In this document: positions 1 to 64,000 of the stretch, piece by piece
Position numbering within the stretch: the stretch's first letter is position 1
Layout of the letters: each line of letters starts with the position of its first letter
From: Streptosporangiaceae bacterium
GTDB taxonomy: Bacteria; Actinomycetota; Actinomycetes; Streptosporangiales; Streptosporangiaceae
NCBI GenBank assembly: GCA_036267555.1
Contig: DATAVV010000383.1
Coordinates: 5,443-69,442 of the forward strand
DNA length: 64,000 nucleotides
Reading direction: 5' to 3'
The notes under the pieces: generated by a model
Told to the model about the DNA's origin: nothing
The model's database searches: none
What the model saw: the letters and a program-made list of their open reading frames with translations, nothing else
Translations under genes and position numbers: made by a program

Positions 1-1
1 C

Positions 2-3000
2 GGGTTCGTCTCGGGAGATCAGCTGTTCGTGACGGGCCGGGTCAAAGACCTGATCATCGTGCGGGGACGCAACCACTACCCGCATGACATCGAAGCCACC
101 GCGGAGCGAAGCAGCCCGATGATGCGCCCCGGCTGCGGGGCGGCGTTCACCGTCGCGGACGATGACCAGGAGCGCCTGGTCATCGCGCACGAGGTCGCCC
201 GGGGGGTCGACCAGGTGAACGCCGGTGAAGTGGCCGGAGCGATCCGGGCTGCGGTGGCTGAGGAACACGGAGTCCGCGTCGATACCGTGGTCCTGCTGCC
301 GCCGGGCACGATCCCGAAGACCTCGAGCGGCAAGATCCAGCGCCACCAGTGCCTGGCCATGTTCGAAGCCGGAACCCTCACGCCGCTGGCCCGCGACGAC
401 GACGACGGCGGCGCCGGCGCCCGGGACGGGCGGCGCGCCCTGGACAAATCGCGGCTGCTCGCCGCGCCCGCCGCGCAGCGCCCCGGGCTCGTGCGGGACT
501 ACCTGTGCGATCTCGCCGCCGCGGAGTGCGGCATCGACGCGGACACCATCGCCACGGACGCGCCTCTGTTCGCCCTCGGCATCGACTCGCTCGCCATAAC
601 CGGCATCCAGCACTCGATCGAGACGGATTTGGGCGTGCGGGTGACTTTGTCGTACCTGGCCGACGCGGTCAGCCTCACTGGCCTGGCTGCCCGGCTGGGA
701 GAACAGGTCGAGGCGGACGGCATGTCGCCAGCGACCCAGATCCCGGTCTCCCCGGGGCAGCGCTCACTATGGTTCCTCCACGAGCTGGAACCCGGCAGCG
801 CCGCCCACACCATCGCGGTGGCCATGCGGTTGCGCGGCGAGCTGGACGTCGCCGCGCTGCAGAGCGCACTCGACGCGCTGGTCCGGCGGCACGCGTCACT
901 GCGCGCGACCTTCCCGGCCGTTGACGGCGCACCAGTCCAGCGGATCGCGGCCACGGCTCGGGCGCTGCTACGCCAGCACGACGCCCGGGATCTCGTCGAG
1001 GCGGCGCTCACCGAGCGGCTTGAGCAGGCCGCCCGCGAGCCGTTCGACCTGGCCCGCGGACCGCTGCTGCGCATCGACCTCTACCGCGCGGCACCGGGCG
1101 AGACGGTCGTCCTGGTGGCGGCCCACCACATCATCACGGACTTCTGGTCGATGACCGTACTCGTCCGCGAGCTCGAGGCGCTGTACGCCGAGCGGACCGG
1201 CGGTGCGCCCGCGCGGCTGCCGGAGCCGGCAGCGACCTACGCCGACTTCGTCGCCTGGCAGCAGCGAACGCTCGGAGAGGAGGCGGGCCAGCGCCTTGGC
1301 CATTACTGGCACGAGCAGTTGCAGGGCGCCGCGCCGCGGTTGCGGCTGCCGGGGCAGGTCACCGCGAGCGAGCCGCCCCCGGCCGCCGGGTCCGCGCCTG
1401 ACCCCGGCGGCCGGGACGCCGCGGCCATCTGTCGGCTGCGATTCGGGGAGTCGCTGCTGGGCCGCCTCAAGGAGCGGGCCCGCTCCGAAAGCGTCACCCT
1501 GCCCATGCTCATGCTCACGGCATTCCAGCTGCTGCTGCACCGCTACACGGGGCAGGACGATCTGAGCGTCGGCATGCCCGCGGCGGGGCGCGGGCGGCCC
1601 GAGTTCGAGGCCGTCGTCGGCTACTGCATGAACCCGGTCGTGATCCGCAGCACGCTGCGCGGCGGCGAGCCCGTGCGCGCGGCCCTGCGGCAGACGAGGA
1701 CGCGCGTCATCGGCGCCCTGGAACACCAGGAATACCCGCTGCCGCTCGTCGCCGCGGACCGCGGCGCACGTGAGCTGTTCCAGGCGATGTTCGTGTTCAA
1801 CCGGCCGCCGACCCCGGGCGAGGGCACGCTCGCGCTGCTGATGATGGGCCAGCCGGGACTGCGCCGCGGGTTCGGCGGCCTCCAAGCCGAGGCTGTGCCG
1901 CTGGACATAGGCGCCGCCGCGCACGATCTGGAACTTACCGTGGCCGAGGTCGACAACGCGCTGCTCGGCTCGTTCCGCTACCACCCCGAGGTGCTGGACC
2001 AGGCGACCGCCGCCCAGATGATGCGCCATCTCGAGGCCATCGCCGAAGCCATCGCGGAGAACGCCGCGCAGCCTGCGGATTCCGTTCCGATGCTGCGAGA
2101 CGACGAACGCCGGCGCATCGTCGCCGGGTGGCAGGCCACGGCGCGGGACTATGACGTCGGGGCCAACGTGGCCGGGCTTTTCGAGCGACAGGCGGACGCC
2201 GCCCCGGACGCGATCGCGGTCGAGGGGGAGTCCTCGCGGGTCACCTACGGGGAGCTGAACGAAAACGCCAACCGGATCGCCCACTTCCTGCGCCGCCGGG
2301 GCGTCAGGGCCGGCGCCCGCGTGGGCGTGTACGTCGACCGCTCACCCAGGATGGTCGCGGCCCTCATGGGCGTACTCAGGGCGGGCGCCGCCTACGTTCC
2401 TGTCGATCCGGCGCACCCGCGCGACCGGGTCGCGGCGATGTTCGCCGACGCGGGCGTGACGATCGTGCTGAGCCAGGCGGCGCTGGCCTCCCGGCTGCCG
2501 GGTGAGATCGAGGCGGTGCTGCTCGACGACGGCTGGGCGGCCCTCATGGCGCATCCGGAGGACAACCCGGGCCTGGCCACGCCCGCGGACGGCGCGGCCT
2601 ACGTGATCTACACCTCTGGCTCGACCGGCACCCCCAAGGGCGTGCAAGTGGGACACCGCTCCCTGACCAACTACACGCTGTCCGCCGTCGCGCAGTTCGG
2701 CCTCGCCCCGGGCGACCGGGTCCTCCAGTTCGCCTCGGTCGGCTTCGACGCCAGCGCCGAGGAGATCTACCCTGCCCTGGCCTCTGGCGCGACGGTGGTG
2801 CTGCGCAACGACTGGATGCTGAGTTCCGCGCAGACCTTCCTGGCCACGTGCGCCCAGTGGCGCATCAACGTGCTCGACCTGCCGACCGCGTACTGGCACG
2901 AACTGGTCACCGGCATCGCAGGCGGCCAGGCCGCGGTCCCGGCCAGCCTGCGCCTGGTCATCATCGGCGGCGAGCGTGCCTGGCCCCGGCAGTTGCGCGC

Positions 3001-5437
3001 GTGGCGAAAGCACGTCGGCGACTCCGTCCGCCTGGTCAACACCTACGGGCCCACGGAAGCGACGATCGTCGCGACCACGGGCGAACTGACCGGGATCCCG
3101 GCCGGCGGTGACGTGCCCATCGGCCGGCCCGTGGCCAACGTCACGGCCTACGTGCTCGACCCGGCGGGGGAGCCAGCCCCGCCGGGCGCCGCCGGGGAGC
3201 TCTACCTGGGCGGGGCCGGGATCGCGTACGGCTACCTGAATCGACCGGACCTGACCAGCACGCGCTTCGTGCCCGATCCGTTCCGGGGCGGCGGCTCCCG
3301 GATGTACCGTACCGGCGACCTCGCGTGCTATCTGCAGGACGGGAACCTCGTGTTCCTCGGGCGCGCCGACCGTCAGATCAAGCTGCGCGGCTACCGGGTT
3401 GAGCCCGGGGAGATCGAAGGCATCTTGCGCCAGCTTCCCGGGGTGGCTGACGCCCTGGTCACCCAGCACGGCGCGGCCGGTCAGCTCGTCGGGTACCTGG
3501 TCACCAACGGCGACGGCGCACCGGACCCGGCGCGGTTGCGCGGTGCGCTGCGGGAGAAGCTGCCCGGCTACATGGTGCCGTCCTCGTTCGTCGCGGTCGG
3601 GTCCTTCCCGCGCACGCCCAACGGCAAGGTCGACCTGGACGCCTTGCCGCCGCCGCGGCTCAGCGCGCCCGAGCCCACGGCGCCGCGGACCCCGGCCGAG
3701 GAATTCCTGGTCCGGACGTTCACCGACGTGCTCGGGCTGCCCGCCGTCGGGGTTCATGACGATTTCTTCGACCGCGGCGGTACTTCGCTGCTGGCCGCCC
3801 GGGTGGTCGCTCGCATCCGGGAGCACTTCTCGGTGGACGTTCCGCTCCGGTCGATCTTCGAGTGCGCGACCCCCGCCGCGCTGGCGGAACTGGTCGGCTC
3901 GGCGCCACCGGGCACGGCCGGGCCGCAGCTTCCCCCGATCCGCGGGGTGCCGCGGGACCAGCCGCTGCCGTTGTCATTCGTGCAAGAGCAGGTCTGGTTC
4001 CTGCAGCGGCTGGCCCCGGAATCCACCGCGTACAACGTGCCCCGGGCCCTGCGCGTCCGCGGCGAGTTCGACCAGGAGAAGGTCGCCCTGGCCTTCGCGG
4101 CGCTCGAAAGGCGCCACGAGATTCTCCGCACGACATTCCCTGACCACGGCGGCCAGCCCGTGCAAGTCATTCATCCGCCCCGCGGGATCCCGGTTCAGGC
4201 GGTTGACCTGGAATGCGTGCCCGAGGGCGAGCGGGACGACCGCATCAGGCAGTTCATCCTCGACCGCGGCCAGGAGCCCTTCGACCTGGCGACCGGCCCG
4301 CTCATCCGGCTGGCCCTGCTCCGGCTGGGACCGGCGGATCACGTACTGATCATGGTTGAGCACCATCTCGTTCATGACGGCTGGGCACAGGGTGTCCTGC
4401 TGCGGGACTTCCTCGAGCTGTACCAGGCCCAGGTCCTGCGGCGCCCGGCGAAGCTTCCCGAGCTGGCCGTTCAGTATGCCGACTACGCGGCTTGGCAACG
4501 TGAGAACCTGCGCGGCGAGCAACTCGACGCTCTGCTGGACTTCTGGACGGCGGAGCTGGAAGGAGCACCGCCGGTACTGACCCTGCCGACGGACCGGGCT
4601 CGCCCACAGACCCTGACCTTCGAGGGCCAGCAAGAGTCGCTGGTGATCGAGGGCGAATTCACCACCGCACTGCGCAGCTTCGGCCAGGAGCGCCGGGCGA
4701 CGCTCTTCATGACCATGCTCACCGGGTTCTCCGTTCTCCTGCACCGCTATGCCGCCCAGGCGGACATGGTGGTCGGAGTGGGCATCGCCAACCGCCAGCG
4801 GCCTGAGGCCGAGAACCTGCTGGGAATGATGATCAATACAGTGCTGGTGCGGGTCGACGCGTCAGGCACCCCGAGTTTCGAGGAGCTGCTCGGACGCGTC
4901 CGGGAGAGATGCCTGCAGGCCTACGCGCATCAGGACATGCCGTTCTCGAAGCTGGTCGAGCGGCTTGCCCCCCGGCGCAGCCTCAGCCGCATGCCGCTAT
5001 GCCAGGTGCTGTTCAGCTTCCTGGACACGCCCATGCCGGCCCTGCAGATACCGGGCCTGAGCTTCGAGGTCATCGAGGCGCACAACCGCAGCGCCAAATT
5101 CGATCTCAATGTGGTCGTGGTGCCGGGGGCGCTGCCGGGGGGCGGCCAGCCACAGCAGCGGCTGGACGGCGCGATCACCGTGCTCATGGAGTACAACGCC
5201 GACGTCTTCGAAGCCGAGACCGTGCGGCGAATGCTCGGCGACCTGCGGACCATCTTCACCACGGCGATCGCGCAGCCGCAGCGGCCCGTTGGCGACTTCC
5301 TCCCGGACCTCGTGCGGCCCTCGGCCGTGGCGCAGGACCAGGTGTCGGCCGTGGCCGAGCCGGCGCCGGACGGCGGCGGGGCGCCCAGGAAACTCGCAAG
5401 CTCCGGATCGAGCCGAGTGGGCAGCTGGTGGTCGTGA
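2..5437 (+). CDS. Non-ribosomal peptide synthetase (5' end outside window): FAAL C-terminal part-ACP-C-A-T-C
   Basis: The frame is open from nt 2. LFVTGRVKDLIIVRGRNHYP and KTSSGKIQRHQC are adenylate-forming A8/A10 cores of fatty-acyl-AMP-ligase type. The carrier Ser lies in LGIDSL. C-domain His motifs are HHIITDFWS and HHLVHDGWA. A-domain cores are YVIYTSGSTGTPKGV, NTYGPTE, YRTGDL, GRADRQIKLRGYRVEPGEIE and PNGKVD. The second carrier is FFDRGGTSLL. Stop TGA is at 5435-5437. Confidence 0.93.
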   Translation, partial: GFVSGDQLFVTGRVKDLIIVRGRNHYPHDIEATAERSSPMMRPGCGAAFTVADDDQERLVIAHEVARGVDQVNAGEVAGAIRAAVAEEHGVRVDTVVLLPPGTIPKTSSGKIQRHQCLAMFEAGTLTPLARDDDDGGAGARDGRRALDKSRLLAAPAAQRPGLVRDYLCDLAAAECGIDADTIATDAPLFALGIDSLAITGIQHSIETDLGVRVTLSYLADAVSLTGLAARLGEQVEADGMSPATQIPVSPGQRSLWFLHELEPGSAAHTIAVAMRLRGELDVAALQSALDALVRRHASLRATFPAVDGAPVQRIAATARALLRQHDARDLVEAALTERLEQAAREPFDLARGPLLRIDLYRAAPGETVVLVAAHHIITDFWSMTVLVRELEALYAERTGGAPARLPEPAATYADFVAWQQRTLGEEAGQRLGHYWHEQLQGAAPRLRLPGQVTASEPPPAAGSAPDPGGRDAAAICRLRFGESLLGRLKERARSESVTLPMLMLTAFQLLLHRYTGQDDLSVGMPAAGRGRPEFEAVVGYCMNPVVIRSTLRGGEPVRAALRQTRTRVIGALEHQEYPLPLVAADRGARELFQAMFVFNRPPTPGEGTLALLMMGQPGLRRGFGGLQAEAVPLDIGAAAHDLELTVAEVDNALLGSFRYHPEVLDQATAAQMMRHLEAIAEAIAENAAQPADSVPMLRDDERRRIVAGWQATARDYDVGANVAGLFERQADAAPDAIAVEGESSRVTYGELNENANRIAHFLRRRGVRAGARVGVYVDRSPRMVAALMGVLRAGAAYVPVDPAHPRDRVAAMFADAGVTIVLSQAALASRLPGEIEAVLLDDGWAALMAHPEDNPGLATPADGAAYVIYTSGSTGTPKGVQVGHRSLTNYTLSAVAQFGLAPGDRVLQFASVGFDASAEEIYPALASGATVVLRNDWMLSSAQTFLATCAQWRINVLDLPTAYWHELVTGIAGGQAAVPASLRLVIIGGERAWPRQLRAWRKHVGDSVRLVNTYGPTEATIVATTGELTGIPAGGDVPIGRPVANVTAYVLDPAGEPAPPGAAGELYLGGAGIAYGYLNRPDLTSTRFVPDPFRGGGSRMYRTGDLACYLQDGNLVFLGRADRQIKLRGYRVEPGEIEGILRQLPGVADALVTQHGAAGQLVGYLVTNGDGAPDPARLRGALREKLPGYMVPSSFVAVGSFPRTPNGKVDLDALPPPRLSAPEPTAPRTPAEEFLVRTFTDVLGLPAVGVHDDFFDRGGTSLLAARVVARIREHFSVDVPLRSIFECATPAALAELVGSAPPGTAGPQLPPIRGVPRDQPLPLSFVQEQVWFLQRLAPESTAYNVPRALRVRGEFDQEKVALAFAALERRHEILRTTFPDHGGQPVQVIHPPRGIPVQAVDLECVPEGERDDRIRQFILDRGQEPFDLATGPLIRLALLRLGPADHVLIMVEHHLVHDGWAQGVLLRDFLELYQAQVLRRPAKLPELAVQYADYAAWQRENLRGEQLDALLDFWTAELEGAPPVLTLPTDRARPQTLTFEGQQESLVIEGEFTTALRSFGQERRATLFMTMLTGFSVLLHRYAAQADMVVGVGIANRQRPEAENLLGMMINTVLVRVDASGTPSFEELLGRVRERCLQAYAHQDMPFSKLVERLAPRRSLSRMPLCQVLFSFLDTPMPALQIPGLSFEVIEAHNRSAKFDLNVVVVPGALPGGGQPQQRLDGAITVLMEYNADVFEAETVRRMLGDLRTIFTTAIAQPQRPVGDFLPDLVRPSAVAQDQVSAVAEPAPDGGGAPRKLASSGSSRVGSWWS
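476..703 (+). other. NRPS domain: acyl carrier (ACP/T1)
   Basis: The LFALGIDSLAITGIQ phosphopantetheine-Ser motif lies directly after the FAAL C-terminus. Boundaries are approximate. Confidence 0.75.
734..2068 (+). other. NRPS domain: condensation domain 1 (position of a lipo-initiation/starter C)
   Basis: SPGQRSLWFLHE C1 motif and HHIITDFWS C3 motif. The domain follows FAAL-ACP. Boundaries are approximate. Confidence 0.8.
2141..3643 (+). other. NRPS domain: adenylation domain (only A domain in the window)
   Basis: Cores A2 to A10 are recognisable: LRAGAAYVPVD, YTSGSTGTPKG, FDASAEE, NTYGPTE, GELYLGGAGIAYGYL, YRTGDL, GRADRQIKLRGYRVE, PNGKVD. Confidence 0.9.
3692..3898 (+). other. NRPS domain: peptidyl carrier (T2)
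   Basis: DDFFDRGGTSLLAARV motif. Confidence 0.85.
3941..5293 (+). other. NRPS domain: terminal condensation domain (no downstream A/T/TE in the same protein)
   Basis: LSFVQEQVWFLQRL C1 motif and MVEHHLVHDGWA C3 motif. A roughly 45-aa unstructured tail follows before the stop. Confidence 0.85.
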
Positions 5438-7752
5438 CCCGGGAAGACAGCCATCAGGTCGCACTGAGCGGCACCGCATGGGTCTTGTGGCGGGACGTCT
5501 GCGTGCGCAGCGCCGGTTTTCCGGTGCGGCGGGTACTCGCGCTGTGCGACGCCGACCTGGCGGATGCCGCGGACGAATACAGCCGCTCGGCTGACACGGC
5601 GTCGGCTGACACGGCCGCGGCCGTGACGTACCAGTCGGCCTACCAGGCGGCCGTCGCCCGGCTACCTGGCATTTTCGCGGACTTCGCGAGGGAGCCGCGA
5701 TTCCGGGAAGCGGTGATCTGGCAGAACCTGAACATGGCCGAGAACTGCCTCGACCGGCTGACGGCGCAGTCACGGCGCAACCGAAAGGGACGGCAGCGCG
5801 AAAACGCGGTCACCAGCTATGTCCAGCGGTATTGCCTGAAGAACGACTCCATCGGCTTCTTCGGGCCCGTGGGCTGGGCGTGCCTCACCGACGAAGACGA
5901 CGAGGCGGCCGTTATCCCGGGCGGTCAGCTGGTGGCCAGGAGAACGACCTACTTCGAGACGTGGGCCATCGACCAGATAGCCCGGGTGCTCGCCGAGCGT
6001 GACGATGTGTCCAGGTGGCTCCGGCCGCGCCGGGACCCGTCGACGCTGCTGGCGGGGAACCGCGTGCACAGCCTGCGGCGGCGCCCCGCGGCGCTGTCAC
6101 CCGAGCAGCTCCGCATGCTAATGCGCTGCGATGGCCGCCGGACGGTGAGCGAGCTGCTCGCCTCGCCCGAACCCGACCCCCGGACGGTGCTGGACGGCCT
6201 GCGGGATCTCGGCGCGGTGCGGATCGATCTCGCGGTCCCCGTCCAGACCTGGCCGGAACGGTGGCTGCGACGGCACCTCGAGGGCATCGGCGATCCCGCG
6301 GTCCGGGCTGAGGCGCTCCGCCCGCTGGACGATGTTGTCGCGGCCCGGGACGCGGTAGCGGCCGCCACGGGGGATCCCGACGCGCTGCGGGCCGCGATGT
6401 CGGCGCTCGCGCAGACCTTCGAGCGCGTCACGGGAAGGCCGCCGACCCGGCGGCCCGGTGAGACCTACGCGGCGCGCACGCTGGTCTATGAGGACACGGT
6501 CCGGGACCTGGAGGTGAGGCTGGGAAATACCATGATCAAGGCCCTGGCCGAGCCGCTGGGCCTGATGCTCGACAGCGCCCGCTGGCTGGTAACCGACATC
6601 ACTGAGCGGTACCGGGCGCTATTCCTGCGCTTGTTCGACGGCGAGTGCACGCGCACCGGGACCGGCCAGGTGCCGTTGTACCGCCTGCTGATGCTGGCCG
6701 CGAGCGAGATCTCCGCGCCATCGGCCCGCGGGCTCACCAAGGTCGTCTCCCAAGCTTTGCCGGAATTCCAGAAGCGCTGGCAGGCCGTGCTCCAGACCCC
6801 CCAGGACGGGCGTCCGCGGCACTCGGCCCGGTGCGCCGACATCGCCGAGAGGGTCGGCGCGCTGTTCCCGGCCCGGCCGGTGTCCTGGAGCTGCGCTTCG
6901 CAGTATTCGCCGGACATCATGATCGCCGCGACGTCGGCGGACGCGCTGGGCCAGGGCAACTTCCTGCTGGTACTCGGCGAGCTTCACCTGGCGGTCAACA
7001 CCCTGGAAAGCAGGTGCGCTGTCGAGCAGCACGCGGACCCGGCCCGGCTGCTGGACATGGTCGCCGCCGATCACGGCGCCAGGCGGATCGTCGCCGTTCC
7101 CGACCGGAATTCGCCCTTCGTCACGACGCGGGTGACGCCGCCGACGGCGCTGTTGTCGCCCGGCTTCACCTACCTGGCCAACGAGAACGGATCGTTCGAG
7201 CCACCCGAATCGGCTCAGGTGCTCCCGGCTGGAGGCATGTCCGTCAGACGCGACGGTGAAGACCTGGTCGTGCGGTCCGGTGCCTCGGGCCGGGCGTTCT
7301 CCTTCCTCGAACTCATCGGGGATCTCATGACCGCGGTGGTGGCCAACGCGTTCCGCCCCATGGCCCCGGCGCCGCATCAGCCTCGCGTCACGATCGACAA
7401 GCTCGTCTTCAGCCGGGAAGCCTGGACGTTCTCGGTCTCCGACTCACCATGGGTACTGGTCAAGGACGAGGCGCAGCGATATGCGCTGGCCCGGCAGTGG
7501 CGCACGGCAAACCGGCTCCCCGAGCGCATCTTCTACAAGGTCCCGTCCGAAGACAAGCCGGTAGCGGCCGACTTCCGGAGCCTGCCGCTCGTCAACCTGC
7601 TGGCCAGGAATGTGCGACACAGCCGGGACGCCGGGTTTGACACGTTCGGCGTCACCGAGATGCTGCCGGACATCGACCGGCTCTGGCTGCCCGACGCAGC
7701 GGACGAGCGGTACACCTGCGAGCTGAGATTCGTCGCGACGTCATGCGAATGA
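5434..7752 (+). CDS. Lantibiotic-dehydratase-N (LanB glutamylation domain)-like protein, small-LanB/PEARL-like size (772 aa)
   Basis: GTG 5434 overlaps the NRPS stop (GTGA). WVLWRDVCVRSAGFPV and YVQRYCLKNDSIGFFGPVGWA resemble, from memory, actinomycete proteins annotated as lantibiotic dehydratase (Lant_dehydr_N). No elimination (SpaB_C-like) domain is recognisable. The family call is by eye only. Confidence 0.55.
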   Translation: MTREDSHQVALSGTAWVLWRDVCVRSAGFPVRRVLALCDADLADAADEYSRSADTASADTAAAVTYQSAYQAAVARLPGIFADFAREPRFREAVIWQNLNMAENCLDRLTAQSRRNRKGRQRENAVTSYVQRYCLKNDSIGFFGPVGWACLTDEDDEAAVIPGGQLVARRTTYFETWAIDQIARVLAERDDVSRWLRPRRDPSTLLAGNRVHSLRRRPAALSPEQLRMLMRCDGRRTVSELLASPEPDPRTVLDGLRDLGAVRIDLAVPVQTWPERWLRRHLEGIGDPAVRAEALRPLDDVVAARDAVAAATGDPDALRAAMSALAQTFERVTGRPPTRRPGETYAARTLVYEDTVRDLEVRLGNTMIKALAEPLGLMLDSARWLVTDITERYRALFLRLFDGECTRTGTGQVPLYRLLMLAASEISAPSARGLTKVVSQALPEFQKRWQAVLQTPQDGRPRHSARCADIAERVGALFPARPVSWSCASQYSPDIMIAATSADALGQGNFLLVLGELHLAVNTLESRCAVEQHADPARLLDMVAADHGARRIVAVPDRNSPFVTTRVTPPTALLSPGFTYLANENGSFEPPESAQVLPAGGMSVRRDGEDLVVRSGASGRAFSFLELIGDLMTAVVANAFRPMAPAPHQPRVTIDKLVFSREAWTFSVSDSPWVLVKDEAQRYALARQWRTANRLPERIFYKVPSEDKPVAADFRSLPLVNLLARNVRHSRDAGFDTFGVTEMLPDIDRLWLPDAADERYTCELRFVATSCE

Positions 7753-7759
7753 GGTAGCC

Positions 7760-10351
7760 ATGCGGAACCATGTCCGCCGCGGGCCGCGCGCCGTGCGGCA
7801 CGCCGCGCACCTGCTGGTGGCGGTCTGCGTGTCCGCCAGCGTTCTCGGCGTGTTCGCGTTCGGCTGGGGTCCCCTCCCGGCGCTGGGCGAGGCGCTGGAC
7901 CCGGGCCACGGCGCGTGGGCGTCGGCGGCCGGCGCGGCCCTGCCGCACTCGGAATCTCTGCGCATCCCCGGCCTCATGCACCCGGCCACGGTCTACTTCA
8001 CGGCCCAGGGAATACCGTCGGTCCGGGCGGCGGACGAGAATGACCTGTATCTAGCGCAGGGATACGTCGAGGCCAGCTTCCGCCTGACCGAAATGGACCT
8101 GCAGCGCCGGCTCGCCGAGGGACGGCTGGCGCAGCTCGGCGGGGCCTCGGAGGTGTCCTCCGACGAGTTCGAACTGCGGCTGGGCCTGCTCAGGACCGCG
8201 GAGCAGGAATGGGCGCAGACTCCGCGCTCGAGCGCGGCGGGACAAGAGTTGCTCGCCTACTCCCGTGGCGTCAACGACTACCTGGCCCGGGAGCGGGCCA
8301 CGCATGGCTGGCCCGCGATATTCACGCTGGCCGGGGTCTACCCGGGCGCATGGACGCCGGTAGACAGCCTGGCCGTCCAAGGGCTGCTGACGCAGTTGCT
8401 CGATTTCACCACGACGCCGCTGGACTACGCGCTGCTGGAACGGTCCCTGGGCGCGGCCCGGACGATGACCTGGTTCCCGGTCGTCGCGCCGGACGCGCAG
8501 AGCCCGTACGACCAGGGGCCCTACCGGTATTCGGGGGTGACGCCACTTGCCGCCGGCGCCGCGAGTTCCGCGGGCGCCGCGATGAGCACGGCCGCGGCCG
8601 CCGGCCAGAACGGGCCGTCGGCCGCGCTGGACGCGGCGCACGGCGGCGTACCGGCCAAAGCCGCGGCGGCGGCACGCTCTCTTCTCGGCCAGATCGGCCA
8701 GCTTCCCGCCGGGCAGGTCCACGAGTACCCGGACAGCAACGCCTGGGCCGCCAACGGCCCCGCGGTGAGCGGCGGCGGCGCGATGCTGGCCGGTGACCCG
8801 CACCTGCCGCTGACGCTCCCGTCGATCTGGTACCAGCTCGCGCTGGGGGCGCCCGGCCTGGCGGTCAGCGGGGTAAGCGTTCCCGGCGTTCCCGGGATCG
8901 TCATCGGCCATAACAAAAACATCGCCTGGTCCCTGACCGACGTACAGAACGAGTCGACCCTGTTCTACTCGGAACAGACCAGCGCGAGCCACCCGGGCCA
9001 GTATTACTGGCGGGGCCGCTGGCGGCCCATGCGGCAAGTGCACTACACCATAGCCGTCCGGGGCGGAGCGCCCCGGCACCTGACCGTGGACATCACCGTT
9101 CACGGACCGATCATGACGCAGGTGCGGCAGACGACGGCCGTGGACTGGATGGGAAACGTTCCCTCGCCGGATGTGGCCGTCATCGCGCAAATCAGCAAGG
9201 CCAGCAACTACGCGCAGTTCCATGCGGCCCTGGCCAGGTGGAAGGCCCCGACGCAGAATTTCGTCTACGCGGATCAGGCCGGGAACATCGGCGTCGTGGC
9301 CGCGGGCTACTTTCCGCAGGTAGCGCACGGCGATCCGTGGCTTCCGCTGCCCGGGACCGGAGCCGATGACGTTGTCGGCGTCATTCCGTACCGCGCGACC
9401 CCTCAGGTATACGACCCGCCCGGTCATGTGGTCGCGACGGCGAACCAGCGGCCGGTAGGGCCTTCCTATCCCTACTACATAGGAACGTCCGCCGATTTTT
9501 ACGATCCCGGGTTCCGCGCCGATGACATCTACTCATACCTGCGGGCTCACCCGAGTATGCGAATGTCAGCCTTTGCCGCCCTGCAGACCAGCGTTCATGA
9601 CTGGCTGGCGAGCCAGATGGTGCCAAAGCTCCTGGCCGCGCTGCATGGCCACGAGCAGAGCGGAAAAGAGGAGGCGGCGATGCGATTGCTGACGGGATGG
9701 AATGACAGCATGGACAGCGACGCTCCGGCCGCCGCGATCTGGGCCACCTTCTGGTCGGATTACATATCCGCGGTGTTCGGGCCGTGGTGGCGGACGTCGC
9801 GGGTGCCGGTGGCCAGGAGCCTGAACGACCTGCAGGCCAGTTTCGACGCGGACCTGGAGGCCTGGACCCTGACCGATCCCGGTAATCCGGCCTTCAGCCC
9901 GCCGGGCGGCCGCCCGCGGACCGCGGCGCAGGTGATGAGGAGTGCCTTCGCGGCGGCGGTGACGCAGTTGTCGGCGAAGCTCGGGCCCCAGCCGGACAGG
10001 TGGGCGTGGGGGAGGCTGCACAGCACGGCGTTTCCTTCGCTGACCGGGATACCCGCGCTCGGCTACGGACCGCGGCCCGCTGGCGGTGATCAGTGGACCG
10101 TCAACGCCGCGGACGGATACCCCGTGTCCAGCGAGGGCCCGAGCTGGCGCATGATCGTGCGCTGGACCGCCCCGGGTCAGGCGGCAGCCGAGGGCCTCTA
10201 TCCGGGCGGCCAGAGCGAGAACCCGGCTTCGCCCTGGTACGACGACGACATGGCGCGCTGGTGGGCCGGAAGTTACCTGCCGATGCCGCCCGCCGGAGGA
10301 CACACCGGCGGCTGGGCCCGGTGGTCGCTACGTCCGGGGGGTGCGGGCTGA
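7760..10351 (+). CDS. Penicillin acylase-family Ntn hydrolase (PvdQ / aculeacin-A / AHL acylase-like), membrane-anchored or secreted
   Basis: ATG lies 8 nt after the previous stop, with a GAGG RBS. There is an N-terminal hydrophobic segment LLVAVCVSASVLGVFAF. The nucleophile context YPDSNAWAANGPAVSGGGAMLAGDPHL is typical of the beta-subunit N-terminus. The 863-aa length fits the family. Confidence 0.85.
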   Translation: MRNHVRRGPRAVRHAAHLLVAVCVSASVLGVFAFGWGPLPALGEALDPGHGAWASAAGAALPHSESLRIPGLMHPATVYFTAQGIPSVRAADENDLYLAQGYVEASFRLTEMDLQRRLAEGRLAQLGGASEVSSDEFELRLGLLRTAEQEWAQTPRSSAAGQELLAYSRGVNDYLARERATHGWPAIFTLAGVYPGAWTPVDSLAVQGLLTQLLDFTTTPLDYALLERSLGAARTMTWFPVVAPDAQSPYDQGPYRYSGVTPLAAGAASSAGAAMSTAAAAGQNGPSAALDAAHGGVPAKAAAAARSLLGQIGQLPAGQVHEYPDSNAWAANGPAVSGGGAMLAGDPHLPLTLPSIWYQLALGAPGLAVSGVSVPGVPGIVIGHNKNIAWSLTDVQNESTLFYSEQTSASHPGQYYWRGRWRPMRQVHYTIAVRGGAPRHLTVDITVHGPIMTQVRQTTAVDWMGNVPSPDVAVIAQISKASNYAQFHAALARWKAPTQNFVYADQAGNIGVVAAGYFPQVAHGDPWLPLPGTGADDVVGVIPYRATPQVYDPPGHVVATANQRPVGPSYPYYIGTSADFYDPGFRADDIYSYLRAHPSMRMSAFAALQTSVHDWLASQMVPKLLAALHGHEQSGKEEAAMRLLTGWNDSMDSDAPAAAIWATFWSDYISAVFGPWWRTSRVPVARSLNDLQASFDADLEAWTLTDPGNPAFSPPGGRPRTAAQVMRSAFAAAVTQLSAKLGPQPDRWAWGRLHSTAFPSLTGIPALGYGPRPAGGDQWTVNAADGYPVSSEGPSWRMIVRWTAPGQAAAEGLYPGGQSENPASPWYDDDMARWWAGSYLPMPPAGGHTGGWARWSLRPGGAG

Positions 10352-10803
10352 TGCGCACGCCGGCCGGACCCAGGACCGGACCCCCCGCGCCGCCTCTGCC
10401 CGGCGGCGTGAGCTCTGTCGCGCGGATCCCCGGGAAGGCCGCGGCATGGACGGCCGGGGCGCTGGCCGCGGCGATCGCCGTCGCCATCGGCGCGGCGGCG
10501 GGCGGCTGGTTCCTTCCCCTTCTCGTGGGCCTCGCCGCCGGCTGGACCGCCCCGCCTGGCCGGCTGCGCCGGGTCCTGGCCGCGAGCGTCCTCGTGACCG
10601 TGGCCGGGTGGGCGGCGCCGCTGCTGTGGCTGGCCGCGCGCGGGATCCCCGTCGCGGCCACCGCGCGGTCCATCGCGGCCACGGCCGGGCTGCCCGCATC
10701 CGCCGCCCTGATCGTGGCCGTCACCTTGCTGGTCGCCGCCATCCAGGCGGCGGCCGGCTTCTGGGTCGCGCGCACCGCGGCCTACTGGCGCAGGGCCGGC
10801 TGA
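10351..10803 (+). CDS. Small integral membrane protein (150 aa, about 4 TM), unknown function
   Basis: ATG 10351 overlaps the acylase stop (TGATG). The protein has A/L/G/W-rich hydrophobic helices. It is the last gene of the plus-strand operon. Confidence 0.6.
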   Translation: MRTPAGPRTGPPAPPLPGGVSSVARIPGKAAAWTAGALAAAIAVAIGAAAGGWFLPLLVGLAAGWTAPPGRLRRVLAASVLVTVAGWAAPLLWLAARGIPVAATARSIAATAGLPASAALIVAVTLLVAAIQAAAGFWVARTAAYWRRAG

Positions 10804-10837
10804 CCGGGGAGGACGCGGGGGGGCGGCGCGCGCCCCG

Positions 10838-12148
10838 CTACCGGCCCGGGCCGAGAGCGGCCGCGAAGACGGACGCGACCTCGAGCGCCTGCTGGCGGTT
10901 GAGGCGGGGATCGCAGGCTGTGCGATAGCGGCGTGGCAGGTCGTCTTCGGTGACGCCGGCGAGCCCGCCGATGCACTCGGTGACGTCTTCGCCCGTCAAC
11001 TCGAGATGGAGACCGCCCGGATGGGTGCCCAGGGCCCGGTGCACCGCCACGTACCCGTTCACCTCATCGGTCATGTCGTCGACGTAGCGCGTCTTATAGC
11101 CATTACGCGACCGCCGGGTATTGGCGTGCATGGGATCGCACTGCCAGATGGCCACCTGCTCACTCGCGAGCAATTTCTCGATGATCGGCGGAAGCAGGTC
11201 GCGGACCCGGTCATGGCCAAGACGGCAGATGAGCGTGAGCCGGCCTGGCACGCGATCCGGATTGAGCCGCTCCGCGCAGTCCGCGACCTCTTCCGGCCGG
11301 GCACCCGGGCCGATCTTCAGCCCGATGGGATTGGCCAGCAACGCAGCGAACTGGACGTGAGCTCCCGCTGGCTGCCTGGTGCGGTCTCCGATCCACAGGA
11401 AATGAGAAGAAAGGTCGTACAGCCGGGGCGGCCCAAGGCCGGCGGCGACCGAGCGCAGCAAGCCGTACTCGTAATCCAGCACCAGCGCCTCGTGGCTGGC
11501 GAATATCTCGGCCGCGCCATGCAGGCCGAAGGCGCCGCCGGCGGCCGCGGCCCGTCGCTGCGGGCGGTCAGCCGGCTGTGACCGGCAGAAGGCCCGCAGC
11601 AGCCCGATCGTCGAGCGGGCCCGGGCGTGCGCGGTGATCATCCTGGCCGGGTCAGGAACGCGGGCGGCGCGGTTGCCGGCGGCGGAGTGGACCATGTCTC
11701 CGCGGTATGACGGCAGTCCCTCGGCATCCAGCAAGGCTGATCGCGGTTTCGCGTACTGGCCTCCCAGGCGCCCGATCATGACGACCGGCATCGCGGTGCC
11801 GCGCTCTACCACCGCCGTCATCGCGCACAGCACGCGCAGGCTGCCCACGACCTGCCCGGCGGTGAGCGCGAAGGTCTCCGCGCATTCCCCGCCCTGTACG
11901 AGGAGAGCCTGACCCCGGCATACCGCCTCCAGCCTGGCGCTGAGCCGGTCCACCTCGCCGGCCGTGACCACCGGAGGCTCGCGCGCGAGCGTGGCCCGCA
12001 CCGTCAGGGCGCGCCGCCGGTCGGGCCAGGCGGGCTGCTGGGCCGCGGGCCGTTCGAGCGCGGCACGGACCGCGCGCACCTGGTGCTCGGTCAGCGCGCT
12101 GGCCGCATCCGGTCCGTCACCGCCGACGCGGGCGGGCGGTGGGCTCAC
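10838..12148 (-). CDS. 3-deoxy-7-phosphoheptulonate (DAHP) synthase, class II
   Basis: Motif series AQQPAWPD, GGECAE, GGQYAKPRS, HEALVLDYE, WIGDRTRQ, NPIGLKIGP, WQCDPMHANT. GTG 12148 overlaps the upstream stop (GTGA). Confidence 0.9.
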   Translation of the reverse strand: MSPPPARVGGDGPDAASALTEHQVRAVRAALERPAAQQPAWPDRRRALTVRATLAREPPVVTAGEVDRLSARLEAVCRGQALLVQGGECAETFALTAGQVVGSLRVLCAMTAVVERGTAMPVVMIGRLGGQYAKPRSALLDAEGLPSYRGDMVHSAAGNRAARVPDPARMITAHARARSTIGLLRAFCRSQPADRPQRRAAAAGGAFGLHGAAEIFASHEALVLDYEYGLLRSVAAGLGPPRLYDLSSHFLWIGDRTRQPAGAHVQFAALLANPIGLKIGPGARPEEVADCAERLNPDRVPGRLTLICRLGHDRVRDLLPPIIEKLLASEQVAIWQCDPMHANTRRSRNGYKTRYVDDMTDEVNGYVAVHRALGTHPGGLHLELTGEDVTECIGGLAGVTEDDLPRRYRTACDPRLNRQQALEVASVFAAALGPGR

Positions 12149-13104
12149 CAGGTACCGCCGCGGCCCGGAGACAGCACACGGACCTGCTGGAACAGCGCCG
12201 CGCAGAGTGCGCTGTAGCCGTCGGACCCATCGCCGAGCCGACCGCGAGACTGCCGCATGAGCTGGCCGAATGCTGTTTCGTCACCGCGGTCAGCCAGCTC
12301 CGAGAGGCGAGCCACGCTGTTCGACAGGGCCTGCCGGGCCGGTCCGGCGTAGGGGTTCGCCCGCTGGATATCCCAGTACACCTCGGGCGTGCCGCCGGTT
12401 ATCCGGGCCACCAGCGCCATCAGCGTCGTGTACGGGGGCGGCGCCGCCGGCGCCGCCCCGGCCAGGTCGACGTCCAGCTCAGCCAGGGCCAGAGCGAACG
12501 CGAGGACGGTCGCGTGGACCAGCACCTGGGTGACCGACGTCAGCCGGTCATGGTCATCGGCGCTGAGCCGGATAACGTGCGCCCTGGCCCCGGCGAGCAG
12601 GCTCAGCAACGCGGCGGCCCGGGGGCCGTCGCGCTCGACCACGGCGGCGACGGCCTGGCCCGCGAACCCGAGTGACGGGGCGAACATCGGGTTCAGGCTG
12701 GCCGTCTCGACCCCGCCGCGAAGCTGGCGCTGGATCGCGCACACCCGGGACTTGACGGACAGCGTGTCGGCGAGCAGCGACCCCGGCCGCATCTGGGCGG
12801 CCACCGCGGCGACCGCGGCGAGCGCGACGGCTTCCGGCACGGCCAGGATGACGAGGTCGGCCGTTGCGATCTCGTCTCGCAGTTCCCGGGCCGGGGCGTA
12901 CAGATCGGCGCGGAGGAAGCGCGGGGCCGGGCCGCGCGGGGGAGCCGCCGGAGGCGATCCCGGCCACCCGCACGCCCCGGCGGGCGGGACGAGGTCAGCC
13001 ACGCACAGCTGACTGCCGTGGTCGCGCAGGAGCCCGGCGAACATCCCGCCCACGGCGCCCGAGCCGCCCACCACGACACACCGCGCGAACCGGGCCGGCG
13101 TCAC
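12145..13104 (-). CDS. Prephenate-dehydrogenase (TyrA) family protein; PapC-like 4-amino-4-deoxyprephenate dehydrogenase by context
   Basis: Rossmann motif VVVGGSGAVGGMFAGLL. The length is 319 aa. It has 4-nt overlaps with both neighbours in the pabAB/mutase operon. Confidence 0.7.
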   Translation of the reverse strand: MTPARFARCVVVGGSGAVGGMFAGLLRDHGSQLCVADLVPPAGACGWPGSPPAAPPRGPAPRFLRADLYAPARELRDEIATADLVILAVPEAVALAAVAAVAAQMRPGSLLADTLSVKSRVCAIQRQLRGGVETASLNPMFAPSLGFAGQAVAAVVERDGPRAAALLSLLAGARAHVIRLSADDHDRLTSVTQVLVHATVLAFALALAELDVDLAGAAPAAPPPYTTLMALVARITGGTPEVYWDIQRANPYAGPARQALSNSVARLSELADRGDETAFGQLMRQSRGRLGDGSDGYSALCAALFQQVRVLSPGRGGTW

Positions 13105-15242
13105 CGGCTCGCTCCGGGCAGCAGCTCCTGAGCGGGCAGTTCGGCCCCCAGGGCGGCGAGCATGGCCCGCGACTTGACGAGGATCTCCTCGTACTCGTCC
13201 GCCGGGTCGGACAGCGCGACAATCGCGCCGCCCGTGCCGAAGCTAGCGGTGTCACCCGAAATCACGACGGTCCTTATGACGATGCTGAGATCCGCCGCGC
13301 CGCTGAGCCCGAACCAGCCCAGACCGCCTGAGTACACGCCGCGGGCCCCCTCTTCGAGAGAGTCGATGATCTGCATCGTGCGCACCTTGGGCGCGCCCGT
13401 CATCGACCCGCCCGGGAAGGCCGCGCGCACGCACTCAATGGTCGAGGCGCCGGCGCGCAACTGACCTCGTACCGTGGAGACGAGCTGGTGCACGGTCCGG
13501 TAGGTCTCGACCTCGAAGATCCGTGGCACGTGAACCGACCCGACCTCGCAGACCCGGCCAAGGTCGTTCCGGACCAGATCGACGATCATGAGGTTTTCCG
13601 CCTTGTCCTTCTCATGGTGGAGAAGGTCCAGGCGCAGCCGCTCGTCTTCGTCCTCAGTGGTACCCCGGGGCCGCGTTCCCTTGATCGGGCGTGACTCCAC
13701 GGCACCGTCGGCGGTCACCGAGATGAAGCGCTCGGGCGAGGAGCTCAGCACCGCGACCGACGGCAGTCTCAGCAGCGCGCCATAGGGGACAGGGCTTATC
13801 CGGCGCAGCCGGCGGTAGACCGTGACGACGTCGCCGCGCAGCGGGACCGCGGCCATGTTCGTCAGGCATACCTCGTAGGACTCGCCCTGGTGGATCTCCT
13901 GGAGGCTGGACTTGATCCGCTCGATGTAAGCCGGCTGCTCGTGGCGAAAGCGTGCGACATCCGGCTGGCCCGCGAGAGGCAGATCGTCCAGGTGCGGCGG
14001 CTTGGCATCGATCTTCTCCAGCTCGGCCATCCGGTCCGCGAACTCCTCCAGCCACCCCTCGGCGGCTGCCGCGCTTCCCGCCGGGCCGGCGTCGACGTGG
14101 CTGAGGCACACCAGCCATCCCGAGTCGTCAGCCGCGTCGAAGATGATCATCCTGTCGGCGAAGATGAAGGCGGCGTCCGGCCCTTCGGACGTGTGCGCGA
14201 CGTCGCCGCCTGTTTCCGCCTTCAGCTCGTAGCCGAGGTATCCGACGTATCCCAGGTTGAACTCCGACGGCAGCCCACCGGGTGCCGCGAGCCGGCGTTC
14301 GCGCAGCCGGCTCTCCAGATAGCGGAAGACGGACTCACGCACCGTTTCCTCGCTGCCGTCGGCACGGCGTATTCGCACGACACCAGACCGGATGTCGTAG
14401 GTGACCACCTCCGCCAGCGGGCCCTCGCCGTCGCCCATGAACGACAGCCGGCCCGATGACCCGGGCCCGCTGTCCAGCCAGAAGCTCGGCTCCTTCCGGG
14501 CGAAGAACGTCAGGTACACCCGCTCGGGATCGGGCATCGAAGGCAGCCGGCGTGCGTGCAGGCGGTAGCGCGGAGGGGGCAAGGGCGCGGCGCCGCCGGG
14601 CCGGCCTACGCGGTCACTGCCTGCCGCGCTCACCGAGCATCGCGATTGACGGTAGACGGCGGAAAGCTCCCGGAAATTGGCCAGCAACTCCGCGCCGTAT
14701 TCCGTGCAGATGGACTCCGGGTGAAACTGCACACCCCAGAGCGGGAAGTCCCGGTGTCGTACCGCCATCACGACGCCGTCGCCAGACCATGCCGTGCACT
14801 CGAGCTCGGAAGGGACGCCGCTGACGGCGAGAGAGTGGTAGCGAACGGCCGAGAATGGTGAAGGTATCCCGGCGAATAGTTCCCCGCCGTTGTGGTAAAC
14901 GGGTGATTTCCGCCCGTGACGGGGTTCGGGTGCGAGGCCCACCGTCGCCCCCCAGATCTCACAAATTCCCTGATGTCCGAGGCAGACGCCGAGCACAGGC
15001 AGGCCGCTGGACCGGATCGCGTCGGCGCTGATGCCGAAATCACGCGCCCGGTCCGGCCGTCCCGGTCCGGGAGAGATGATGATGTTGTCTATTTCACTGA
15101 GCTGGATCGAGGACCAGTCGGCATCATTGGTGACGACCAGGGGCTGGCACCCGTTGACGCTGGCGATGAGATGGTACAGGTTATAAGTGAAAGAGTCGTA
15201 GTTGTCGATGAGAAGGGTTCGCATGACGTCGTCGCCGATCAT
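13101..15242 (-). CDS. pabB: Fused aminodeoxychorismate synthase PabA-PabB (PapA-like)
   Basis: The N-terminal glutamine amidotransferase shows LLIDNYDSFTYNLYHLI, GVCLGHQ and VQFHPES. The chorismate-utilising domain shows SSSPERF, PIKGTRPRG, FPGGSMTGAPK and GGAIVALSDP. Confidence 0.92.
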   Translation of the reverse strand: MIGDDVMRTLLIDNYDSFTYNLYHLIASVNGCQPLVVTNDADWSSIQLSEIDNIIISPGPGRPDRARDFGISADAIRSSGLPVLGVCLGHQGICEIWGATVGLAPEPRHGRKSPVYHNGGELFAGIPSPFSAVRYHSLAVSGVPSELECTAWSGDGVVMAVRHRDFPLWGVQFHPESICTEYGAELLANFRELSAVYRQSRCSVSAAGSDRVGRPGGAAPLPPPRYRLHARRLPSMPDPERVYLTFFARKEPSFWLDSGPGSSGRLSFMGDGEGPLAEVVTYDIRSGVVRIRRADGSEETVRESVFRYLESRLRERRLAAPGGLPSEFNLGYVGYLGYELKAETGGDVAHTSEGPDAAFIFADRMIIFDAADDSGWLVCLSHVDAGPAGSAAAAEGWLEEFADRMAELEKIDAKPPHLDDLPLAGQPDVARFRHEQPAYIERIKSSLQEIHQGESYEVCLTNMAAVPLRGDVVTVYRRLRRISPVPYGALLRLPSVAVLSSSPERFISVTADGAVESRPIKGTRPRGTTEDEDERLRLDLLHHEKDKAENLMIVDLVRNDLGRVCEVGSVHVPRIFEVETYRTVHQLVSTVRGQLRAGASTIECVRAAFPGGSMTGAPKVRTMQIIDSLEEGARGVYSGGLGWFGLSGAADLSIVIRTVVISGDTASFGTGGAIVALSDPADEYEEILVKSRAMLAALGAELPAQELLPGASR

Positions 15243-15583
15243 CCCTGAGCGGCGCTGCTCGCGATGTCGTGTCCATGAGCGCTGTTAATGATCGCGTCTT
15301 CAACGCGGCAGCTTTCGGAAATAAGGACGGCATAGAGCGAGCGCAGAAATTCGGGACTAATCTGATGCGCGTGCGCGTAGTCGCGGGCCCGTTCCTGAAC
15401 CAGGTCAATCCGGGCGGGCTGCATCATGGGAACGCCGCTTTCCCGCTTATACGAGGCGATGCGCATGCAGCAGGACAGTCTCTCCCGCACGATGTCGAGT
15501 AGCCGCTGGTCTATCTCGTCGAGTTCCGCGCGTAGCGAAGAAAGGTCCGTTCCTGCTTGCCCGCCCATTGCCGATGTCACCAT
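15239..15583 (-). CDS. AroQ-type chorismate-mutase-like protein; PapB-like 4-amino-4-deoxychorismate mutase by context
   Basis: The protein is 114 aa. LRAELDEIDQRLLDIVRERLSCCMRIASYKRESGVPMMQPARIDLV fits the helical AroQ signature. It has an ATGA overlap with pabAB. Confidence 0.75.
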   Translation of the reverse strand: MVTSAMGGQAGTDLSSLRAELDEIDQRLLDIVRERLSCCMRIASYKRESGVPMMQPARIDLVQERARDYAHAHQISPEFLRSLYAVLISESCRVEDAIINSAHGHDIASSAAQG

Positions 15584-16515
15584 CTTTCCCTCCCTAGATC
15601 AAGGCCGAAGTCGCGCGCGGTGTCATCGCTGACTTCCGTAAAGAACGTGCCCAGAAAATCTTCTAGGTGGCTGAAAGATTCAGCGCAGAATAGAGTTGGC
15701 TTATAGGCTGAATCGTCATACCAGCGAGTAGCCATCTCCCGGACATCAAGCGGTATCGTCTCGGCCTCCTGTAGCTGGCTCATCTGCCCGTATGACGAGA
15801 GCAGCCCGGCGCCGATGGCCTGTACCCGGTCGCCTTTTTTTATGACGCCGTATTCGAGGCAGAACCAGAACACATTTGCCGCGACAAGCATCGCGTCCGG
15901 GTCGGTTAGCCGTACCGTCGCGTCGCCGATTACCTGATAGATACGGGCGATCCGCTCATTCGCCAGGACGTTGGCGTGGCCAATCATCTCATGGACCATG
16001 TCGGGTTCCGGGGAGAAATGGGGTGAAGAATGGTGGCGGAGATATTGCGTAGTCCGGAATACCCGGTGGTGCAGAGCGCCGTAAAAGTCGTCGAATGAGA
16101 CGCTGCCGACCGTGGGCCGCAGGGAGAATTCGGTGATCTTGCGCAGCGTCCGGGAGACATCCTCCAGTTCGGGTACGTGATCGTCAGGAAGGCCGAGCGC
16201 GTCGGCTCCGGCCAGGAATTCAGCGCAGGCATGCTCGCGGTGCAGTGAGCTCAGCCTCGAGGTGATGAGCTGCCACATGTCGTGTTCGCGATCGGTGTAC
16301 CCGACGCACGCGATGGGTTTTCCCGGCTCGTGCCCGAGCGCGAGCGCCGCGATGGTCTCCCTGCGCCGGACATAATCGGGATCGGAGCCACCTGGATGAC
16401 CGTCCGCGAAACAGACGGCCACCCGACCGCGATCTTGGATAACGAGCGGAGCGTCAAGCCTGGGCTGAGGGCTCGGCGCGGGGTGATCCGGTGCATTCCG
16501 TTCCATGGCTCGCAT
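15577..16515 (-). CDS. Pterin-dependent aromatic amino-acid hydroxylase (phenylalanine-hydroxylase family)
   Basis: The 2-His-1-carboxylate iron site is present as EPDMVHEMIGHANVL and FWFCLEYGV. HPGGSDPDYVRRRETIA is an N-terminal family motif. The start is ambiguous (16563, 16515 or 16506), and every option overlaps the 3' end of the upstream regulator. Confidence 0.85.
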   Translation of the reverse strand: MRAMERNAPDHPAPSPQPRLDAPLVIQDRGRVAVCFADGHPGGSDPDYVRRRETIAALALGHEPGKPIACVGYTDREHDMWQLITSRLSSLHREHACAEFLAGADALGLPDDHVPELEDVSRTLRKITEFSLRPTVGSVSFDDFYGALHHRVFRTTQYLRHHSSPHFSPEPDMVHEMIGHANVLANERIARIYQVIGDATVRLTDPDAMLVAANVFWFCLEYGVIKKGDRVQAIGAGLLSSYGQMSQLQEAETIPLDVREMATRWYDDSAYKPTLFCAESFSHLEDFLGTFFTEVSDDTARDFGLDLGRERW

Positions 16516-18709
16516 GCTGCCGAGATGCGCTGTTCGTGCGCTTAAGGCGAGCTGACACGCCATTGCCGTACCGGCCCGCGGGCTCGAGTCCCGCCGCGTA
16601 CTCGCGGATCAGGTCGTGAAACGCGAACCGGCCGGGCACGTGCTCGGTCAGAAGGTGAACGTGGCTGAGCTCACGCAGCAGGTCATGGGCGACGGGGAGG
16701 GGAACGCCGGCCAGGCGGGCCGCCACGGGCACGGTGACGTCGCGGCCCGGGTACCTGCCGAGCAGTCGGAACAGCCGTGCGCCCGGTTCGGTCAGCGCCT
16801 CGTAAGACCAGGAGAAGACCGTTCTCAGGTCGGTCGCGGGGTCCCCGCCGGCCAGGATGTCGAGCCGGCCGGCGCCGCGCCGCAGCTTGTCGGTGAGGAA
16901 GGCCAGCGGGAACGTGCGCTGCGCCGAGGCCAGGGTGGCGGCGATGCTGAGGGCCAGGGGAAGCCGGCCGCACGTCTCGACCAGCCGGGCCGCCGCGTCG
17001 GGCTCGTCGCTCAGGCGCCCCCGGCCCAGGCGGGACGCGAGCAGCTGGCGAGCGGCCTGCCGGCTGAGTACATCCAGTATGAGCAGCTGGGCGCGGTGCA
17101 CGGCGGCGAGCCCGGCGAGCTGGCTGCGGCTGGTGACGATGACCAGGCTGCCAGGGCCGCCCGGCAGCAGCGGCCGAACCTCCTCGACGTCACGGGCATT
17201 GTCCGCGAGCACCAGCATTCGCCGGTCGGCCAGTAACGTCCGGTACAAGGCGGCTCGTTCCTTCTGATGCGCCGGGATGTGCTCGGCGGGCATCCCCAGC
17301 GCCTCGAGGAAGCCGTGTAGCGCCTCCGTTGCACGGACCCGCGCGCCCCGGGGGCCGAAGCCGCCGAGATCGACGTACAGTTGTCCGTCCGGGAAGCAAG
17401 AAGCGGCCTGATGGGCCCATTGGATGGCCAGGGTGGTCTTGCCGACCCCGGCGGCGCCCACGATCGCCGTGATCACCGCCGACCCCCGCGCGGCGGCCGA
17501 GCCCTCCGCCATCCGGCTGAGGTGCGCGGACATCTGCTTCAGCTCATCCGCCCGGCCGACGGTCGGCCACAGCGCGGCCGGGAGCTGGCGCGGCATCGGC
17601 ATCCTGGCCACCGCGGCTGCCGGGTCGGGCAGGCGGTCCGGGGGTTCGCCGCCGAGGACGGCGCCGGTGGTGAGGCGGGCATCCTGACGCAGTATCAGCG
17701 CATGCGCCTGCGCCAGTTCGGCGCCGGGCAGCACACCGAACTCATGGTCCAGCCGCCTTCGGATCTCCTCGTAGATCTGCAGGGCGGCCGCTGCCTCGCC
17801 GCTGCCCGCCAGCGCGGTCATCAGCCTCGCGTGCGCGGGTTCGTGGAACGGGTGCACCGCCGTGGCCGCCCACAACTCGTCCAGCGCGCGCTCGGGATGG
17901 CCGTGCTGCCGGCAGGTATCGGCGTAAGCGAGGACGGTCCCGACGCGCTCCCGGGCCAGGCCGTACGTGGCCTTATGGCCGCGCAGCACATCAAGGTCGG
18001 CCAGCGGCTCGGCCTTCCAGGCCCGCAGCGCGCGCGTGAACAGGTCACTGGCGATCGCCGCGTCGCCCGCCCGCAGCGCGGCCCGGGCCTGCCGGACCAG
18101 GTCCCGGAAGCCGAGCAGGTCCAACTGGTCCGCGGTGACCTGGAGTCGGTAGCTGGTCCTCGCGGATACCAGTAGCCCGTCCTGGTCTTGCGGGGACCGG
18201 GCCGGGTCGAGGGCCGCGCGTAGCCGGCTCACATAGACCTGCACCAGGTTGACGGCGGTCGCCGGCGGCTGCTCCCACAGCGCGTCGATGATGGTCTCTC
18301 TGTGCACTACGGCGTTGGACTCGATGGCGAGGATGGCGAGGACCGCACGCTGCCGGGGCGGCCCGAGCAGGACCGGCCTGCCGTCACGCCATGCGGCCAG
18401 CGGGCCGAGCAGGCGCAGCCGCACTCCGGTGCCCGGCGCGGACTCGGCGTCGGCGCTGGCCACCGGCACGTGGGATTCCTCGGCGGCCAGGGCGAGGGCT
18501 CGCCGCTGTGATGAGTCCAGGAGGAGAGCGTGGCTGAGCTGGGCCAGTGAGCTAGGGCGTGGCCGTGACCTGCGACCTTGCTCCAGGTCTCTGATCGCTG
18601 CGACGCTGAGCCCGCTTCGCTGCGCCAGCGCTGACTGGGAGAGCTCAGCGGATTGCCGCAGTGAACGCAGCATGACGCTGAACTGCCTGGTAGATCTGTT
18701 GTTGCCCAT
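16454..18709 (-). CDS. XRE-HTH / SARP (wHTH+BTAD) / NB-ARC fusion transcriptional regulator
   Basis: The XRE helix-turn-helix is LSQSALAQRSGLSVAAIRDLEQGRR. The SARP wHTH shows LRLLGPLAAWRDGRPV and RQRAVLAILA. A BTAD-like helical region is present. The P-loop is GAAGVGKTTLA. Confidence 0.85.
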   Translation of the reverse strand: MGNNRSTRQFSVMLRSLRQSAELSQSALAQRSGLSVAAIRDLEQGRRSRPRPSSLAQLSHALLLDSSQRRALALAAEESHVPVASADAESAPGTGVRLRLLGPLAAWRDGRPVLLGPPRQRAVLAILAIESNAVVHRETIIDALWEQPPATAVNLVQVYVSRLRAALDPARSPQDQDGLLVSARTSYRLQVTADQLDLLGFRDLVRQARAALRAGDAAIASDLFTRALRAWKAEPLADLDVLRGHKATYGLARERVGTVLAYADTCRQHGHPERALDELWAATAVHPFHEPAHARLMTALAGSGEAAAALQIYEEIRRRLDHEFGVLPGAELAQAHALILRQDARLTTGAVLGGEPPDRLPDPAAAVARMPMPRQLPAALWPTVGRADELKQMSAHLSRMAEGSAAARGSAVITAIVGAAGVGKTTLAIQWAHQAASCFPDGQLYVDLGGFGPRGARVRATEALHGFLEALGMPAEHIPAHQKERAALYRTLLADRRMLVLADNARDVEEVRPLLPGGPGSLVIVTSRSQLAGLAAVHRAQLLILDVLSRQAARQLLASRLGRGRLSDEPDAAARLVETCGRLPLALSIAATLASAQRTFPLAFLTDKLRRGAGRLDILAGGDPATDLRTVFSWSYEALTEPGARLFRLLGRYPGRDVTVPVAARLAGVPLPVAHDLLRELSHVHLLTEHVPGRFAFHDLIREYAAGLEPAGRYGNGVSARLKRTNSASRQHASHGTECTGSPRAEPSAQA

Positions 18710-18981
18710 GAGGTCCGATCGCGGCTCTCTCCATCGGCGCCGGGACTATCGCGTCACAAGATCATGCTTGCACCGGGCGCTGCGGACCGGCTGTGCGCCC
18801 GCTACGGCCGATGGTCCGTGCGGTACCTGGTGAGGTCAGAGGTCACGAGGAGTCGGCTGAGCCCGCGCTGTGGTCGATGAGCAGGCGCTATGCCGCGTTA
18901 AGTCAAATCACAGTCAGACCACAGTGCGGGCCGCGATCCTGGTCCGGATACATAGCCGTCGGCTCATACAAGGGTGATTGC

Positions 18982-19137
18982 ATGAAATCCAAGGTTGTAC
19001 GGATCTTCGCGGCGCTCTCTGCCGCCGCGATACTGAGCTGGACCGGTGTGGCGGCCAGCAACGCCTCAGTGGCTGGCGTGCAGAACCCGGGAGTCTCGCC
19101 GCATTGCAGCGTGTGCTGGACCGCGCCTAACAGCTGA
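18982..19137 (+). CDS. Small predicted secreted peptide (51 aa) with C-terminal CxxC-W motif
   Basis: An AGGGTGA RBS lies 5 nt before ATG. MKSKVVRIFAALSAAAILSWTGVAASNA looks like a Sec signal peptide. The tail is SVAGVQNPGVSPHCSVCWTAPNS. The flank is locally lower in GC. A perfect 14-bp hairpin follows 13 nt after the stop. Confidence 0.5.
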   Translation: MKSKVVRIFAALSAAAILSWTGVAASNASVAGVQNPGVSPHCSVCWTAPNS

Positions 19138-19149
19138 GCGCGGGCATGT

Positions 19150-19182
19150 GCCCGTGGCCAGCCGCCCAGGCTGGCCACGGGC
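19150..19182. terminator. Bidirectional hairpin terminator between convergent genes
   Basis: GCCCGTGGCCAGCC-gccca-GGCTGGCCACGGGC forms a perfect 14-bp stem with a 5-nt loop. It lies between the stop at 19137 (+) and the stop at 19192 (-). Confidence 0.7.
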
Positions 19183-19191
19183 ATTGCGCTG

Positions 19192-22100
19192 TCAGAGGTG
19201 GTCGCCGAGCTTGTAGCCGCACTCTTCGAGGGCGCCGATGACGCGTTGCTCGTGCCCGGAGAGGCCAAGCTCGCGCAGGATCGGCAGGGCTGCCTTGAGG
19301 TGATCGGCGGCCTGACCGTAACGGCCGAGTGCCTGCTGGGCCAGCGCGATCTTGAACAGGCAGAGGGCGTTGCCTCGCTGCATCCCCCGGTCGCGGAAGA
19401 TCCGCTGCGCCCGGGATAGGGCTTCGATCGCATCGTCGTAGCGGCCCACCGCATGATAGGCATCGCCGAGCGGCCCGAGCGCATAGGCCTCGCCGACCGC
19501 GTAGCCGAGATCGCGGGCCATTTCTTCGCCCCGGCGGCACAGGCTGATGGCCGCCATATGCCGGGAGGCGCTCAGGTTCGCGAAGCCCAGGGTATGGAGG
19601 CACTCGAACTCCGCGTACGGCTCGTGCAGCTCACGCGCGATGGCCAGGGCGCACTCACAAGCCTGGATACCAGCTTCGTGATCACCGAGCCGGGTCGTGG
19701 TCACGCCGAGAATGCGCAGGCTCGACAGTTCGCTGTGGCGATCCCGGACGAGCCGAGCGACCTCAACGCCCTGCACGGCGTCTTTGCGTGCTTCCTGGAG
19801 AAGGTCTTGTTCCTCCGCGCAGTAAGCCCGCCAGTGCAGGGCGAGAGCCAGCGCGCGCTGATCCTCCAGTTGCTCAAAGACGTGGACGCACCGCTGCAGT
19901 ACCGCGAGTGCCTCGGCGTTCTTGCCGCGTTCGGCGGTGAACTGGACGAGTTGCAGTTCCGCGTGCGCGGTCGCCAGGAGATCATCCGCCGAGTCCGCGG
20001 CGGCGATGACCGACCTCCACAGCTGCTCAGCATCGTCAAGACGGGCCTGGAAGAACTGGAAGGCCGCCTGGCGTGCGGCGAGTTGCGCCGCCAGTTCGTG
20101 CCTGCTCGTCGTGCAGGCACGCCTGGTCGCCTCCATGAGGTTAAGCCGTTCCACGTTGAACCAGGTGATCGGATCGGCCGTCAGCCGGCTGACCAGCGCG
20201 CCGGCCACGACACTCTCGTCACGGGAAGCAGCCCGGCGGGGAATCGCCGGGACCCGGGGCAGCCGGAGGTCCGCTGCGGCGGCGACCTCAAGCCAGCCCC
20301 TCAGCACGCGCACGAGGGCGGCGTCGCGTTCTGGCTCCGGTTCGTCGGCCAGCCGCTCGGACGCGTAATCGCGCAGTAGATCGTGCAGCCGGTACCGGGG
20401 CTCGCCGGTGGCGTCGGTCCCCACCGGCATCAGCAGGGACTTGTCCACGAGCTGGTTCACGACGTCGGCAGCATCCCGCTCGCCGAGCAGGGCGGCGATC
20501 ACCCATTCGGCGACGTCGGCCGGCCACAGCAGGCCAATCCGCCGGAATGCCCGGCGCGCCCGCTCCTCCAGCATCTCGTAGCTAGGCATGACGCTGGCCC
20601 GGAACGCCAGGTCGTCCAGGGTTAGCTCGTCCAGCCGCCGCCGCTGGTCGGCGACCGCGTCGGCGATCCGCATGACGGGCCACGCCGGCCGCGTGGCGAG
20701 CTTGGCTCCGGCGATCCGGACGGCCAGGGGCAGCCGCCCGCACGCGGCCACCAGCATGTCACTGGCCGCGGTCTCGGCTGCCACCCGCTCGTGGCCAACG
20801 ATGCGACTCAGCATCGCCACCGCGTCGGAATGCGGCAGCGCATCGAGATGCCGCAGGTGCGCTCCGGCCATCCCGCCCAGCCGGGACCGGCTGGTCACGA
20901 TGACGGCACAGCCCGCGGTGCCGGGCAGCAGCGGCCGTACCTGATCCACGGAGCGGGCATCGTCCGCCATCACCAGGATCTTCTGGCCCGCCATCTGTGA
21001 CCGCAGCAGCGCGGCCCGTTCCGTAGCCGAGTCCGGGATGGCGGATCCGTGGAGTCCGAGAGCCCGCAGCAGCTCGCCCAGGACCTCGGCCGGGTCGCGA
21101 GGAAGCTGGGTGGACCCGGCCAGCTCGACATGCATCTGCCCGTCTGGGAACACGTGCCGGAGCAGGTGCGCCACCTGCAGGGCCAGTGCCGTCTTGCCCA
21201 CCCCAGGCGGCCCGCTGATGACCGCCATGGGCACCCCGACGGAGTCCGGGGTGGGCGTCAGCAGGCTCGTCAGGCTGCCGACCTCCACCGCACGGCCGGT
21301 GAAGTCGGGCAGGGCGGGCGGTAGCTGGCAGACGGGTGCACGCCCGTTGCCGGGCAGCCGGACGCCCTTGACCCGGGCTGGTCCCGAAGCGGATAGGGCG
21401 CTGTCGGCCGCACCGTCTGCCGCCTGCGGGAGATCCTGGCGCAGCACGCGGTCATGGGCCTCAGCCAGTTCGGCACCCGGGTAGACACCGAGCTGGTCAT
21501 CCAGGCGGCGGCGCAGTAGATCGAATGCCTGCAGGGCCGCGGCCTGCTGCCCGATTCCCGCCAAGGCGATCATCAGGTGAGCGTGCGCCTTCTCGTTCAG
21601 CGGCTCGCGCGCGGCGAGCGACTGCAAGTGTGACACCACGCTGTCATGCCGGTGGGCACTGAATGAGGCCTCGGCGTAATCGATGATCAGAGCCGTCTGC
21701 TGACTGGTGAGCCCGGTTACGGCCGGGTGATCGCGTAGCAGGTCCAGCTCGGCCAGGGGGCTCCCGCGCCACAACCCAAGTGCCTTCTCGTACAGCCCGC
21801 AGGCGGCGTCCAGGTCGCCGCGGGCATTCGCTTCGCGGGCGTGCTCGGCCAGTTCGTGGTAGGCCAGCAGGTCGAGCTGTTCCGGGGTCGCGCGCAACAA
21901 GTAGCTGGGGCCGAGCGATTCAAGCGGGGACGCGGAATCTCGCGCGGGCCGGGCCGGATCGAGGATTCTGCGCAACTTGCTGACATGGGCTTGCACCTGG
22001 TTCACCGCCGTGGCAGGCGGGGTATCGCCCCACAGCGCATCAATGATCGCTTCGCGATGCAAGGCGGCGTTCGGGTGCAGGGCGAGAAGACCGAACACCG

Positions 22101-22236
22101 CGCGCCGCATGCCCGCGCCTAGGGCGAACTCAACCCCGCAGCGGGACACGGCCAGAGAACCAAGCACGCTCACCCGCACGCTGTCAGCGGCCGCCCGGGC
22201 ACCGCCTATCCGTGCTGTTGGTTCGATGAACGTCAC
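19192..22236 (-). CDS. AfsR-like SARP / NB-ARC / TPR transcriptional regulator
   Basis: The SARP wHTH shows VSVLGSLAVSRCGVEF and RRAVFGLLAL. A BTAD region is present. The P-loop is GPPGVGKTALA. The C-terminal ~400 aa consists of TPR-like repeats. The start is taken as GTG 22236 (alternative GTG 22179). The ORF-track extension to 22662 runs through low-GC, intergenic-looking DNA. Confidence 0.85.
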   Translation of the reverse strand: MTFIEPTARIGGARAAADSVRVSVLGSLAVSRCGVEFALGAGMRRAVFGLLALHPNAALHREAIIDALWGDTPPATAVNQVQAHVSKLRRILDPARPARDSASPLESLGPSYLLRATPEQLDLLAYHELAEHAREANARGDLDAACGLYEKALGLWRGSPLAELDLLRDHPAVTGLTSQQTALIIDYAEASFSAHRHDSVVSHLQSLAAREPLNEKAHAHLMIALAGIGQQAAALQAFDLLRRRLDDQLGVYPGAELAEAHDRVLRQDLPQAADGAADSALSASGPARVKGVRLPGNGRAPVCQLPPALPDFTGRAVEVGSLTSLLTPTPDSVGVPMAVISGPPGVGKTALALQVAHLLRHVFPDGQMHVELAGSTQLPRDPAEVLGELLRALGLHGSAIPDSATERAALLRSQMAGQKILVMADDARSVDQVRPLLPGTAGCAVIVTSRSRLGGMAGAHLRHLDALPHSDAVAMLSRIVGHERVAAETAASDMLVAACGRLPLAVRIAGAKLATRPAWPVMRIADAVADQRRRLDELTLDDLAFRASVMPSYEMLEERARRAFRRIGLLWPADVAEWVIAALLGERDAADVVNQLVDKSLLMPVGTDATGEPRYRLHDLLRDYASERLADEPEPERDAALVRVLRGWLEVAAAADLRLPRVPAIPRRAASRDESVVAGALVSRLTADPITWFNVERLNLMEATRRACTTSRHELAAQLAARQAAFQFFQARLDDAEQLWRSVIAAADSADDLLATAHAELQLVQFTAERGKNAEALAVLQRCVHVFEQLEDQRALALALHWRAYCAEEQDLLQEARKDAVQGVEVARLVRDRHSELSSLRILGVTTTRLGDHEAGIQACECALAIARELHEPYAEFECLHTLGFANLSASRHMAAISLCRRGEEMARDLGYAVGEAYALGPLGDAYHAVGRYDDAIEALSRAQRIFRDRGMQRGNALCLFKIALAQQALGRYGQAADHLKAALPILRELGLSGHEQRVIGALEECGYKLGDHL

Positions 22237-22500
22237 CCCATATACCCCCCAGTCGGGATCAGTCTCCCCATACAGTAAAAACTGACCAACTCGGTCATGG
22301 CCGATGCTACGCGCATAAGTAGCCAGGCCACGCGTCAGATACCCGATCAATCCGATGAATCGCTGCCGGTCTGGGCGCCGTGACCGCCCCGGCCTCGTTG
22401 ACCGCCGGGGCCCGCTAACGCCGGCGATGTAAATGGATGCTGGCCGGACCGCGGCGCGGCTGGTTACCGTGGGCTGTGCCTGCCGATCCCGCGTCCTGGC

Positions 22501-22713
22501 CAGCCTGCCCGACGGGAACGAGCCCGCGGAGTCGGCCGGAGCCTGGACGCGCTCGACTGGTACGTCGTATTGGCCTGCTTTAAGCTCGGGATCATCCTGG
22601 AGAGTTCCAACGCGCGCGCCTGCGCCGGGCTGACCGACCGCGCGATCGGTGACCGGCTGCACGCCATGTCGCTCGCGCTGTTCGCCCGCGCGCGCCGTCT
22701 CGCCCGGGTGTGA
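22501..22713 (+). pseudogene. 3'-terminal remnant of a phosphotransferase (APH-fold, FadE36-like) gene
   Basis: The frame ending at TGA 22711-22713 reads ..LDALDWYVVLACFKLGIILESSNARACAGLTDRAIGDRLHAMSLALFARARRLARV. This matches the C-terminal WY..LA.FKL..I.EG signature of that family (from memory). No start codon is present and the N-terminal ~280 aa are absent. Confidence 0.45.
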
Positions 22714-22763
22714 GCCGCCCGCCCGCCTGCCGCGTTAAACCGTTGGCCCGAGAAGGGGTGCCG

Positions 22764-23531
22764 ATGACCGACCCGCTGTTCGACCTGTCCGGCCGCGTCG
22801 CGCTCGTGACCGGCGGCAGCCGCGGCCTGGGCCGGGAGATCGCATTCGGCTTCGCCGCGCACGGCGCCCGCGTGATCGTGGCCAGCCGCAAGCAGGAGGC
22901 GTGTGAGCAGGCCGCGGCCGAGATCCGGGCCCGGCACGGCGTCGACGCGTGGGCGATCAGCGCCAACGTCTCGCACTGGGACCAGTGCGACGCGCTGGTA
23001 GATCGTGCCTACGAGCAGGCCGGCCGGGTCGACGTGCTGGTCAACAACGCCGGGCTGTCGCCCGTGTACTCCTCGCTGACCGATGTCACCGAGGCGCTCT
23101 ACGACAAGGTGCTCGCGGTCAATCTCAAGGGGCCATTCCGGCTGGGCACGCTGGTCGGGGAGCGGATGGCCGCCGCCGGCTGCGGCACGATCATCAACAT
23201 CTCCTCGGTGGAGGCGGTGAGCCCTTCGCCCCGCGCGCTGCCCTACGCCGCGGCCAAGGCCGGCCTGGACGCGCTCACGATCGGCCTGGCCAGCGCGTAC
23301 GGCCCCGCGGTCCGGGTCAACACGATCATGGCCGGGCCGTTCCTCACCGACATCAGCAAGGCCTGGGACCTGGACGCGGTCGCCGAGAACCTGCGGCACA
23401 CGGCCGCCCTGGGCCGGGCCGGGCGTCCCGAGGAGATCGTGGGCGCGGCCCTGTACCTCGCGTCGCCGTCCGCCAGTTTCACGTCCGGCGCCACCATCCG
23501 GGTCGACGGCGGCCATGGCGTCGTGCGGTGA
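22764..23531 (+). CDS. SDR-family oxidoreductase
   Basis: A GAAGGGG RBS precedes the ATG. VALVTGGSRGLGREIA is the cofactor motif. NNAG and YAAAKAG are the catalytic motifs. Confidence 0.88.
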   Translation: MTDPLFDLSGRVALVTGGSRGLGREIAFGFAAHGARVIVASRKQEACEQAAAEIRARHGVDAWAISANVSHWDQCDALVDRAYEQAGRVDVLVNNAGLSPVYSSLTDVTEALYDKVLAVNLKGPFRLGTLVGERMAAAGCGTIINISSVEAVSPSPRALPYAAAKAGLDALTIGLASAYGPAVRVNTIMAGPFLTDISKAWDLDAVAENLRHTAALGRAGRPEEIVGAALYLASPSASFTSGATIRVDGGHGVVR

Positions 23532-23558
23532 AAGGTCTATTTCGGTGAAGGAGCGAGA

Positions 23559-24554
23559 GTGACCGAGCTTTACCCGGAAATCGAGCCGTACGCGCAGGGG
23601 ATGCTCGGCGTCGGGGACGGCAACCGCGTGCACTGGGAGTCGAGCGGCAACCCGGCGGGGAAGGCCGCGCTCGTCGTGCACGGCGGCCCGGGTTCGGGTT
23701 CCAATCCGCGGATGCGCCGGTACTTCGACCCCGCGCGGTACCGGATTGTCCAGTTCGACCAGCGCGGCTGCGGCGCCAGCACTCCGCACGCGAGCGACCC
23801 GGCCACCGACATGAGCCACAACACCACCGCGCACCTGATCGCGGACATGGAGCGGCTGCGCGAGCACCTCGGCATCGGCCAGTGGCTGGTGTACGGCGGC
23901 TCCTGGGGCTCCACGCTCACGCTGGCCTACGCCGAGCAGCACCCGGAACGGGTCACCCAGATCGTTCTCTTCGCGGTCACGATGACCCGGCGCAGCGAGA
24001 TCGACTGGCTCTACCGCGGCGCGGGCCGCTTCTTCCCGCGGGAGTGGGAACGGTTCTGGGCTGGGGCGGGCGGCATTCCCCGCCACGGCGACATCGTCGC
24101 CGCCTACGCCGGTTTGGTCGAGCACCCCGACGCCGCCGTCCGGGAGCGAGCGGTCGCCGACTGGTGCGCGTGGGAAGACGCGGTAGTGGCCGCGGAGGCT
24201 GCGCTTTCGGGGAAAACTGTGCTGTCGGGGGAGACCCAGGGCACCTCCAGCCCCTACGGCGGCCGCCCCCCGCTGGCCAAGGTGGCGTTCATGCGCATCT
24301 GCAGCCGCTACTTCGCCCACGGCGCCTGGCTCGAGGAAGGCGTGCTGCTGCGCGAGGCCCACGTGCTGGCCGGGATCCCCGGTGTGCTTATCCACGGCCG
24401 CCTCGACATGGGCGGCCCGCTGATCACCCCCTGGGAACTGTCCCGCGCCTGGCCCGGCGCCCAGTTGCTCGTCGCGGAAGACTCCGGCCACCTCGGCAGC
24501 CCCACCTCCCGCGACCACATCCTCCATGCCCTGAACCGGCTAGCCCTGCGCTAG
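23559..24554 (+). CDS. pip: Prolyl aminopeptidase (proline iminopeptidase), alpha/beta hydrolase
   Basis: GTG start with a GAAGGAG RBS. LYPEIEPYAQGMLGVGDGNRVHWESSGNPAGKAALVVHGGPGSG is the classic Pip N-terminus. GGSWGSTL is the nucleophile elbow. Confidence 0.9.
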   Translation: MTELYPEIEPYAQGMLGVGDGNRVHWESSGNPAGKAALVVHGGPGSGSNPRMRRYFDPARYRIVQFDQRGCGASTPHASDPATDMSHNTTAHLIADMERLREHLGIGQWLVYGGSWGSTLTLAYAEQHPERVTQIVLFAVTMTRRSEIDWLYRGAGRFFPREWERFWAGAGGIPRHGDIVAAYAGLVEHPDAAVRERAVADWCAWEDAVVAAEAALSGKTVLSGETQGTSSPYGGRPPLAKVAFMRICSRYFAHGAWLEEGVLLREAHVLAGIPGVLIHGRLDMGGPLITPWELSRAWPGAQLLVAEDSGHLGSPTSRDHILHALNRLALR

Positions 24555-24644
24555 CGCCCGGGCCAGGCATTTGCGCCTTTGCGTCACGTCAGGGATTACT
24601 TGTGCCTATCCTGGCGAACCTAGCTCGTTCTGCTGGGGGGATAG

Positions 24645-27600
24645 ATGAATCTCTTGCGCCCGCTACGAAAAATAGTCAGCCCGGGCCGCGGTGAGAGGTC
24701 GGCAGGCCTTCAGGCGGCGCTGCAATCGCCTGATGATCCGCTCGAATTGCGTGGCGTGACGATGATCCGGCGTCTTAAGGAAACGACCGGAGATGTATTT
24801 AACGTCGGGTGGTCGCCGGACGGGAATTTTCTTGCCGCAACTTCCTTGAATGGCGGTGTCGCCGTCTGGCAGGCGACAGCCGATCAGCCCCCGCTGCGTT
24901 TGTACGGTCACGGCGCCCGCAACGTGCTGGGGCTGGCGTGGCACCCCACGCGCCCGTTACTGGCGACCGCGGCCCGTGATTGCACCGTGCGGCTGTGGAA
25001 CCTCAGCACCGGAGTTTCCGAAGTACTCAGGGAAGCCCAGGAACTCCTCGGCGTGAGTTGGTCACCAGATGGCCGATGGCTCGCTGTGACGGACGCTCAG
25101 GGTGGTGTCACCGTCTGGGATGAGAGAATTTCGGTGCAGCTTCGGCGTACTAATCTGGCGGCAAGAGAAGTCGCCCGAGCGCGCTGGTCGCCGGATGGCA
25201 GCCTGCTGATCGCCGGCGGCATGGGCATGGGCGTCGACATCCTGGGCAGCCGGAAGCTCGAATTATTGCGCGCGATAGCCTCCCATCTTCAGATCGTTGA
25301 TTTAGATGTGTCTCCCGCTGGCGACAGGATCGCGACTGCCGTCGTGAATGGCGGTGTTGTATCTATCTGGGACGTGAGCACGGGCCAGGAGTGCATTGCC
25401 CTGGAAGGTCACACCGATGAGGTCAATTGCGTACGGTTCTGCCCCGATGGCGAGTTCCTGGCCACAAGATCCGCGCGTCAGACCCGGCTGTGGCGCTGTC
25501 GCGACTGGGAGTGCGTCGCGGTCATCCCCCAGGCTTACGACCACACATGGGGAGGCCTGGACTTTCATCCCCATCAGCCGCTCCTCGCGGTCAAAGGCAA
25601 CGAAGCCGCCGAGATCAGCTGCTGGCGGCTGGACTACGACCTGCTGTTCGGCGCCCAGGTCCGGGCCGATTCCCGGCGCTATGCCAACGCCAAGGTAGTG
25701 CTGCTCGGGGACACCGGGGTGGGCAAGTCCGGGCTGGGGCTGGTGCTCAGCGGCCAGGAGTACCGGCCGACGGACTCAACGCACGGCCGCAACGTCTGGA
25801 CGTTCGGCGCCGAGCAGGTGGAGGCGCCGGGCGGCGGTAGCCAGACGCGTGAGGTGCTGCTGTGGGACCTGGCCGGGCAACCCGGCTACCGGCTTGTCCA
25901 CCAACTGCACCTGAACGAGGTGGCGGTGGCCCTGATCGTGTTCGATTCGCGCAGCGAGACCGACCCGTTCTCAGGCGTCAAGCACTGGGTGCGGGCACTG
26001 GCCCAGGCGCGGCGCCTGGAAGGCGACGCCGCCGTGCCGCTGCGGGCCTACCTGGTGGCGGCGCGGGCCGACCGCGGCGGGGTTGCGGTCACCCGAGACC
26101 GGGTCCGGGCCATGGTGGGCGAACTCGGCCTGGACGGATTCTTCGAGACCAGCGCGAAGGAGGGCTGGCAGGTCACCGACCTGGCCCAGGAGATCAGGAC
26201 GGCCATCGACTGGGAGGCGCTCCCGATGGTCAGTTCCAACGCGCTGTTCGACTCGATCAAGCAGTACCTGGTGGAGGAGAAGCAGCAGGGACGGCTGCTG
26301 TCCACCGTCGACGACCTGTTCCGGGGTTTCCAGCGGACACAGCCCGGCAGCGCCGAAGGCCCGGGGCTACGGGCCAGCTTCGCGGCCTGTGTCGGCCGGG
26401 TCGAGAGCCGAGGGCTCATCCGCCGGCTGCACTTTGGTGGCCTGGTGCTGCTGCAGCCGGAACTGCTGGACGCGTACGCCTCGGCGATGGTCCAGGCCGC
26501 GAAGGAGGAGCCGGAAGGGCTCGGGTTCATCACCGAGCAGGCGGCTCTGAACGGGGACTTCCGGCTGGGGGAGAGCGAGCGGATCACGGACCGGGTCCAG
26601 GAGAAGCTGCTGCTGATCGCGACCGTGGAGGAGTTGCTCCGGCACGAGATCGCGCTGAAGGAGACGACCGACCGCGGAGCCGACCTGGTGTTCCCGTCCC
26701 AGTTCACCAGGGAACGGCCCGACCCGCCCGGCATCCCGGGCCAGCAGGTCGTGTTCACCTTCGAGGGCCCGCTGTACAGCATTTACGCCACGCTGGCCGT
26801 GCGCCTGTCCCACTCCCTGCTGTTCCAGCGCGAAGACATGTGGCAGAACGTCGCGTCCTATACCGCGACCGGCGGCGGGCGCTGCGGCCTTCACGTGCGC
26901 GAACTGGACGAAGGCCGAGGCGAGCTCGTCCTGTTCTTCGACGGGCAGGCCGGGCCGGCGGTGCGCATCCAGTTCGAGGCCTACGTCTTCGAGCACCTCA
27001 GACTGCGCGCGATCCGGGGAACGGTCAGTCGCCGGGGCATCCGGACCTGTTCCCGGTGCGGGTACGTCGTCCCGGAGAATCTGATCCGGCGGCGGCTCGA
27101 CCGGAACGCGGCCAGCCTGCGCTGCCCGGACTGCGAGGAGGCAGTCATCAGCCTGGTCGATGAGCCATCCCGTGAGGGCACCGCGACCGACGCGGCGGTG
27201 GCCGAGATGAACCGCAGCGCAGACGCGCAGCGCAACCGGAACATCGCCGAGACGCGGCTGAAGGGCAAGATCGAGGCGAACGACTACGACGTGTTCCTCT
27301 GCTACAACACCCGGGACCGGCAGCAGGTCAAGGCCATCGCCGGCCGTCTCAAGGAGTACGGCATCCTGCCCTGGCTTGACGTGTGGGACGTCCGCCCTGG
27401 CACCCGCTGGCAGGACGAGCTCGCGCGGCAGATCACGTCGATCAACGCGGCTGCCGTGTTCCTCGGCCCCGGGAGAACGGGACCCTGGCAGGACCTCGAG
27501 ATCCAGGAGATCCTGCAGCAGTTCGCCAAGCGCAAGCGCCCCGTCATCCCGGTCATCCTGGAGGGCCGCGCCGGCCGGCCGCAACTCCCCGGATTCCTCG

Positions 27601-27695
27601 GCCTGTGGCATGTGGTCGACATGCGCCAGGCGGAGCCCGAGCCGATGGGCCAGCTCGTCTGGGGCATCACCGGAGAGAAACAGCCGCTGGCCTAG
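24645..27695 (+). CDS. WD40 - Roc-type small GTPase - COR-like - zinc ribbon - TIR multidomain protein (1016 aa)
   Basis: See the domain sub-features below. A GGGGGGA RBS lies 4 nt before the ATG. The gap to pip is 90 nt. The 5' third is visibly lower in G+C than its neighbours. Confidence 0.9.
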   Translation: MNLLRPLRKIVSPGRGERSAGLQAALQSPDDPLELRGVTMIRRLKETTGDVFNVGWSPDGNFLAATSLNGGVAVWQATADQPPLRLYGHGARNVLGLAWHPTRPLLATAARDCTVRLWNLSTGVSEVLREAQELLGVSWSPDGRWLAVTDAQGGVTVWDERISVQLRRTNLAAREVARARWSPDGSLLIAGGMGMGVDILGSRKLELLRAIASHLQIVDLDVSPAGDRIATAVVNGGVVSIWDVSTGQECIALEGHTDEVNCVRFCPDGEFLATRSARQTRLWRCRDWECVAVIPQAYDHTWGGLDFHPHQPLLAVKGNEAAEISCWRLDYDLLFGAQVRADSRRYANAKVVLLGDTGVGKSGLGLVLSGQEYRPTDSTHGRNVWTFGAEQVEAPGGGSQTREVLLWDLAGQPGYRLVHQLHLNEVAVALIVFDSRSETDPFSGVKHWVRALAQARRLEGDAAVPLRAYLVAARADRGGVAVTRDRVRAMVGELGLDGFFETSAKEGWQVTDLAQEIRTAIDWEALPMVSSNALFDSIKQYLVEEKQQGRLLSTVDDLFRGFQRTQPGSAEGPGLRASFAACVGRVESRGLIRRLHFGGLVLLQPELLDAYASAMVQAAKEEPEGLGFITEQAALNGDFRLGESERITDRVQEKLLLIATVEELLRHEIALKETTDRGADLVFPSQFTRERPDPPGIPGQQVVFTFEGPLYSIYATLAVRLSHSLLFQREDMWQNVASYTATGGGRCGLHVRELDEGRGELVLFFDGQAGPAVRIQFEAYVFEHLRLRAIRGTVSRRGIRTCSRCGYVVPENLIRRRLDRNAASLRCPDCEEAVISLVDEPSREGTATDAAVAEMNRSADAQRNRNIAETRLKGKIEANDYDVFLCYNTRDRQQVKAIAGRLKEYGILPWLDVWDVRPGTRWQDELARQITSINAAAVFLGPGRTGPWQDLEIQEILQQFAKRKRPVIPVILEGRAGRPQLPGFLGLWHVVDMRQAEPEPMGQLVWGITGEKQPLA
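24771..25640 (+). other. Domain: WD40-like beta-propeller (about 7 blades)
   Basis: Repeated units are GWSPDGNFLAAT..VAVWQ, LAWHPTRPLLATA..VRLWN, VSWSPDGRWLAVT..VTVWD, ARWSPDGSLLIAG, LDVSPAGDRIATA..VSIWD, VRFCPDGEFLATR..TRLWR and LDFHPHQPLLAVK..ISCWR. Confidence 0.85.
25686..26204 (+). other. Domain: Ras/Roc-like GTPase
   Basis: G1 is KVVLLGDTGVGKS (K361). G3 is LLWDLAGQ. G4 is degenerate (ARAD instead of NKxD). G5 is TSAK. Confidence 0.8.
26217..27029 (+). other. Domain: COR-like region (assigned by position and length after Roc)
   Basis: A ~270-aa helical/wHTH-looking segment (GLIRRLHFGGLVLLQPELLDAYASAMV ..) sits immediately C-terminal to the GTPase. No diagnostic motif could be verified by eye. 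Confidence 0.4.
27048..27137 (+). other. Domain: CxxC...CxxC zinc ribbon
   Basis: CSRCGYVVPENLIRRRLDRNAASLRCPDCE, with cysteines C802, C805, C827 and C830. Confidence 0.7.
27282..27659 (+). other. Domain: TIR
   Basis: YDVFLCYNTRDRQQVKAIAGRLKEYGILPWLDVWDVRPGTRWQDEL..AAAVFLGPG..GPWQDLEIQE. The WxxxE arrangement places the candidate catalytic Glu at E952 (nt 27498-27500). Confidence 0.85.
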
Positions 27696-27715
27696 CGCGG
27701 GCCGGTCCGGTGCCG

Positions 27716-28013
27716 CTAGGCGTTGCCGGATATCGCGGCGTTCCAGAACTTCTGGATCTCCGGGTAGATCAGGCGTCGAACGGGTTGGTGAAGAAGCTGG
27801 TGACCGACAGCATGTTGACGATCGCGCCGCCGTTGCGGCCGAGCACCGGCGCGAAGGCCCGGCACATGCTCAGCGTGCCGAAGTAGTTGGTCTCCATCTC
27901 CAGCCGGGCCGCGTCGAGGTTCGGCGCGCCGGGGAACGTGCTGTACTGCAGCACGCCCGCGTTGTTCACCAGCAGGCTGACGTCCGCGCAGCCTAAAGCT
28001 ATGGGGATGAGCG
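27716..28013 (-). pseudogene. SDR-family gene remnant (N-terminus missing, internal deletion/frameshift)
   Basis: The minus strand reads ..ADVSLLVNNAGV..NYFGTLSMCRAFAPVLGRNGGAIVNMLSVTSF, then a stop at 27769. A C-terminal-looking tail RLIYPEIQKFWNAAISGNA* follows in another frame (stop 27716-27718). The TGxxxGxG Rossmann motif and the YxxxK catalytic motif are both absent. Confidence 0.5.
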
Positions 28014-28976
28014 TCAGCGCCTGGCCTTGTACTCGTAGAACGTGGTGTTCACCGCGCAGGTACCCGGCTGGATGATGCTCACCCGCAGCACGCCGGTGGC
28101 GGTGTCGTAGTCGTCGCCCTCGGCCTCGAACGTTCCGGTGCAGGAACTGCGCTGCGGAATCGAGCCGAGGTCGATGACGTGGCCGGCCACGCTGTGGCCG
28201 TTCAGCTTCCGGGCCAGGACGACCTCCAGCAGCGGCTTGGCGTTGCTGAACAGGGTCTGCGTCGAGTCGTCGGACTCGCAGATCAGCCGCCGGGCGGTGA
28301 CGAAGTCGCAGCCCTGGATGTCGTTGACCGGGTGGTCCAGCTTGACGTACCCGGCGAGCCGCAGCGACCCGCCCTTGCGCGCGGTGGCCCGGTTCAGGAT
28401 CGGCGTCGGGTAGATCTGCAGGTGCGTCATCGTGTTCCACTCGCCGGAGAGCGTCCAGCGGGTGCTGGGCGAGACCGCCACCCACGAGTTGTTGTACAAC
28501 TCGCCGGTGACCAGCGTGTGCACGTACTGGTACTGAGCGCCGGACGGCGTGGTGACCAGGTACATCTTCGACGTGCCCGTGCTGGCCTTCCACTGGTAGT
28601 CGTCGAAGATGTAGCCGCGCGCCGAGTCCGGGTCGCCGATGTGCTGCCAGCCCGCCACGGCCAGGGGGATCGAGATCGACCCGAGGCCCCGGTAGAGCGT
28701 GTATGGCGTGCCGTGGCGGGGCGTGACCGTCGCCACGCCCTCGCCCGCGGTCAGCGTGGGCTCGGTGTAGCTGCGGGCCTGCCGCCAGCCCGCGATGCCG
28801 TGTGCGGACAGCGGGCGGGTCACGCCGGCGGCGCGGGCGGCGGCCGCGGCGGGGGTGGCGGGGGCGGGCAGGAAGACAGCCAGCGCGAGCCCGGCGGAAA
28901 CGGCGACGGCCGCTCCGGCGGCGGCCACCCGGAGGCGGTGGCGAGCTGCCACGCGGAAGATTTGGGGCGCAGTCAC
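28014..28976 (-). CDS. Secreted protein of unknown function (320 aa)
   Basis: The N-terminus (RVAAAGAAVAVSAGLALAVFLPAPATPAAAAARA) looks like a signal or Tat-like leader. The rest has coding-like composition (Y/W/T-rich, few R/P runs). I recognise no family motif. Confidence 0.6.
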   Translation of the reverse strand: MTAPQIFRVAARHRLRVAAAGAAVAVSAGLALAVFLPAPATPAAAAARAAGVTRPLSAHGIAGWRQARSYTEPTLTAGEGVATVTPRHGTPYTLYRGLGSISIPLAVAGWQHIGDPDSARGYIFDDYQWKASTGTSKMYLVTTPSGAQYQYVHTLVTGELYNNSWVAVSPSTRWTLSGEWNTMTHLQIYPTPILNRATARKGGSLRLAGYVKLDHPVNDIQGCDFVTARRLICESDDSTQTLFSNAKPLLEVVLARKLNGHSVAGHVIDLGSIPQRSSCTGTFEAEGDDYDTATGVLRVSIIQPGTCAVNTTFYEYKARR

Positions 28977-29067
28977 AGTCGCACTATGTCAGAACCTGTG
29001 CCGGTTCGCGGCGTGACCCCGGGCACTGGGCCGTGCGGTGCCGCCGCCGCGCGCCTAGGGTCGTGTC

Positions 29068-30480
29068 ATGGAGCCAGCACAGCAGGCCGTGACCGCGCCC
29101 GGGGTGCTGCTCGAGGCGCTGGGCCGGGGCCTGCCCGGCGACCGCGTCGTGGCCGATCCCGACGTGCTCGCCGCGATCTCGCACGACGAGGCCGAGTGGG
29201 CGCCGGCCGCGGCCGCGGCCGCCGGGGTGCGCGCGCGGTCCGAGGCCGAGGTGCAGCACGTGGTGCGGGTCTGCGCCGAACTGACCGTGCCGGTCGTGCC
29301 GCGCGGGGCGGGCACCGGGCTGTCCGGCGGGGCGAACGCGGTCAGCGGCTGCGTCATCCTCGACCTGTCGCGCATGAACCAGGTCCTCGAGATCGACCCC
29401 GACAACCTGGTGTGCGTCGTGCAGCCCGGCGCGGTCAACAACGACGTCAAGGCGGCCGTGGCCGAGCACGGCCTGTGGTACCCGCCGGATCCGGCCAGCG
29501 CCCCGTGGTCCACGATCGGCGGCAACGTCGCCACCAACGCCGGCGGCCTGTGCTGCCTGAAGTACGGCGTCACCCGGGACTACGTGCTCGGCCTGCGCGC
29601 GGTCGTCGGCGGGCCTGTCGCCTACGGCGACGCCGTGCGCCTCGGCCGGCGCACCACCAAGGGCGTGGCCGGGCTCGACCTGGCCGGGCTGTTCGTCGGG
29701 GCCGAGGGCACGCTCGGGGTCGTAACCGAGGTGACGCTGCGGCTTCGGCCCGCGCCGGCGGGCACGCCGCGCACGATCGTCGGCGCGTTCGGTGACCTGG
29801 TCTCCTCGGGCCGGGCCGTAGCCCAGATCACCCGGCGCGGGCTCACCCCGGCCGTGCTTGAACTGCTCGACCGGGCCTGCCTGGAAGCGGTCGAGGACTG
29901 GAAGCACCTGGGCCTGGAGGCGGACGCCGCCGCGCTGCTGCTGGCCCGCGTGGACACGCCGGGGGACTCCGGTGCGGCCGAGTCCGCCGCGGTCGCGTCG
30001 ACCATGACCGGCGCCGGGGCGCTCTGGGTCGAGCAGTCGACCGACGAGACCGAGGCCGAGGCGCTGTTCGAGGCGCGGCGGCTGGCCTACCCGGCGCTGG
30101 AACGGCTCGGCCCGGTGCTCACCGAGGATGTCTGCGTGCCGCGGTCCAAGGTCCCGGAGATGCTGGAGCGGGTGAGCGCGATCGCCGCCCGCCGCGGCGT
30201 GCGGGTCGCGACGATCGCCCACGCGGGCGACGGCAACCTGCACCCGCTGCTGATCACGCCGCCGGGCGACGAGGCGGCGCGGGTCGCGGCCCAGGCCGCG
30301 TTCGAGGAGTTCCTCGACGCGGCGATCGCGCTCGGCGGCACGGTCACCGGTGAGCACGGGGTCGGGATCCTGAAGCGGGATGGCATGCGCCGCGAACTCG
30401 ACCCCGGTTCCCTGGCGCTGCAGTCCGCGGTGCGCCGCGCCCTCGACCCGCTGGAGATCTTCAACCCGGGCAAGGGCTGA
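29068..30480 (+). CDS. FAD-binding oxidase (GlcD / D-lactate dehydrogenase-like)
   Basis: VVPRGAGTGLSGGA FAD motif and GEHGVGILKR C-terminal motif. The length is 470 aa. Confidence 0.88.
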   Translation: MEPAQQAVTAPGVLLEALGRGLPGDRVVADPDVLAAISHDEAEWAPAAAAAAGVRARSEAEVQHVVRVCAELTVPVVPRGAGTGLSGGANAVSGCVILDLSRMNQVLEIDPDNLVCVVQPGAVNNDVKAAVAEHGLWYPPDPASAPWSTIGGNVATNAGGLCCLKYGVTRDYVLGLRAVVGGPVAYGDAVRLGRRTTKGVAGLDLAGLFVGAEGTLGVVTEVTLRLRPAPAGTPRTIVGAFGDLVSSGRAVAQITRRGLTPAVLELLDRACLEAVEDWKHLGLEADAAALLLARVDTPGDSGAAESAAVASTMTGAGALWVEQSTDETEAEALFEARRLAYPALERLGPVLTEDVCVPRSKVPEMLERVSAIAARRGVRVATIAHAGDGNLHPLLITPPGDEAARVAAQAAFEEFLDAAIALGGTVTGEHGVGILKRDGMRRELDPGSLALQSAVRRALDPLEIFNPGKG

Positions 30481-30499
30481 CGCCGGGCCCGCGGTGCCG

Positions 30500-31258
30500 T
30501 CAGGGCTTGCGGGCCTCGATGAGGAACCGCGCGCTGTGCGCCACGAACGGGCCGTCGGCCTCGATCCGGTCGTGCAGCGCACGCAGCCGGCCGGCGTAGC
30601 GCTCCACGCTGAAGTCCGGCACCATCCAGATCACCTTGCGCAGGAAGTAGACCACCGCCCCGATGTCGAAGAACTCGACGCGCAGCGTCTCCGGGCGCAG
30701 GCTGGTGACCTCCAGGCCCGCGGCCTGCGCCCGGGCCCTGGCCTTCCCGGGATCACGCCTGCCCCGGACATCGGGCGGCTGCGGGCCGAGGAACCACTCG
30801 ACGAGTTCGAACACGCTGGCCGGGCCGACCTGCTGCGAGAAATACGTGCCGCCCGGCTGCAGCACCCGTGCGATCTCCGCCCACCGGGTGACCACCGGAT
30901 GGCGGGAAACCACCAGGTCGAAGGCTTCCGCCGCGAACGGCAGCGGCGGCTTGTCCTCGTCGGCGACCACGGCCACCCCGCGCGGGTGCAGCAGCCGGGT
31001 CGCCTTGACCACGTTCGGCGGCCACGCCTCGGTGGCCACGGTCAGCGGGGCCAGGTGTGCGGCTCCGGCCAGCACCTCGCCGCCACCGGTCTGGATGTCC
31101 AACGCGGCGCGGGCGCTGGCCATCTTCGCGCCCATCGCTCGCTGGTAGCCCCACGAGGGACGCTCCTCGGTGGCCCGGCCGTCCAGCCACGAGAAGTCCC
31201 AGCCGTCGACCGAAACGCAGCCGGCCTCGGCGATCAAGTCCTCGAACGCGCGCGACAT
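30500..31258 (-). CDS. Class I SAM-dependent methyltransferase
   Basis: The start is taken at ATG 31258 (MSRAFEDL). ALDIQTGGGEVL is motif I-like. FDLVVSRH and LQPGGTYF are also present. The upstream ORF extension is R/G/A-rich and non-coding-looking. Confidence 0.75.
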   Translation of the reverse strand: MSRAFEDLIAEAGCVSVDGWDFSWLDGRATEERPSWGYQRAMGAKMASARAALDIQTGGGEVLAGAAHLAPLTVATEAWPPNVVKATRLLHPRGVAVVADEDKPPLPFAAEAFDLVVSRHPVVTRWAEIARVLQPGGTYFSQQVGPASVFELVEWFLGPQPPDVRGRRDPGKARARAQAAGLEVTSLRPETLRVEFFDIGAVVYFLRKVIWMVPDFSVERYAGRLRALHDRIEADGPFVAHSARFLIEARKP

Positions 31259-31645
31259 GCCATCATCCCTACACCAACGGGCCCAGGTGCACGCAAACGA
31301 GTTGGCCCTACCGCCCCGGATGGACATGACCGCGGGCCAGGCGGTCCGGACGCGGGAGGTGGCGCCGGACGGCGCGACCGTCAGGCCGCCGGGCGCGGCG
31401 ACGAGTACCTGGTCCGGATGCCAGGGCCCTGGGACGGCCCGGTGCGCGTCGTGCACACCGGCGCGGCCTCGTTCCGGTTCGCCACCCTGGCGGGCCACCT
31501 GGAGGCGGGGGAAATCGAATTCCGGCGGGCGGCCGCTCTCGCGGGCGGCCGGCCGCGGGGAGGCGTGACCATCCGGACGCGCTGGGTCGACTGGCCCCCG
31601 CCCGGCCGTGACGATCGGCCGGCTGAAACCGCGGCGGAGGTGTGA
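31257..31645 (+). pseudogene. DUF1990-like gene remnant (frameshifted, N-terminal part missing)
   Basis: One frame reads YLVRMPGPWDGPVRVVHTGAASFRFATLAGHLEAGEIEF, resembling the DUF1990 core ..RVV..F.YGTL.GHPE.GEE.F (from memory). The preceding segment RMDMTAGQAVRTREVAPDGATV is in a different frame. The expected N-terminal third would collide with the divergent methyltransferase. Confidence 0.35.
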
Positions 31646-31752
31646 CCGCCCGGGACGCGGGTAGCCCTGGCCTCAGCGGCGAGGTTCGCCGTCGGCCGCC
31701 GCGTCGGCCTGGCCCGGGGCCTGGCGCTGTGACCTGGGACTACGGCCCAAGC

Positions 31753-31781
31753 TTGCTTTAGTATGCGGTGCTTGCTAAAGT
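31753..31781 (+). promoter_or_regulatory. Sigma70-like promoter TTGCTT-17 nt-TAAAGT overlapped by palindrome TGCTAA-ag-TTAGCA (31773-31786)
   Basis: The hexamers and spacing were read directly from the sequence. The site lies 37 nt upstream of ATG 31818, which has a strong AAGGAGAG RBS. Confidence 0.35.
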
Positions 31782-31817
31782 TAGCAGTGTTCATTCGGGT
31801 CGATCAAGGAGAGACAT

Positions 31818-32360
31818 ATGAGCAGCCTGACCAGGCAATACAGCGCTGCCGCGAGCCAGGCTCGCGACGCCGCAGGCAAGACCGCCGACTACTGGACCCA
31901 GCGCACGCGGACGCTGACGCAGACCACGCGGACGCTGGCCGGATACCTTCCCGAGGTCCGGCAGGTGGATCTGGTCCCGGTCGTCGAGCGCTACTTCGAC
32001 TTCGTGCAGCGGACCGTGGACGCCAATCGCCGCGTCGCCGTCAAGGTGGCACGGGCCGCGGGCACGCTGCCCGTGGCCGCCCGCGACCGGGCCGGGGAGG
32101 CCGGGCAGGCCGTGCGCGAGAAGGCCACCGCCGCGGAGCAGGCATTTGACGAGCACACCGAGAAGGCCGCGCACGAACTGGCGCGCGAGGCCCGCAAGGT
32201 CGAGCGCGAGCAGGGCCGGCGCGCCCAGGCCAAGGCCCGCGAGCCGTACGAGGGCCTGACCAAGGCCGAGCTGAGCGACCGGCTGGCCAAGCGGGGCCTG
32301 CCCAAGACGGGCAACGTCGAGGACCTCATCGAGCGCCTCGTCGAGTCCGACGCCAGGTAA
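31818..32360 (+). CDS. Hypothetical protein with C-terminal SAP/Rho_N-like helix-extended-helix motif
   Basis: Strong RBS. The body is charged and helical. The C-terminus LTKAELSDRLAKRGLPKTGNVEDLIERL matches the SAP/Rho-N pattern. Confidence 0.7.
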   Translation: MSSLTRQYSAAASQARDAAGKTADYWTQRTRTLTQTTRTLAGYLPEVRQVDLVPVVERYFDFVQRTVDANRRVAVKVARAAGTLPVAARDRAGEAGQAVREKATAAEQAFDEHTEKAAHELAREARKVEREQGRRAQAKAREPYEGLTKAELSDRLAKRGLPKTGNVEDLIERLVESDAR

Positions 32361-32382
32361 GCCCCTCGCCCAGCCACGACGC

Positions 32383-32416
32383 CCGGGCCGGAGCACACGC
32401 TCCGGCCCGGTTTCTC
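32383..32416 (+). terminator. Rho-independent terminator
   Basis: CCGGGCCGGAGC-acac-GCTCCGGCCCGG forms a perfect 12-bp stem, followed by TTTCTC. Confidence 0.75.
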
Positions 32417-32465
32417 ATGGAATGGGCCAGCGTGGGGGCGCCGGCGGGGAGCTTAGGGTGGTCGC

Positions 32466-33032
32466 GTGGATGCCGCGCAGCGACAGTTGAGTGAGCGGAT
32501 CGACGACGCGACCCAGCGCCTGCTGGGCACGGCGCGGGTGCTGACCGATCCTGGCCTGCGGGAGCCGTCGATGCTGCCGGGCTGGAGCCGGGCGTATGTG
32601 CTCGCGCACCTGGCCCGCGGCGCCGACGCCATGCGCGATCTCCTGGTCGGGGCCAGGACGGGGGAGGACGGGTCCGCGTACGCCGGCAGCGAGTACCGGG
32701 CGGCCGGCATCGAGCAGGGCGCCCGCGGCAGCGCGAAGGACCTGGCGGCAGACGTGGCCGACTCGGCGATGGCCTTGCGCACGATCGCCCGGCAGTTGCC
32801 CGGCTCCGCCTGGCAGGTGTACCTGCGGATCCCGGGCCTGGTCCCGTTCCCGGCCGCCCAGTTGCTGGCCCGGCGGCTGGTCGAGGTCGAACTGCACCAC
32901 GCCGACCTCGGTGCTGGTTACGGCCCGGAGAACTGGCCGGCCGAGTTCACGGCCATGGAACTGGCCGAGCCGATGCGCACGCAACGCCAGGACCGGCTCG
33001 ACTGGGCCGGGCCGCCCGGGACCACCGCCTAG
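32466..33032 (+). CDS. Maleylpyruvate-isomerase-family mycothiol-dependent enzyme (DinB-like)
   Basis: GTG start. LREPSMLPGWSRAYVLAHLARGADAMRDLL is the family N-terminal motif. ELHHADLGAGY is also present. Confidence 0.75.
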   Translation: MDAAQRQLSERIDDATQRLLGTARVLTDPGLREPSMLPGWSRAYVLAHLARGADAMRDLLVGARTGEDGSAYAGSEYRAAGIEQGARGSAKDLAADVADSAMALRTIARQLPGSAWQVYLRIPGLVPFPAAQLLARRLVEVELHHADLGAGYGPENWPAEFTAMELAEPMRTQRQDRLDWAGPPGTTA

Positions 33033-33140
33033 TCAGCCGCCCCGGCGCCGGGCCCGGCTGGGGAAGCCGGACTGGCCTGGTTGCCGCGTTAAGGGTCAAA
33101 TGACAGTTGCGGGCGGCGGCCGTGCGGCGAGAGGCAAGCG

Positions 33141-33638
33141 GTGCCCGGCCGGGGGCTGTTAGTAGCCCCCGCCGACGGCCTGGTGCACGGGAAGTCCGCG
33201 GCCGGCACCGACGAGTTCCTCGGCATCCCGTACGCGCCCCCGCCCGTCGGCGCGCTGCGCTGGCAGCCGCCGCAGCCCGCCGCCCGGTGGCGGGGCGTCC
33301 GGCAGGCCACGGCGTTCGCCCCGCACTGCCCGCAGCCGCCGTCGGACTTCGGCGTAGCGAGCACTTCTGAGAACTGCCTGTACCTGAACGTATACGCCCC
33401 GGCACACGCCGCAAGCCTGCGCGGGCTGCCGGTCATGGTCTGGGTGCACGGCGGGTCGCTGCTGGTGGGGGAGAGCGATGACTGCAACCCGGCCGCACTG
33501 GTCCGCCGCGGCGTTGGACGGCCGCGTGCTGCCCCAGTCGATCGGCACCGCGCTGGCCAGCGGCCAGTTCAACCGCAGGTCGAGACCGACTTCTCGGCCG
33601 AGCACCACTGCGGGTTCTGGTCCCTGGCCGAGGGCTGA
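33141..33638 (+). pseudogene. Carboxylesterase type B remnant with large internal deletions and frameshifts
   Basis: Segment 1 is FLGIPYAPPPVGALRWQPP..ENCLYLNVYAP..LPVMVWVHGGSLLVGES (the N-terminal ~120 aa). Segment 2, in another frame, is DGRVLPQSIGTALASGQFNR (a mid/late motif). Segment 3 is the C-terminal ..HHCGFW tail. The GxSxG nucleophile region is absent. Confidence 0.6.
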
Positions 33639-33662
33639 CCGCCCCGCTTCGGCCCGGTCAGG

Positions 33663-33911
33663 TCACCAGCCGATCGCCGTCCCGTAGGCGGCCCAGCGCA
33701 CCTCGGTGATCACCTCGGCCGGGGAGAGGATCTCCGCGGTGGCCACGATGCGCACGCCGACCACGGCGTTGAAGTTGCACCGCTGAGCCCATTCGGCCAG
33801 CGCGTCGCGGGCCGTGCCCGGATTCGGGTGCCCGCGGCTGGTCAGGATCGTGGCGCGGTTTATGACCTGGCCGTCCCGCAGGCCCTGCGGCAGCGAGTCG
33901 GTGGTGGTCAT
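33663..33911 (-). CDS. Small YbjQ/UPF0145-like protein (tentative)
   Basis: MTTTDSLPQG..A..WAQRCNFNAVVGVRI..AAYGTAIGW resembles the GANAV.G...YGTAV pattern of YbjQ-family proteins. Confidence 0.4.
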   Translation of the reverse strand: MTTTDSLPQGLRDGQVINRATILTSRGHPNPGTARDALAEWAQRCNFNAVVGVRIVATAEILSPAEVITEVRWAAYGTAIGW

Positions 33912-33963
33912 CGGAATGCATGGCTCGGGCATCGGGCCAGTATCCCAGAGAGGGCCGCCGGTC

Positions 33964-35145
33964 TCAGTCGTGGTTGCAGGTGCGGCGCAGCGCGCCCGGG
34001 GTCAGGTCGGCCAGCGTGGGGTACCCGTCCACGGCCATGATCAGGTCGGCCTCGGCCAGGAGGCTGCGCAGGACGTGGACGATGCCGTCGACGCCGCCGA
34101 TCGCGAGCCCGTAGGCGTACGGGCGCCCGACGCCCACCGCGGTGGCGCCCAGGGCGAGCGCCTTGATCACGTCGGCGCCGGAGCGGACGCCGGAGTCGAA
34201 CAGCACGGGCAGGCCGTCGGCGGCGTCCACCACGGCGGGCAGGCAGTCGAGCGCGGGCAGGCCGCCGTCGGCCTGCCGGCCGCCGTGGGTCGAGCAGTAG
34301 AGCCCGTCCACCCCGCCGTCCTTGGCCCGGCGGGCGTCGTCGGGGTGGCAGATGCCCTTGACCAGCAGCGGCAGCGTGGTGAGCGAGCGCAGCCAGGGCA
34401 GGTCGTCCCAGGTGAGCGGGTTGCCGAACAGGCGGCTGAAGCCCCCGACCGTCGCGGCCACATCCTGCGCCGGGTCATGGATGCCCAGCAGGTCGCGGAA
34501 CACCGGGTCGGAGGTGTAGTTGGCCAGGCAGTGCCCGCGAAGCTGAGGGAAGTTGCTCGTGCCGAGGTCGCGCGGGCGCCAGCCGGTGACCCAGGTGTCG
34601 AGGGTGACCACGATGCCCTTGAACCCGGCCGCCTCGGCCCGGTGCACCAGGCTCGCGGCCAGGTCCCGGTCGGTGGGCGGGTAGAGCTGGAAGAAGCCCG
34701 GCGTGCCGCCGAACCGGGCCGCGACGTCCTCCATGGGGTCGACGGTCAGCGTGGAAGCGATCATCGGCACGCCGGTGCGCGCCGCGGCCTGTGCGGTGGC
34801 GAGGTCCCCGTGCCCGTCCTGGGCGCACAGGCCGATCACCCCGATGGGCGCCATGAACAGCGGGGACGGCAGCGTCATCCCGAACAGGTCGACGGACAGG
34901 TCGCGCTCGGTCGCGCCCACGAACATGCGGGGGATCAGGCCCCAGTCGTGAAACGCGCGCGCGTTGGCCCGCTGGGTGTGCTCACTGCCCGCGCCCCCGG
35001 CGACGTACGACAGCACCGACGGCGGCAGCGCCCGTGCCGCCCTGGCCTCGAGTTCGGGAAAGGCCATCGGGAACCGGGGCAGGACCCCGCGCAGGCCGTC
35101 GGCGTAGATCTCGGTCTGGTAGTCGCCGAACGCTCCGCTGATCAT
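33964..35145 (-). CDS. FMN-dependent alpha-hydroxy-acid oxidase/dehydrogenase (lactate 2-monooxygenase / LldD-like)
   Basis: [16 protein letters not shown] and [20 protein letters not shown] motifs. The length is 393 aa. Confidence 0.88.
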
Positions 35146-35234
35146 TGTCTATCTTGAGCACTGAGCCGATCGGGGTGTCAAGGACGGGTTCAGGGCGGCA
35201 GGCCCGCCGCGCGGGCCAGGACGGAGGGGACGAC

Positions 35235-35738
35235 GTGGGTTACTCGGCCGCGGGGTGGCTTGGCTTCGGCGCGGCGCTGGCCGGGGCGTCCGGCGCGCTG
35301 ACCGGCCTGTTGTTCGTCGCCGTCTCGTTCAAGAGCGACCTGATCACCCGGTCGCGCACCCTCGCCCCCCGCGCGGCGCAGACCCTGACGCTGTTCATGA
35401 TCTCGGTGCTCGCCGGGCTGCTGCTCGTGGCGCCCCAGCCCCGGGCCGCGCTCGGGTCCGAGTTCCTGGCCCTGGCGCTGGCCTGCGGCGTGATCCTGGT
35501 CATCCTCGACCGCCGGGCGACCCGCGGGGCCGGCGGGCCGGGACCGGACAGCAGGTTGGCCGGCTACCTTGACCGGTACTCGCCCAACCTGGTCACCGCG
35601 CTGCTGCTGGGCGTGGCGGGCATCACCGACCTCGTGCATGCGGGCGGCGGGCTTTACTGGCTGATCCCGGCCTCGATGGCCAGCCTGATCGGCGGCGTGG
35701 TCAGCGCGTGGCTGTTCCTGGTCAAGGTCAACGGGTAG
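35235..35738 (+). CDS. Integral membrane protein, unknown function
   Basis: GTG 35235 follows a GGAGGGG RBS. The ORF-track ATG 35145 would abut the divergent gene start. The protein has 4-5 hydrophobic helices. Confidence 0.55.
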   Translation: MGYSAAGWLGFGAALAGASGALTGLLFVAVSFKSDLITRSRTLAPRAAQTLTLFMISVLAGLLLVAPQPRAALGSEFLALALACGVILVILDRRATRGAGGPGPDSRLAGYLDRYSPNLVTALLLGVAGITDLVHAGGGLYWLIPASMASLIGGVVSAWLFLVKVNG

Positions 35739-35854
35739 CGAGCTAGGCCGGCGGCCCGTTGTGCCGCGCCACGGCGTCGGCGTAGTTCTGCAGCGTCTCG
35801 CCCGGGTTCGCGCCCTCGACCGCCGACCGGGTCACCGAGGCCGGGCTGGCAGAG

Positions 35855-36163
35855 GTGCGGCGCTGGCTGACCGCGACCCAGGTCGACCATACGCTCCGGG
35901 CGGAGCCGCTGCTGCGGTCGGCATTCTTCTGGCTGATGACGCCCGATCAGGTGGCCGCCCACCTGGACCAGGAGGCGGTCTACTTCCGGACCGTGGCCGG
36001 GAAGCTGCGCGAGATCGCGGACGGAAAGGACCGGGGCGAGTTCGGCCGCAGCCCGCAGACGCAGTCGCTGCGGGTCGCCATCGAGGCCTCGATCAGGGTC
36101 AACGAGGCACTGGCCGGCTGGGCCGAGTGGGCCAAGACCCAGCCCCCGGCCCGGGGCTCATAG
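35855..36163 (+). CDS. Hypothetical protein (102 aa)
   Basis: The ORF has coding-like composition (AFFWLMTPDQVAAHLDQEAVYFRTVAGKLREIADG). It has a GTG start and no recognisable family. Confidence 0.3.
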   Translation: MRRWLTATQVDHTLRAEPLLRSAFFWLMTPDQVAAHLDQEAVYFRTVAGKLREIADGKDRGEFGRSPQTQSLRVAIEASIRVNEALAGWAEWAKTQPPARGS

Positions 36164-36250
36164 GGCGCGCGGAGCCGGGGCCGCGCGCGCCCGGCACCGC
36201 CCGGCACCGCCGGGTGCCGTTCGCAGGGTCATGAAGCTGGCCAGATCCGG

Positions 36251-38533
36251 CTAGATGTTGCCCGGCGTCTCCTGGCGGGCGCCGTACTTGGCCGCGAGCG
36301 GATTCCAGACCTGGACGAACTCCTGCTTGGAGGTGGCCGCCTGCGAGTCCATGCTGAACGCGGCGCTGTAGGCCTTCGACCGCGCGGCGGGCTTGCACCC
36401 CGAGTGCAGTTGCTGCCGGGCCCAGATCAGGTAGTCGCGGTCGGCGCTCAGCGAGTCATGCAGGGCCTTGATCAGGTCGGCCTTGACCGCTGCGCCGTTG
36501 GTCAGGGCGCTCATGGTCAGGGCCTCGGCCTGCTTGTTCTCGGTGTTGCGCTGGTTCACGACCCGGCGGATCCTGGCCACCGACACGGGCAGGCTCTTGC
36601 AGTTGCGGACGTCACCGACCGCGCCAGCCAGGCTCTTCCTGGCGGCGCCGCTCGAATCGAGCAGGGTGGTCACGGCCGACGCCTGCTGGGTCGCCAGGCG
36701 GGAAGTGGACGCGGCCGGAGCCGAGGATCCGTTGGCGGACGCCGGCGATTTGCTCGGTGCCGAGCCGCCCGAGAACGCCACGATGGCGACGATCAGCACG
36801 ATGACGACGACGACCGCGCCCGCCCCGATCACTAGCCGCTTGTCGGCGGGGAGTTGCACGGTATGGCCGCCGGGGAGTCGCAGCGACGTGTCCTTCCGGC
36901 GCGGGCCCGCCCCGGCCAGCGGCTGCTGCCAGTTCGCCCCGGCCTGCTGCTGCCAGCCGGGTGCGCCCGCGGGCTGTGGCCAGTCAGGGCCGCCCTCGGG
37001 TCGCTGCCAGCCCGCTCCGCCCGACGGCGACTGCGGCGGCGGCGGCGACTGCGGCGGCTGCTGCCAGTTCCCTCCGGTCTGCTGCTGCCAGTTCGGCCCG
37101 GCCTGCTGCTGCCAGTCCGCTCCGCCCGGACCCTGCTGCCAGTCCGCTCCGCCCGCCGGCTGCTGCCAGTCCGGTGCGCCCGGCTGCTGCCAGTCCGCGC
37201 CGCCCACCGGTTGCTGCCAGTCCGCCGTCGCCCAGTCGGGATCCGGCGGGGCCGGGGTGAGGGCCTGCGTGGCCTGGACGTCGTGCGGCCCGGTCGGTCC
37301 CTGGCCGCCAGGCGGCCAGGCGGCCGGGGCGGCGGCGGCGTTCGGCTGGGTGTCGCCCGAGGCCGGCTCGGCATCGCCCGGCGCTGAGCCAGAGCCGCCC
37401 GCGGCATGTCCAGGGCTACCGGGAACCGGTCCCGCCAGCCCGGAGCCGGCCGGGGTCAGCCCCGGAATCAGGACCGACTCGGCCGGGGCCGCCCCGGGTC
37501 CGGGGCCGGCCGGGGTCAGGCCCGGGATCAGATCCGGCTCGGCGGAGGCCGGGCCGAGGCCGCCGTCCGCGCCCGGCCGGGCGTCACCGCCGGGGCCGAG
37601 GTAACCCGGCGCCTGCCACGACCCGGGAGTGGCGGGCTCGGCGGGCAGCAACCCGAGCGCGTCGTGCAGGTCCTCGGCGAACTCGGCGCAGCTTGGGTAC
37701 CGATCCGCCGGGTTCTTGGCCATGGCCCGGGCCAGCACCTGGTCGACGGCACCCGGCAGTTCCGGCCGCGCGGCGGCGGCCGAGGGCGGCGCCGCGTACA
37801 GGTGCGCGTACAGCACGGTCAGCCCCTGATCCTGCCCGAACGGCGGCGCGCCGCACAGCAGTTCGTAGCCGGAGCAGGCCAGCGAGTAGAGGTCCGCGCG
37901 CCCGTCCAGGGCGCGGCCCTCGATCTGCTCCGGCGCGGTGTAGTCGAGCCGTCCGGAGATCTGGCCGGTGGCGGCGGGGTCGCCCGGCGGGTCCTTGATC
38001 ATCCCGAAGTCGGACAGGTACACGTGATCGAAGTCGCTGCCGTCGGCCCGGCGCGGCGTCTGCCCGGCCGGCGTGCTGGTGTCGAGCAGCATGCTGGCGG
38101 GCTTGAGGTCGCCGTGGACCAGGCCGCGGGCATGCGCGGCGTCCAGGGCCGACGCGATCTGGGCGATGATGTTCCACGCCCACGCGGTCGGCAGCGGCCC
38201 GAGCCGTCCCAGCAGCCCCCGGGCGTCGCCGCCCTGGACGTAGCGCATGGCCACGTACAGGGCGCCGTTCGCCTCACCCGCCTCGTAGATCGGGATGATG
38301 TGCGGATGGCCGATCTCGGCGACCGCCTGGGACTGGCTCAGGAACCGGGCCTTGAAGACCTCGTCGCGGGTCAGTTCGGGCGTGAGGATCTTGAGCGCCA
38401 CCTGGCGGTCCCCGCGCTCATCCTGGGCGAGGTAGACAACGGCCAGGTCACCCCGGCCGATGTATCCCTCCAGGCGGTAACCGGCGACTGTGCCGGACAT
38501 CCCGGACAGAGCCGGCTGCGTTTCGCGGGTCAT
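36251..38533 (-). CDS. Transmembrane Ser/Thr protein kinase with P/G-rich DWQQP-repeat linker and extracytoplasmic C-terminal domain
   Basis: Kinase motifs are VALKIL, HGDLKPASMLL, SDFG and YTAPE. The TM helix is VVVVIVLIVAIVAF (aa ~568-587). About 170 aa lie outside the membrane. Confidence 0.88.
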   Translation of the reverse strand: MTRETQPALSGMSGTVAGYRLEGYIGRGDLAVVYLAQDERGDRQVALKILTPELTRDEVFKARFLSQSQAVAEIGHPHIIPIYEAGEANGALYVAMRYVQGGDARGLLGRLGPLPTAWAWNIIAQIASALDAAHARGLVHGDLKPASMLLDTSTPAGQTPRRADGSDFDHVYLSDFGMIKDPPGDPAATGQISGRLDYTAPEQIEGRALDGRADLYSLACSGYELLCGAPPFGQDQGLTVLYAHLYAAPPSAAAARPELPGAVDQVLARAMAKNPADRYPSCAEFAEDLHDALGLLPAEPATPGSWQAPGYLGPGGDARPGADGGLGPASAEPDLIPGLTPAGPGPGAAPAESVLIPGLTPAGSGLAGPVPGSPGHAAGGSGSAPGDAEPASGDTQPNAAAAPAAWPPGGQGPTGPHDVQATQALTPAPPDPDWATADWQQPVGGADWQQPGAPDWQQPAGGADWQQGPGGADWQQQAGPNWQQQTGGNWQQPPQSPPPPQSPSGGAGWQRPEGGPDWPQPAGAPGWQQQAGANWQQPLAGAGPRRKDTSLRLPGGHTVQLPADKRLVIGAGAVVVVIVLIVAIVAFSGGSAPSKSPASANGSSAPAASTSRLATQQASAVTTLLDSSGAARKSLAGAVGDVRNCKSLPVSVARIRRVVNQRNTENKQAEALTMSALTNGAAVKADLIKALHDSLSADRDYLIWARQQLHSGCKPAARSKAYSAAFSMDSQAATSKQEFVQVWNPLAAKYGARQETPGNI
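36920..37240 (-). repeat. In-frame tandem repeat encoding about 11-12 units of (G/A)x(D/N/G)WQQ(P/Q)xG
   Basis: The peptide reads ADWQQPVGGADWQQPGAPDWQQPAGGADWQQGPGGADWQQQAGPNWQQQTGGNWQQP...GAGWQRPEGGPDWPQPAGAPGWQQQAGANWQQP. The DNA periodicity is visible as repeated ctgctgccagtc on the plus strand. Confidence 0.85.
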
Positions 38534-38754
38534 GGGCGCACCTCACGAACCTCCGCTCGCGGTGCGGCTAGCGGGCAAAAGCAGCTCCACGATAGTGACA
38601 TTTCACCAGGCCTGTCCGGCCAACACCGAATCAACGACAGCTGAGCGGCCGCGCCCGGGCGGCATGCTCCGGGGTGCGGGCATCCAGAGATTTTGTCACG
38701 ATCGGCCCACCCGCAGGACGCTTTGCCACAGTCGCCGCGGCGCGGCCCCCGTTA

Positions 38755-39285
38755 TTAGGGCGCGGCCAGGCCCGAGTTGAGCAACTGATACAGGACGTGA
38801 TCTTGCCACCGGCCCGCGATGGCGAGGTACCCGGGCGCCAGGCCGAAGCGGACGAACCCGTTGCGCTCCAGCACGCGCTGTGAGGCGGTGTTGTGCGGCA
38901 GCGTCTCGGCCTGGATCCGGTGCAGCCCGAGTTCGCCGAAGGTCACGCCGATCATCTCGCGCACGGCCGCCGTGGCCAGGCCGCGCCCGTTGTGGTCCGC
39001 GGCCACCCAGTAGCCCATGCTGCACGACTGGAACGGGCCGCGCACGATGCCGCTGAGCGTGACGCGGCCCACGAGGCGGCCGGTTTCGTCGAGGATGCCG
39101 TGCGGCAGGCCCGATCCCTGCCGGTGCGCCGACAGCGCGTTCCTGACGACCTCCCGCTGCCCGCCGGCCGTGAAGTACTCCTCGCGGTGACGCGGGTCCC
39201 ATGGGGCGAGGAACTCGCGGTTGGCGCGGGCCAGGCCGGCCAGGGCGGGCGCGTCCTCGATCGTGAGGAGCCGGGTGACGCTCAT
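38755..39285 (-). CDS. GNAT-family N-acetyltransferase (RimJ/RimL-like)
   Basis: The start is taken at MSVTRLL (ATG 39285). RGLATAAVREMIGVTF and LHRIQAETLPHNTASQRVLERNGF motifs are present. Confidence 0.8.
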   Translation of the reverse strand: MSVTRLLTIEDAPALAGLARANREFLAPWDPRHREEYFTAGGQREVVRNALSAHRQGSGLPHGILDETGRLVGRVTLSGIVRGPFQSCSMGYWVAADHNGRGLATAAVREMIGVTFGELGLHRIQAETLPHNTASQRVLERNGFVRFGLAPGYLAIAGRWQDHVLYQLLNSGLAAP

Positions 39286-39289
39286 CTGC

Positions 39290-40117
39290 TCATGATCGCC
39301 GGGCCGGGCCGGGCCTGCGGGCCAGTTCGTAGGCAAAGCGGATCGTCTGCGTGAGCGGGTCCGCGGGCGCGAACGCGCTGAGCGCGCGGCGCAGGTCGGC
39401 CTCGAAACTGCCGGCGGACCGGCCCAGCGCGCTCCGGGACAGCGTCGAGGTGGAGAACGCGTAGCCGATTAGCGAATCGGGCGTCCACTCGTGAACCGCG
39501 GGGAACGTGTAGGAGCCCACGGCCTCGAAACCGGCCCCGGCCAGGACGTCGCGATCCGGCCGCTGCTCGCGGTCGGCGGCATAGCCGGCCGGGATCAGGG
39601 CGCTCGCGCCGGTGCGGGTCTTCCACTCGTCCGCGACGTGCGACGCGACCTGCTGCCAGGGCGCCGGGCCGGGCCACGGACCCTCGCTCCACAGCAGCGC
39701 GACGAACCGGCCCGGCCGCAGCCACCGCCAGGCGCGGGCGGCCACGGCCGTCCGGGGCAGGCGGTGAAAGGCGTTGCCGATGGTTACCAGGTCGAACGCC
39801 TCTTCGGGCGCGGAAAGGCCCGCGGCGTCCGCGACCATCGGGCGGATCGAGCCGATCCCGGCCGCCTGCGCCTTCTCGCGGACCACGTCGATCATCTCCG
39901 GTTCCTGGTCGACGGCCCAGATCTGGCCGAAATGACGGTGCAGGGCGAAGCTGATCAGCCCGGGACCGCAGCCTAAGTCGAGCAGCCGTCCCTCGCCGTC
40001 GGCCCCGGCGCGGGACGCGAGGTCATCGGCCAGGCTGCGCGGGTAGGGCACGCGGAAGCGGTCGTAGTACCGGGCGGTGCCCGTGTACAGGTCGCGCCGG
40101 AACTCTAATTCCTCCAC
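39290..40117 (-). CDS. Class I SAM-dependent methyltransferase
   Basis: RLLDLGCGPGLISFAL is motif I. FDLVTIGNAFH is also present. The start is taken at GTG 40117; the upstream ORF extension is non-coding-looking. Confidence 0.8.
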   Translation of the reverse strand: MEELEFRRDLYTGTARYYDRFRVPYPRSLADDLASRAGADGEGRLLDLGCGPGLISFALHRHFGQIWAVDQEPEMIDVVREKAQAAGIGSIRPMVADAAGLSAPEEAFDLVTIGNAFHRLPRTAVAARAWRWLRPGRFVALLWSEGPWPGPAPWQQVASHVADEWKTRTGASALIPAGYAADREQRPDRDVLAGAGFEAVGSYTFPAVHEWTPDSLIGYAFSTSTLSRSALGRSAGSFEADLRRALSAFAPADPLTQTIRFAYELARRPGPARRS

Positions 40118-40168
40118 CAGGCTATTGTCGCTTCCGGGGGGGCACCAGCGGCGCGAGGGGGGTTGATC

Positions 40169-40837
40169 ATGGCGCAGGGGCCGGAGCAGGCCCGGCCGGT
40201 CCGTAGCTGGCCCGCGGCCGCGGCCATCCTGGCCGAGCGGGACCCGGTGCTGCGCCGGCTGGCGGCGCAGGCCGGCCCGCCCCGCGTCCGGCCGCCGGCC
40301 GAATCGCATTTCGCGGCGCTGGTCCGCGCGGTCGTCTACCAGCAACTGGCCGGGGCCGCGGCCGCCGCGATCCACGGCCGCCTGATCGCCGCGCTCGGCG
40401 GTGAGGTCGCCCCCGAGCCGCTGCGGGCGCTGTCCGCCGACACGCTCCGGTCCGTGGGCCTGTCCGGCGCCAAGGCCGCGTCCGTGCGGGACCTGGCGGA
40501 CAAGGTGCTGGACGGGACGGTCGTGCTCGACCCGCGGGGCCTGCGGGCCGAAAGCGACGCCGAGGTCGTCGCCCGCCTGTCGGCCGTGCGCGGGATCGGC
40601 AAGTGGACCGCGGAGATGTTCCTGATGTTCCAGCTACGGCGCCTGGACGTGTGGCCCACCGGCGACCTGGGGGTGCGGAAGGGATTCGGGCTGGCCTGGG
40701 GGATCCCGACGCCGACCGCCAGGGAACTCGACCCGCTCGGCGAGCCCTACCGCCCGTACCGGTCGGTCGTGGCCTGGTACTGCTGGCGAGCCGCCGAGAT
40801 CTACGGCGGTGCCGCGGAAAGCGCCGTAACGCGGTGA
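40169..40837 (+). CDS. DNA-3-methyladenine glycosylase II family (AlkA-like, HhH-GPD)
   Basis: VRGIGKWTAEMFLMF is the helix-hairpin-helix. WPTGDLGVRKG is also present. ATG 40169 follows a GAGGGGGG RBS. Confidence 0.85.
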   Translation: MAQGPEQARPVRSWPAAAAILAERDPVLRRLAAQAGPPRVRPPAESHFAALVRAVVYQQLAGAAAAAIHGRLIAALGGEVAPEPLRALSADTLRSVGLSGAKAASVRDLADKVLDGTVVLDPRGLRAESDAEVVARLSAVRGIGKWTAEMFLMFQLRRLDVWPTGDLGVRKGFGLAWGIPTPTARELDPLGEPYRPYRSVVAWYCWRAAEIYGGAAESAVTR

Positions 40838-40868
40838 CCGGCCGCCCTGGTCGCCCCGATCGGTATAC

Positions 40869-41399
40869 CTAGCGCAGCCGGGCCAGTTCGCCGCGGACCT
40901 CGTCCCAGGGGAAGACGGCGGTCCCCTCGGTCGCGTCCGGCAGCCGGTCCGGGTCGAGGACGACGCGGACCCCCCATTCGGCCAGGATCGCCACGCTGCG
41001 CTCGAACACCGGATGGCGGGCCAGCGCCGCGTTGGGCCAGGGCGCGGCCACCATGGGCAGGCCCAGGCCCACCGCCTCGTTCAGCAGGCCGAGGGCCAGC
41101 GTGTCGCTGATCCCCTGGGCCCACTTGTTGACGGTGTTGAACGTGGCCGGCGCGATCACGAAGGCATCGGCGGGCGGCAGCACGTCCGGCTCGTCGGGAT
41201 GCTTGTACTGGCTGCGGACCGGATGCCCGGTCTGCTCGGCCAGCGGCCCGGTGTCCAGGAACTTCGTCGCGGCGGGCGTGGCGATCACGCACACGTCCCA
41301 GCCCTGCCGCTGCGCGAACCCCGCGAAGTCCGGCAGTTGCCCGGCCGGCCTCGCGCCGCACGCGACGACGTACAGGACAGGGGATCTGTCGGCGGTCAT
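40869..41399 (-). CDS. Flavoprotein (HFCD / phosphopantothenoylcysteine-decarboxylase-like fold)
   Basis: LYVVACGARPAG and IAPATFNTVNKWAQGISDTLALG motifs. Confidence 0.75.
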   Translation of the reverse strand: MTADRSPVLYVVACGARPAGQLPDFAGFAQRQGWDVCVIATPAATKFLDTGPLAEQTGHPVRSQYKHPDEPDVLPPADAFVIAPATFNTVNKWAQGISDTLALGLLNEAVGLGLPMVAAPWPNAALARHPVFERSVAILAEWGVRVVLDPDRLPDATEGTAVFPWDEVRGELARLR

Positions 41400-41431
41400 G
41401 CGAACGTCCTTTCCGGCGCCTGGTCGGCACG

Positions 41432-41449
41432 CTACATCCTGGGTTGTAG
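41432..41449. promoter_or_regulatory. 18-bp near-palindrome CTACATCC-TG-GGTTGTAG (copy 1 of 2)
   Basis: It lies in the divergent intergenic region between the flavoprotein and the sensor-kinase remnant. A second copy, CTACATCCCAGGTTGCAG, sits at 42817-42834. Confidence 0.3.
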
Positions 41450-41505
41450 CTGGGCTGCGACCCGGGACGGACGCGTTCGCGCCGGGTCGTGGCTACTGTT
41501 CGGTT

Positions 41506-42155
41506 ATGGCTGCTAGACAGGAAGCCGTGGCGCCGCTGCGGCCGCCGCTGGCCTACCGGATGACGCGCCGGCAGCGGGTGGCGGCCGACAGCGCGGTGGC
41601 GGCCGCCACGGTGCTGATCGTGGCGTTCAAAGCCGGGCTGCTGCATGGCTGGCACTCCCACATGCCCACGGCGGTGACGGCCGGCGCGGCCCTGGCGCTC
41701 GGCGCCGCCGTGCTGGCCGCCGTGGCCAGCGGCACCGGGCCGAGACCGAGCGCGGCCGCCAGGCCGTCAGGGAGGAACGGGTCCGGATCGCCCGCGAGCC
41801 GCACGACGTCGTGGCGCACAGCCTGAGCGTGGTCACGGTCCAGGCCGGCGTCGGCCGCCGGGTCGAGGCGGTCAGGCCGGGGGAGGCGCTGCGGGCGCTG
41901 CGGGCGGTCGAGGTGACCGGCCGGGGCGCGCTGGAAGAACTGCGGCGCATCCTGGGGCTGCTGCGCGACGAGGCCGAGGGGGCGAGCCTGGCCCGGGCGC
42001 CGGGGATCGAGGATCTCGGGGGAATTGGCGTCGGCATGCGCGAGCGCGCCGTGGCGTTCGGCGGCACGCTGGACGCCGGGCCGCCGCCGGGCGGCGGGTT
42101 CGGCGTCAGCGCGTTCCTGCCGGTGCGTGCGACGGCCGGGCAGGTGACCCGGTGA
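41506..42155 (+). pseudogene. Degenerate NarL-class (HisKA_3) sensor histidine kinase: frameshifted, ATP-binding core largely deleted
   Basis: The TM part (MAARQEAV..AVTAGAALALGAAVLAAVASG) is in one frame. EERVRIAREPHDVVAHSLSVVTVQAG (H-box) is in another. The H-box region runs after ~60 aa straight into the C-terminal G2-box tail GIGVGMRERAVAFGGTLDAGPPPGGGFGVSAFLP. The total is ~215 aa against the usual ~400. GTGA coupling to the response regulator is retained. Confidence 0.55.
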
Positions 42156-42808
42156 CGATCGGCGTCGTGGTCGCCGACGACCAGGCCATCGTGCGGGCCG
42201 GGTTCCGGCTGCTGATCGGCTCCGAGCCGGACCTGGCGGTGCTGGGCGTGGCCGCGAACGGCGCGGAGGCGGTCAAGGTCGCCGGCCAGACCACCCCGGA
42301 CGTGGTGCTGATGGACATCCGCATGCCGGTGCTGGACGGCATCGAGGCCACCCGCCGGATCACGGCGTCCGGGCCGCCGCCCCGGGTCCTGATCCTGACC
42401 ACGTTCGACCTCGACGAGTATGTATTCGGCGCGCTGCGGGCCGGGGCGAGCGGGTTCATGCTCAAGGAGCGCCCGCCCGAGGAACTGCTGTCAGCCATCC
42501 GGGTCATCGCGGCCGGCGAGGCCCTGCTCGCGCCGAACATCACCCAGCGGCTGATCGCGCACTTCGCGCGGCAGCCGGACCCGATGCGGCCGCTGCCGCG
42601 TTCGATGGCCCAGTTGACGGCGCGCGAGCGCGAGGTGCTCGTGCTGATCGCCAACGGGTTGTCCAACACCGAGATCGCCGGACGGCTGACGATGAGCGTG
42701 CCCACGGCCAAGACGCACGTCAGCCGGATCCTGGCCAAGCTCGCGGCCCGGGACCGGGCCCAGCTTGTCGTGCTCGCCTACCAGGCCGGCCTGGTGACCC
42801 CGGGCTAG
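42152..42808 (+). CDS. NarL/LuxR-family response regulator
   Basis: VVVADDQAIVRAGF and DVVLMDIRMPVLDG form the receiver domain. LTAREREVLVLIANGLSNTEIAGRL is the LuxR HTH. Confidence 0.9.
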   Translation: MTIGVVVADDQAIVRAGFRLLIGSEPDLAVLGVAANGAEAVKVAGQTTPDVVLMDIRMPVLDGIEATRRITASGPPPRVLILTTFDLDEYVFGALRAGASGFMLKERPPEELLSAIRVIAAGEALLAPNITQRLIAHFARQPDPMRPLPRSMAQLTAREREVLVLIANGLSNTEIAGRLTMSVPTAKTHVSRILAKLAARDRAQLVVLAYQAGLVTPG

Positions 42809-42816
42809 CAGGCGGG

Positions 42817-42834
42817 CTACATCCCAGGTTGCAG
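42817..42834. promoter_or_regulatory. 18-bp near-palindrome CTACATCC-CA-GGTTGCAG (copy 2 of 2)
   Basis: It lies 9 nt after the response-regulator stop and ~110 nt upstream of ORF 42942. Confidence 0.3.
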
Positions 42835-42941
42835 GCCGTGGCCGCCGGTAACGCCGTGGCCGCAGGCGAACCCGATCCGCCAGGCCGACGACGCGCGGCG
42901 CCGCGCTGGCCACCATGGACTGATGCGGGCGGGGCGCTGAC

Positions 42942-43304
42942 ATGGCCGGGCTGAGGGCGGCAGCCGCCGCCGTGGCGGACGGCATCGCGGCGCTGCAGGA
43001 CCTGACCCTCGGCCCTGGTGACGAGCTGGAGAGCCCGGCCGACGTGCGGGATGTGCTCGCCAGCCTGGCCCAGGCCATGGCCCAGATGCCGCAGATGCTC
43101 GGCCAGCTCGCGGTGTTCGTCGAGATCGAGCACGTCAAGGGCGGGGTCGCGGACTGGCCCGACACCGAAGCGGCCGGGCACGTGCGGGCCGTCAGCCAGG
43201 CCCTGCACCGGGCCGGCCTGGACGCCGAGACCATGGCCGCGGCGCTGGGCGCGGCCATGCAGGCCTGCGCCAGCCTCAGGGCGTCCGCCCCGCGCGGCGG
43301 CTGA
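42942..43304 (+). CDS. Hypothetical protein (120 aa, helical, acidic)
   Basis: The ORF has coding-like composition. I recognise no family. Confidence 0.4.
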   Translation: MAGLRAAAAAVADGIAALQDLTLGPGDELESPADVRDVLASLAQAMAQMPQMLGQLAVFVEIEHVKGGVADWPDTEAAGHVRAVSQALHRAGLDAETMAAALGAAMQACASLRASAPRGG

Positions 43305-43551
43305 ACCCCGGCCGGGGCCAGGCCGGGGACGCCAGATCGTCCCGGGCGCCAGGAAAATGGTGAAACGCCGGTACTGATCGACCCGGTGAAATGGCATCAA
43401 CCCCTATTCCGCGTTAAAAATGAATAAACAGGGGAGCAATTCGGACAGCTTGTTTTTCATGTATCTGCCGGGCCCTAAAATCCTCTTCCTGTAAGGCGGC
43501 CGCAGAAGGGCTGCCGAGCCATTCATCACGGTAAGAAGAAGGAGATGGAGC

Positions 43552-44646
43552 ATGCCAATTCAGGTTAGTTCCGAGTCCGGAAGCACCTCCCGGCGGCCGA
43601 GACTTCGGGCCGTCCGCGTGACCGCGGCGGCCGCGGTGGCGGCGGCGGCCGTGGCGATGGTGGCCGGCGCGGCGGGCCCGGCGCTCGCCACGCCGGCGGG
43701 CCCGGTGCCGTCGGTGGTGACCGGTCACGTCGCCGCTCAGCCGTCCATCAAGGGGGGCGTGAGCGCCGCCGCCAGGTTCTGGACCCGCGGCCGGATGCTC
43801 TCGGCCCGCAGCGCCCAGGCGATCGTGGCCAAGCGGGGCGCGCAGGTCCCGAACTTCTCGCGGCCGACCGGCAAGGCGGGCAAGGTCGCCGCGGCCCTGC
43901 CCGCGCAGGCGGCAAGGTCCGGAAAGAGCGCGATCCGTCCCGACACCGGGCCGATCGGCGCTCCCTGGCCCGGCAACCCCAACCTGCCCCCGGCCACCAC
44001 CACCGGCCGGGTGTTCTTCACGACCAACGGCGGCCGTGAATCCTGGAGTTGCTCGGCCAGCCTGGTGAACAGCGCGGCGAAGAACGAGGTGTTCACCGCC
44101 GGGCACTGCGTCTACGGGAACCTCGGTGGCGAGGCGCCGGGCGAGGGATGGCACTCGAACTGGGTGTTCGTCCCTGGCTACCACAACGGCACCGCCCCTC
44201 ACGGCGTCTGGACGGCACGGCAGTTGTGGACGCTGACCGCCTACGTCCAGACTCAGTCGGAGAGCTACGACATGGGCGCCGTGGTCCTCAACCCCAACGC
44301 CAACGGGCAGCAGGCCGTCAACCTCCTCGGCGGGCAGGGACTCGCCTGGAACTGGTCGGCCAGCCAGTACGTGTATTCCTTCGGCTACCCGGCCGCTCCG
44401 CCCTTCAACGGGAGCGTGCTGGACTACTGCAGCGGCTATGAGTTCAACTGGCCGTACTACGCCAGCACAATGGGCCTGAACTGCAACTTCACCCCGGGCT
44501 CCAGCGGCGGGCCGTGGCTGGCCTTCTTCAACGGTGAATACGGCTACGTCAACGGCGTGAACGCCTTCAGCTACACGTCGATCCCCGGGTACATTTTCTC
44601 GCCGTACTTCGGCACCGACGCCTACGACCTCTACCTCGCGGCCTAG
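43552..44646 (+). CDS. Secreted trypsin-like (S1 family) serine protease
   Basis: GAAGGAG RBS. The signal-like N-terminus is AAAAVAAAAVAMVAGAAGPALA. The catalytic triad contexts are TAGHCV (His), YDMGAVVL (Asp) and TPGSSGGPWL (Ser). The upstream 170 nt are AT-rich. Confidence 0.88.
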   Translation: MPIQVSSESGSTSRRPRLRAVRVTAAAAVAAAAVAMVAGAAGPALATPAGPVPSVVTGHVAAQPSIKGGVSAAARFWTRGRMLSARSAQAIVAKRGAQVPNFSRPTGKAGKVAAALPAQAARSGKSAIRPDTGPIGAPWPGNPNLPPATTTGRVFFTTNGGRESWSCSASLVNSAAKNEVFTAGHCVYGNLGGEAPGEGWHSNWVFVPGYHNGTAPHGVWTARQLWTLTAYVQTQSESYDMGAVVLNPNANGQQAVNLLGGQGLAWNWSASQYVYSFGYPAAPPFNGSVLDYCSGYEFNWPYYASTMGLNCNFTPGSSGGPWLAFFNGEYGYVNGVNAFSYTSIPGYIFSPYFGTDAYDLYLAA

Positions 44647-44662
44647 GCGCCATTACGCAAAA

Positions 44663-44703
44663 CGTCTGGGTGCACGAGGCTCCTATGCTCGTGCACCCAG
44701 ACG
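44663..44703. terminator. Strong hairpin terminator
   Basis: CGTCTGGGTGCACGAG-9 nt-CTCGTGCACCCAGACG forms a perfect 16-bp stem, followed by GTTCTGTGTTTCC. It lies between the protease stop and a convergent mini-ORF. Confidence 0.8.
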
Positions 44704-44730
44704 GTTCTGTGTTTCCTGAAGGTGTGCCGG

Positions 44731-44802
44731 TCACCTGCGCAACAGCATGACGATGAGCACGATGATGACGATCACGACTATGGTCCCGATGCCGATGTAA
44801 AT
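44731..44802 (-). CDS. Candidate 23-aa hydrophobic mini-protein with non-canonical ATT start
   Basis: A perfect GAAGGAGG SD (44811-44818) lies 8 nt upstream of ATT. The frame reads IYIGIGTIVVIVIIVLIVMLLRR then TGA. There is no in-frame ATG/GTG/TTG before codon 10. Confidence 0.35.
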   Translation of the reverse strand: MYIGIGTIVVIVIIVLIVMLLRR

Positions 44803-44868
44803 GGCTCTGCCCTCCTTCGAAGTTCCGCCCGCCTTAGCTGTCCGGGTTGGCTGGCTTTAAACATGGCG

Positions 44869-45183
44869 TCACGCGGGGATGCGGGCGGGCGCGGTCTGTG
44901 CCGCCCGCCGGGCCGCGCGCATCCGGGCCTTGGCCTCGCGCTGGCGCAACCGCCGCCGCTCCTCCTCGTTCAGCCCGCCCCAGATGCCCTCCAGTGGCCC
45001 GGCGTCCAGCGCGTACCGCAGGCAGTCGGTCCGCACCGGGCAGCGGGCGCACACGGCCTTCGCCCCGGAGACCTGCCTGAGGGCGGGCCCCGACGCGGTG
45101 ATGGGGAAGAAGAGGTCAGGATCGGCATACTGGCAGGCGGCGTAGGACCACCACTCAGCCTGGTTCGGTGCAGTAGTCGTCAT
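44869..45183 (-). CDS. WhiB-family transcriptional regulator (Wbl)
   Basis: The Cys pattern is C..(29)..CARCPVRTDC. The GIWGG turn is present. The C-terminal tail is basic. Confidence 0.9.
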   Translation of the reverse strand: MTTTAPNQAEWWSYAACQYADPDLFFPITASGPALRQVSGAKAVCARCPVRTDCLRYALDAGPLEGIWGGLNEEERRRLRQREAKARMRAARRAAQTAPARIPA

Positions 45184-45293
45184 GTGAGCCTCGGTTTGCT
45201 CGCGTCCGGCTGGCCATCGCGGCTGGCTGTCGCAGCCGTGAGCGATCTGACTTCCCAGATCGGCCCGGCCTATTCCTGCCGGGGCCAGCCTGT

Positions 45294-46073
45294 TTACCGG
45301 CGCCCGCGGCTCCACTGCGGCTTGCGCTTCTCCAGGAACGCGTGCATTCCCTCGCGGGCGTCTGGCAACTGGCTGGTCGCGGCCATGACCTCGATCGCGT
45401 AGGCGTACGCCTTGGGCTGGTCCAGGTCGACCTGCGTGTAGAGGGCCTGCTTGCCGATGCCCTTGCTGGCCGCGGACCCGAGCGTGACGCGCTCGAGCAG
45501 GTCCTCGGTGGCCGCGTCGAGCTGGTCGGCCGGGACGACCCGGTTGACCAGTCCCCAGTCCAGCGCGGTGCGGGCGTCGATCGTCTCGCCCGACATGGCC
45601 ATCTCCGCGGCCCGCTTGCGGCCGACGTTGCGCGCGACCGCCACCATGGGCGTGTGGCAGAACCAGCCGCCCTTGCCTCCCGGGGCGGCGAAGCCCGCGT
45701 TCTCGCTGGCCACGGCGAGGTCGGCGGTCGCGACGAGCTGGCAGCCAGCGGCCGTGGCCAGCCCGTGCACGCGCGCCACCACCGGCTGCGGCACCTGCTG
45801 CATGAGCGTCATCAGCTCGGTGCAGGTCGTCAGCAGCGACCGGACCGCGGGCAGGTCGGCGTCGGCCACGTCGGCGAAGTCGTGCCCAGCGCTGAACACC
45901 GGGCCGTTGCCGGCCAGGACGATGCCCAGCGCGTCGCCGTCGCCCACCTCGCGGAACGCCGCGATCAGCTCGCGCATGTGCGGCAGCGACAGGGCGTTGC
46001 GCCGCTGCGGGCGGTTCATCGTGATCGTGGCGAACGCACCCGACCGCTCGACCAGGATGTGCTCGAAGTCCAT
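45294..46073 (-). CDS. Enoyl-CoA hydratase/isomerase family protein
   Basis: ATG 46073 follows a GGAGGGGG RBS. ITMNRPQRRNALS and GNGPVFSAGHDF motifs are present. Confidence 0.88.
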   Translation of the reverse strand: MDFEHILVERSGAFATITMNRPQRRNALSLPHMRELIAAFREVGDGDALGIVLAGNGPVFSAGHDFADVADADLPAVRSLLTTCTELMTLMQQVPQPVVARVHGLATAAGCQLVATADLAVASENAGFAAPGGKGGWFCHTPMVAVARNVGRKRAAEMAMSGETIDARTALDWGLVNRVVPADQLDAATEDLLERVTLGSAASKGIGKQALYTQVDLDQPKAYAYAIEVMAATSQLPDAREGMHAFLEKRKPQWSRGRR

Positions 46074-46105
46074 GGCCCCCTCCTGCCTGCTCCCTTGACC
46101 GCAGC

Positions 46106-46720
46106 CTACGCGCCGGGCGCCGGGTCGCCCGTCCGGGCCGCCCGGCGCTTCGCCCACCGGTTGACAAGCAGGATCACCGCGGTGGCCGCGGTGCGCAGCA
46201 GTCCCGCGCGGCGGGACAGCACGTCCGAGTCGGCCGTCAGCAGGCCCCGGCGCCGCCCGAGGTCGAGCGTGGCCTGCGTGGCCAGGCTGGCCACCAGCAG
46301 GTTCAGGGCGAAGATGCCGACGGCCAGCGGGTTGCTGGCGTACTGGCCGAGCAGGGCGCTGGTGAACGGCATGATCGTGATCGTGAACAGGAAGGCGAAG
46401 TTCCACCAGGCCAGGCCCTCCTGCTGGCCGCTGAGCTGGCGGAACACCCGGTGGTGGATGAGCCAGAAATGGGCGATCACATAAAACGAGATCACGTAGC
46501 TGATGAGCTGGTCGGCATCGTGGCCGAGCTGCGCGGCGAGGTCGGAGGCCGACTGCGGGTTGGCGAGCTTGGACGGCACCGTGAGCTGCAGGACCAGCAG
46601 CGTGAGCGCGATCGCTACCACGCCGTCGGACAAGGTGAGCAGGCGGTCCACGCTCGGCAGGTCGTCGCGCTTGGCCGCGGCGGCGTCGGAGCCCCCGGCC
46701 GGGGCTGGTTCGGTGGACAT
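46106..46720 (-). CDS. TMEM175/DUF1211-family membrane protein (putative K+ channel)
   Basis: The signature RLLTLSDGVVAIALTLLVLQL is present, with six hydrophobic helices. Confidence 0.8.
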   Translation of the reverse strand: MSTEPAPAGGSDAAAAKRDDLPSVDRLLTLSDGVVAIALTLLVLQLTVPSKLANPQSASDLAAQLGHDADQLISYVISFYVIAHFWLIHHRVFRQLSGQQEGLAWWNFAFLFTITIMPFTSALLGQYASNPLAVGIFALNLLVASLATQATLDLGRRRGLLTADSDVLSRRAGLLRTAATAVILLVNRWAKRRAARTGDPAPGA

Positions 46721-46830
46721 CGCAGCCTAGCTTGGCTGACCCGCGCGGGCGCCCCGGCTGAGCCCTTGGCTACCTTGCGGTAACTTTGGGGGCGCCGCTC
46801 TGCGTCCCGCGGCCGGCGATAGGAGGTCCC

Positions 46831-48204
46831 GTGGCCGACATGCGATCGCTGCTCGCCGGAGCCGTGGGGGAGGAGCACGTGCTGGCCGCGGGCGACTTCC
46901 CGCCGGATTACGGCCACGACGAGACCCTCACCGTCCCGGCCGGCGAGCCGGCGTTCGTGGTCCGGCCCGGCGCGACCGCCGAGGTGGCCGCGGTGCTGCG
47001 GATCGCCGTCGAGTACGGGCTCGCGGTGACCGCGCGCGGCTCGGGCACGGGCATGTCGGGGGCGGCGATTCCCCGCGACGGCGCCCTGGTGCTGTCGTTC
47101 GAGCGGATGAACCAGGTGCTGGAGGTCGACGCCGCGAACAACACCGCGACCGTGCAGCCGGGCGTGACCCTGGCCCAGCTGGACGAGGCCGCGGCCGCCC
47201 ACGGCCTGTTCTACCCGGTGTACCCGGGCGAGATGAGCGCCAGCGTGGGCGGCACGATCGGCACCAACGCGGGCGGGATGCGGGCGGCCAAGTACGGCGT
47301 CACCCGCCACCACGTACTCGGGATCGAGGCCGTCCTGGCCTCGGGCGAGGTGCTGCGCACCGGCGGGAAGTACACCAAGAACAGCACCGGCTATGACCTG
47401 ACCCAGCTGATCATCGGCTCCGAGGGCACCCTGGCCCTGGCGACCGAGGCGGTGGTCCGGCTCTACCCGCGGCTGCCGCACCAGGCCACCATGCTGGCCC
47501 CGTTCGCGTCGCTGGAGGAGGTCACCACCGCCGTGCCGCGCATCGTGGCCAGCGGGGTCGGGCCGCTGATCCTCGAGTACATCGACCTGGTCACGATGGC
47601 GGCGATCACCGCGAACGACGACCTCGACCTCGGGATCCCGGCGACGGTCCGCGAGAGCGCGCTGGCCTACCTGGTCGTGGTGCTGGAGGAGCGCAGCCAG
47701 GACCGCCTGGACGCCACGGTGGAGGAGGTGGGGCAGCAACTCGGCGAACTCGGCGCGGCCGACGTCTATGTGCTGCCCGGCCCGGCCGCGCGCCGCCTCA
47801 TCGAGGCGCGCGAGAAGGCGTTCTTCGCGGCCAAGGCGGCCGGGGCCGACGACATCGTGGACACGGTCGTGCCGCGGGCGGCCATGGCCGCGTTCCTGGC
47901 CGACGTCACCCAGATCGCCGGCGACCACGGCGGGCTGGCCGTCGGCTGCGGGCACGCGGGCGACGGCAACGTGCACCTGGCCGTGTTCCAGCCCGACCCG
48001 GCCGCGCGCACCGAACTGCTGCGCGGCATCTTCGCCGCCGCCGTGGCCCGGGGCGGCGCGATCAGCGGTGAGCACGGCATCGGCCTCGCGAAGAAGCGCT
48101 ACTTCCTCGAGCTGGCCGATCCGGTGGCGGTCGGCCTCATGCGCGGCGTGAAGCAGGTGTTCGACCCCAAGGGCATCCTGAACCCGGGTGTCCTGTTCGA
48201 CTGA
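46831..48204 (+). CDS. FAD-binding oxidase (GlcD-like), second copy in window
   Basis: GTG 46831 lies 4 nt after an AGGAGG RBS. VTARGSGTGMSGAA and GEHGIGLAKK motifs are present. Confidence 0.88.
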   Translation: MADMRSLLAGAVGEEHVLAAGDFPPDYGHDETLTVPAGEPAFVVRPGATAEVAAVLRIAVEYGLAVTARGSGTGMSGAAIPRDGALVLSFERMNQVLEVDAANNTATVQPGVTLAQLDEAAAAHGLFYPVYPGEMSASVGGTIGTNAGGMRAAKYGVTRHHVLGIEAVLASGEVLRTGGKYTKNSTGYDLTQLIIGSEGTLALATEAVVRLYPRLPHQATMLAPFASLEEVTTAVPRIVASGVGPLILEYIDLVTMAAITANDDLDLGIPATVRESALAYLVVVLEERSQDRLDATVEEVGQQLGELGAADVYVLPGPAARRLIEAREKAFFAAKAAGADDIVDTVVPRAAMAAFLADVTQIAGDHGGLAVGCGHAGDGNVHLAVFQPDPAARTELLRGIFAAAVARGGAISGEHGIGLAKKRYFLELADPVAVGLMRGVKQVFDPKGILNPGVLFD

Positions 48205-48259
48205 CCCAAGGGCATCCTGGGCTCAGGCGTCCGGTTCGACCGACCCGCGGGAGGGACCC

Positions 48260-49810
48260 ATGAACGGCGCGCAGGCTCTGATCCGCACCCTGGCCGGCTG
48301 CGGCGTGAACGTGTGCTACAGCAACCCCGGGACCTCGGAGATGCACTTCGTCGCGGCCCTGGACACCGTGCCCGAGATGCGCGGGGTGCTGTGCCTGTTC
48401 GAGGGGGTGGCGACCGGCGCCGCCGACGGTCACGGCCGGATGACCGGCCACCCGGCCGCGGCCCTGCTGCACCTGGGCCCCGGACTGGCTAACGGCCTGG
48501 CCAACCTGCACAACGCCCGCCGGGCCGCCACCCCGCTGCTCACCGTGGTGGGTGACCACGCCACTCACCACAAGCGCCTCGACGCACCGCTGGAGTCGGA
48601 CATCGACGCCCTGGCCGGCTCGGTGTCGGTCTGGGTCCGCCGGTCGGCGCGCAGCGCGGACGTGGCTGCGGACGCCGCCGAGGGGGTGGCCGCGGCCCTG
48701 GACCCGCCCGGCGGGGTGGCCACGCTCATCCTCCCGGCCGACGTGTCCTGGTCCGAGCCCGCCGAGCCCGCTGCGGCGCTTCCGGTGCGGGCGCCCGCGG
48801 CGGTTCCCGGTGACGTCGTCGGCACCGCCGCGGCCGCGCTGCGCAGCGGCGAGCCGTGCGTGATCCTGCTCGGCGGCGCGGCCACCCGGCGGGCCGGCCT
48901 GGAAGCGGCCAGCCGGATCGCGCAGGCCGCCGGGGCCCGGCTGCTGTGCGAGACGTTCCCGGCCCGTATCGAGCGCGGCGCGGGCATCCCCGCCGTCGAC
49001 CGGCTGGCCTACCTGGCCGAGTTCGCCACCGCGCAGCTCGCGAGCCCGCGGCACCTGATCCTGGCCGGGGCGCGGGCGCCGGTCTCGTTCTTCGCCTACC
49101 CGGGCCAGCCCAGCTCGCTTGCCACGGACGACACCCAAGTGCACCGGCTCGCCGACGGCCGCGACGACGCGGCCGCGGCCCTGGCCGCCCTGGCCGATCT
49201 CGTCGCCCCCGACGCCAAGCCGGCACCGGCCGAGCCTTCCCGCCCCGGCCTGCCCGATGGCGACCTCACCGGGGACAAGGCCGCGGCGGTCATCGGCGCG
49301 CTGCTGCCCGAGGGCGCGATCGTCTCCGACGAGGCCAACACGTCCGGGCTGTGGCTGCCCGGCGCGACCGCGGGAGCGCCCCCGCACGACTGGCTCACGC
49401 TCACCGGCGGCGCCATCGGCCAGGGGCTGCCGGTGGCCACCGGCGCCGCGGTCGCCTGCCCGGGGCGCCCGGTCCTCGCGCTGGAAGCCGACGGCAGCGC
49501 CATGTACACGCTGTCCGCGCTGTGGACGCAGGCCCGCGAGGGGCTGGACGTCACCACGGTCATCTTCAACAACAACTCGTACGCGGTCCTGCGCATGGAA
49601 CTGCAGCGGGTCGGCGCGCAGGCGTCCGGGGACGCGGCCAAGAGCCTGCTCGACCTGTCCCGGCCCGACCTGGACTTCGTTTCCCTGGCCACCGGGATGG
49701 GCGTCCCGGCCAGCCGGGCCACGACCGCGGAAGAACTCGCGGCCCAGCTCGGCCGGGCGCTGGCCGAGCCTGGCCCGCATCTCATCGAGGCCGTGGTCCC
49801 GTCCATGTGA
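48260..49810 (+). CDS. Thiamine-diphosphate-dependent enzyme (acetolactate-synthase large-subunit-like)
   Basis: GGGAGGGA RBS. GVNVCYSNPGTSEMHF is the N-terminal Pyr-domain motif. GAIGQGLPVATGAA..EADGSAMYT..NNNSY is the TPP motif. Confidence 0.88.
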   Translation: MNGAQALIRTLAGCGVNVCYSNPGTSEMHFVAALDTVPEMRGVLCLFEGVATGAADGHGRMTGHPAAALLHLGPGLANGLANLHNARRAATPLLTVVGDHATHHKRLDAPLESDIDALAGSVSVWVRRSARSADVAADAAEGVAAALDPPGGVATLILPADVSWSEPAEPAAALPVRAPAAVPGDVVGTAAAALRSGEPCVILLGGAATRRAGLEAASRIAQAAGARLLCETFPARIERGAGIPAVDRLAYLAEFATAQLASPRHLILAGARAPVSFFAYPGQPSSLATDDTQVHRLADGRDDAAAALAALADLVAPDAKPAPAEPSRPGLPDGDLTGDKAAAVIGALLPEGAIVSDEANTSGLWLPGATAGAPPHDWLTLTGGAIGQGLPVATGAAVACPGRPVLALEADGSAMYTLSALWTQAREGLDVTTVIFNNNSYAVLRMELQRVGAQASGDAAKSLLDLSRPDLDFVSLATGMGVPASRATTAEELAAQLGRALAEPGPHLIEAVVPSM

Positions 49811-49829
49811 CCGAGCCCGGCGTGGCCTG

Positions 49830-49934
49830 GCTTTGAGAGGCGGCCGGCTGGGCCGGAGGGGCGTGCGGCGCCGGGCGGCCGCTTTGAGTGGAGTCGGCCG
49901 GCTGGGCCGGAGGGGCGTGCGGCGTCGGGCGGCC
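49830..49934. repeat. Two tandem 51/54-bp direct repeats in a convergent intergenic region
   Basis: Copy 1 is GCTTTGAGAGGCGGCCGGCTGGGCCGGAGGGGCGTGCGGCGCCGGGCGGCC. Copy 2 is GCTTTGAGTGGAGTCGGCCGGCTGGGCCGGAGGGGCGTGCGGCGTCGGGCGGCC. Confidence 0.85.
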
Positions 49935-49972
49935 GTGGGGGGCGGCCCTGGGCGGGCCGCCCGGCGCCGCAC
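49917..49972. terminator. 18-bp-stem hairpin formed by the end of repeat copy 2 and an inverted partial third copy
   Basis: GTGCGGCGTCGGGCGGCC-20 nt-GGCCGCCCGGCGCCGCAC, with one G-U/T pair. It lies between stops at 49810 (+) and 49976 (-). Confidence 0.65.
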
Positions 49973-49975
49973 GGT

Positions 49976-51271
49976 TCAGCAGGGACCGTCGTTGTTCCAG
50001 GCCCCCGACGCTCCGCCCGGGACCTCGTCGTAGTTCCACTGGTTGGCGGTCCACTGGTCGCCGTTGTAGGAGACCACGTTGCCGCTGCTGTAGGCGACGT
50101 TGTTGACCCAGGCCGCGGCCGTGCAGCCACCGCCGCCGCCGGACGTCGGCGAGGGGGTCGGCGTCGGGGTCGGGGTCGGGGTCGGGGTTGGTGTGGGCTG
50201 GCTGACCGGCGCGTTGTTGGCGAACGCCACCGTGTAGGCGGTGAAGTCCCAGGAGTTCTGGGTCACGCTGCTGCACTCGCTGGAGGTCACGTCGTTGTTG
50301 TCGGGCGGGTTGCACTCACGGTCCCGGTTGACCGACCAGAACGTGTACCGGCTCATGCCGTTGCTCTCGGCGAAGTTCAGCACGGTCTGGAAGTCGCTCT
50401 GGTAGAAGTACTCGCCGGTGTCGGTCCGGCCGTTCATTCCGGAGAAGCCTTCGTACGCGTACGCCTGGGAGCTGGACCAGCCGAACGTGCTCATCAGCTG
50501 CGCGTTGAAGTCCTGTAGCGCGGTGACCTGTGAGGACCCGCCGCTGAATCCGCCATCGAACGGCATGATCGTGTAGTCGTTCGGGGTGAAGCCCAGGCTC
50601 TTGGCCTCGTCGAGCAGCAACCCGCCGAAGTAGTTCGCGCCGGTGGTCGTGGACGGCATGGTGATCGAGACGAACAGGCCCGGGTCCTCGGACTGCAGGA
50701 TCTGCGCCGCGCCGAGTTCGTTGGCGATCGCCGTGGAGTTCTCGATCTCCGGCTCTTCCAGGTCGAAGTCGAACGCGTGCAGCCCGTAGGTGGTGATCAC
50801 CTGCTGGTAGGCGGCGGCCGTGGCCGAGGCCGAACTGCAGACCTGGCCGAGCTTGGTGCCGTTGTACCCGCCAGCCGAGACGATGACGTCGCCGCCGTCC
50901 GACCGGACCTCGTTGATCACCGAGGCGACCTGGGTGTCCGATGATACCGGGTCGGTTCCGTCCCAGGCGGGGGCGCACGAGCTGCCGCTGGCCAGGATGA
51001 ACGCCATGTCGAAGGCCCTCTGCCCGGTCGCGGACATGACCTGGCCGACGTCGGGTGCGCTCGAGTCCAGCGTGCTGTAATACGGAGCCGACTCGTACCA
51101 GTTGGCGCTGAGGGCCGCCGCCGCCGATGCCGACCCGGACAGGGTCACCGACGCCACGGCCGCGGTCGCGCCGCCGATAAGGAGAACGGCCGCCAGCGCG
51201 GCCGCTCCCGTGCGCCATCGCCTGCGCGCCCACGGCACGCGGCGCAGCAGGCCTAGCGGGGATCGATGCAC
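49976..51271 (-). CDS. Secreted GH18 (class III/hevamine-type) chitinase-like hydrolase with (PT)n linker and C-terminal CBM5/12-like chitin-binding module
   Basis: GTG 51271 follows a GGGAGG RBS. A signal peptide is present. The catalytic motif is AFDFDLEEPE (DxDxE). The linker is PTPTPTPTPTPTPTPSPT. The CBM reads AAWVNNVAYSSGNVVSYNGDQWTANQWNYDEVPG. Confidence 0.85.
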   Translation of the reverse strand: MHRSPLGLLRRVPWARRRWRTGAAALAAVLLIGGATAAVASVTLSGSASAAAALSANWYESAPYYSTLDSSAPDVGQVMSATGQRAFDMAFILASGSSCAPAWDGTDPVSSDTQVASVINEVRSDGGDVIVSAGGYNGTKLGQVCSSASATAAAYQQVITTYGLHAFDFDLEEPEIENSTAIANELGAAQILQSEDPGLFVSITMPSTTTGANYFGGLLLDEAKSLGFTPNDYTIMPFDGGFSGGSSQVTALQDFNAQLMSTFGWSSSQAYAYEGFSGMNGRTDTGEYFYQSDFQTVLNFAESNGMSRYTFWSVNRDRECNPPDNNDVTSSECSSVTQNSWDFTAYTVAFANNAPVSQPTPTPTPTPTPTPTPSPTSGGGGGCTAAAWVNNVAYSSGNVVSYNGDQWTANQWNYDEVPGGASGAWNNDGPC

Positions 51272-51315
51272 GTTACCTCCCAGGAGCCGAATCGGGCGGG
51301 GCCGGGGCGGACTAA

Positions 51316-51330
51316 TAGGAAAGTTTCCTA
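51316..51330. promoter_or_regulatory. Perfect palindrome TAGGAAA-G-TTTCCTA flanked by direct CTAATAG repeats, 45-60 nt upstream of the chitinase start
   Basis: Read directly from the sequence. The candidate operator has an unknown binding protein. Confidence 0.3.
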
Positions 51331-51785
51331 ATAGTTTCTGCCTAGGAACGTATGCCTGCAGCCGGACCTGGTCAACCAAATGGGCCTAAAACCCACCGCA
51401 CATAAATCGCTCATAAGCCCGACATAACCCACCCTTAAGGTCACCCACCACGCCAGCAACGCCGTTGACCGCCCGGATCGGCTGGCCGCCCCGCCCCGCC
51501 GGGCTGCGGGTTCCGTGAGCCGTCGCTGTGGAGAGTCACGTGCTCTATGGCCACGCACGCTGGTTCCGTGATCGCGGAGGATGCCGTGCGCATAGCCCGC
51601 GCGATCCTCCACGATCATGAAACGCCGCCCGGCCTGGGCGCAGCGGGGATCCCTGACGCCCCTCCTTGCGTTGTCAGCGGGAATGATGGGTGTGGTGTGG
51701 CGAGTGTTGCCTGAAGAGGCACAACCTTGAAAGCACGCCGCCCGATCTGGGCGGGGCCGGGATTTTGCGGACGGGGACGGGAGTG

Positions 51786-51831
51786 CCCTTGGGCACAAAC
51801 CGCTGTGGGAGCAGCGGTTTGTGCCCAAGGG
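51786..51831 (-). terminator. Perfect 20-bp-stem hairpin downstream of marR-family gene
   Basis: CCCTTGGGCACAAACCGCTG-tgggag-CAGCGGTTTGTGCCCAAGGG. No U-tract follows on the minus strand. Confidence 0.55.
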
Positions 51832-51924
51832 GTGATATGTGGCCGGTATAAATCATCATAAAACGCCCCGAACCTGAGTCGGGTTAGTTGTCGTCAAACT
51901 CATCTTCGACGAAAGGGGCGGGGG

Positions 51925-52431
51925 TTAGTCGCTCGGGGTGCTGACGGGCGGGCTGCTGACGGGCGGCGCGGTGTCGGGCGGGGTGCCGACGGGCGGCGCG
52001 GTGTCGGTGGTGGCGTTGTGCTCGATCCGGGTGAGCAAGGTTTCGAGAACGGTGATCTCGTCGTCACCGAAACCGCGCCGCAGTCGCTCGTCAAACGCCG
52101 TGGCCGCGCCGCGCAGCGCGGCGAACGCGGCCTCGCCTTGCTCGGTCAGTTCGACCAGGTGCACGCGGCGGTTGGCCGGATCGCGGCGACGGGTGACGAG
52201 TCCCTGGGCGTCCATCGCGTTCAGGTGGTGGGTGAGCGTGGCTTCCCTGATGCCCACGGCGTCGGCCAACTCGCGCTGGTTGCGCAGGTCCTGGCTCTTG
52301 AGCGAGATCAGCACCAGCCAGAGCGGGATCGAACCTCCCGCCTCGCCCAGGGCGTCGTCGAACGCACGGCTCACGGACTTGGCGGTGCGCGCGAGCCGGA
52401 GGCCGATCGGCATGCGCGCGGGCTTAGGCAT
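51925..52431 (-). CDS. MarR-family transcriptional regulator with P/T/S-rich C-terminal tail
   Basis: The wHTH is LTHHLNAMDAQGLVTRRRDPANRRVHLVELTEQG. The tail is TAPPVGTPPDTAPPVSSPPVSTPSD. Confidence 0.88.
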   Translation of the reverse strand: MPKPARMPIGLRLARTAKSVSRAFDDALGEAGGSIPLWLVLISLKSQDLRNQRELADAVGIREATLTHHLNAMDAQGLVTRRRDPANRRVHLVELTEQGEAAFAALRGAATAFDERLRRGFGDDEITVLETLLTRIEHNATTDTAPPVGTPPDTAPPVSSPPVSTPSD

Positions 52432-52462
52432 GTGTGCAGCCTACCAATAGAAGCCTAAATAT

Positions 52463-52491
52463 TTGACACACAACGATTAGATGTCTAACCT
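52463..52491 (+). promoter_or_regulatory. Sigma70-like promoter TTGACA-17 nt-TAACCT, overlapped by palindrome TTAGA-tg-TCTAA (52477-52488; candidate MarR operator)
   Basis: The hexamers and spacing were read directly in the only AT-rich patch of the marR/SDR divergent region. The predicted TSS is near 52497-52500, at the start of the 8-mer array. Confidence 0.4.
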
Positions 52492-52493
52492 TA

Positions 52494-52623
52494 GCGCGGG
52501 CTGGCGGGCTGGCGGGCTGGCGGGCTGGCGGGCTGGCGGGCTGGCGGGCTGGCGGGCTGGCGGGCTGGCGGGCTGGCGGGCTGGCGGGCTGGCGGGCTGG
52601 CGGGCTGGCGGGCTGGCGCGGGG
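52494..52623. repeat. Microsatellite: (CTGGCGGG)x14 perfect plus degenerate flanking units (about 15-16 units, 8-nt period)
   Basis: Perfect units span 52501-52612. The flanks are gcgcggg and ctggcgcg-ggg. The array is non-coding because the period is not a multiple of 3. It lies between the promoter and the RBS/GTG 52638. Confidence 0.95.
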
Positions 52624-52637
52624 ATGGAGGAGGGCAC

Positions 52638-53429
52638 GTGAACAGGGAGGGCAACGTGAACGGGGGACAGGCGGGCGGCCTCGACGGCAAGGTGGCCCTG
52701 GTGACCGGCAGTTCGCGCGGGATCGGGGCGGCGATCGCCACGAACTTCGCCGAGCATGGGGCGGCCGTGGCCGTGCACGGCCGGGACGCCGCTGCCGTGG
52801 CCGCGGTGGCCGCCCGCATCGAGGGGGCAGGTGGCCGGGCCCTGCCGGTCACGGCCGACGTCACGCGGTACGCCGAGATCGAGGCGATGCGCGGCCGGAT
52901 CGAAGCCGAACTCGGGCCCGTGGACGTGCTGGTGGCCAACGCCGGGGGCAACGCGGTCCCGCCCGGGCCGGTCGAGGAGATCAGCGCCGAGGACTGGCGG
53001 GCGATCGTCGACGGCAACCTGACGGCGACGTTCCTGACCGTTAAGAGCTTCCTGCCGGGCATGAAGGAACGCAGGGCCGGGAGCATCGTCACGATGTCCT
53101 CGGCCGCCGCCCGCAGGCCGAACGCGCACTCGCCGGTCCCGTACGCCGCGGCCAAGGCCGGTATCCAGATTCTCACCCAGGACCTGGCCGCGCAGGCCGG
53201 GCCGTTCGGCATCCGGGTGAACTGCCTGGCCCCGGAGACGATCATGACCGAGCGCAACCTCCGGCAGATCCCGCAGGCGCAGCAGGAAGCGCTGGTCGGC
53301 ATGCACCCAATCCGAAGGCTGGGCACGCCTGAGGACGTGGCGGACGCGGCCCGCTACCTCGCCTCGGACGACGCGGCCTGGGTCTCCGGCGTGATCCTGG
53401 ACGTCGCCGGCGGCTCGGTCCTAGCCTGA
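52638..53429 (+). CDS. SDR-family oxidoreductase (FabG-like)
   Basis: A GGAGGAGGG RBS precedes GTG 52638 (alternative GTG 52656). VALVTGSSRGIGAAIA, ANAGG, YAAAKAG and the C-terminal WVSGVILDVAGG motif are present. Confidence 0.88.
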   Translation: MNREGNVNGGQAGGLDGKVALVTGSSRGIGAAIATNFAEHGAAVAVHGRDAAAVAAVAARIEGAGGRALPVTADVTRYAEIEAMRGRIEAELGPVDVLVANAGGNAVPPGPVEEISAEDWRAIVDGNLTATFLTVKSFLPGMKERRAGSIVTMSSAAARRPNAHSPVPYAAAKAGIQILTQDLAAQAGPFGIRVNCLAPETIMTERNLRQIPQAQQEALVGMHPIRRLGTPEDVADAARYLASDDAAWVSGVILDVAGGSVLA

Positions 53430-53541
53430 CCCCGCCGGCCAGCCCTCCGCCCGCTGATCTGAGCCCGGTGCTGCGGGTGCTGGCGGTGCTGGCCAGGCCG
53501 CGGCTGGGGGTGGGGGTGGGGCGCGGAGCCGTCAGGCGCGG

Positions 53542-53964
53542 TCAGCCGGCGAGGCCGCGCAGGGCCGGGGGCAGCGGCGTCGGGGTTCCCTCGCCGTCGA
53601 CGTGCACGGTGACCGTGCGGCCCTCGACGCAGACCTGGCCGTCCCTGACCGCCTGCCAGGCGTAGGTGACGGAGGTGCGGCCGATCCGCTCGGCCGCCAG
53701 GACCAGGTCGAACTCGTCGGCGAAGCACATGGGCTTGTGGAAGGTGGCCTCAACGTGCCGCCGGGGGAACCCGTCGGCGTTGCCCGGCGGGTGCAGCCCG
53801 AGGCGGCGCAGCAGTGCATGCTCGGCCGTCTCGGCCCAGCGGAACGCGGCGGTGAAGTGGATCTGGCCGCTGGCGTCGGTGTCGGCCCAGGCGACCCGCA
53901 TCCGTTCCCGGTGGCGGGCCGCGTCGCCCGGGCACGCGCTCGCCCGCTGACCCGGCTGATCCAT
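53542..53964 (-). CDS. Hotdog-fold acyl-CoA thioesterase (4HBT/YbgC-like)
   Basis: GAGGAGGGA RBS. VAWADTDASGQIHFTAAFRWAE is the catalytic Asp context. The length is 140 aa. Confidence 0.75.
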   Translation of the reverse strand: MDQPGQRASACPGDAARHRERMRVAWADTDASGQIHFTAAFRWAETAEHALLRRLGLHPPGNADGFPRRHVEATFHKPMCFADEFDLVLAAERIGRTSVTYAWQAVRDGQVCVEGRTVTVHVDGEGTPTPLPPALRGLAG

Positions 53965-54111
53965 GGCCGACCGTCCCTCCTCGGCGGGTTTATTCATGAC
54001 ATATTTCATCACGACCGTCAACAGCTGGGTCCAATGACGGCGGGAGCTGTGGCAATTTGGCGCGATTTGCGGTTTGCGTGAGCGACACTGGAGTCGAGGG
54101 GGAGGTGGTCG

Positions 54112-54813
54112 GTGGCGGAATCCGCAGCCGGAGCGCAGCGCGCGCCGGACCTGGGCGCGCTCTACGACGCCCGCCGCGACGTCTACTACACCAAACCCGT
54201 CCTGCGCGGCTGGCTGCACCTGCTGTGGTTCGAGGCCTCGCTGGTGCTCGGGACGCTGCTGCTGGTCCACGTGCGCGGCACCGCGCAGGTCACGGCCGTG
54301 GCCGTCTACGCGGCCAGCGTCAGCGCCCTGTTCGGGATCAGCGCCCTCTATCACCGGGGCAACTGGACCGAAACCTGGCGCCGCCGGCTGCAGCGCCTCG
54401 ACCATGCGATGATCTTCTTCTTGATCGCGGGCACCGCCACCCCCGCGTTCCTGGTCGCGATGCGCGGGACCGTCGGGCTGACGTGCCTGATCCTGGTCTG
54501 GTCGCTCACGCTGGGCGCGGGCGCGTTCCACATGGCGTGGATGGGCCTGCCCGAACGGCTGATGGGCGCGATCTTCCTGGTACTGGGCTGGGTCGCGGGC
54601 CTGGCCCTGCCCGAGGTGTGGATCCACGCGGGCGTCGTGCCCGGGGTGCTGATGCTCGTCGGCGGCCTGCTGTACACGATCGGGGCGCTCTCCTACCACC
54701 GGCGCTGGCCCGACCCTGTGCCCTCGGTCTTCGGCTACCACGAGGTCTTTCACACCTTCGTGTGTGCCGCCGCGACGTGCCAGTACATCGCGATTGCGTT
54801 GCTTGTCAGCTGA
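54112..54813 (+). CDS. Hemolysin III / PAQR-family membrane protein
   Basis: GTG start with a GGGGGAGG RBS. There are 7 TM helices. LYHRGNW, RLDHAMIFFLIAGTATP and HEVFHTFV motifs are present. Confidence 0.85.
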   Translation: MAESAAGAQRAPDLGALYDARRDVYYTKPVLRGWLHLLWFEASLVLGTLLLVHVRGTAQVTAVAVYAASVSALFGISALYHRGNWTETWRRRLQRLDHAMIFFLIAGTATPAFLVAMRGTVGLTCLILVWSLTLGAGAFHMAWMGLPERLMGAIFLVLGWVAGLALPEVWIHAGVVPGVLMLVGGLLYTIGALSYHRRWPDPVPSVFGYHEVFHTFVCAAATCQYIAIALLVS

Positions 54814-54917
54814 AGGCGGCCCCTGTCGCCCCATGACAACCGGATTGGCCTGGTCAGCGTCCTACATTGATGCGGATATGTCACTCCTGGCTGACGCGCC
54901 CAGGCAGAAGGACACCG

Positions 54918-55556
54918 ATGACCTCATCCTCAGGCGCGCCCCGGCGGTCCAGGCTGACGTCCGCCTGGCGTGCCGTGATCACCGCCGCCTGCGGCGCGGT
55001 GCTCGTCTCGGCCTGTTCCGCCTCGCCCAGCCCGTCCGTCACGCCCTCTAACGCGGCATCGGCCACTCCGGCGGGCTCCTCGGCGAGTGGGCCGCCCTTG
55101 CCGGTCACGTCGCCGGCCGCCGCCGGCACGGTCCCGTGCCCGACCCACGCGCTCGGGCTGCGGGCCGGAACCAGCCAGGGGGCGGCCGGAAGCACCAGCC
55201 AGGTGCTGGAATTCACGAACATCTCCAAGGCCACCTGCACGCTGTACGGCTACCCGGGTGCCCTGTTCGCCTCGGCCCCGAGTCCGAGCGGCCAGATCGG
55301 CGCCGCGGCCAAGGAGAGCTCGGCGGCCCCGCGGCAACTGGTCACGCTCGCGCCCGGCGGCATCGCCCACGCCCAACTGCAGATCGTCCAGGCCGGCAAC
55401 TTCGCGCGCGCCAACTGCCAGCCGACCACGGCGCGCTGGCTGGTGATCTTCCCGCCGGACCAGGCGACGCCCATCTATCTGCGCTACTCCTCGCCCACGT
55501 GCCAGAAGCCGGTGCAGATCCTGACCATCAGCGTGGTCAAGCCCGGCTCGCGGTAA
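54918..55556 (+). CDS. DUF4232-like lipoprotein
   Basis: ATG 54918 follows a GAAGGA RBS. The lipobox is LVSAC. CTLYGYPG and ANCQP motifs are present. Confidence 0.7.
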   Translation: MTSSSGAPRRSRLTSAWRAVITAACGAVLVSACSASPSPSVTPSNAASATPAGSSASGPPLPVTSPAAAGTVPCPTHALGLRAGTSQGAAGSTSQVLEFTNISKATCTLYGYPGALFASAPSPSGQIGAAAKESSAAPRQLVTLAPGGIAHAQLQIVQAGNFARANCQPTTARWLVIFPPDQATPIYLRYSSPTCQKPVQILTISVVKPGSR

Positions 55557-55569
55557 GAAGCGGCTCCGC

Positions 55570-57420
55570 TCACTCGGCCCGCAGCGCCTCGGCCACGGGG
55601 CGGCGCGCGGCCAGCCGGGCGGGCCCGGCCGCCAGCAGGCCGACGCCGGCCAGCACGCACGCCGCGACCGCGACGAGGACCAGCGGTGAGGGCAGCACCT
55701 GCGCGGCGGTGACCCCGGCGGCCGATGCGGCCAGCCGGTAGACAGCGATCCCCGCGGGCACGCCGGCGATGGCCGCGACCAGGGCCGGGATTCCCTGAGC
55801 CGCGCCGAGCGCGGCCGCGACCTGGCGTGAGGAGGCGCCGAGAGCCCGGGCCAGCGCGGTGATGCGCCGGGTGTCGAGCGACGCGGCCCAGGAGATCATG
55901 ATCGTGTTGACCGCGGCCAGCACGACCAGCACAACGGCGAGGACGAAACCCACGTCGCCCAGTTGCGCGTCGGCCGGGTTGGTCGCGCCCGGCACCAGCG
56001 TGCCGAGTTGGCGGGCCTGGCCGGCCGAGACGTCCAGGTTGAGCTGCAGGGCGAGCGCGGCGACGACCATGGCCGTGGTGACGGTCAGGCTGGCCGCCGC
56101 GAGCAGCGCGCGCCCCGGGCGGCGGCTGGCCATCCGCACTCCGAGCAGCAGCGCAACCGGCAGGTGGGCCGACAGCCGCAGCAGCCAGGGGGCGCGTCGC
56201 GGCGGCCGTGTGGTGGTCGCCAGGGAGCGCAGCGTGCTGCGCCGGGCCCCGCGGATGGCGGGCGGCACGGTCGCCGAGCCGGCGACCGCGACCGTGAACG
56301 CCACCACCGCCGTCCCGGTGCCCAGCGTGACCGGGGGCGCCGCGACCGCGCCGAGCAGCCCGGCGCCCATGCTGGTCAGCAGGGGAGCAATCCGCCAGCC
56401 GAGAAGCAGGCCAGCCGCGGCGGACAGCACCGCGATCGCCACGTGCTCGGCCAGCAGCACCGCGGTGACCAGCCGCGGCGTCGCGCCTACCGCCTTGAGC
56501 AGCCCGGCGCGCCGGCCCTGAGCGGCCAGCCGGCCTCCGACGAGTACGGTGACGCAGGCGGCCGACAGCATGCCCAGGCCCCAGGCCCCGGTGAGCAGGG
56601 CGGCGTGCGTGGTGCCCATGCCGGTCGCGGTGTTGCGGTTCTGCTGCCAGGTCCGGCACGTGAAGGCGGGGCCGGCGCAGTAGCGGCGGGCGAACGCGGC
56701 CGCGGCGGCCCGGCTGGCCAGGCGCAGGTCGACCACGTCGAGCACCCCGGAACCGGCGCCGGCCAGCCGCGCGGCGTCAGCCTCGGTTGCCCAGGCTTGG
56801 CCGATCATGAACTGGGGATAGGGCGCCCGGACGGTGCTGACCGCGAGCCCGGTGACCGTGAACGGCCGCCCGGACAGCGTGATGCGGTCTCCCGGGCGTA
56901 CCCCCAGGGCCTGCGCAAAGGACTGCTCGATGACCACGCCGCCTGGGCGTACCCACCGGCCCGCGGTGACCGCCGGGCGGTCTACCGCGGCGGGCGCCTC
57001 GGGCCGGCCTTCCACCTCGACGGCGACCCGGATGCCGCGGACGGACAAGCCCCCGGGAAGCATGTCCGTCTGGAATGGACCGGCCGCGGCCACGACGCCC
57101 GCGGCCCGGGTCAAGCCGGTCAGCGCGGCCCGCCCGGCCTGCTGCGAGCGGCCGCGCGGATCGGCGTAGAGCGCGGTGCTGCCGACCACGTCGGGGCCCT
57201 GGGTGGCGGCCTGGGTGCGGTCCCACGGCGAGTTGCTCGTGGCGGCCAGGGCCAGTGCCATGGTCAGCGTGGTCGCCGCGGCGGCCAGCGCGATGAACAG
57301 CAGCGCCGCCTGCGCCGGGCGACGCCGGATGTCCGCGGCGGCGAGCATGGTCACCAGCCGGCCGGTGCTCCCGAGCCGCCAGGTGCCGCCCGGTCGCCCG
57401 AGCCCCCCCGGCTCGCTCAC
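55570..57420 (-). CDS. ABC transporter permease, FtsX/MacB-like (two FtsX modules)
   Basis: GTG 57420 overlaps the ATPase stop (GTGA). The 616-aa protein has large extracytoplasmic loops and about 8-10 TM helices. Confidence 0.8.
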   Translation of the reverse strand: MSEPGGLGRPGGTWRLGSTGRLVTMLAAADIRRRPAQAALLFIALAAAATTLTMALALAATSNSPWDRTQAATQGPDVVGSTALYADPRGRSQQAGRAALTGLTRAAGVVAAAGPFQTDMLPGGLSVRGIRVAVEVEGRPEAPAAVDRPAVTAGRWVRPGGVVIEQSFAQALGVRPGDRITLSGRPFTVTGLAVSTVRAPYPQFMIGQAWATEADAARLAGAGSGVLDVVDLRLASRAAAAAFARRYCAGPAFTCRTWQQNRNTATGMGTTHAALLTGAWGLGMLSAACVTVLVGGRLAAQGRRAGLLKAVGATPRLVTAVLLAEHVAIAVLSAAAGLLLGWRIAPLLTSMGAGLLGAVAAPPVTLGTGTAVVAFTVAVAGSATVPPAIRGARRSTLRSLATTTRPPRRAPWLLRLSAHLPVALLLGVRMASRRPGRALLAAASLTVTTAMVVAALALQLNLDVSAGQARQLGTLVPGATNPADAQLGDVGFVLAVVLVVLAAVNTIMISWAASLDTRRITALARALGASSRQVAAALGAAQGIPALVAAIAGVPAGIAVYRLAASAAGVTAAQVLPSPLVLVAVAACVLAGVGLLAAGPARLAARRPVAEALRAE

Positions 57421-58160
57421 GGGCCCAGGCCGGTGAGCGTGGCTAGGCCGGGCCGGGCTCTGGCGGCCAGGCTCAGGTTCTCGACGAACGACCCGTCCCG
57501 CATCGTGATCAGCTGGTCGGCGGTGGCGGCCACCCGCGAATCGTGCGTGACGGTCACCAGTGTCTGGCCCGTCGAGCGCAGTTCGCCGAACAGGCGCAGC
57601 AGGTCCTGGGTCGCGGCCGTGTCCAGGTTCCCGGTCGGCTCGTCGGCCAGCACCAGCAGCGGCTGGTTGGCGAGCGCGCGGGCGACCGCCACGCGCTGCC
57701 GCTGGCCGCCGGACAGGGTGGCGGGCAGGTGGCGGCCCCGGTCGGCCAGGCCGACCCGGTCCAGCAGTTCCGCGGCCCGGCGCCGGGCCGCGCGCGGGGA
57801 GGTGCCGGCCAGCAGCGCGGGAAGCTCCACGTTCTCCGCCGCGGTGAGCTCGTCCACCAGGTGGAAGTCCTGGAACACGAAGCCGATCGCGCGGCGCCGC
57901 AACTGGGCCAGGCCGGACTCGGAGAGCCGGCTGGTCTGCTCGCCCGCGACCCAGATCTCGCCCGCGTCCGGCCGCTCCAGCCCGCCGAGCAGGTACAGCA
58001 GGGTGGATTTCCCGCAGCCGCTCGGGCCCATGATCCCGGTGGACTCGCCGGCCACGAGTTCCAGGCTGACGTCGTCGACCGCTTGCACGAGCGCGTCACC
58101 GCGCCCGTAACGCTTGCGCAGGGCCTTGGCCCGCAGCACGGCGTGCGTCTCAGTCGTCAT
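57417..58160 (-). CDS. ABC transporter ATP-binding protein (MacB/LolD-like)
   Basis: AGGGAG RBS. Walker A is GPSGCGKSTLL. The signature is LSGGQRQRVAVARAL. Walker B is LLVLADEPTGNLD. Confidence 0.92.
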   Translation of the reverse strand: MTTETHAVLRAKALRKRYGRGDALVQAVDDVSLELVAGESTGIMGPSGCGKSTLLYLLGGLERPDAGEIWVAGEQTSRLSESGLAQLRRRAIGFVFQDFHLVDELTAAENVELPALLAGTSPRAARRRAAELLDRVGLADRGRHLPATLSGGQRQRVAVARALANQPLLVLADEPTGNLDTAATQDLLRLFGELRSTGQTLVTVTHDSRVAATADQLITMRDGSFVENLSLAARARPGLATLTGLGP

Positions 58161-58200
58161 CGGTGCTCCCTGTCGGCAGCGCGGGGTCACAAGTGCGGGG

Positions 58201-58740
58201 TCAGGTGAGACGGCGCCGGGCCCAGTATCCCTCGCACGCCTCGAGCCAGCGCACGTCCGCCTGCAGCCGCAGCACGGTGCCTTCGAGCACCACCGCCGCT
58301 GCCGAGTCCGCTGGCTGGGCGAGCGCGGCGCGCTCGGCGTCGCTGAGCTGGCGCAGCAGTTCGCGTCGCTGGGCGTCGATCAGCTCCACCGGGTCGGCCA
58401 GGCGCCCGGCCGCGGCGGCCACGAGCTTGAGGTGGAACTCGCTCGGCGCCGGGCGCGGCCAGGCCACGACGCCCAGCCAGTGCGCGACGCGCTCCTGGCC
58501 CCCGGGCGTCAGCTCGTAGACCTTGCGGTCCGGCCGCTCGGCCTGCCCGACGCGGTGCGCGACCACAAGCCCGGCCCGTTCCAGGCGGCCGAGCGTGACG
58601 TAGATCTGGGCCGCGCTGAGGTCACCGCCGAGCGACCCCAGGGCGTCGCGCATCCTCGCGTGCAGCTCGTAGCCGTGCGAGGGCTCCTTGGACAGCAGGG
58701 CCAGCACAATGTCCTGCACGGGCATCACTCCTTCGTACAT
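58201..58740 (-). CDS. PadR-family transcriptional regulator
   Basis: The wHTH is LALLSKEPSHGYELHARMRD. The start is ambiguous (58740 or 58725). Confidence 0.85.
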   Translation of the reverse strand: MYEGVMPVQDIVLALLSKEPSHGYELHARMRDALGSLGGDLSAAQIYVTLGRLERAGLVVAHRVGQAERPDRKVYELTPGGQERVAHWLGVVAWPRPAPSEFHLKLVAAAAGRLADPVELIDAQRRELLRQLSDAERAALAQPADSAAAVVLEGTVLRLQADVRWLEACEGYWARRRLT

Positions 58741-58829
58741 CCCCGCGCCCTACCGGTCCGGTAGCAGCAAACAGCGAGGATGGCCCGCAGGCAAGCAGAA
58801 TGCGCAGATCGGCCAGGACCGGGCCGGTT

Positions 58830-60461
58830 TCAGCCCCGCGCCAGGCCCCGGTAGCGCCGGATGAGCGCGTTGGTGGACGAGTCGTGCCCGAGGTCGGGCT
58901 CGGCGGCGCTGGTGAGCTCGGGGATGATCGCAGCGGCCAGCACCTTGCCCAGCTCGACGCCCCACTGGTCGAAGGAGTCGATGTCCCAGATCGTGCCCTG
59001 GGTGAAGACGCTGTGCTCGTAGAGCGCTACCAGCGTGCCCAGCAGGCGCGGGGTCAGCTTCTGCGCCAGCAGCACGTTGGTCGGGCGGTTGCCCTCCATC
59101 ACCCGGTGCGGCGCCACCCGCGGCGAGGTGCCCTCGGCGAGGACCTCTTCCCGCGTCTTGCCGAACGCCAGGGCCTGCGCCTGGGCGAACACGTTGGACG
59201 ACAGGATGTCGTGGTGGTCGCCGAGCGGGTTCAGTCCCTGGCCGAAGCCGATCAGGTCGACCGGGATCAGCCGCGTGCCCTGGTGGATGAGCTGGTAGAA
59301 GCTGTGCTGGCCGTTGGTGCCCGGCTCACCCCAGTACACCGCGCCCGTGTCGTAGTCGACCGGCGTGCCGTCGATCGTCACGTGCTTGCCGTTCGACTCC
59401 ATCGTGAGCTGCTGGAGGTACGCCGGGAACCGCTTCAGGTACTGGTCGTAGGGCATGACCCCGGAGGTCTGGGCGCCGAAGAAGTTGCCGTACCACACCG
59501 CGAGCAGGCCCAGGAGCACCGGCAGGTTCGCGGCCAGCGGCGCGGTGGCGAAGTGCTCGTCCATCTCGTGGAACCCGGCCAGCATCTCGCGAAAGCGCTC
59601 GGGCCCGACCGCGATCATGGTGGACAGTCCGATCGCGGAATCCATCGAGTAGCGGCCGCCGACCCAGTCCCAGAAGCCGAACATGTTCGCGGTATCGATG
59701 CCGAACGCGGCGACCTTCTCGGTGTTGGTAGAGACCGCGACGAAGTGGCGGCTCACCGCGTCCTCCGAGCCCAGCGCGCCGACCACCCAGTCACGCGCGG
59801 AGTGGGCGTTGGTGAGGGTCTCCAGGGTGCCGAACGTCTTGGACGATATGACGAACAGCGTCTCGGCCGGATCGAGGTCCCTGGTCGCCTCCACGAAGTC
59901 GGTCGCGTCCACGTTCGACACGAAACGGAACGTCAGGTCGCGCCGGGTGTAGTAGCGCAGCGCCTCGTAGGCCATGACCGGGCCGAGATCGGAGCCGCCG
60001 ATGCCGACGTTGACCACGTTCTTGATGGGCCGCCCGGTGAAGCCTTTCCATTCCCCGCTCAGTATCTGCTCACTGAACGCGGCCATGCGGTCGAGCACCT
60101 CGTGCACCTCGGCGACCACGTCGACCCCGTCCACCACGAGCGTGCTGCCCTTCGGCATGCGCAGGGCCACGTGCAGCACCGAGCGGTTCTCGGACACGTT
60201 GATCCGGTCGCCGCGCAGCATCATGTCCCGGCGTTCCTCCAGGTCCGACTCCTGTGCCAGGGAGATCAGCAGGCGCAGCGTCTCGTCGGTGACCCGGTTC
60301 TTCGAGTAGTCGAGGTAGAGTCCGGCCGCCTCGGCGCTGAGGCGCTCGGCGCGCCCCGGGTCGTCGGCGAAAAGCTCGCGCAGGTGCAGCCCTCTGATCT
60401 CGGCGTAATGCTGCTCGAGCGCCTTCCAGGCCGGGCGCTGGCGGAGCGGGGTGGTCGGCAT
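58830..60461 (-). CDS. pgi: Glucose-6-phosphate isomerase
   Basis: ATG 60461 follows an [42 protein letters not shown] and the N-terminal AWKALEQHY motif are present. Confidence 0.93.
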
Positions 60462-60492
60462 CGGCAACTTCCTCTTGGTCGTCTCGGGTTTG

Positions 60493-60840
60493 TTAGCGGG
60501 CCTGCTCGTGCCGCGCGGCCGCCACGCGCTCGCGGGCGGCCTGCGCCACCCGCCCGGGCGTCCTGCCCGCGTCCACGCCGAGCGGATCGCCGTGCGCCTT
60601 GGGCATGTCCTCGACCGGGGAGCCGCAGCCGATGTGGCTGTGCACCAGCACCAGCGCGGGCCGCTCGCTCTCGGCGCGGAACGAGTGCAGCGCGCGGGCC
60701 ACCATCTCCAGGTCGTTCGCGTCGGCGACGGTGGTGACGTTCCAGCCGTAGGCGATGAACCGGGCGGCGACGTCCTCGGCGTCCATGCACAGGCCGCGGA
60801 TCGTGTTGACGGACAGCGCGTCAAGATCGGTCGTGCTCAA
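60493..60840 (-). pseudogene. Transketolase remnant (internal ~180-aa deletion, C-terminal ~400 aa missing)
   Basis: TTG start with a [25 protein letters not shown] (Tkt residues ~5-20) is fused directly to [60 protein letters not shown] (Tkt ~200-270). An out-of-frame tail follows. The GHPG TPP-binding region is absent. Confidence 0.6.
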
Positions 60841-60861
60841 GCTGGCCTCCCGCGTAGGAAC

Positions 60862-61677
60862 TTAGCCGGACGCGGGCCCCGCATCGTCCGGCCGGTCGTC
60901 GAGGTTCTCGTATTCCGGGCCGAGGACCTCGGCGTCACCGGACGATGCGACCATCCTGGATTTGTCGTGGCTGCCAATCTCGGCGGGCACGCTCATGCGC
61001 TTGTCCGTGACATGGTCCCAAAGCTCGAGGCGGGCGTTGGGCGGCTCAGCGATCTTATCGAGGTAGTACCCGGGTATCTCGTAGACCAGGTGACCAGCGG
61101 TCGCGGTACCCGGCGGCAGGTCGAAAGGCATCGAGATCGGGTTCAGGCCCAGCGAGGGCGGCAGCGCCCAGTCTGGCGGCGGGCAGAGCGCCTCGCCCAC
61201 CCGCCCCCACGAGCCCGGGATCAGCTTCAGGTACAGCAGCACCGTCAGGCTCGCGCCCTGGCCGGTGCCGGTATTCACCAGGCGCGCATTGAACGACCGC
61301 AGGTGAGCGGGCACGGCCAGGCCCGATTCGGACTCGCGCTGCGTGTCCATCGAGCCGGCGCCGAATATCTCGAGCTCGATGTCGGGAAATTCGGGCCGGG
61401 CCACGGACGGGAGTGACCAGCCCCTGATCGCGCCGAAGAAACATGCGTAGGACGCGAGGAAACAGATAAGCGCCCCCAGCATCCATCCATTCAGGAAAAG
61501 GGAGTAATTTCCCCGCTTAAGAAAATACGCGATTGCCACGGCGGCCAGGAATACGAAGAGCGTCAGGAACAGCGCGCCGAGCCACAGCCACAGTTCACGG
61601 TAGGATCGCACGGCGGGGAGTCTACGCTGATCGGGGCAAAGGCCACGCCCCGGTCCCGCCTGGAGCGCCTGACCCAT
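60862..61677 (-). CDS. Membrane protein of unknown function (N-terminal 2-3 TM, ~170-aa soluble C-terminal domain)
   Basis: The TM segments are LWLWLGALFLTLFVFLAAVAIAYFL and WMLGALICFLASYACFFGAI. The 5' part is lower in GC. The start is uncertain (61686 TTG, 61677 ATG or 61611 GTG). Confidence 0.55.
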   Translation of the reverse strand: MGQALQAGPGRGLCPDQRRLPAVRSYRELWLWLGALFLTLFVFLAAVAIAYFLKRGNYSLFLNGWMLGALICFLASYACFFGAIRGWSLPSVARPEFPDIELEIFGAGSMDTQRESESGLAVPAHLRSFNARLVNTGTGQGASLTVLLYLKLIPGSWGRVGEALCPPPDWALPPSLGLNPISMPFDLPPGTATAGHLVYEIPGYYLDKIAEPPNARLELWDHVTDKRMSVPAEIGSHDKSRMVASSGDAEVLGPEYENLDDRPDDAGPASG

Positions 61678-62323
61678 GGACGTCAACGAACTGGCCGACC
61701 TCCCGTTCGCCGCGACGCTGACCCGGCACTCGGGCGGGCTGGCTTCGGGGGCCGACTATGACGTGGAGCATTTCGACCGGCTCAGCTTCGATGAGCCGCA
61801 CGCGGCCAGCAGCCGGTTCCTCGAATGCGCGTTCACCGGGGTCACGTTCCAGGGCGGCCGGCTGGCCAAGGCCACCTTCCGCGAGACATGGCTGCGCGAC
61901 GTGCGCCTGGTCGCGACCGCGCTCGGCGAGTCGCGCTGGGAGGACGTGACGATCGCCGAGAGCGTCCTGGCCGGCGCCGAGCTGTACGGCGCGCAGTTGC
62001 GCCAGGTCACGCTGCGGGGCTGCAAGCTCGACTCGGTGAACTTCCGCGGCGCCCAGCTCACGGAGGTGACCTTCGACGGCTGCGAACTGCGCGACGTGGA
62101 CTTCGCGGGCGCCACGCTGACCCGGGCGGCTTTCCCGGGCTCGCGGCTGACCAGGACCGACTTCACCAACGTGCGCCTGGAAGCGACCGACCTGCGCGGC
62201 GCGGAGCTTGGGCTCATCGTCGGCCCCGACTCGCTGCGCGGCGCCATCGTCGACACCGCGCAACTCGTCTACCTGGCCCCGGTGCTCGCGCAGACCATGG
62301 GCATCACCGTCTCCGACGACTAG
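61676..62323 (+). CDS. Pentapeptide-repeat protein (MfpA/Qnr-like fold)
   Basis: There are long runs of A(D/N)LxX-type quintets, for example CKLDSVNFRGAQLTEVTFDGCELRDVDFAGATLTRAAFPGSRLTRTDFTNVRLEATDLRGAEL. Confidence 0.85.
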   Translation: MDVNELADLPFAATLTRHSGGLASGADYDVEHFDRLSFDEPHAASSRFLECAFTGVTFQGGRLAKATFRETWLRDVRLVATALGESRWEDVTIAESVLAGAELYGAQLRQVTLRGCKLDSVNFRGAQLTEVTFDGCELRDVDFAGATLTRAAFPGSRLTRTDFTNVRLEATDLRGAELGLIVGPDSLRGAIVDTAQLVYLAPVLAQTMGITVSDD

Positions 62324-62657
62324 CGCCGCTAGCCCCGCACCCGGCGATCCTGTGCGGGCGCGGGCGCGGGCGCGGCCGATTCGGCCGGAATTGGCAGCAC
62401 ATCTGGGCCGGGTGCGGTGGAATGCCAGTTATGCAGACGGCTTCGGGGCGATGTTCGATCCCCGCCCGCTGGCGGTGCGGGCCCTGTCCGTGCGGCTGCC
62501 AGGCCGCCCGGACCGCGGGCCCCCGGGCGCGGCCGCGCCGTCGGCGGCGGCCCGAATACAAGCGCGAGCCGAGACGGTGCCTGATGGCGCAGCGCTGGTG
62601 CTGACGGACCGATACCGCCGTGATTCCCCGCAAAGGACCCGACCGTAGTCTTGGCCC

Positions 62658-63233
62658 ATGGCGAACGGCGGGAGCAGGCGGCTGGTGGTCGGCATGTCCG
62701 GATCCAGCGCCCCGCAACTGGGCCGGGCCTTCCTGCGCGCGGCGCGGCCCCTGGAGCGGGTCGAGACGCACCTGGTGCTCTCGCGCGGAGCACGCCGCAG
62801 CATCGAACTCGAGCTGCGCACCGACCCGGCCGAGGTGGAGAAGCTGGCCGACGTGGTCTACGACGCGGCTGACCTGGGCGCGTCGATCTCGTCCGGCTCG
62901 TTCCTGACCATGGGGATGGTCGTCATCCCGTGCTCGATGCGCACGCTGGGCGCGGTGGCCAGCGGCAACTCCGACAACCTCCTCACCCGGGCCGCGGATG
63001 TGGCACTCAAGGAGCGGCGGCCGCTGGTGCTGGTCACCCGGGAGACGCCGCTGAGCTACATCCACATCCGCAACATGGAGACGGTGACGCTGGCGGGCGC
63101 GACCGTGCTGCCGCCGGTGCCCGCGTTCTACCACCAGCCCTCGACCATCGACGACCTGCTCAACCACATCTGCGGCAAGGTCCTGGACCAGTTCGGCCTG
63201 GAGCACGACCTGTACCACCGGTGGTCGGGATGA
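62658..63233 (+). CDS. ubiX: UbiX-family flavin prenyltransferase
   Basis: VVGMSGSSAP, MVVIPCSMRTLGAVASG and LKERRPLVLVTRETPL motifs. Confidence 0.9.
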   Translation: MANGGSRRLVVGMSGSSAPQLGRAFLRAARPLERVETHLVLSRGARRSIELELRTDPAEVEKLADVVYDAADLGASISSGSFLTMGMVVIPCSMRTLGAVASGNSDNLLTRAADVALKERRPLVLVTRETPLSYIHIRNMETVTLAGATVLPPVPAFYHQPSTIDDLLNHICGKVLDQFGLEHDLYHRWSG

Positions 63234-63709
63234 GAGTCCCCGAGGCTCTGGCCCGGCTGCTCGACGGCCGGCCCGCGGTCGGCGCCGCCGAGCAGGCGTT
63301 CCCGTTCCTGACCGTGGACGAGGCGGGCTTTCCGCATGTCGCGCTGCTGTCCCGGGCCGAACTCGGCGTGAGCCCCGGCGGCGGCGAGGTGCTGGCCGTG
63401 GTCGCGAGCACGCGTACCCGGTCCAATCTCGAACGCGGCGGCATGGCCGGCCTGATCGCGGTCGAGGGAACCACGGCGCACTACGCCAAGCTGCGGGTCG
63501 TGCGCACGATCGAGGCCGGCCCGGTGCTCGGCTGCGCGCTGACCGTCGCCGAGCACAAGGCCGACTCCCTGGGCATCCCGCTGTCGCCGGTCAGCTTCAC
63601 GACGACAGCGCAGATAGCGCAGGCCGAGGACTGGGCCGCGAGCGAACGGCTGCTGCGCGCGCTGGCCGCCGGGGCGCCAGGGCCGGCCGCGCCCGCGGGT
63701 CTGGCGTAG
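63230..63709 (+). CDS. Pyridoxamine-5'-phosphate-oxidase-like (FMN-binding split-barrel) protein, tentative
   Basis: It has an ATGA overlap with the ubiX stop. The 159-aa protein reads FLTVDEAGFPHVALLS..VLAVVAS..TRSNLERGG, consistent with a PNPOx-like fold. Confidence 0.45.
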   Translation: MRVPEALARLLDGRPAVGAAEQAFPFLTVDEAGFPHVALLSRAELGVSPGGGEVLAVVASTRTRSNLERGGMAGLIAVEGTTAHYAKLRVVRTIEAGPVLGCALTVAEHKADSLGIPLSPVSFTTTAQIAQAEDWAASERLLRALAAGAPGPAAPAGLA

Positions 63710-63855
63710 GCGCCGTCGGCGGCCTCGGCTAGCATGAATTCCGGCATGCGGCGCTACGTACTCATTCTTAGCAGCCGTAGCGGGACCTGATCTGGCCGGC
63801 CAGCAACCCGCTACGGGATGAGGTGCTGGCCGTGAGCCCTCGTCAGGAGAATCTC

Positions 63856-63984
63856 GTGTCCGACAACAGCCTCTCGAACAATTCCGCGGACAGCGCCGAC
63901 ACCCTGCGGCGCGCGCTCCAGGCCGTCCAGACCGCCCTGGACCGCCGCGACAACGGCGGCGACACCGGGACCCAGGGCGACTAG
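63856..63984 (+). CDS. Small acidic/hydrophilic hypothetical protein (42 aa)
   Basis: An AGGAGA RBS lies 5 nt before GTG 63856 (alternative in-frame GTG 63832). The sequence is VSDNSLSNNSADSADTLRRALQAVQTALDRRDNGGDTGTQGD. Confidence 0.3.
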   Translation: MSDNSLSNNSADSADTLRRALQAVQTALDRRDNGGDTGTQGD

Positions 63985-64000
63985 CTACTAGCCGGGCCCG

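Follow-up and report, generated by a model that had tools for sequence, protein, structure and literature searches.

Does a gene that strings a WD40 propeller, a Ras/Roc-type GTPase, a zinc ribbon and a TIR domain into one bacterial polypeptide encode an immune receptor? The question is raised by a locus in the 64,000-nucleotide stretch of DNA analysed here (the window), for which a sequence-only reading had proposed a sensor (WD40), a switch (Roc-COR) and an effector (TIR) joined in a single chain. That proposal was supported wherever it could be tested in silico. The protein is probably a bacterial immune or cell-suicide receptor of a type that comparative genomics had predicted before, immune function being what we infer for the gene. 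Its features are collected in Table 1.

Table 1. Features of the gene and its product, with nucleotide positions in the window.
Feature	Residues	Position	Strand	Basis or remarks
Shine-Dalgarno-like ribosome-binding site GGGGGGA		24635..24641	+	3 nt 5' of ATG; read from sequence
Complete ORF, WD40 - Roc - COR - zinc ribbon - helix - TIR	1-1016	24645..27695	+	1016 aa + stop, ATG start
N-terminal leader	1-39	24645..24761	+	Poorly conserved (23% mean family identity); GC3 0.65; dN/dS 0.44
Seven-bladed WD40 beta-propeller, putative sensor	40-335	24762..25649	+	Pfam WD40 and propeller models
Roc/Rab-like small GTPase	345-524	25677..26216	+	Pfam Ras and Roc; K361 codon 25725-25727
Cryptic COR (COR-A + COR-B)	525-795	26217..27029	+	Predicted fold
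Four-cysteine zinc ribbon (C802, C805, C827, C830)	796-840	27030..27164	+	Conserved Cys
Charged linker; one long predicted alpha-helix, aa 846-877	841-879	27165..27281	+	DSSP on AF2 model
TIR domain, W948-x-x-x-E952	880-1016	27282..27692	+	TIR_2; E952 codon 27498-27500

The gene has a ribosome-binding site of its own, as had been described, and both the GGGGGGA motif and the ATG are kept in two related loci (P0001 and P0002), where a frame-preserving 3-nt indel lies downstream. The upstream gap of 90 nt was given correctly. The downstream neighbour is convergent as stated, yet it turned out to be an 83-aa remnant of an SDR gene. A JGI metagenome contig carries an identical protein with the same neighbours. 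All residue numbers assigned earlier agree with the translation and with an alignment of 40 family sequences.

Some seven WD40 blades had been counted in the N-terminal part. Seven WSPDG-type blade signatures can indeed be read there, Pfam WD40 (PF00400, 111 bits) and propeller models match aa 40-330 above their gathering cut-offs, and the WD40 repeat protein of PDB entry 2ymu matches the propeller with an E value of 2e-69. The following domain is recognized by Pfam Ras (PF00071, 56.4 bits, cut-off 21.6) and Roc (PF08477, 51.8 bits, cut-off 27), in accord with the proposed Ras/Roc-type GTPase. Its motifs are G1 GDTGVGKS (with K361), G3 WDLAGQ (407-412), the degenerate G4 ARAD (473-476) and G5 TSAK (502-505); the alignment of 40 homologues shows no variation in the P-loop Lys, the DxxGQ, R474 and D476 (both in G4) or the TSA belonging to G5. 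In sequence the GTPase resembles Rab no less than Roc. Its best matches in the PDB are Rab7L1, Rab22 and Rab11, and the top 60 contain no Roco protein.

Between the GTPase and the zinc ribbon lies a segment that had been called COR-like by its position. The Pfam COR models (COR-A, COR-B) gave no match at E<=1 to this middle segment and none in four divergent family members, and a phmmer search of the PDB with the segment found nothing; it is thus by fold and not by sequence that the protein counts as a member of the ROCO family. An AF2 model covering aa 341-1016 (pLDDT 90.9, pTM 0.90) was compared with the PDB by Foldseek, and its top 19 matches were all ROCO structures, aligned over 355-590 columns (525-590 in all except the COR-B-truncated 4wnr). 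They include LRRK2 (8fo9, E 6e-17), LRRK1 (8e05, E 6e-17), 3dpu, 6hlu and M. barkeri 4wnr, with a TM score normalised to the target of 0.61 for both 4wnr and 3dpu, the RocCOR of C. tepidum. Plain Rab proteins appear from rank 20 onward only, over about 180 columns. When the GTPase was left out (aa 521-850, pLDDT 92.2), all of the top 12 matches, at E values from 9e-10 to 2e-4, were to the COR of C. tepidum Roco or to LRRK2, the former (3dpt/3dpu) aligned over about 320 columns at E 1e-9 to 1e-8. The segment, then, is without a Pfam COR match but COR in the AlphaFold/Foldseek comparison; by predicted fold the middle module is a COR domain and the switch a Roc-COR tandem.

The CxxC..CxxC zinc ribbon was located correctly, all four cysteines being invariant in 40 homologues and showing little or no variation among 84 diverse members. 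Pfam Zn_Ribbon_TF stays below threshold on it (18 bits against a cut-off of 29), and the region forms small beta-strands in the AF2 model. The predicted helix of the charged linker corresponds to residues 506-537 of the aa 341-1016 construct. The TIR domain is matched by Pfam TIR_2 (PF13676) at aa 883-1004 with 79 bits (cut-off 28). A profile built on the TIR of the family matches 82 PDB TIR sequences, the best of them bacterial (7uxr and AbTIR 7uwg/8g83, E about 1e-13), and 8g83 was deposited as NAD(+) hydrolase AbTIR. In the hmmsearch alignment W948-Q-D-L-E952 falls on W-t-n-y-E of AbTIR, and in the 40-sequence alignment E952 is invariant and W948 nearly so. The WxxxE claimed for this TIR was thereby recovered on a proper alignment; the domain keeps the catalytic Glu of NAD-cleaving TIRs, and NADase activity is predicted.

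The COR module is carried by 1441 clusters at 50% identity. Mean family identity is 81% in the GTPase, 74% in COR and 64% in the TIR domain; the Roc-COR chassis is thus conserved (74-81%), and the WD40 sensor, at 39%, is not. Compared with a 94%-identical relative, 45 of the 57 differences fall in aa 1-335. The WD40 part has a GC3 of 0.72 and a dS 4.7 times that of the chassis, and a step in both measures where WD40 meets Roc suggests that sensor propellers may be exchanged between alleles through recombination. Its dN/dS is 0.16, which gives no gene-wide signal of positive selection, and neither tandem-repeat homogenisation nor hypervariable repeat shuffling of the HET-E type was found in the blades. 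Overall, the WD40 part evolves fast, in the manner of a sensor that diversifies.

Variation also affects the other end of the protein. Among 133 representatives with a full C-terminus, the output is TIR in 114 (86%) and a class III cyclase in 18 (14%), sometimes together with TIR, with PNP_UDP_1 (2), nSTAND2 (2) and GmrSD_N (1) as rarer forms. At the N-terminus, some members have an additional caspase, kinase or NACHT-like module (a Ser/Thr kinase in P0242 and P0260), and kinase and FHA modules are present in some. The C-terminal position looks like a slot for interchangeable effectors, and both sensors and outputs are swapped on the chassis, which is a modular and mobile unit. The family was found also in Acidobacteriota and Vecturithrix, with about 70% identity between Actinomycetota and an Acidobacteriota MAG, and a published supplement places it in cyanobacteria and archaea as well (Kaur et al., 2021; PMC8195603). 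Transposases adjoin two homologues; the plasmid and viral collections searched held no relatives of the gene.

In the window, the gene lies outside any defence island, at the edge of an NRPS cluster and among SDR, hydrolase and oxidase genes. About 10 homologue contexts, made up mostly of housekeeping genes, share no conserved neighbour, in keeping with the description of the gene as standing alone. In some lineages (L008/L018 and L001/L009) the gene is syntenic, indicating stable inheritance there and not rapid turnover. No system protein model of PADLOC-DB v2 gave a full-length match; the matches obtained were local, weak and confined to the TIR region (SAVED_TIR at 33.8 bits, bSEFIR, PDC-S66). 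Thoeris was rejected, a SIR2/SLOG, Macro or other conserved partner being absent from the window and from the approximately 10 homologue contexts. A STAND/NLR/Avs receptor was rejected as well: no STAND or AAA family occurs in the best 25 of the 42 matches that Pfam gave for the whole protein, and only ROCO and Rab structures were matched by the model of aa 341-1016. Two NB-ARC proteins are encoded elsewhere in the window (16454-18709 and 19192-22662); these are separate SARP regulators.

We consider it fairly probable that the protein is a self-contained, single-polypeptide receptor of the ROCO family, that is, an AP-GTPase-centred conflict system sensing through its WD40 part and causing arrest or death through its TIR. 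At rest, Roc-COR would keep the protein inactive through its nucleotide and oligomeric state. Once the WD40 propeller binds a non-self ligand, most likely a protein of a phage or other invader, the Roc-COR cycle would shift, and the C-terminal arm of zinc ribbon, helix and TIR would rearrange, allowing the TIR to self-associate and form a composite active site. Cleavage of NAD+, leading to its depletion or to ADPR or cADPR-type products, may then arrest or kill the infected cell (abortive infection or programmed death). This would be the receptor logic of NLR and Avs proteins with a small GTPase and COR in place of the STAND ATPase. Several observations speak against the receptor reading: the alternative outputs include cyclase and kinase/FHA, which are classical signalling domains and not toxins, and to these are added the non-defence context, the lack of a PADLOC match, the low dN/dS of the WD40 part and the synteny within lineages.

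On a rival reading the protein is a signalling enzyme and not a suicide effector, its Roc-COR-controlled TIR making a cADPR-isomer messenger for an unlinked effector, for normal physiology or for development. We regard this as rather unlikely. AbTIR-type enzymes make cADPR isomers, and it is these that the TIR most closely resembles; the class III nucleotidyl cyclase, borne on the same chassis by 14% of representatives and sometimes next to TIR, would make a cNMP; Ser/Thr kinase and FHA modules are typical of signal transduction; and the contexts are mostly non-defence. A conserved partner or receptor gene is, however, absent nearby in the approximately 10 contexts, and the PNP_UDP_1 nucleosidase and nuclease-type GmrSD_N found in the slot, like the N-terminal caspase, are typical of effectors that kill or degrade. 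Moreover, TIR NADases are well known as single-gene defence proteins.

A self/non-self or developmental death switch of filamentous multicellular actinomycetes, comparable to the fungal HET-E/NWD WD40 NLRs of heterokaryon incompatibility and not antiviral, is less probable still. The spread over Acidobacteriota, Vecturithrix, cyanobacteria and archaea points instead to horizontal transfer of a general-purpose module, and the blades lack repeat homogenisation or shuffling of the HET-E type. This has to be set against old WD40 alleles, strongly diverged even synonymously, on a homogenised chassis, the pattern expected under balancing selection on recognition alleles, and against a Streptosporangiaceae-like host lineage, stable synteny in some lineages and the link drawn between such systems and the multicellular habit (Kaur et al., 2021; PMC8195603). 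A TIR serving as a non-enzymatic scaffold for interactions, in a protein that forms a regulatory GTPase complex of the housekeeping kind and plays no part in conflict, is very improbable, since the catalytic Glu and the WxxxE are invariant, the family profile best matches bacterial TIRs including the NAD(+) hydrolase AbTIR, the output slot is swapped with enzymes and the family is patchily distributed, at about 70% identity between phyla, even if the adaptor MAL/TIRAP is the best PDB match of the TIR in a single-sequence search and the neighbourhoods consist of housekeeping genes.

A wider and more tentative possibility, nearly as apt to be right as wrong, is that prokaryotes possess, in the ROCO GTPases, a second class of NTP-switched innate immune receptors, one that is independent of STAND. 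The WD40-fronted clade with a Pfam-invisible COR, which numbers >1400 clusters at 50% identity, would make up a major branch, in which a propeller ligand would drive an LRRK2-type Roc-COR cycle that gates TIR oligomerisation and NAD+ cleavage. Were this true, the switch of LRRK2 would originally have done immune sensing, and the small bacterial proteins would be tractable models of how Roc-COR passes its signal to an enzymatic output.

AP-GTPase-COR-effector conflict systems were predicted, as counter-invader systems, by Kaur, Burroughs, Iyer and Aravind (eLife 2021; PMC8195603, section 15, Fig 6D). They treat LRR - AP-GTPase - COR - effector as canonical, LRR...COR+TIR accounting for about 580 entries, and the supplement (PMC8195603, Figure 6-source data 1) also lists BetaPropeller+AP-GTPase+PrimaseZnR+TIR (PKL67687.1, Methanobacteriales), the composition seen here, and BetaPropeller+AP-GTPase+TIR (HFS11412.1, Anabaena). 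Like these systems, the present protein is encoded by a standalone gene and combines a sensor made of repeats with an AP-GTPase switch and, at the C-terminus, a variable effector that may be TIR. It differs from the canonical form in carrying a WD40 propeller in place of the LRR sensor, and from the beta-propeller entries, which have no COR annotated between GTPase and zinc ribbon, in that this gap is here a divergent COR by predicted fold. The sequence-only reading had known of no characterised defence system of this composition; no PADLOC system and no experimental study of any family member was found, but the architecture itself had already been predicted (PMC8195603). The class is thus not conceptually new, and it is known purely computationally.

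Likeness to C. tepidum Roco (3dpu/3dpt/6hlu) and M. barkeri Roco2 (4wnr) lies in the Roc-COR fold, with COR-A and COR-B both covered, and in the intact G motifs; 3dpu aligns over about 540 columns and 4wnr, which is truncated in COR-B, over 355. In sequence no more than 12-15% is identical, and the bacterial and archaeal Rocos have an LRR N-terminus, whereas here there is WD40, with zinc ribbon and TIR at the C-terminus; the prokaryotic Rocos known at the time of a 2019 review of the family were all LRR-Roc-COR. Those bacterial Roco proteins that have been characterised are dimers mediated by COR-B that become monomers when GTP binds (the GAD mechanism; PMC6337361).

Avs, bNACHT, TIR-NLR proteins and plant TNLs follow the same logic of repeat sensor, NTP switch and TIR effector in one polypeptide, again with a variable sensor and swappable effectors. 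Their switch is a STAND ATPase (NB-ARC/NACHT) and not a small GTPase with COR, and most NLRs have the reverse order, the sensor being N-terminal and the effector C-terminal here. The best matches to the TIR among solved structures are the AbTIR-type NADases (7uwg, 7uxu, 8g83; 7uxr), with WxxxE aligned; similarity in sequence is modest, and AbTIR is a coiled-coil-TIR protein without sensor or GTPase. The best structural matches to the switch are the human ROCO kinases LRRK2 and LRRK1. The G4 motif of LRRK2 is likewise degenerate with its Asp kept, and a Roc-COR switch, an enzymatic output and a WD40 domain are combined there, as here, in one polypeptide. The ankyrin, armadillo and LRR repeats of LRRK2/LRRK1 have no counterpart in the present protein, the WD40 domain is C-terminal in LRRK2 and N-terminal here, and the output is a kinase there and a TIR here.

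The open reading frame under study is real, and every coordinate that the sequence-only reading had assigned to it proved correct when checked against the translation and a 40-sequence family alignment. Its ATG start is supported by a frame-preserving 3-nt indel downstream and by the conservation of the ATG and of the SD-like motif GGGGGGA in the loci of its two closest relatives, P0001 (94% identical) and P0002. The WD40 propeller, the GTPase and the TIR domain recognized by eye were all recovered by Pfam: WD40 at aa 40-330 (111 bits), with a THOC3-type propeller model matching at aa 50-316 and seven WSPDG-like blade signatures visible in the translation; Ras (56.4 bits, cut-off 21.6) and Roc (51.8 bits, cut-off 27) at aa 350-520; and TIR_2 (79 bits, cut-off 28) at aa 883-1004. 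Invariant in the family alignment are the P-loop GxxGVGKS (K361), WDLAGQ (D408, G411, Q412), R474 and D476 of 'ARAD' and T502/S503/A504, as well as the four cysteines of the claimed zinc ribbon (C802/C805/C827/C830) and E952 of the TIR. A scan of 24300-28100 found no sigma-70-like promoter, and terminator-like sites occurred there at chance level (2 found vs 1.7 expected from shuffling).

The segment following the GTPase had been called COR-like from its position. Pfam COR-A and COR-B gave no match at E<=1 to aa 507-881, Pfam COR models found nothing in four divergent family members either, and when aa 341-882 were run against the PDB with phmmer, the GTPase alone matched (best Rab7L1, Rab22 and Rab11). 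For aa 341-1016, an AlphaFold2 model based on an 84-sequence alignment reached a mean pLDDT of 90.9 and a pTM of 0.90, and its top 19 Foldseek matches in the PDB were ROCO proteins without exception. These include LRRK2 (8fo9_A, E 5.8e-17, 565 columns), the RocCOR tandem of C. tepidum (3dpu_A, E 1.7e-14, TM 0.61 normalised to the 485-residue target), LRRK1 (8e05), 6hlu and M. barkeri Roco2 (4wnr); the ordinary Rabs start at rank 20 and align over some 180 columns. When aa 521-850 were modelled by themselves (pLDDT 92.2), the top 12 matches were again COR, with the C. tepidum 'COR domain' (3dpt/3dpu) first at E 9e-10 to 2e-8 over about 320 columns covering both COR-A and COR-B, followed by LRRK2, and with unrelated folds from E ~1e-3. 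The positional guess was thus right at the level of fold, and the curated COR HMMs fail on this module because its sequence is too diverged (12-15% identity). According to these models, the apparent gap is a cryptic COR, making the members of the clade true ROCO proteins. The predicted structure also places a long helix, aa 846-877, between the zinc ribbon and the TIR.

An exhaustive phmmer search of 1.84 billion representatives with the COR-like module (aa 525-800) returned 1441 clusters at E<=1e-3, of which 1031 pass E<=1e-10 and 466 pass E<=1e-30. Among the top 150 matches, a GTPase precedes the module in every non-truncated protein. The output domain is exchanged within the family: in the 133 of these representatives with a complete C-terminus, TIR was found in 114 and a class III nucleotidyl cyclase (PF00211) in 18, five of them also counted under TIR, while PNP_UDP_1 and nSTAND2 occurred twice each, GmrSD_N once, and four C-termini were of unknown type or coiled-coil. 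In P0125, P0221, P0149, P0162, P0244 and P0186 the TIR is replaced by a cyclase, a cyclase with a PNP_UDP_1 nucleosidase, a cyclase with GmrSD_N, or nSTAND2; the P0149 cyclase is degenerate (17 bits) and may serve as an adaptor. Extra N-terminal domains also occur, namely a Ser/Thr kinase ahead of the propellers (P0242, P0260), a kinase with FHA (P0138), a Peptidase_C14 caspase with HEAT (P0218) and a NACHT-N-helical domain with a P-loop (P0122). The members combining kinase, WD40 and Roc-COR have the same domain set as LRRK2, but in a different order.

The sensor varies far more than the Roc-COR chassis. Compared with the window protein, the mean identity of WD40 is 39%, whereas the GTPase reaches 81%, COR 74%, the zinc ribbon 54% and the TIR 64%, and 45 of the 57 substitutions separating it from P0001 lie within aa 1-335. 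As far as sequence comparison can tell, such uneven conservation is what a variable sensor, a frozen switch and an exchangeable output would show. At the DNA level the change is abrupt: GC3 is about 0.71-0.72 in the sensor-coding third, vs 0.91 elsewhere in the gene and 0.92-0.95 in neighbouring genes, and the step falls at the WD40/Roc junction near aa 350 (24645-25690 vs 25690-27695). This step recurs in seven of eight homologous genes from different lineages, the loci showing it besides the window being L012, L014, L001, L007, L009 and L011. Synonymous divergence follows the same boundary (WD40 0.35 and chassis 0.075 against P0001; 1.07 and 0.45 against P0002), and differences per 50-codon window fall there from 10-29 to 0-5. 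These data suggest that older sensor alleles were recombined onto a homogenised chassis, that cassettes were imported or exchanged, or that the mutation rate is locally raised. Gene-wide positive selection on the sensor is unsupported, since WD40 dN/dS is only 0.16-0.28 (Nei-Gojobori, whole propeller, three sequences). Tandem-repeat homogenisation from blade to blade was not found in the WD40 region at the DNA level.

The gene lies at the edge of a biosynthetic cluster that encodes an NRPS (C-A-T-C), a lantibiotic-dehydratase-like protein, a penicillin amidase, a class II DAHP synthase, an ADC/anthranilate-type synthase, an aromatic amino-acid hydroxylase and two SARP BTAD-NB-ARC(-TPR) regulators. 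The hydroxylase gene (composition bin 14001-16000) is a second compositionally atypical gene, in a window of 0.72 GC overall. The downstream neighbour is convergent, as had been noted, but it is an SDR remnant instead of an intact gene; it may be a decayed gene marking an old insertion junction. The same remnant is also found in L015, a metagenome locus with an identical protein. Beyond it lie an unknown gene, an FAD-linked oxidase and a methyltransferase. No gene in these surroundings is defence-related.

Features of the target gene and its surroundings in the window
Feature	Position	Strand	Remark
NRPS-type biosynthetic gene cluster	29-22662		Target gene at its edge
Aromatic amino-acid hydroxylase gene	15577-16563	-	GC 0.61, GC3 0.70
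SDR	22710-23531	+	Upstream of target
Alpha/beta hydrolase	23559-24554	+	Directly upstream of target, 90-nt gap
SD-like GGGGGGA	24635-24641	+	Upstream of target ATG
Target gene	24645-27695	+	ATG start, 1016 codons plus stop
Terminator-like hairpin, T-rich tail	25335-25356	+	Within WD40 coding region
SDR remnant, 83 aa	27769-28020	-	Directly downstream of target; adh_short profile positions 77-144 only

The identical protein and its neighbourhood are present on a JGI metagenome contig, the nearest named relatives come from Streptosporangiaceae MAGs, and the 90% cluster includes one such protein, named 'TIR domain-containing protein' by NCBI. A protein from an Acidobacteriota (Korobacteraceae) MAG has about 70% identity to the window protein, which points to horizontal transfer. 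Carriage by known elements was not supported: megablast of 22000-30500 against PLSDB matched just a neighbouring oxidase gene (76%), and IMG/VR held only small-GTPase fragments at 28% and no relatives. Two pairs of homologue loci are syntenic (L001/L009 and L008/L018), and a transposase lies next door in L007 (IS110) and L017 (Y1_Tnp). The surroundings of these last two homologues look mobile or defence-like, comprising the IS110 transposase, a gene for a 173-aa WD40 fragment and an nSTAND1-TPR protein in L007 (1741-11683), and the Y1 transposase, a HEPN-nucleotidyltransferase pair and a CHAT-STAND protein in L017 (13224-21187). Molybdoenzyme genes (MoCoBD, Fer2_2, FAD_binding_5) adjoin the homologue in L008 (5227-6494), L018 (10810-14407) and L016 (13278-17073). 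Nicotinate-type hydroxylases belong to the xanthine-dehydrogenase enzyme family. A gene of this family was considered as a conserved partner and rejected, being confined to a single synteny group of actinobacteria plus an independent locus of a distant 6.5-Mb genome, with none in the window or in eight other loci; its proximity is probably coincidental.

To the extent that sequence and predicted structure allow, the earlier reading of the protein as sensor, switch and effector in one chain is borne out by the domains, the Roc-COR fold, the variability of the sensor, the exchange of outputs, the lack of a partner gene and the catalytic residues, which the alignments indicate to be intact in both GTPase and TIR. 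A ligand bound at the WD40 propeller would cause a shift in the Roc-COR cycle, upon which the zinc ribbon and long helix would move the TIRs into association, and the associated TIRs would cleave NAD+, arresting or killing the cell. This mechanism builds on what is established for Roco proteins, which dimerise through COR-B, become monomers when GTP binds and follow a GAD-type cycle (PMC6337361; PMC11052575), and for TIR enzymes, which need self-association to form the active site (PMC10899771). Taken as a whole, we consider it the probable reading, with appreciable room for others.

Chief among these is that the TIR, as the cyclase paralogues would, produces a second messenger that acts on an unlinked target; no conserved neighbour or partner gene was seen across about ten other homologue contexts, and we regard this reading as rather unlikely. 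A developmental or allorecognition death switch appears improbable. That the TIR is a non-enzymatic scaffold is very unlikely. A PDB search with the single sequence gave weak matches headed by the adaptor MAL; a 12-sequence family profile matched best the bacterial TIRs 7uxr and AbTIR 7uwg/8g83 (E 7e-14 to 4e-13), of which 8g83 is deposited as the NAD(+) hydrolase AbTIR. In the profile alignment the family motif G-x-W-Q-x-L-E falls on K-D-W-T-N-Y-E of AbTIR, the WxxxE catalytic motif, so the catalytic glutamate is present on a proper alignment. The WxxxE glutamate is catalytic in AbTIR and SARM1.

For bacterial immunity, a phage or toxicity phenotype, if positive, would bring in a new class of switch; to our knowledge, the single-chain sensors known so far (Avs, bNACHT, TIR-NLR) all have STAND ATPases. 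The coupling between the Roc-COR nucleotide cycle and an output domain has long been a question in the ROCO/LRRK2 field, and we know of no bacterial Roco model studied to date with an enzymatic output. With its 1016 aa, a simple readout in NAD+ consumption, the point mutants K361A and E952A and a structure predicted with very high confidence, the protein would allow this coupling to be tested directly. For annotation, a large clade is missed by the Pfam COR models, and its members thus carry database names such as 'WD40 repeat protein', 'GTPase SAR1 family protein' and 'TIR domain-containing protein'.

The window protein falls in no PADLOC system, and NCBIfam has nothing specific for it. It would work much as NLR/Avs receptors do, yet it has no STAND ATPase and is therefore not one of them; nor is it Thoeris, as it lacks a ThsA-type partner. 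Two systematic TIR surveys do not mention GTPase or WD40 fusions (PMC11350192; bioRxiv 10.64898/2025.12.03.692087), and a 2019 ROCO review described all prokaryotic Rocos then known as LRR-Roc-COR. The closest known kind is the predicted AP-GTPase-centred conflict systems, in which LRR, AP-GTPase and COR precede a variable effector drawn from at least 24 domains, including TIR (Kaur et al., 2021; PMC8195603). The table of AP-GTPases without detected LRR in that study lists 'BetaPropeller+AP-GTPase+TIR' and 'BetaPropeller+AP-GTPase+PrimaseZnR+TIR', so this architecture was already catalogued, there with no COR recognised and no discussion. In keeping with the earlier statement that no prokaryotic defence system of this composition is known to have been characterised experimentally, the literature searched yielded no experimental paper on any ROCO-TIR protein; the architecture itself had been predicted computationally. 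The protein is tractable and relevant to the control of output by Roc-COR, but no conceptual surprise for specialists who know the Aravind-lab predictions. What is new relative to that catalogue is the assignment of the gap, by predicted structure, to a cryptic COR, the size and grammar of the clade, and the discontinuity between sensor and chassis.
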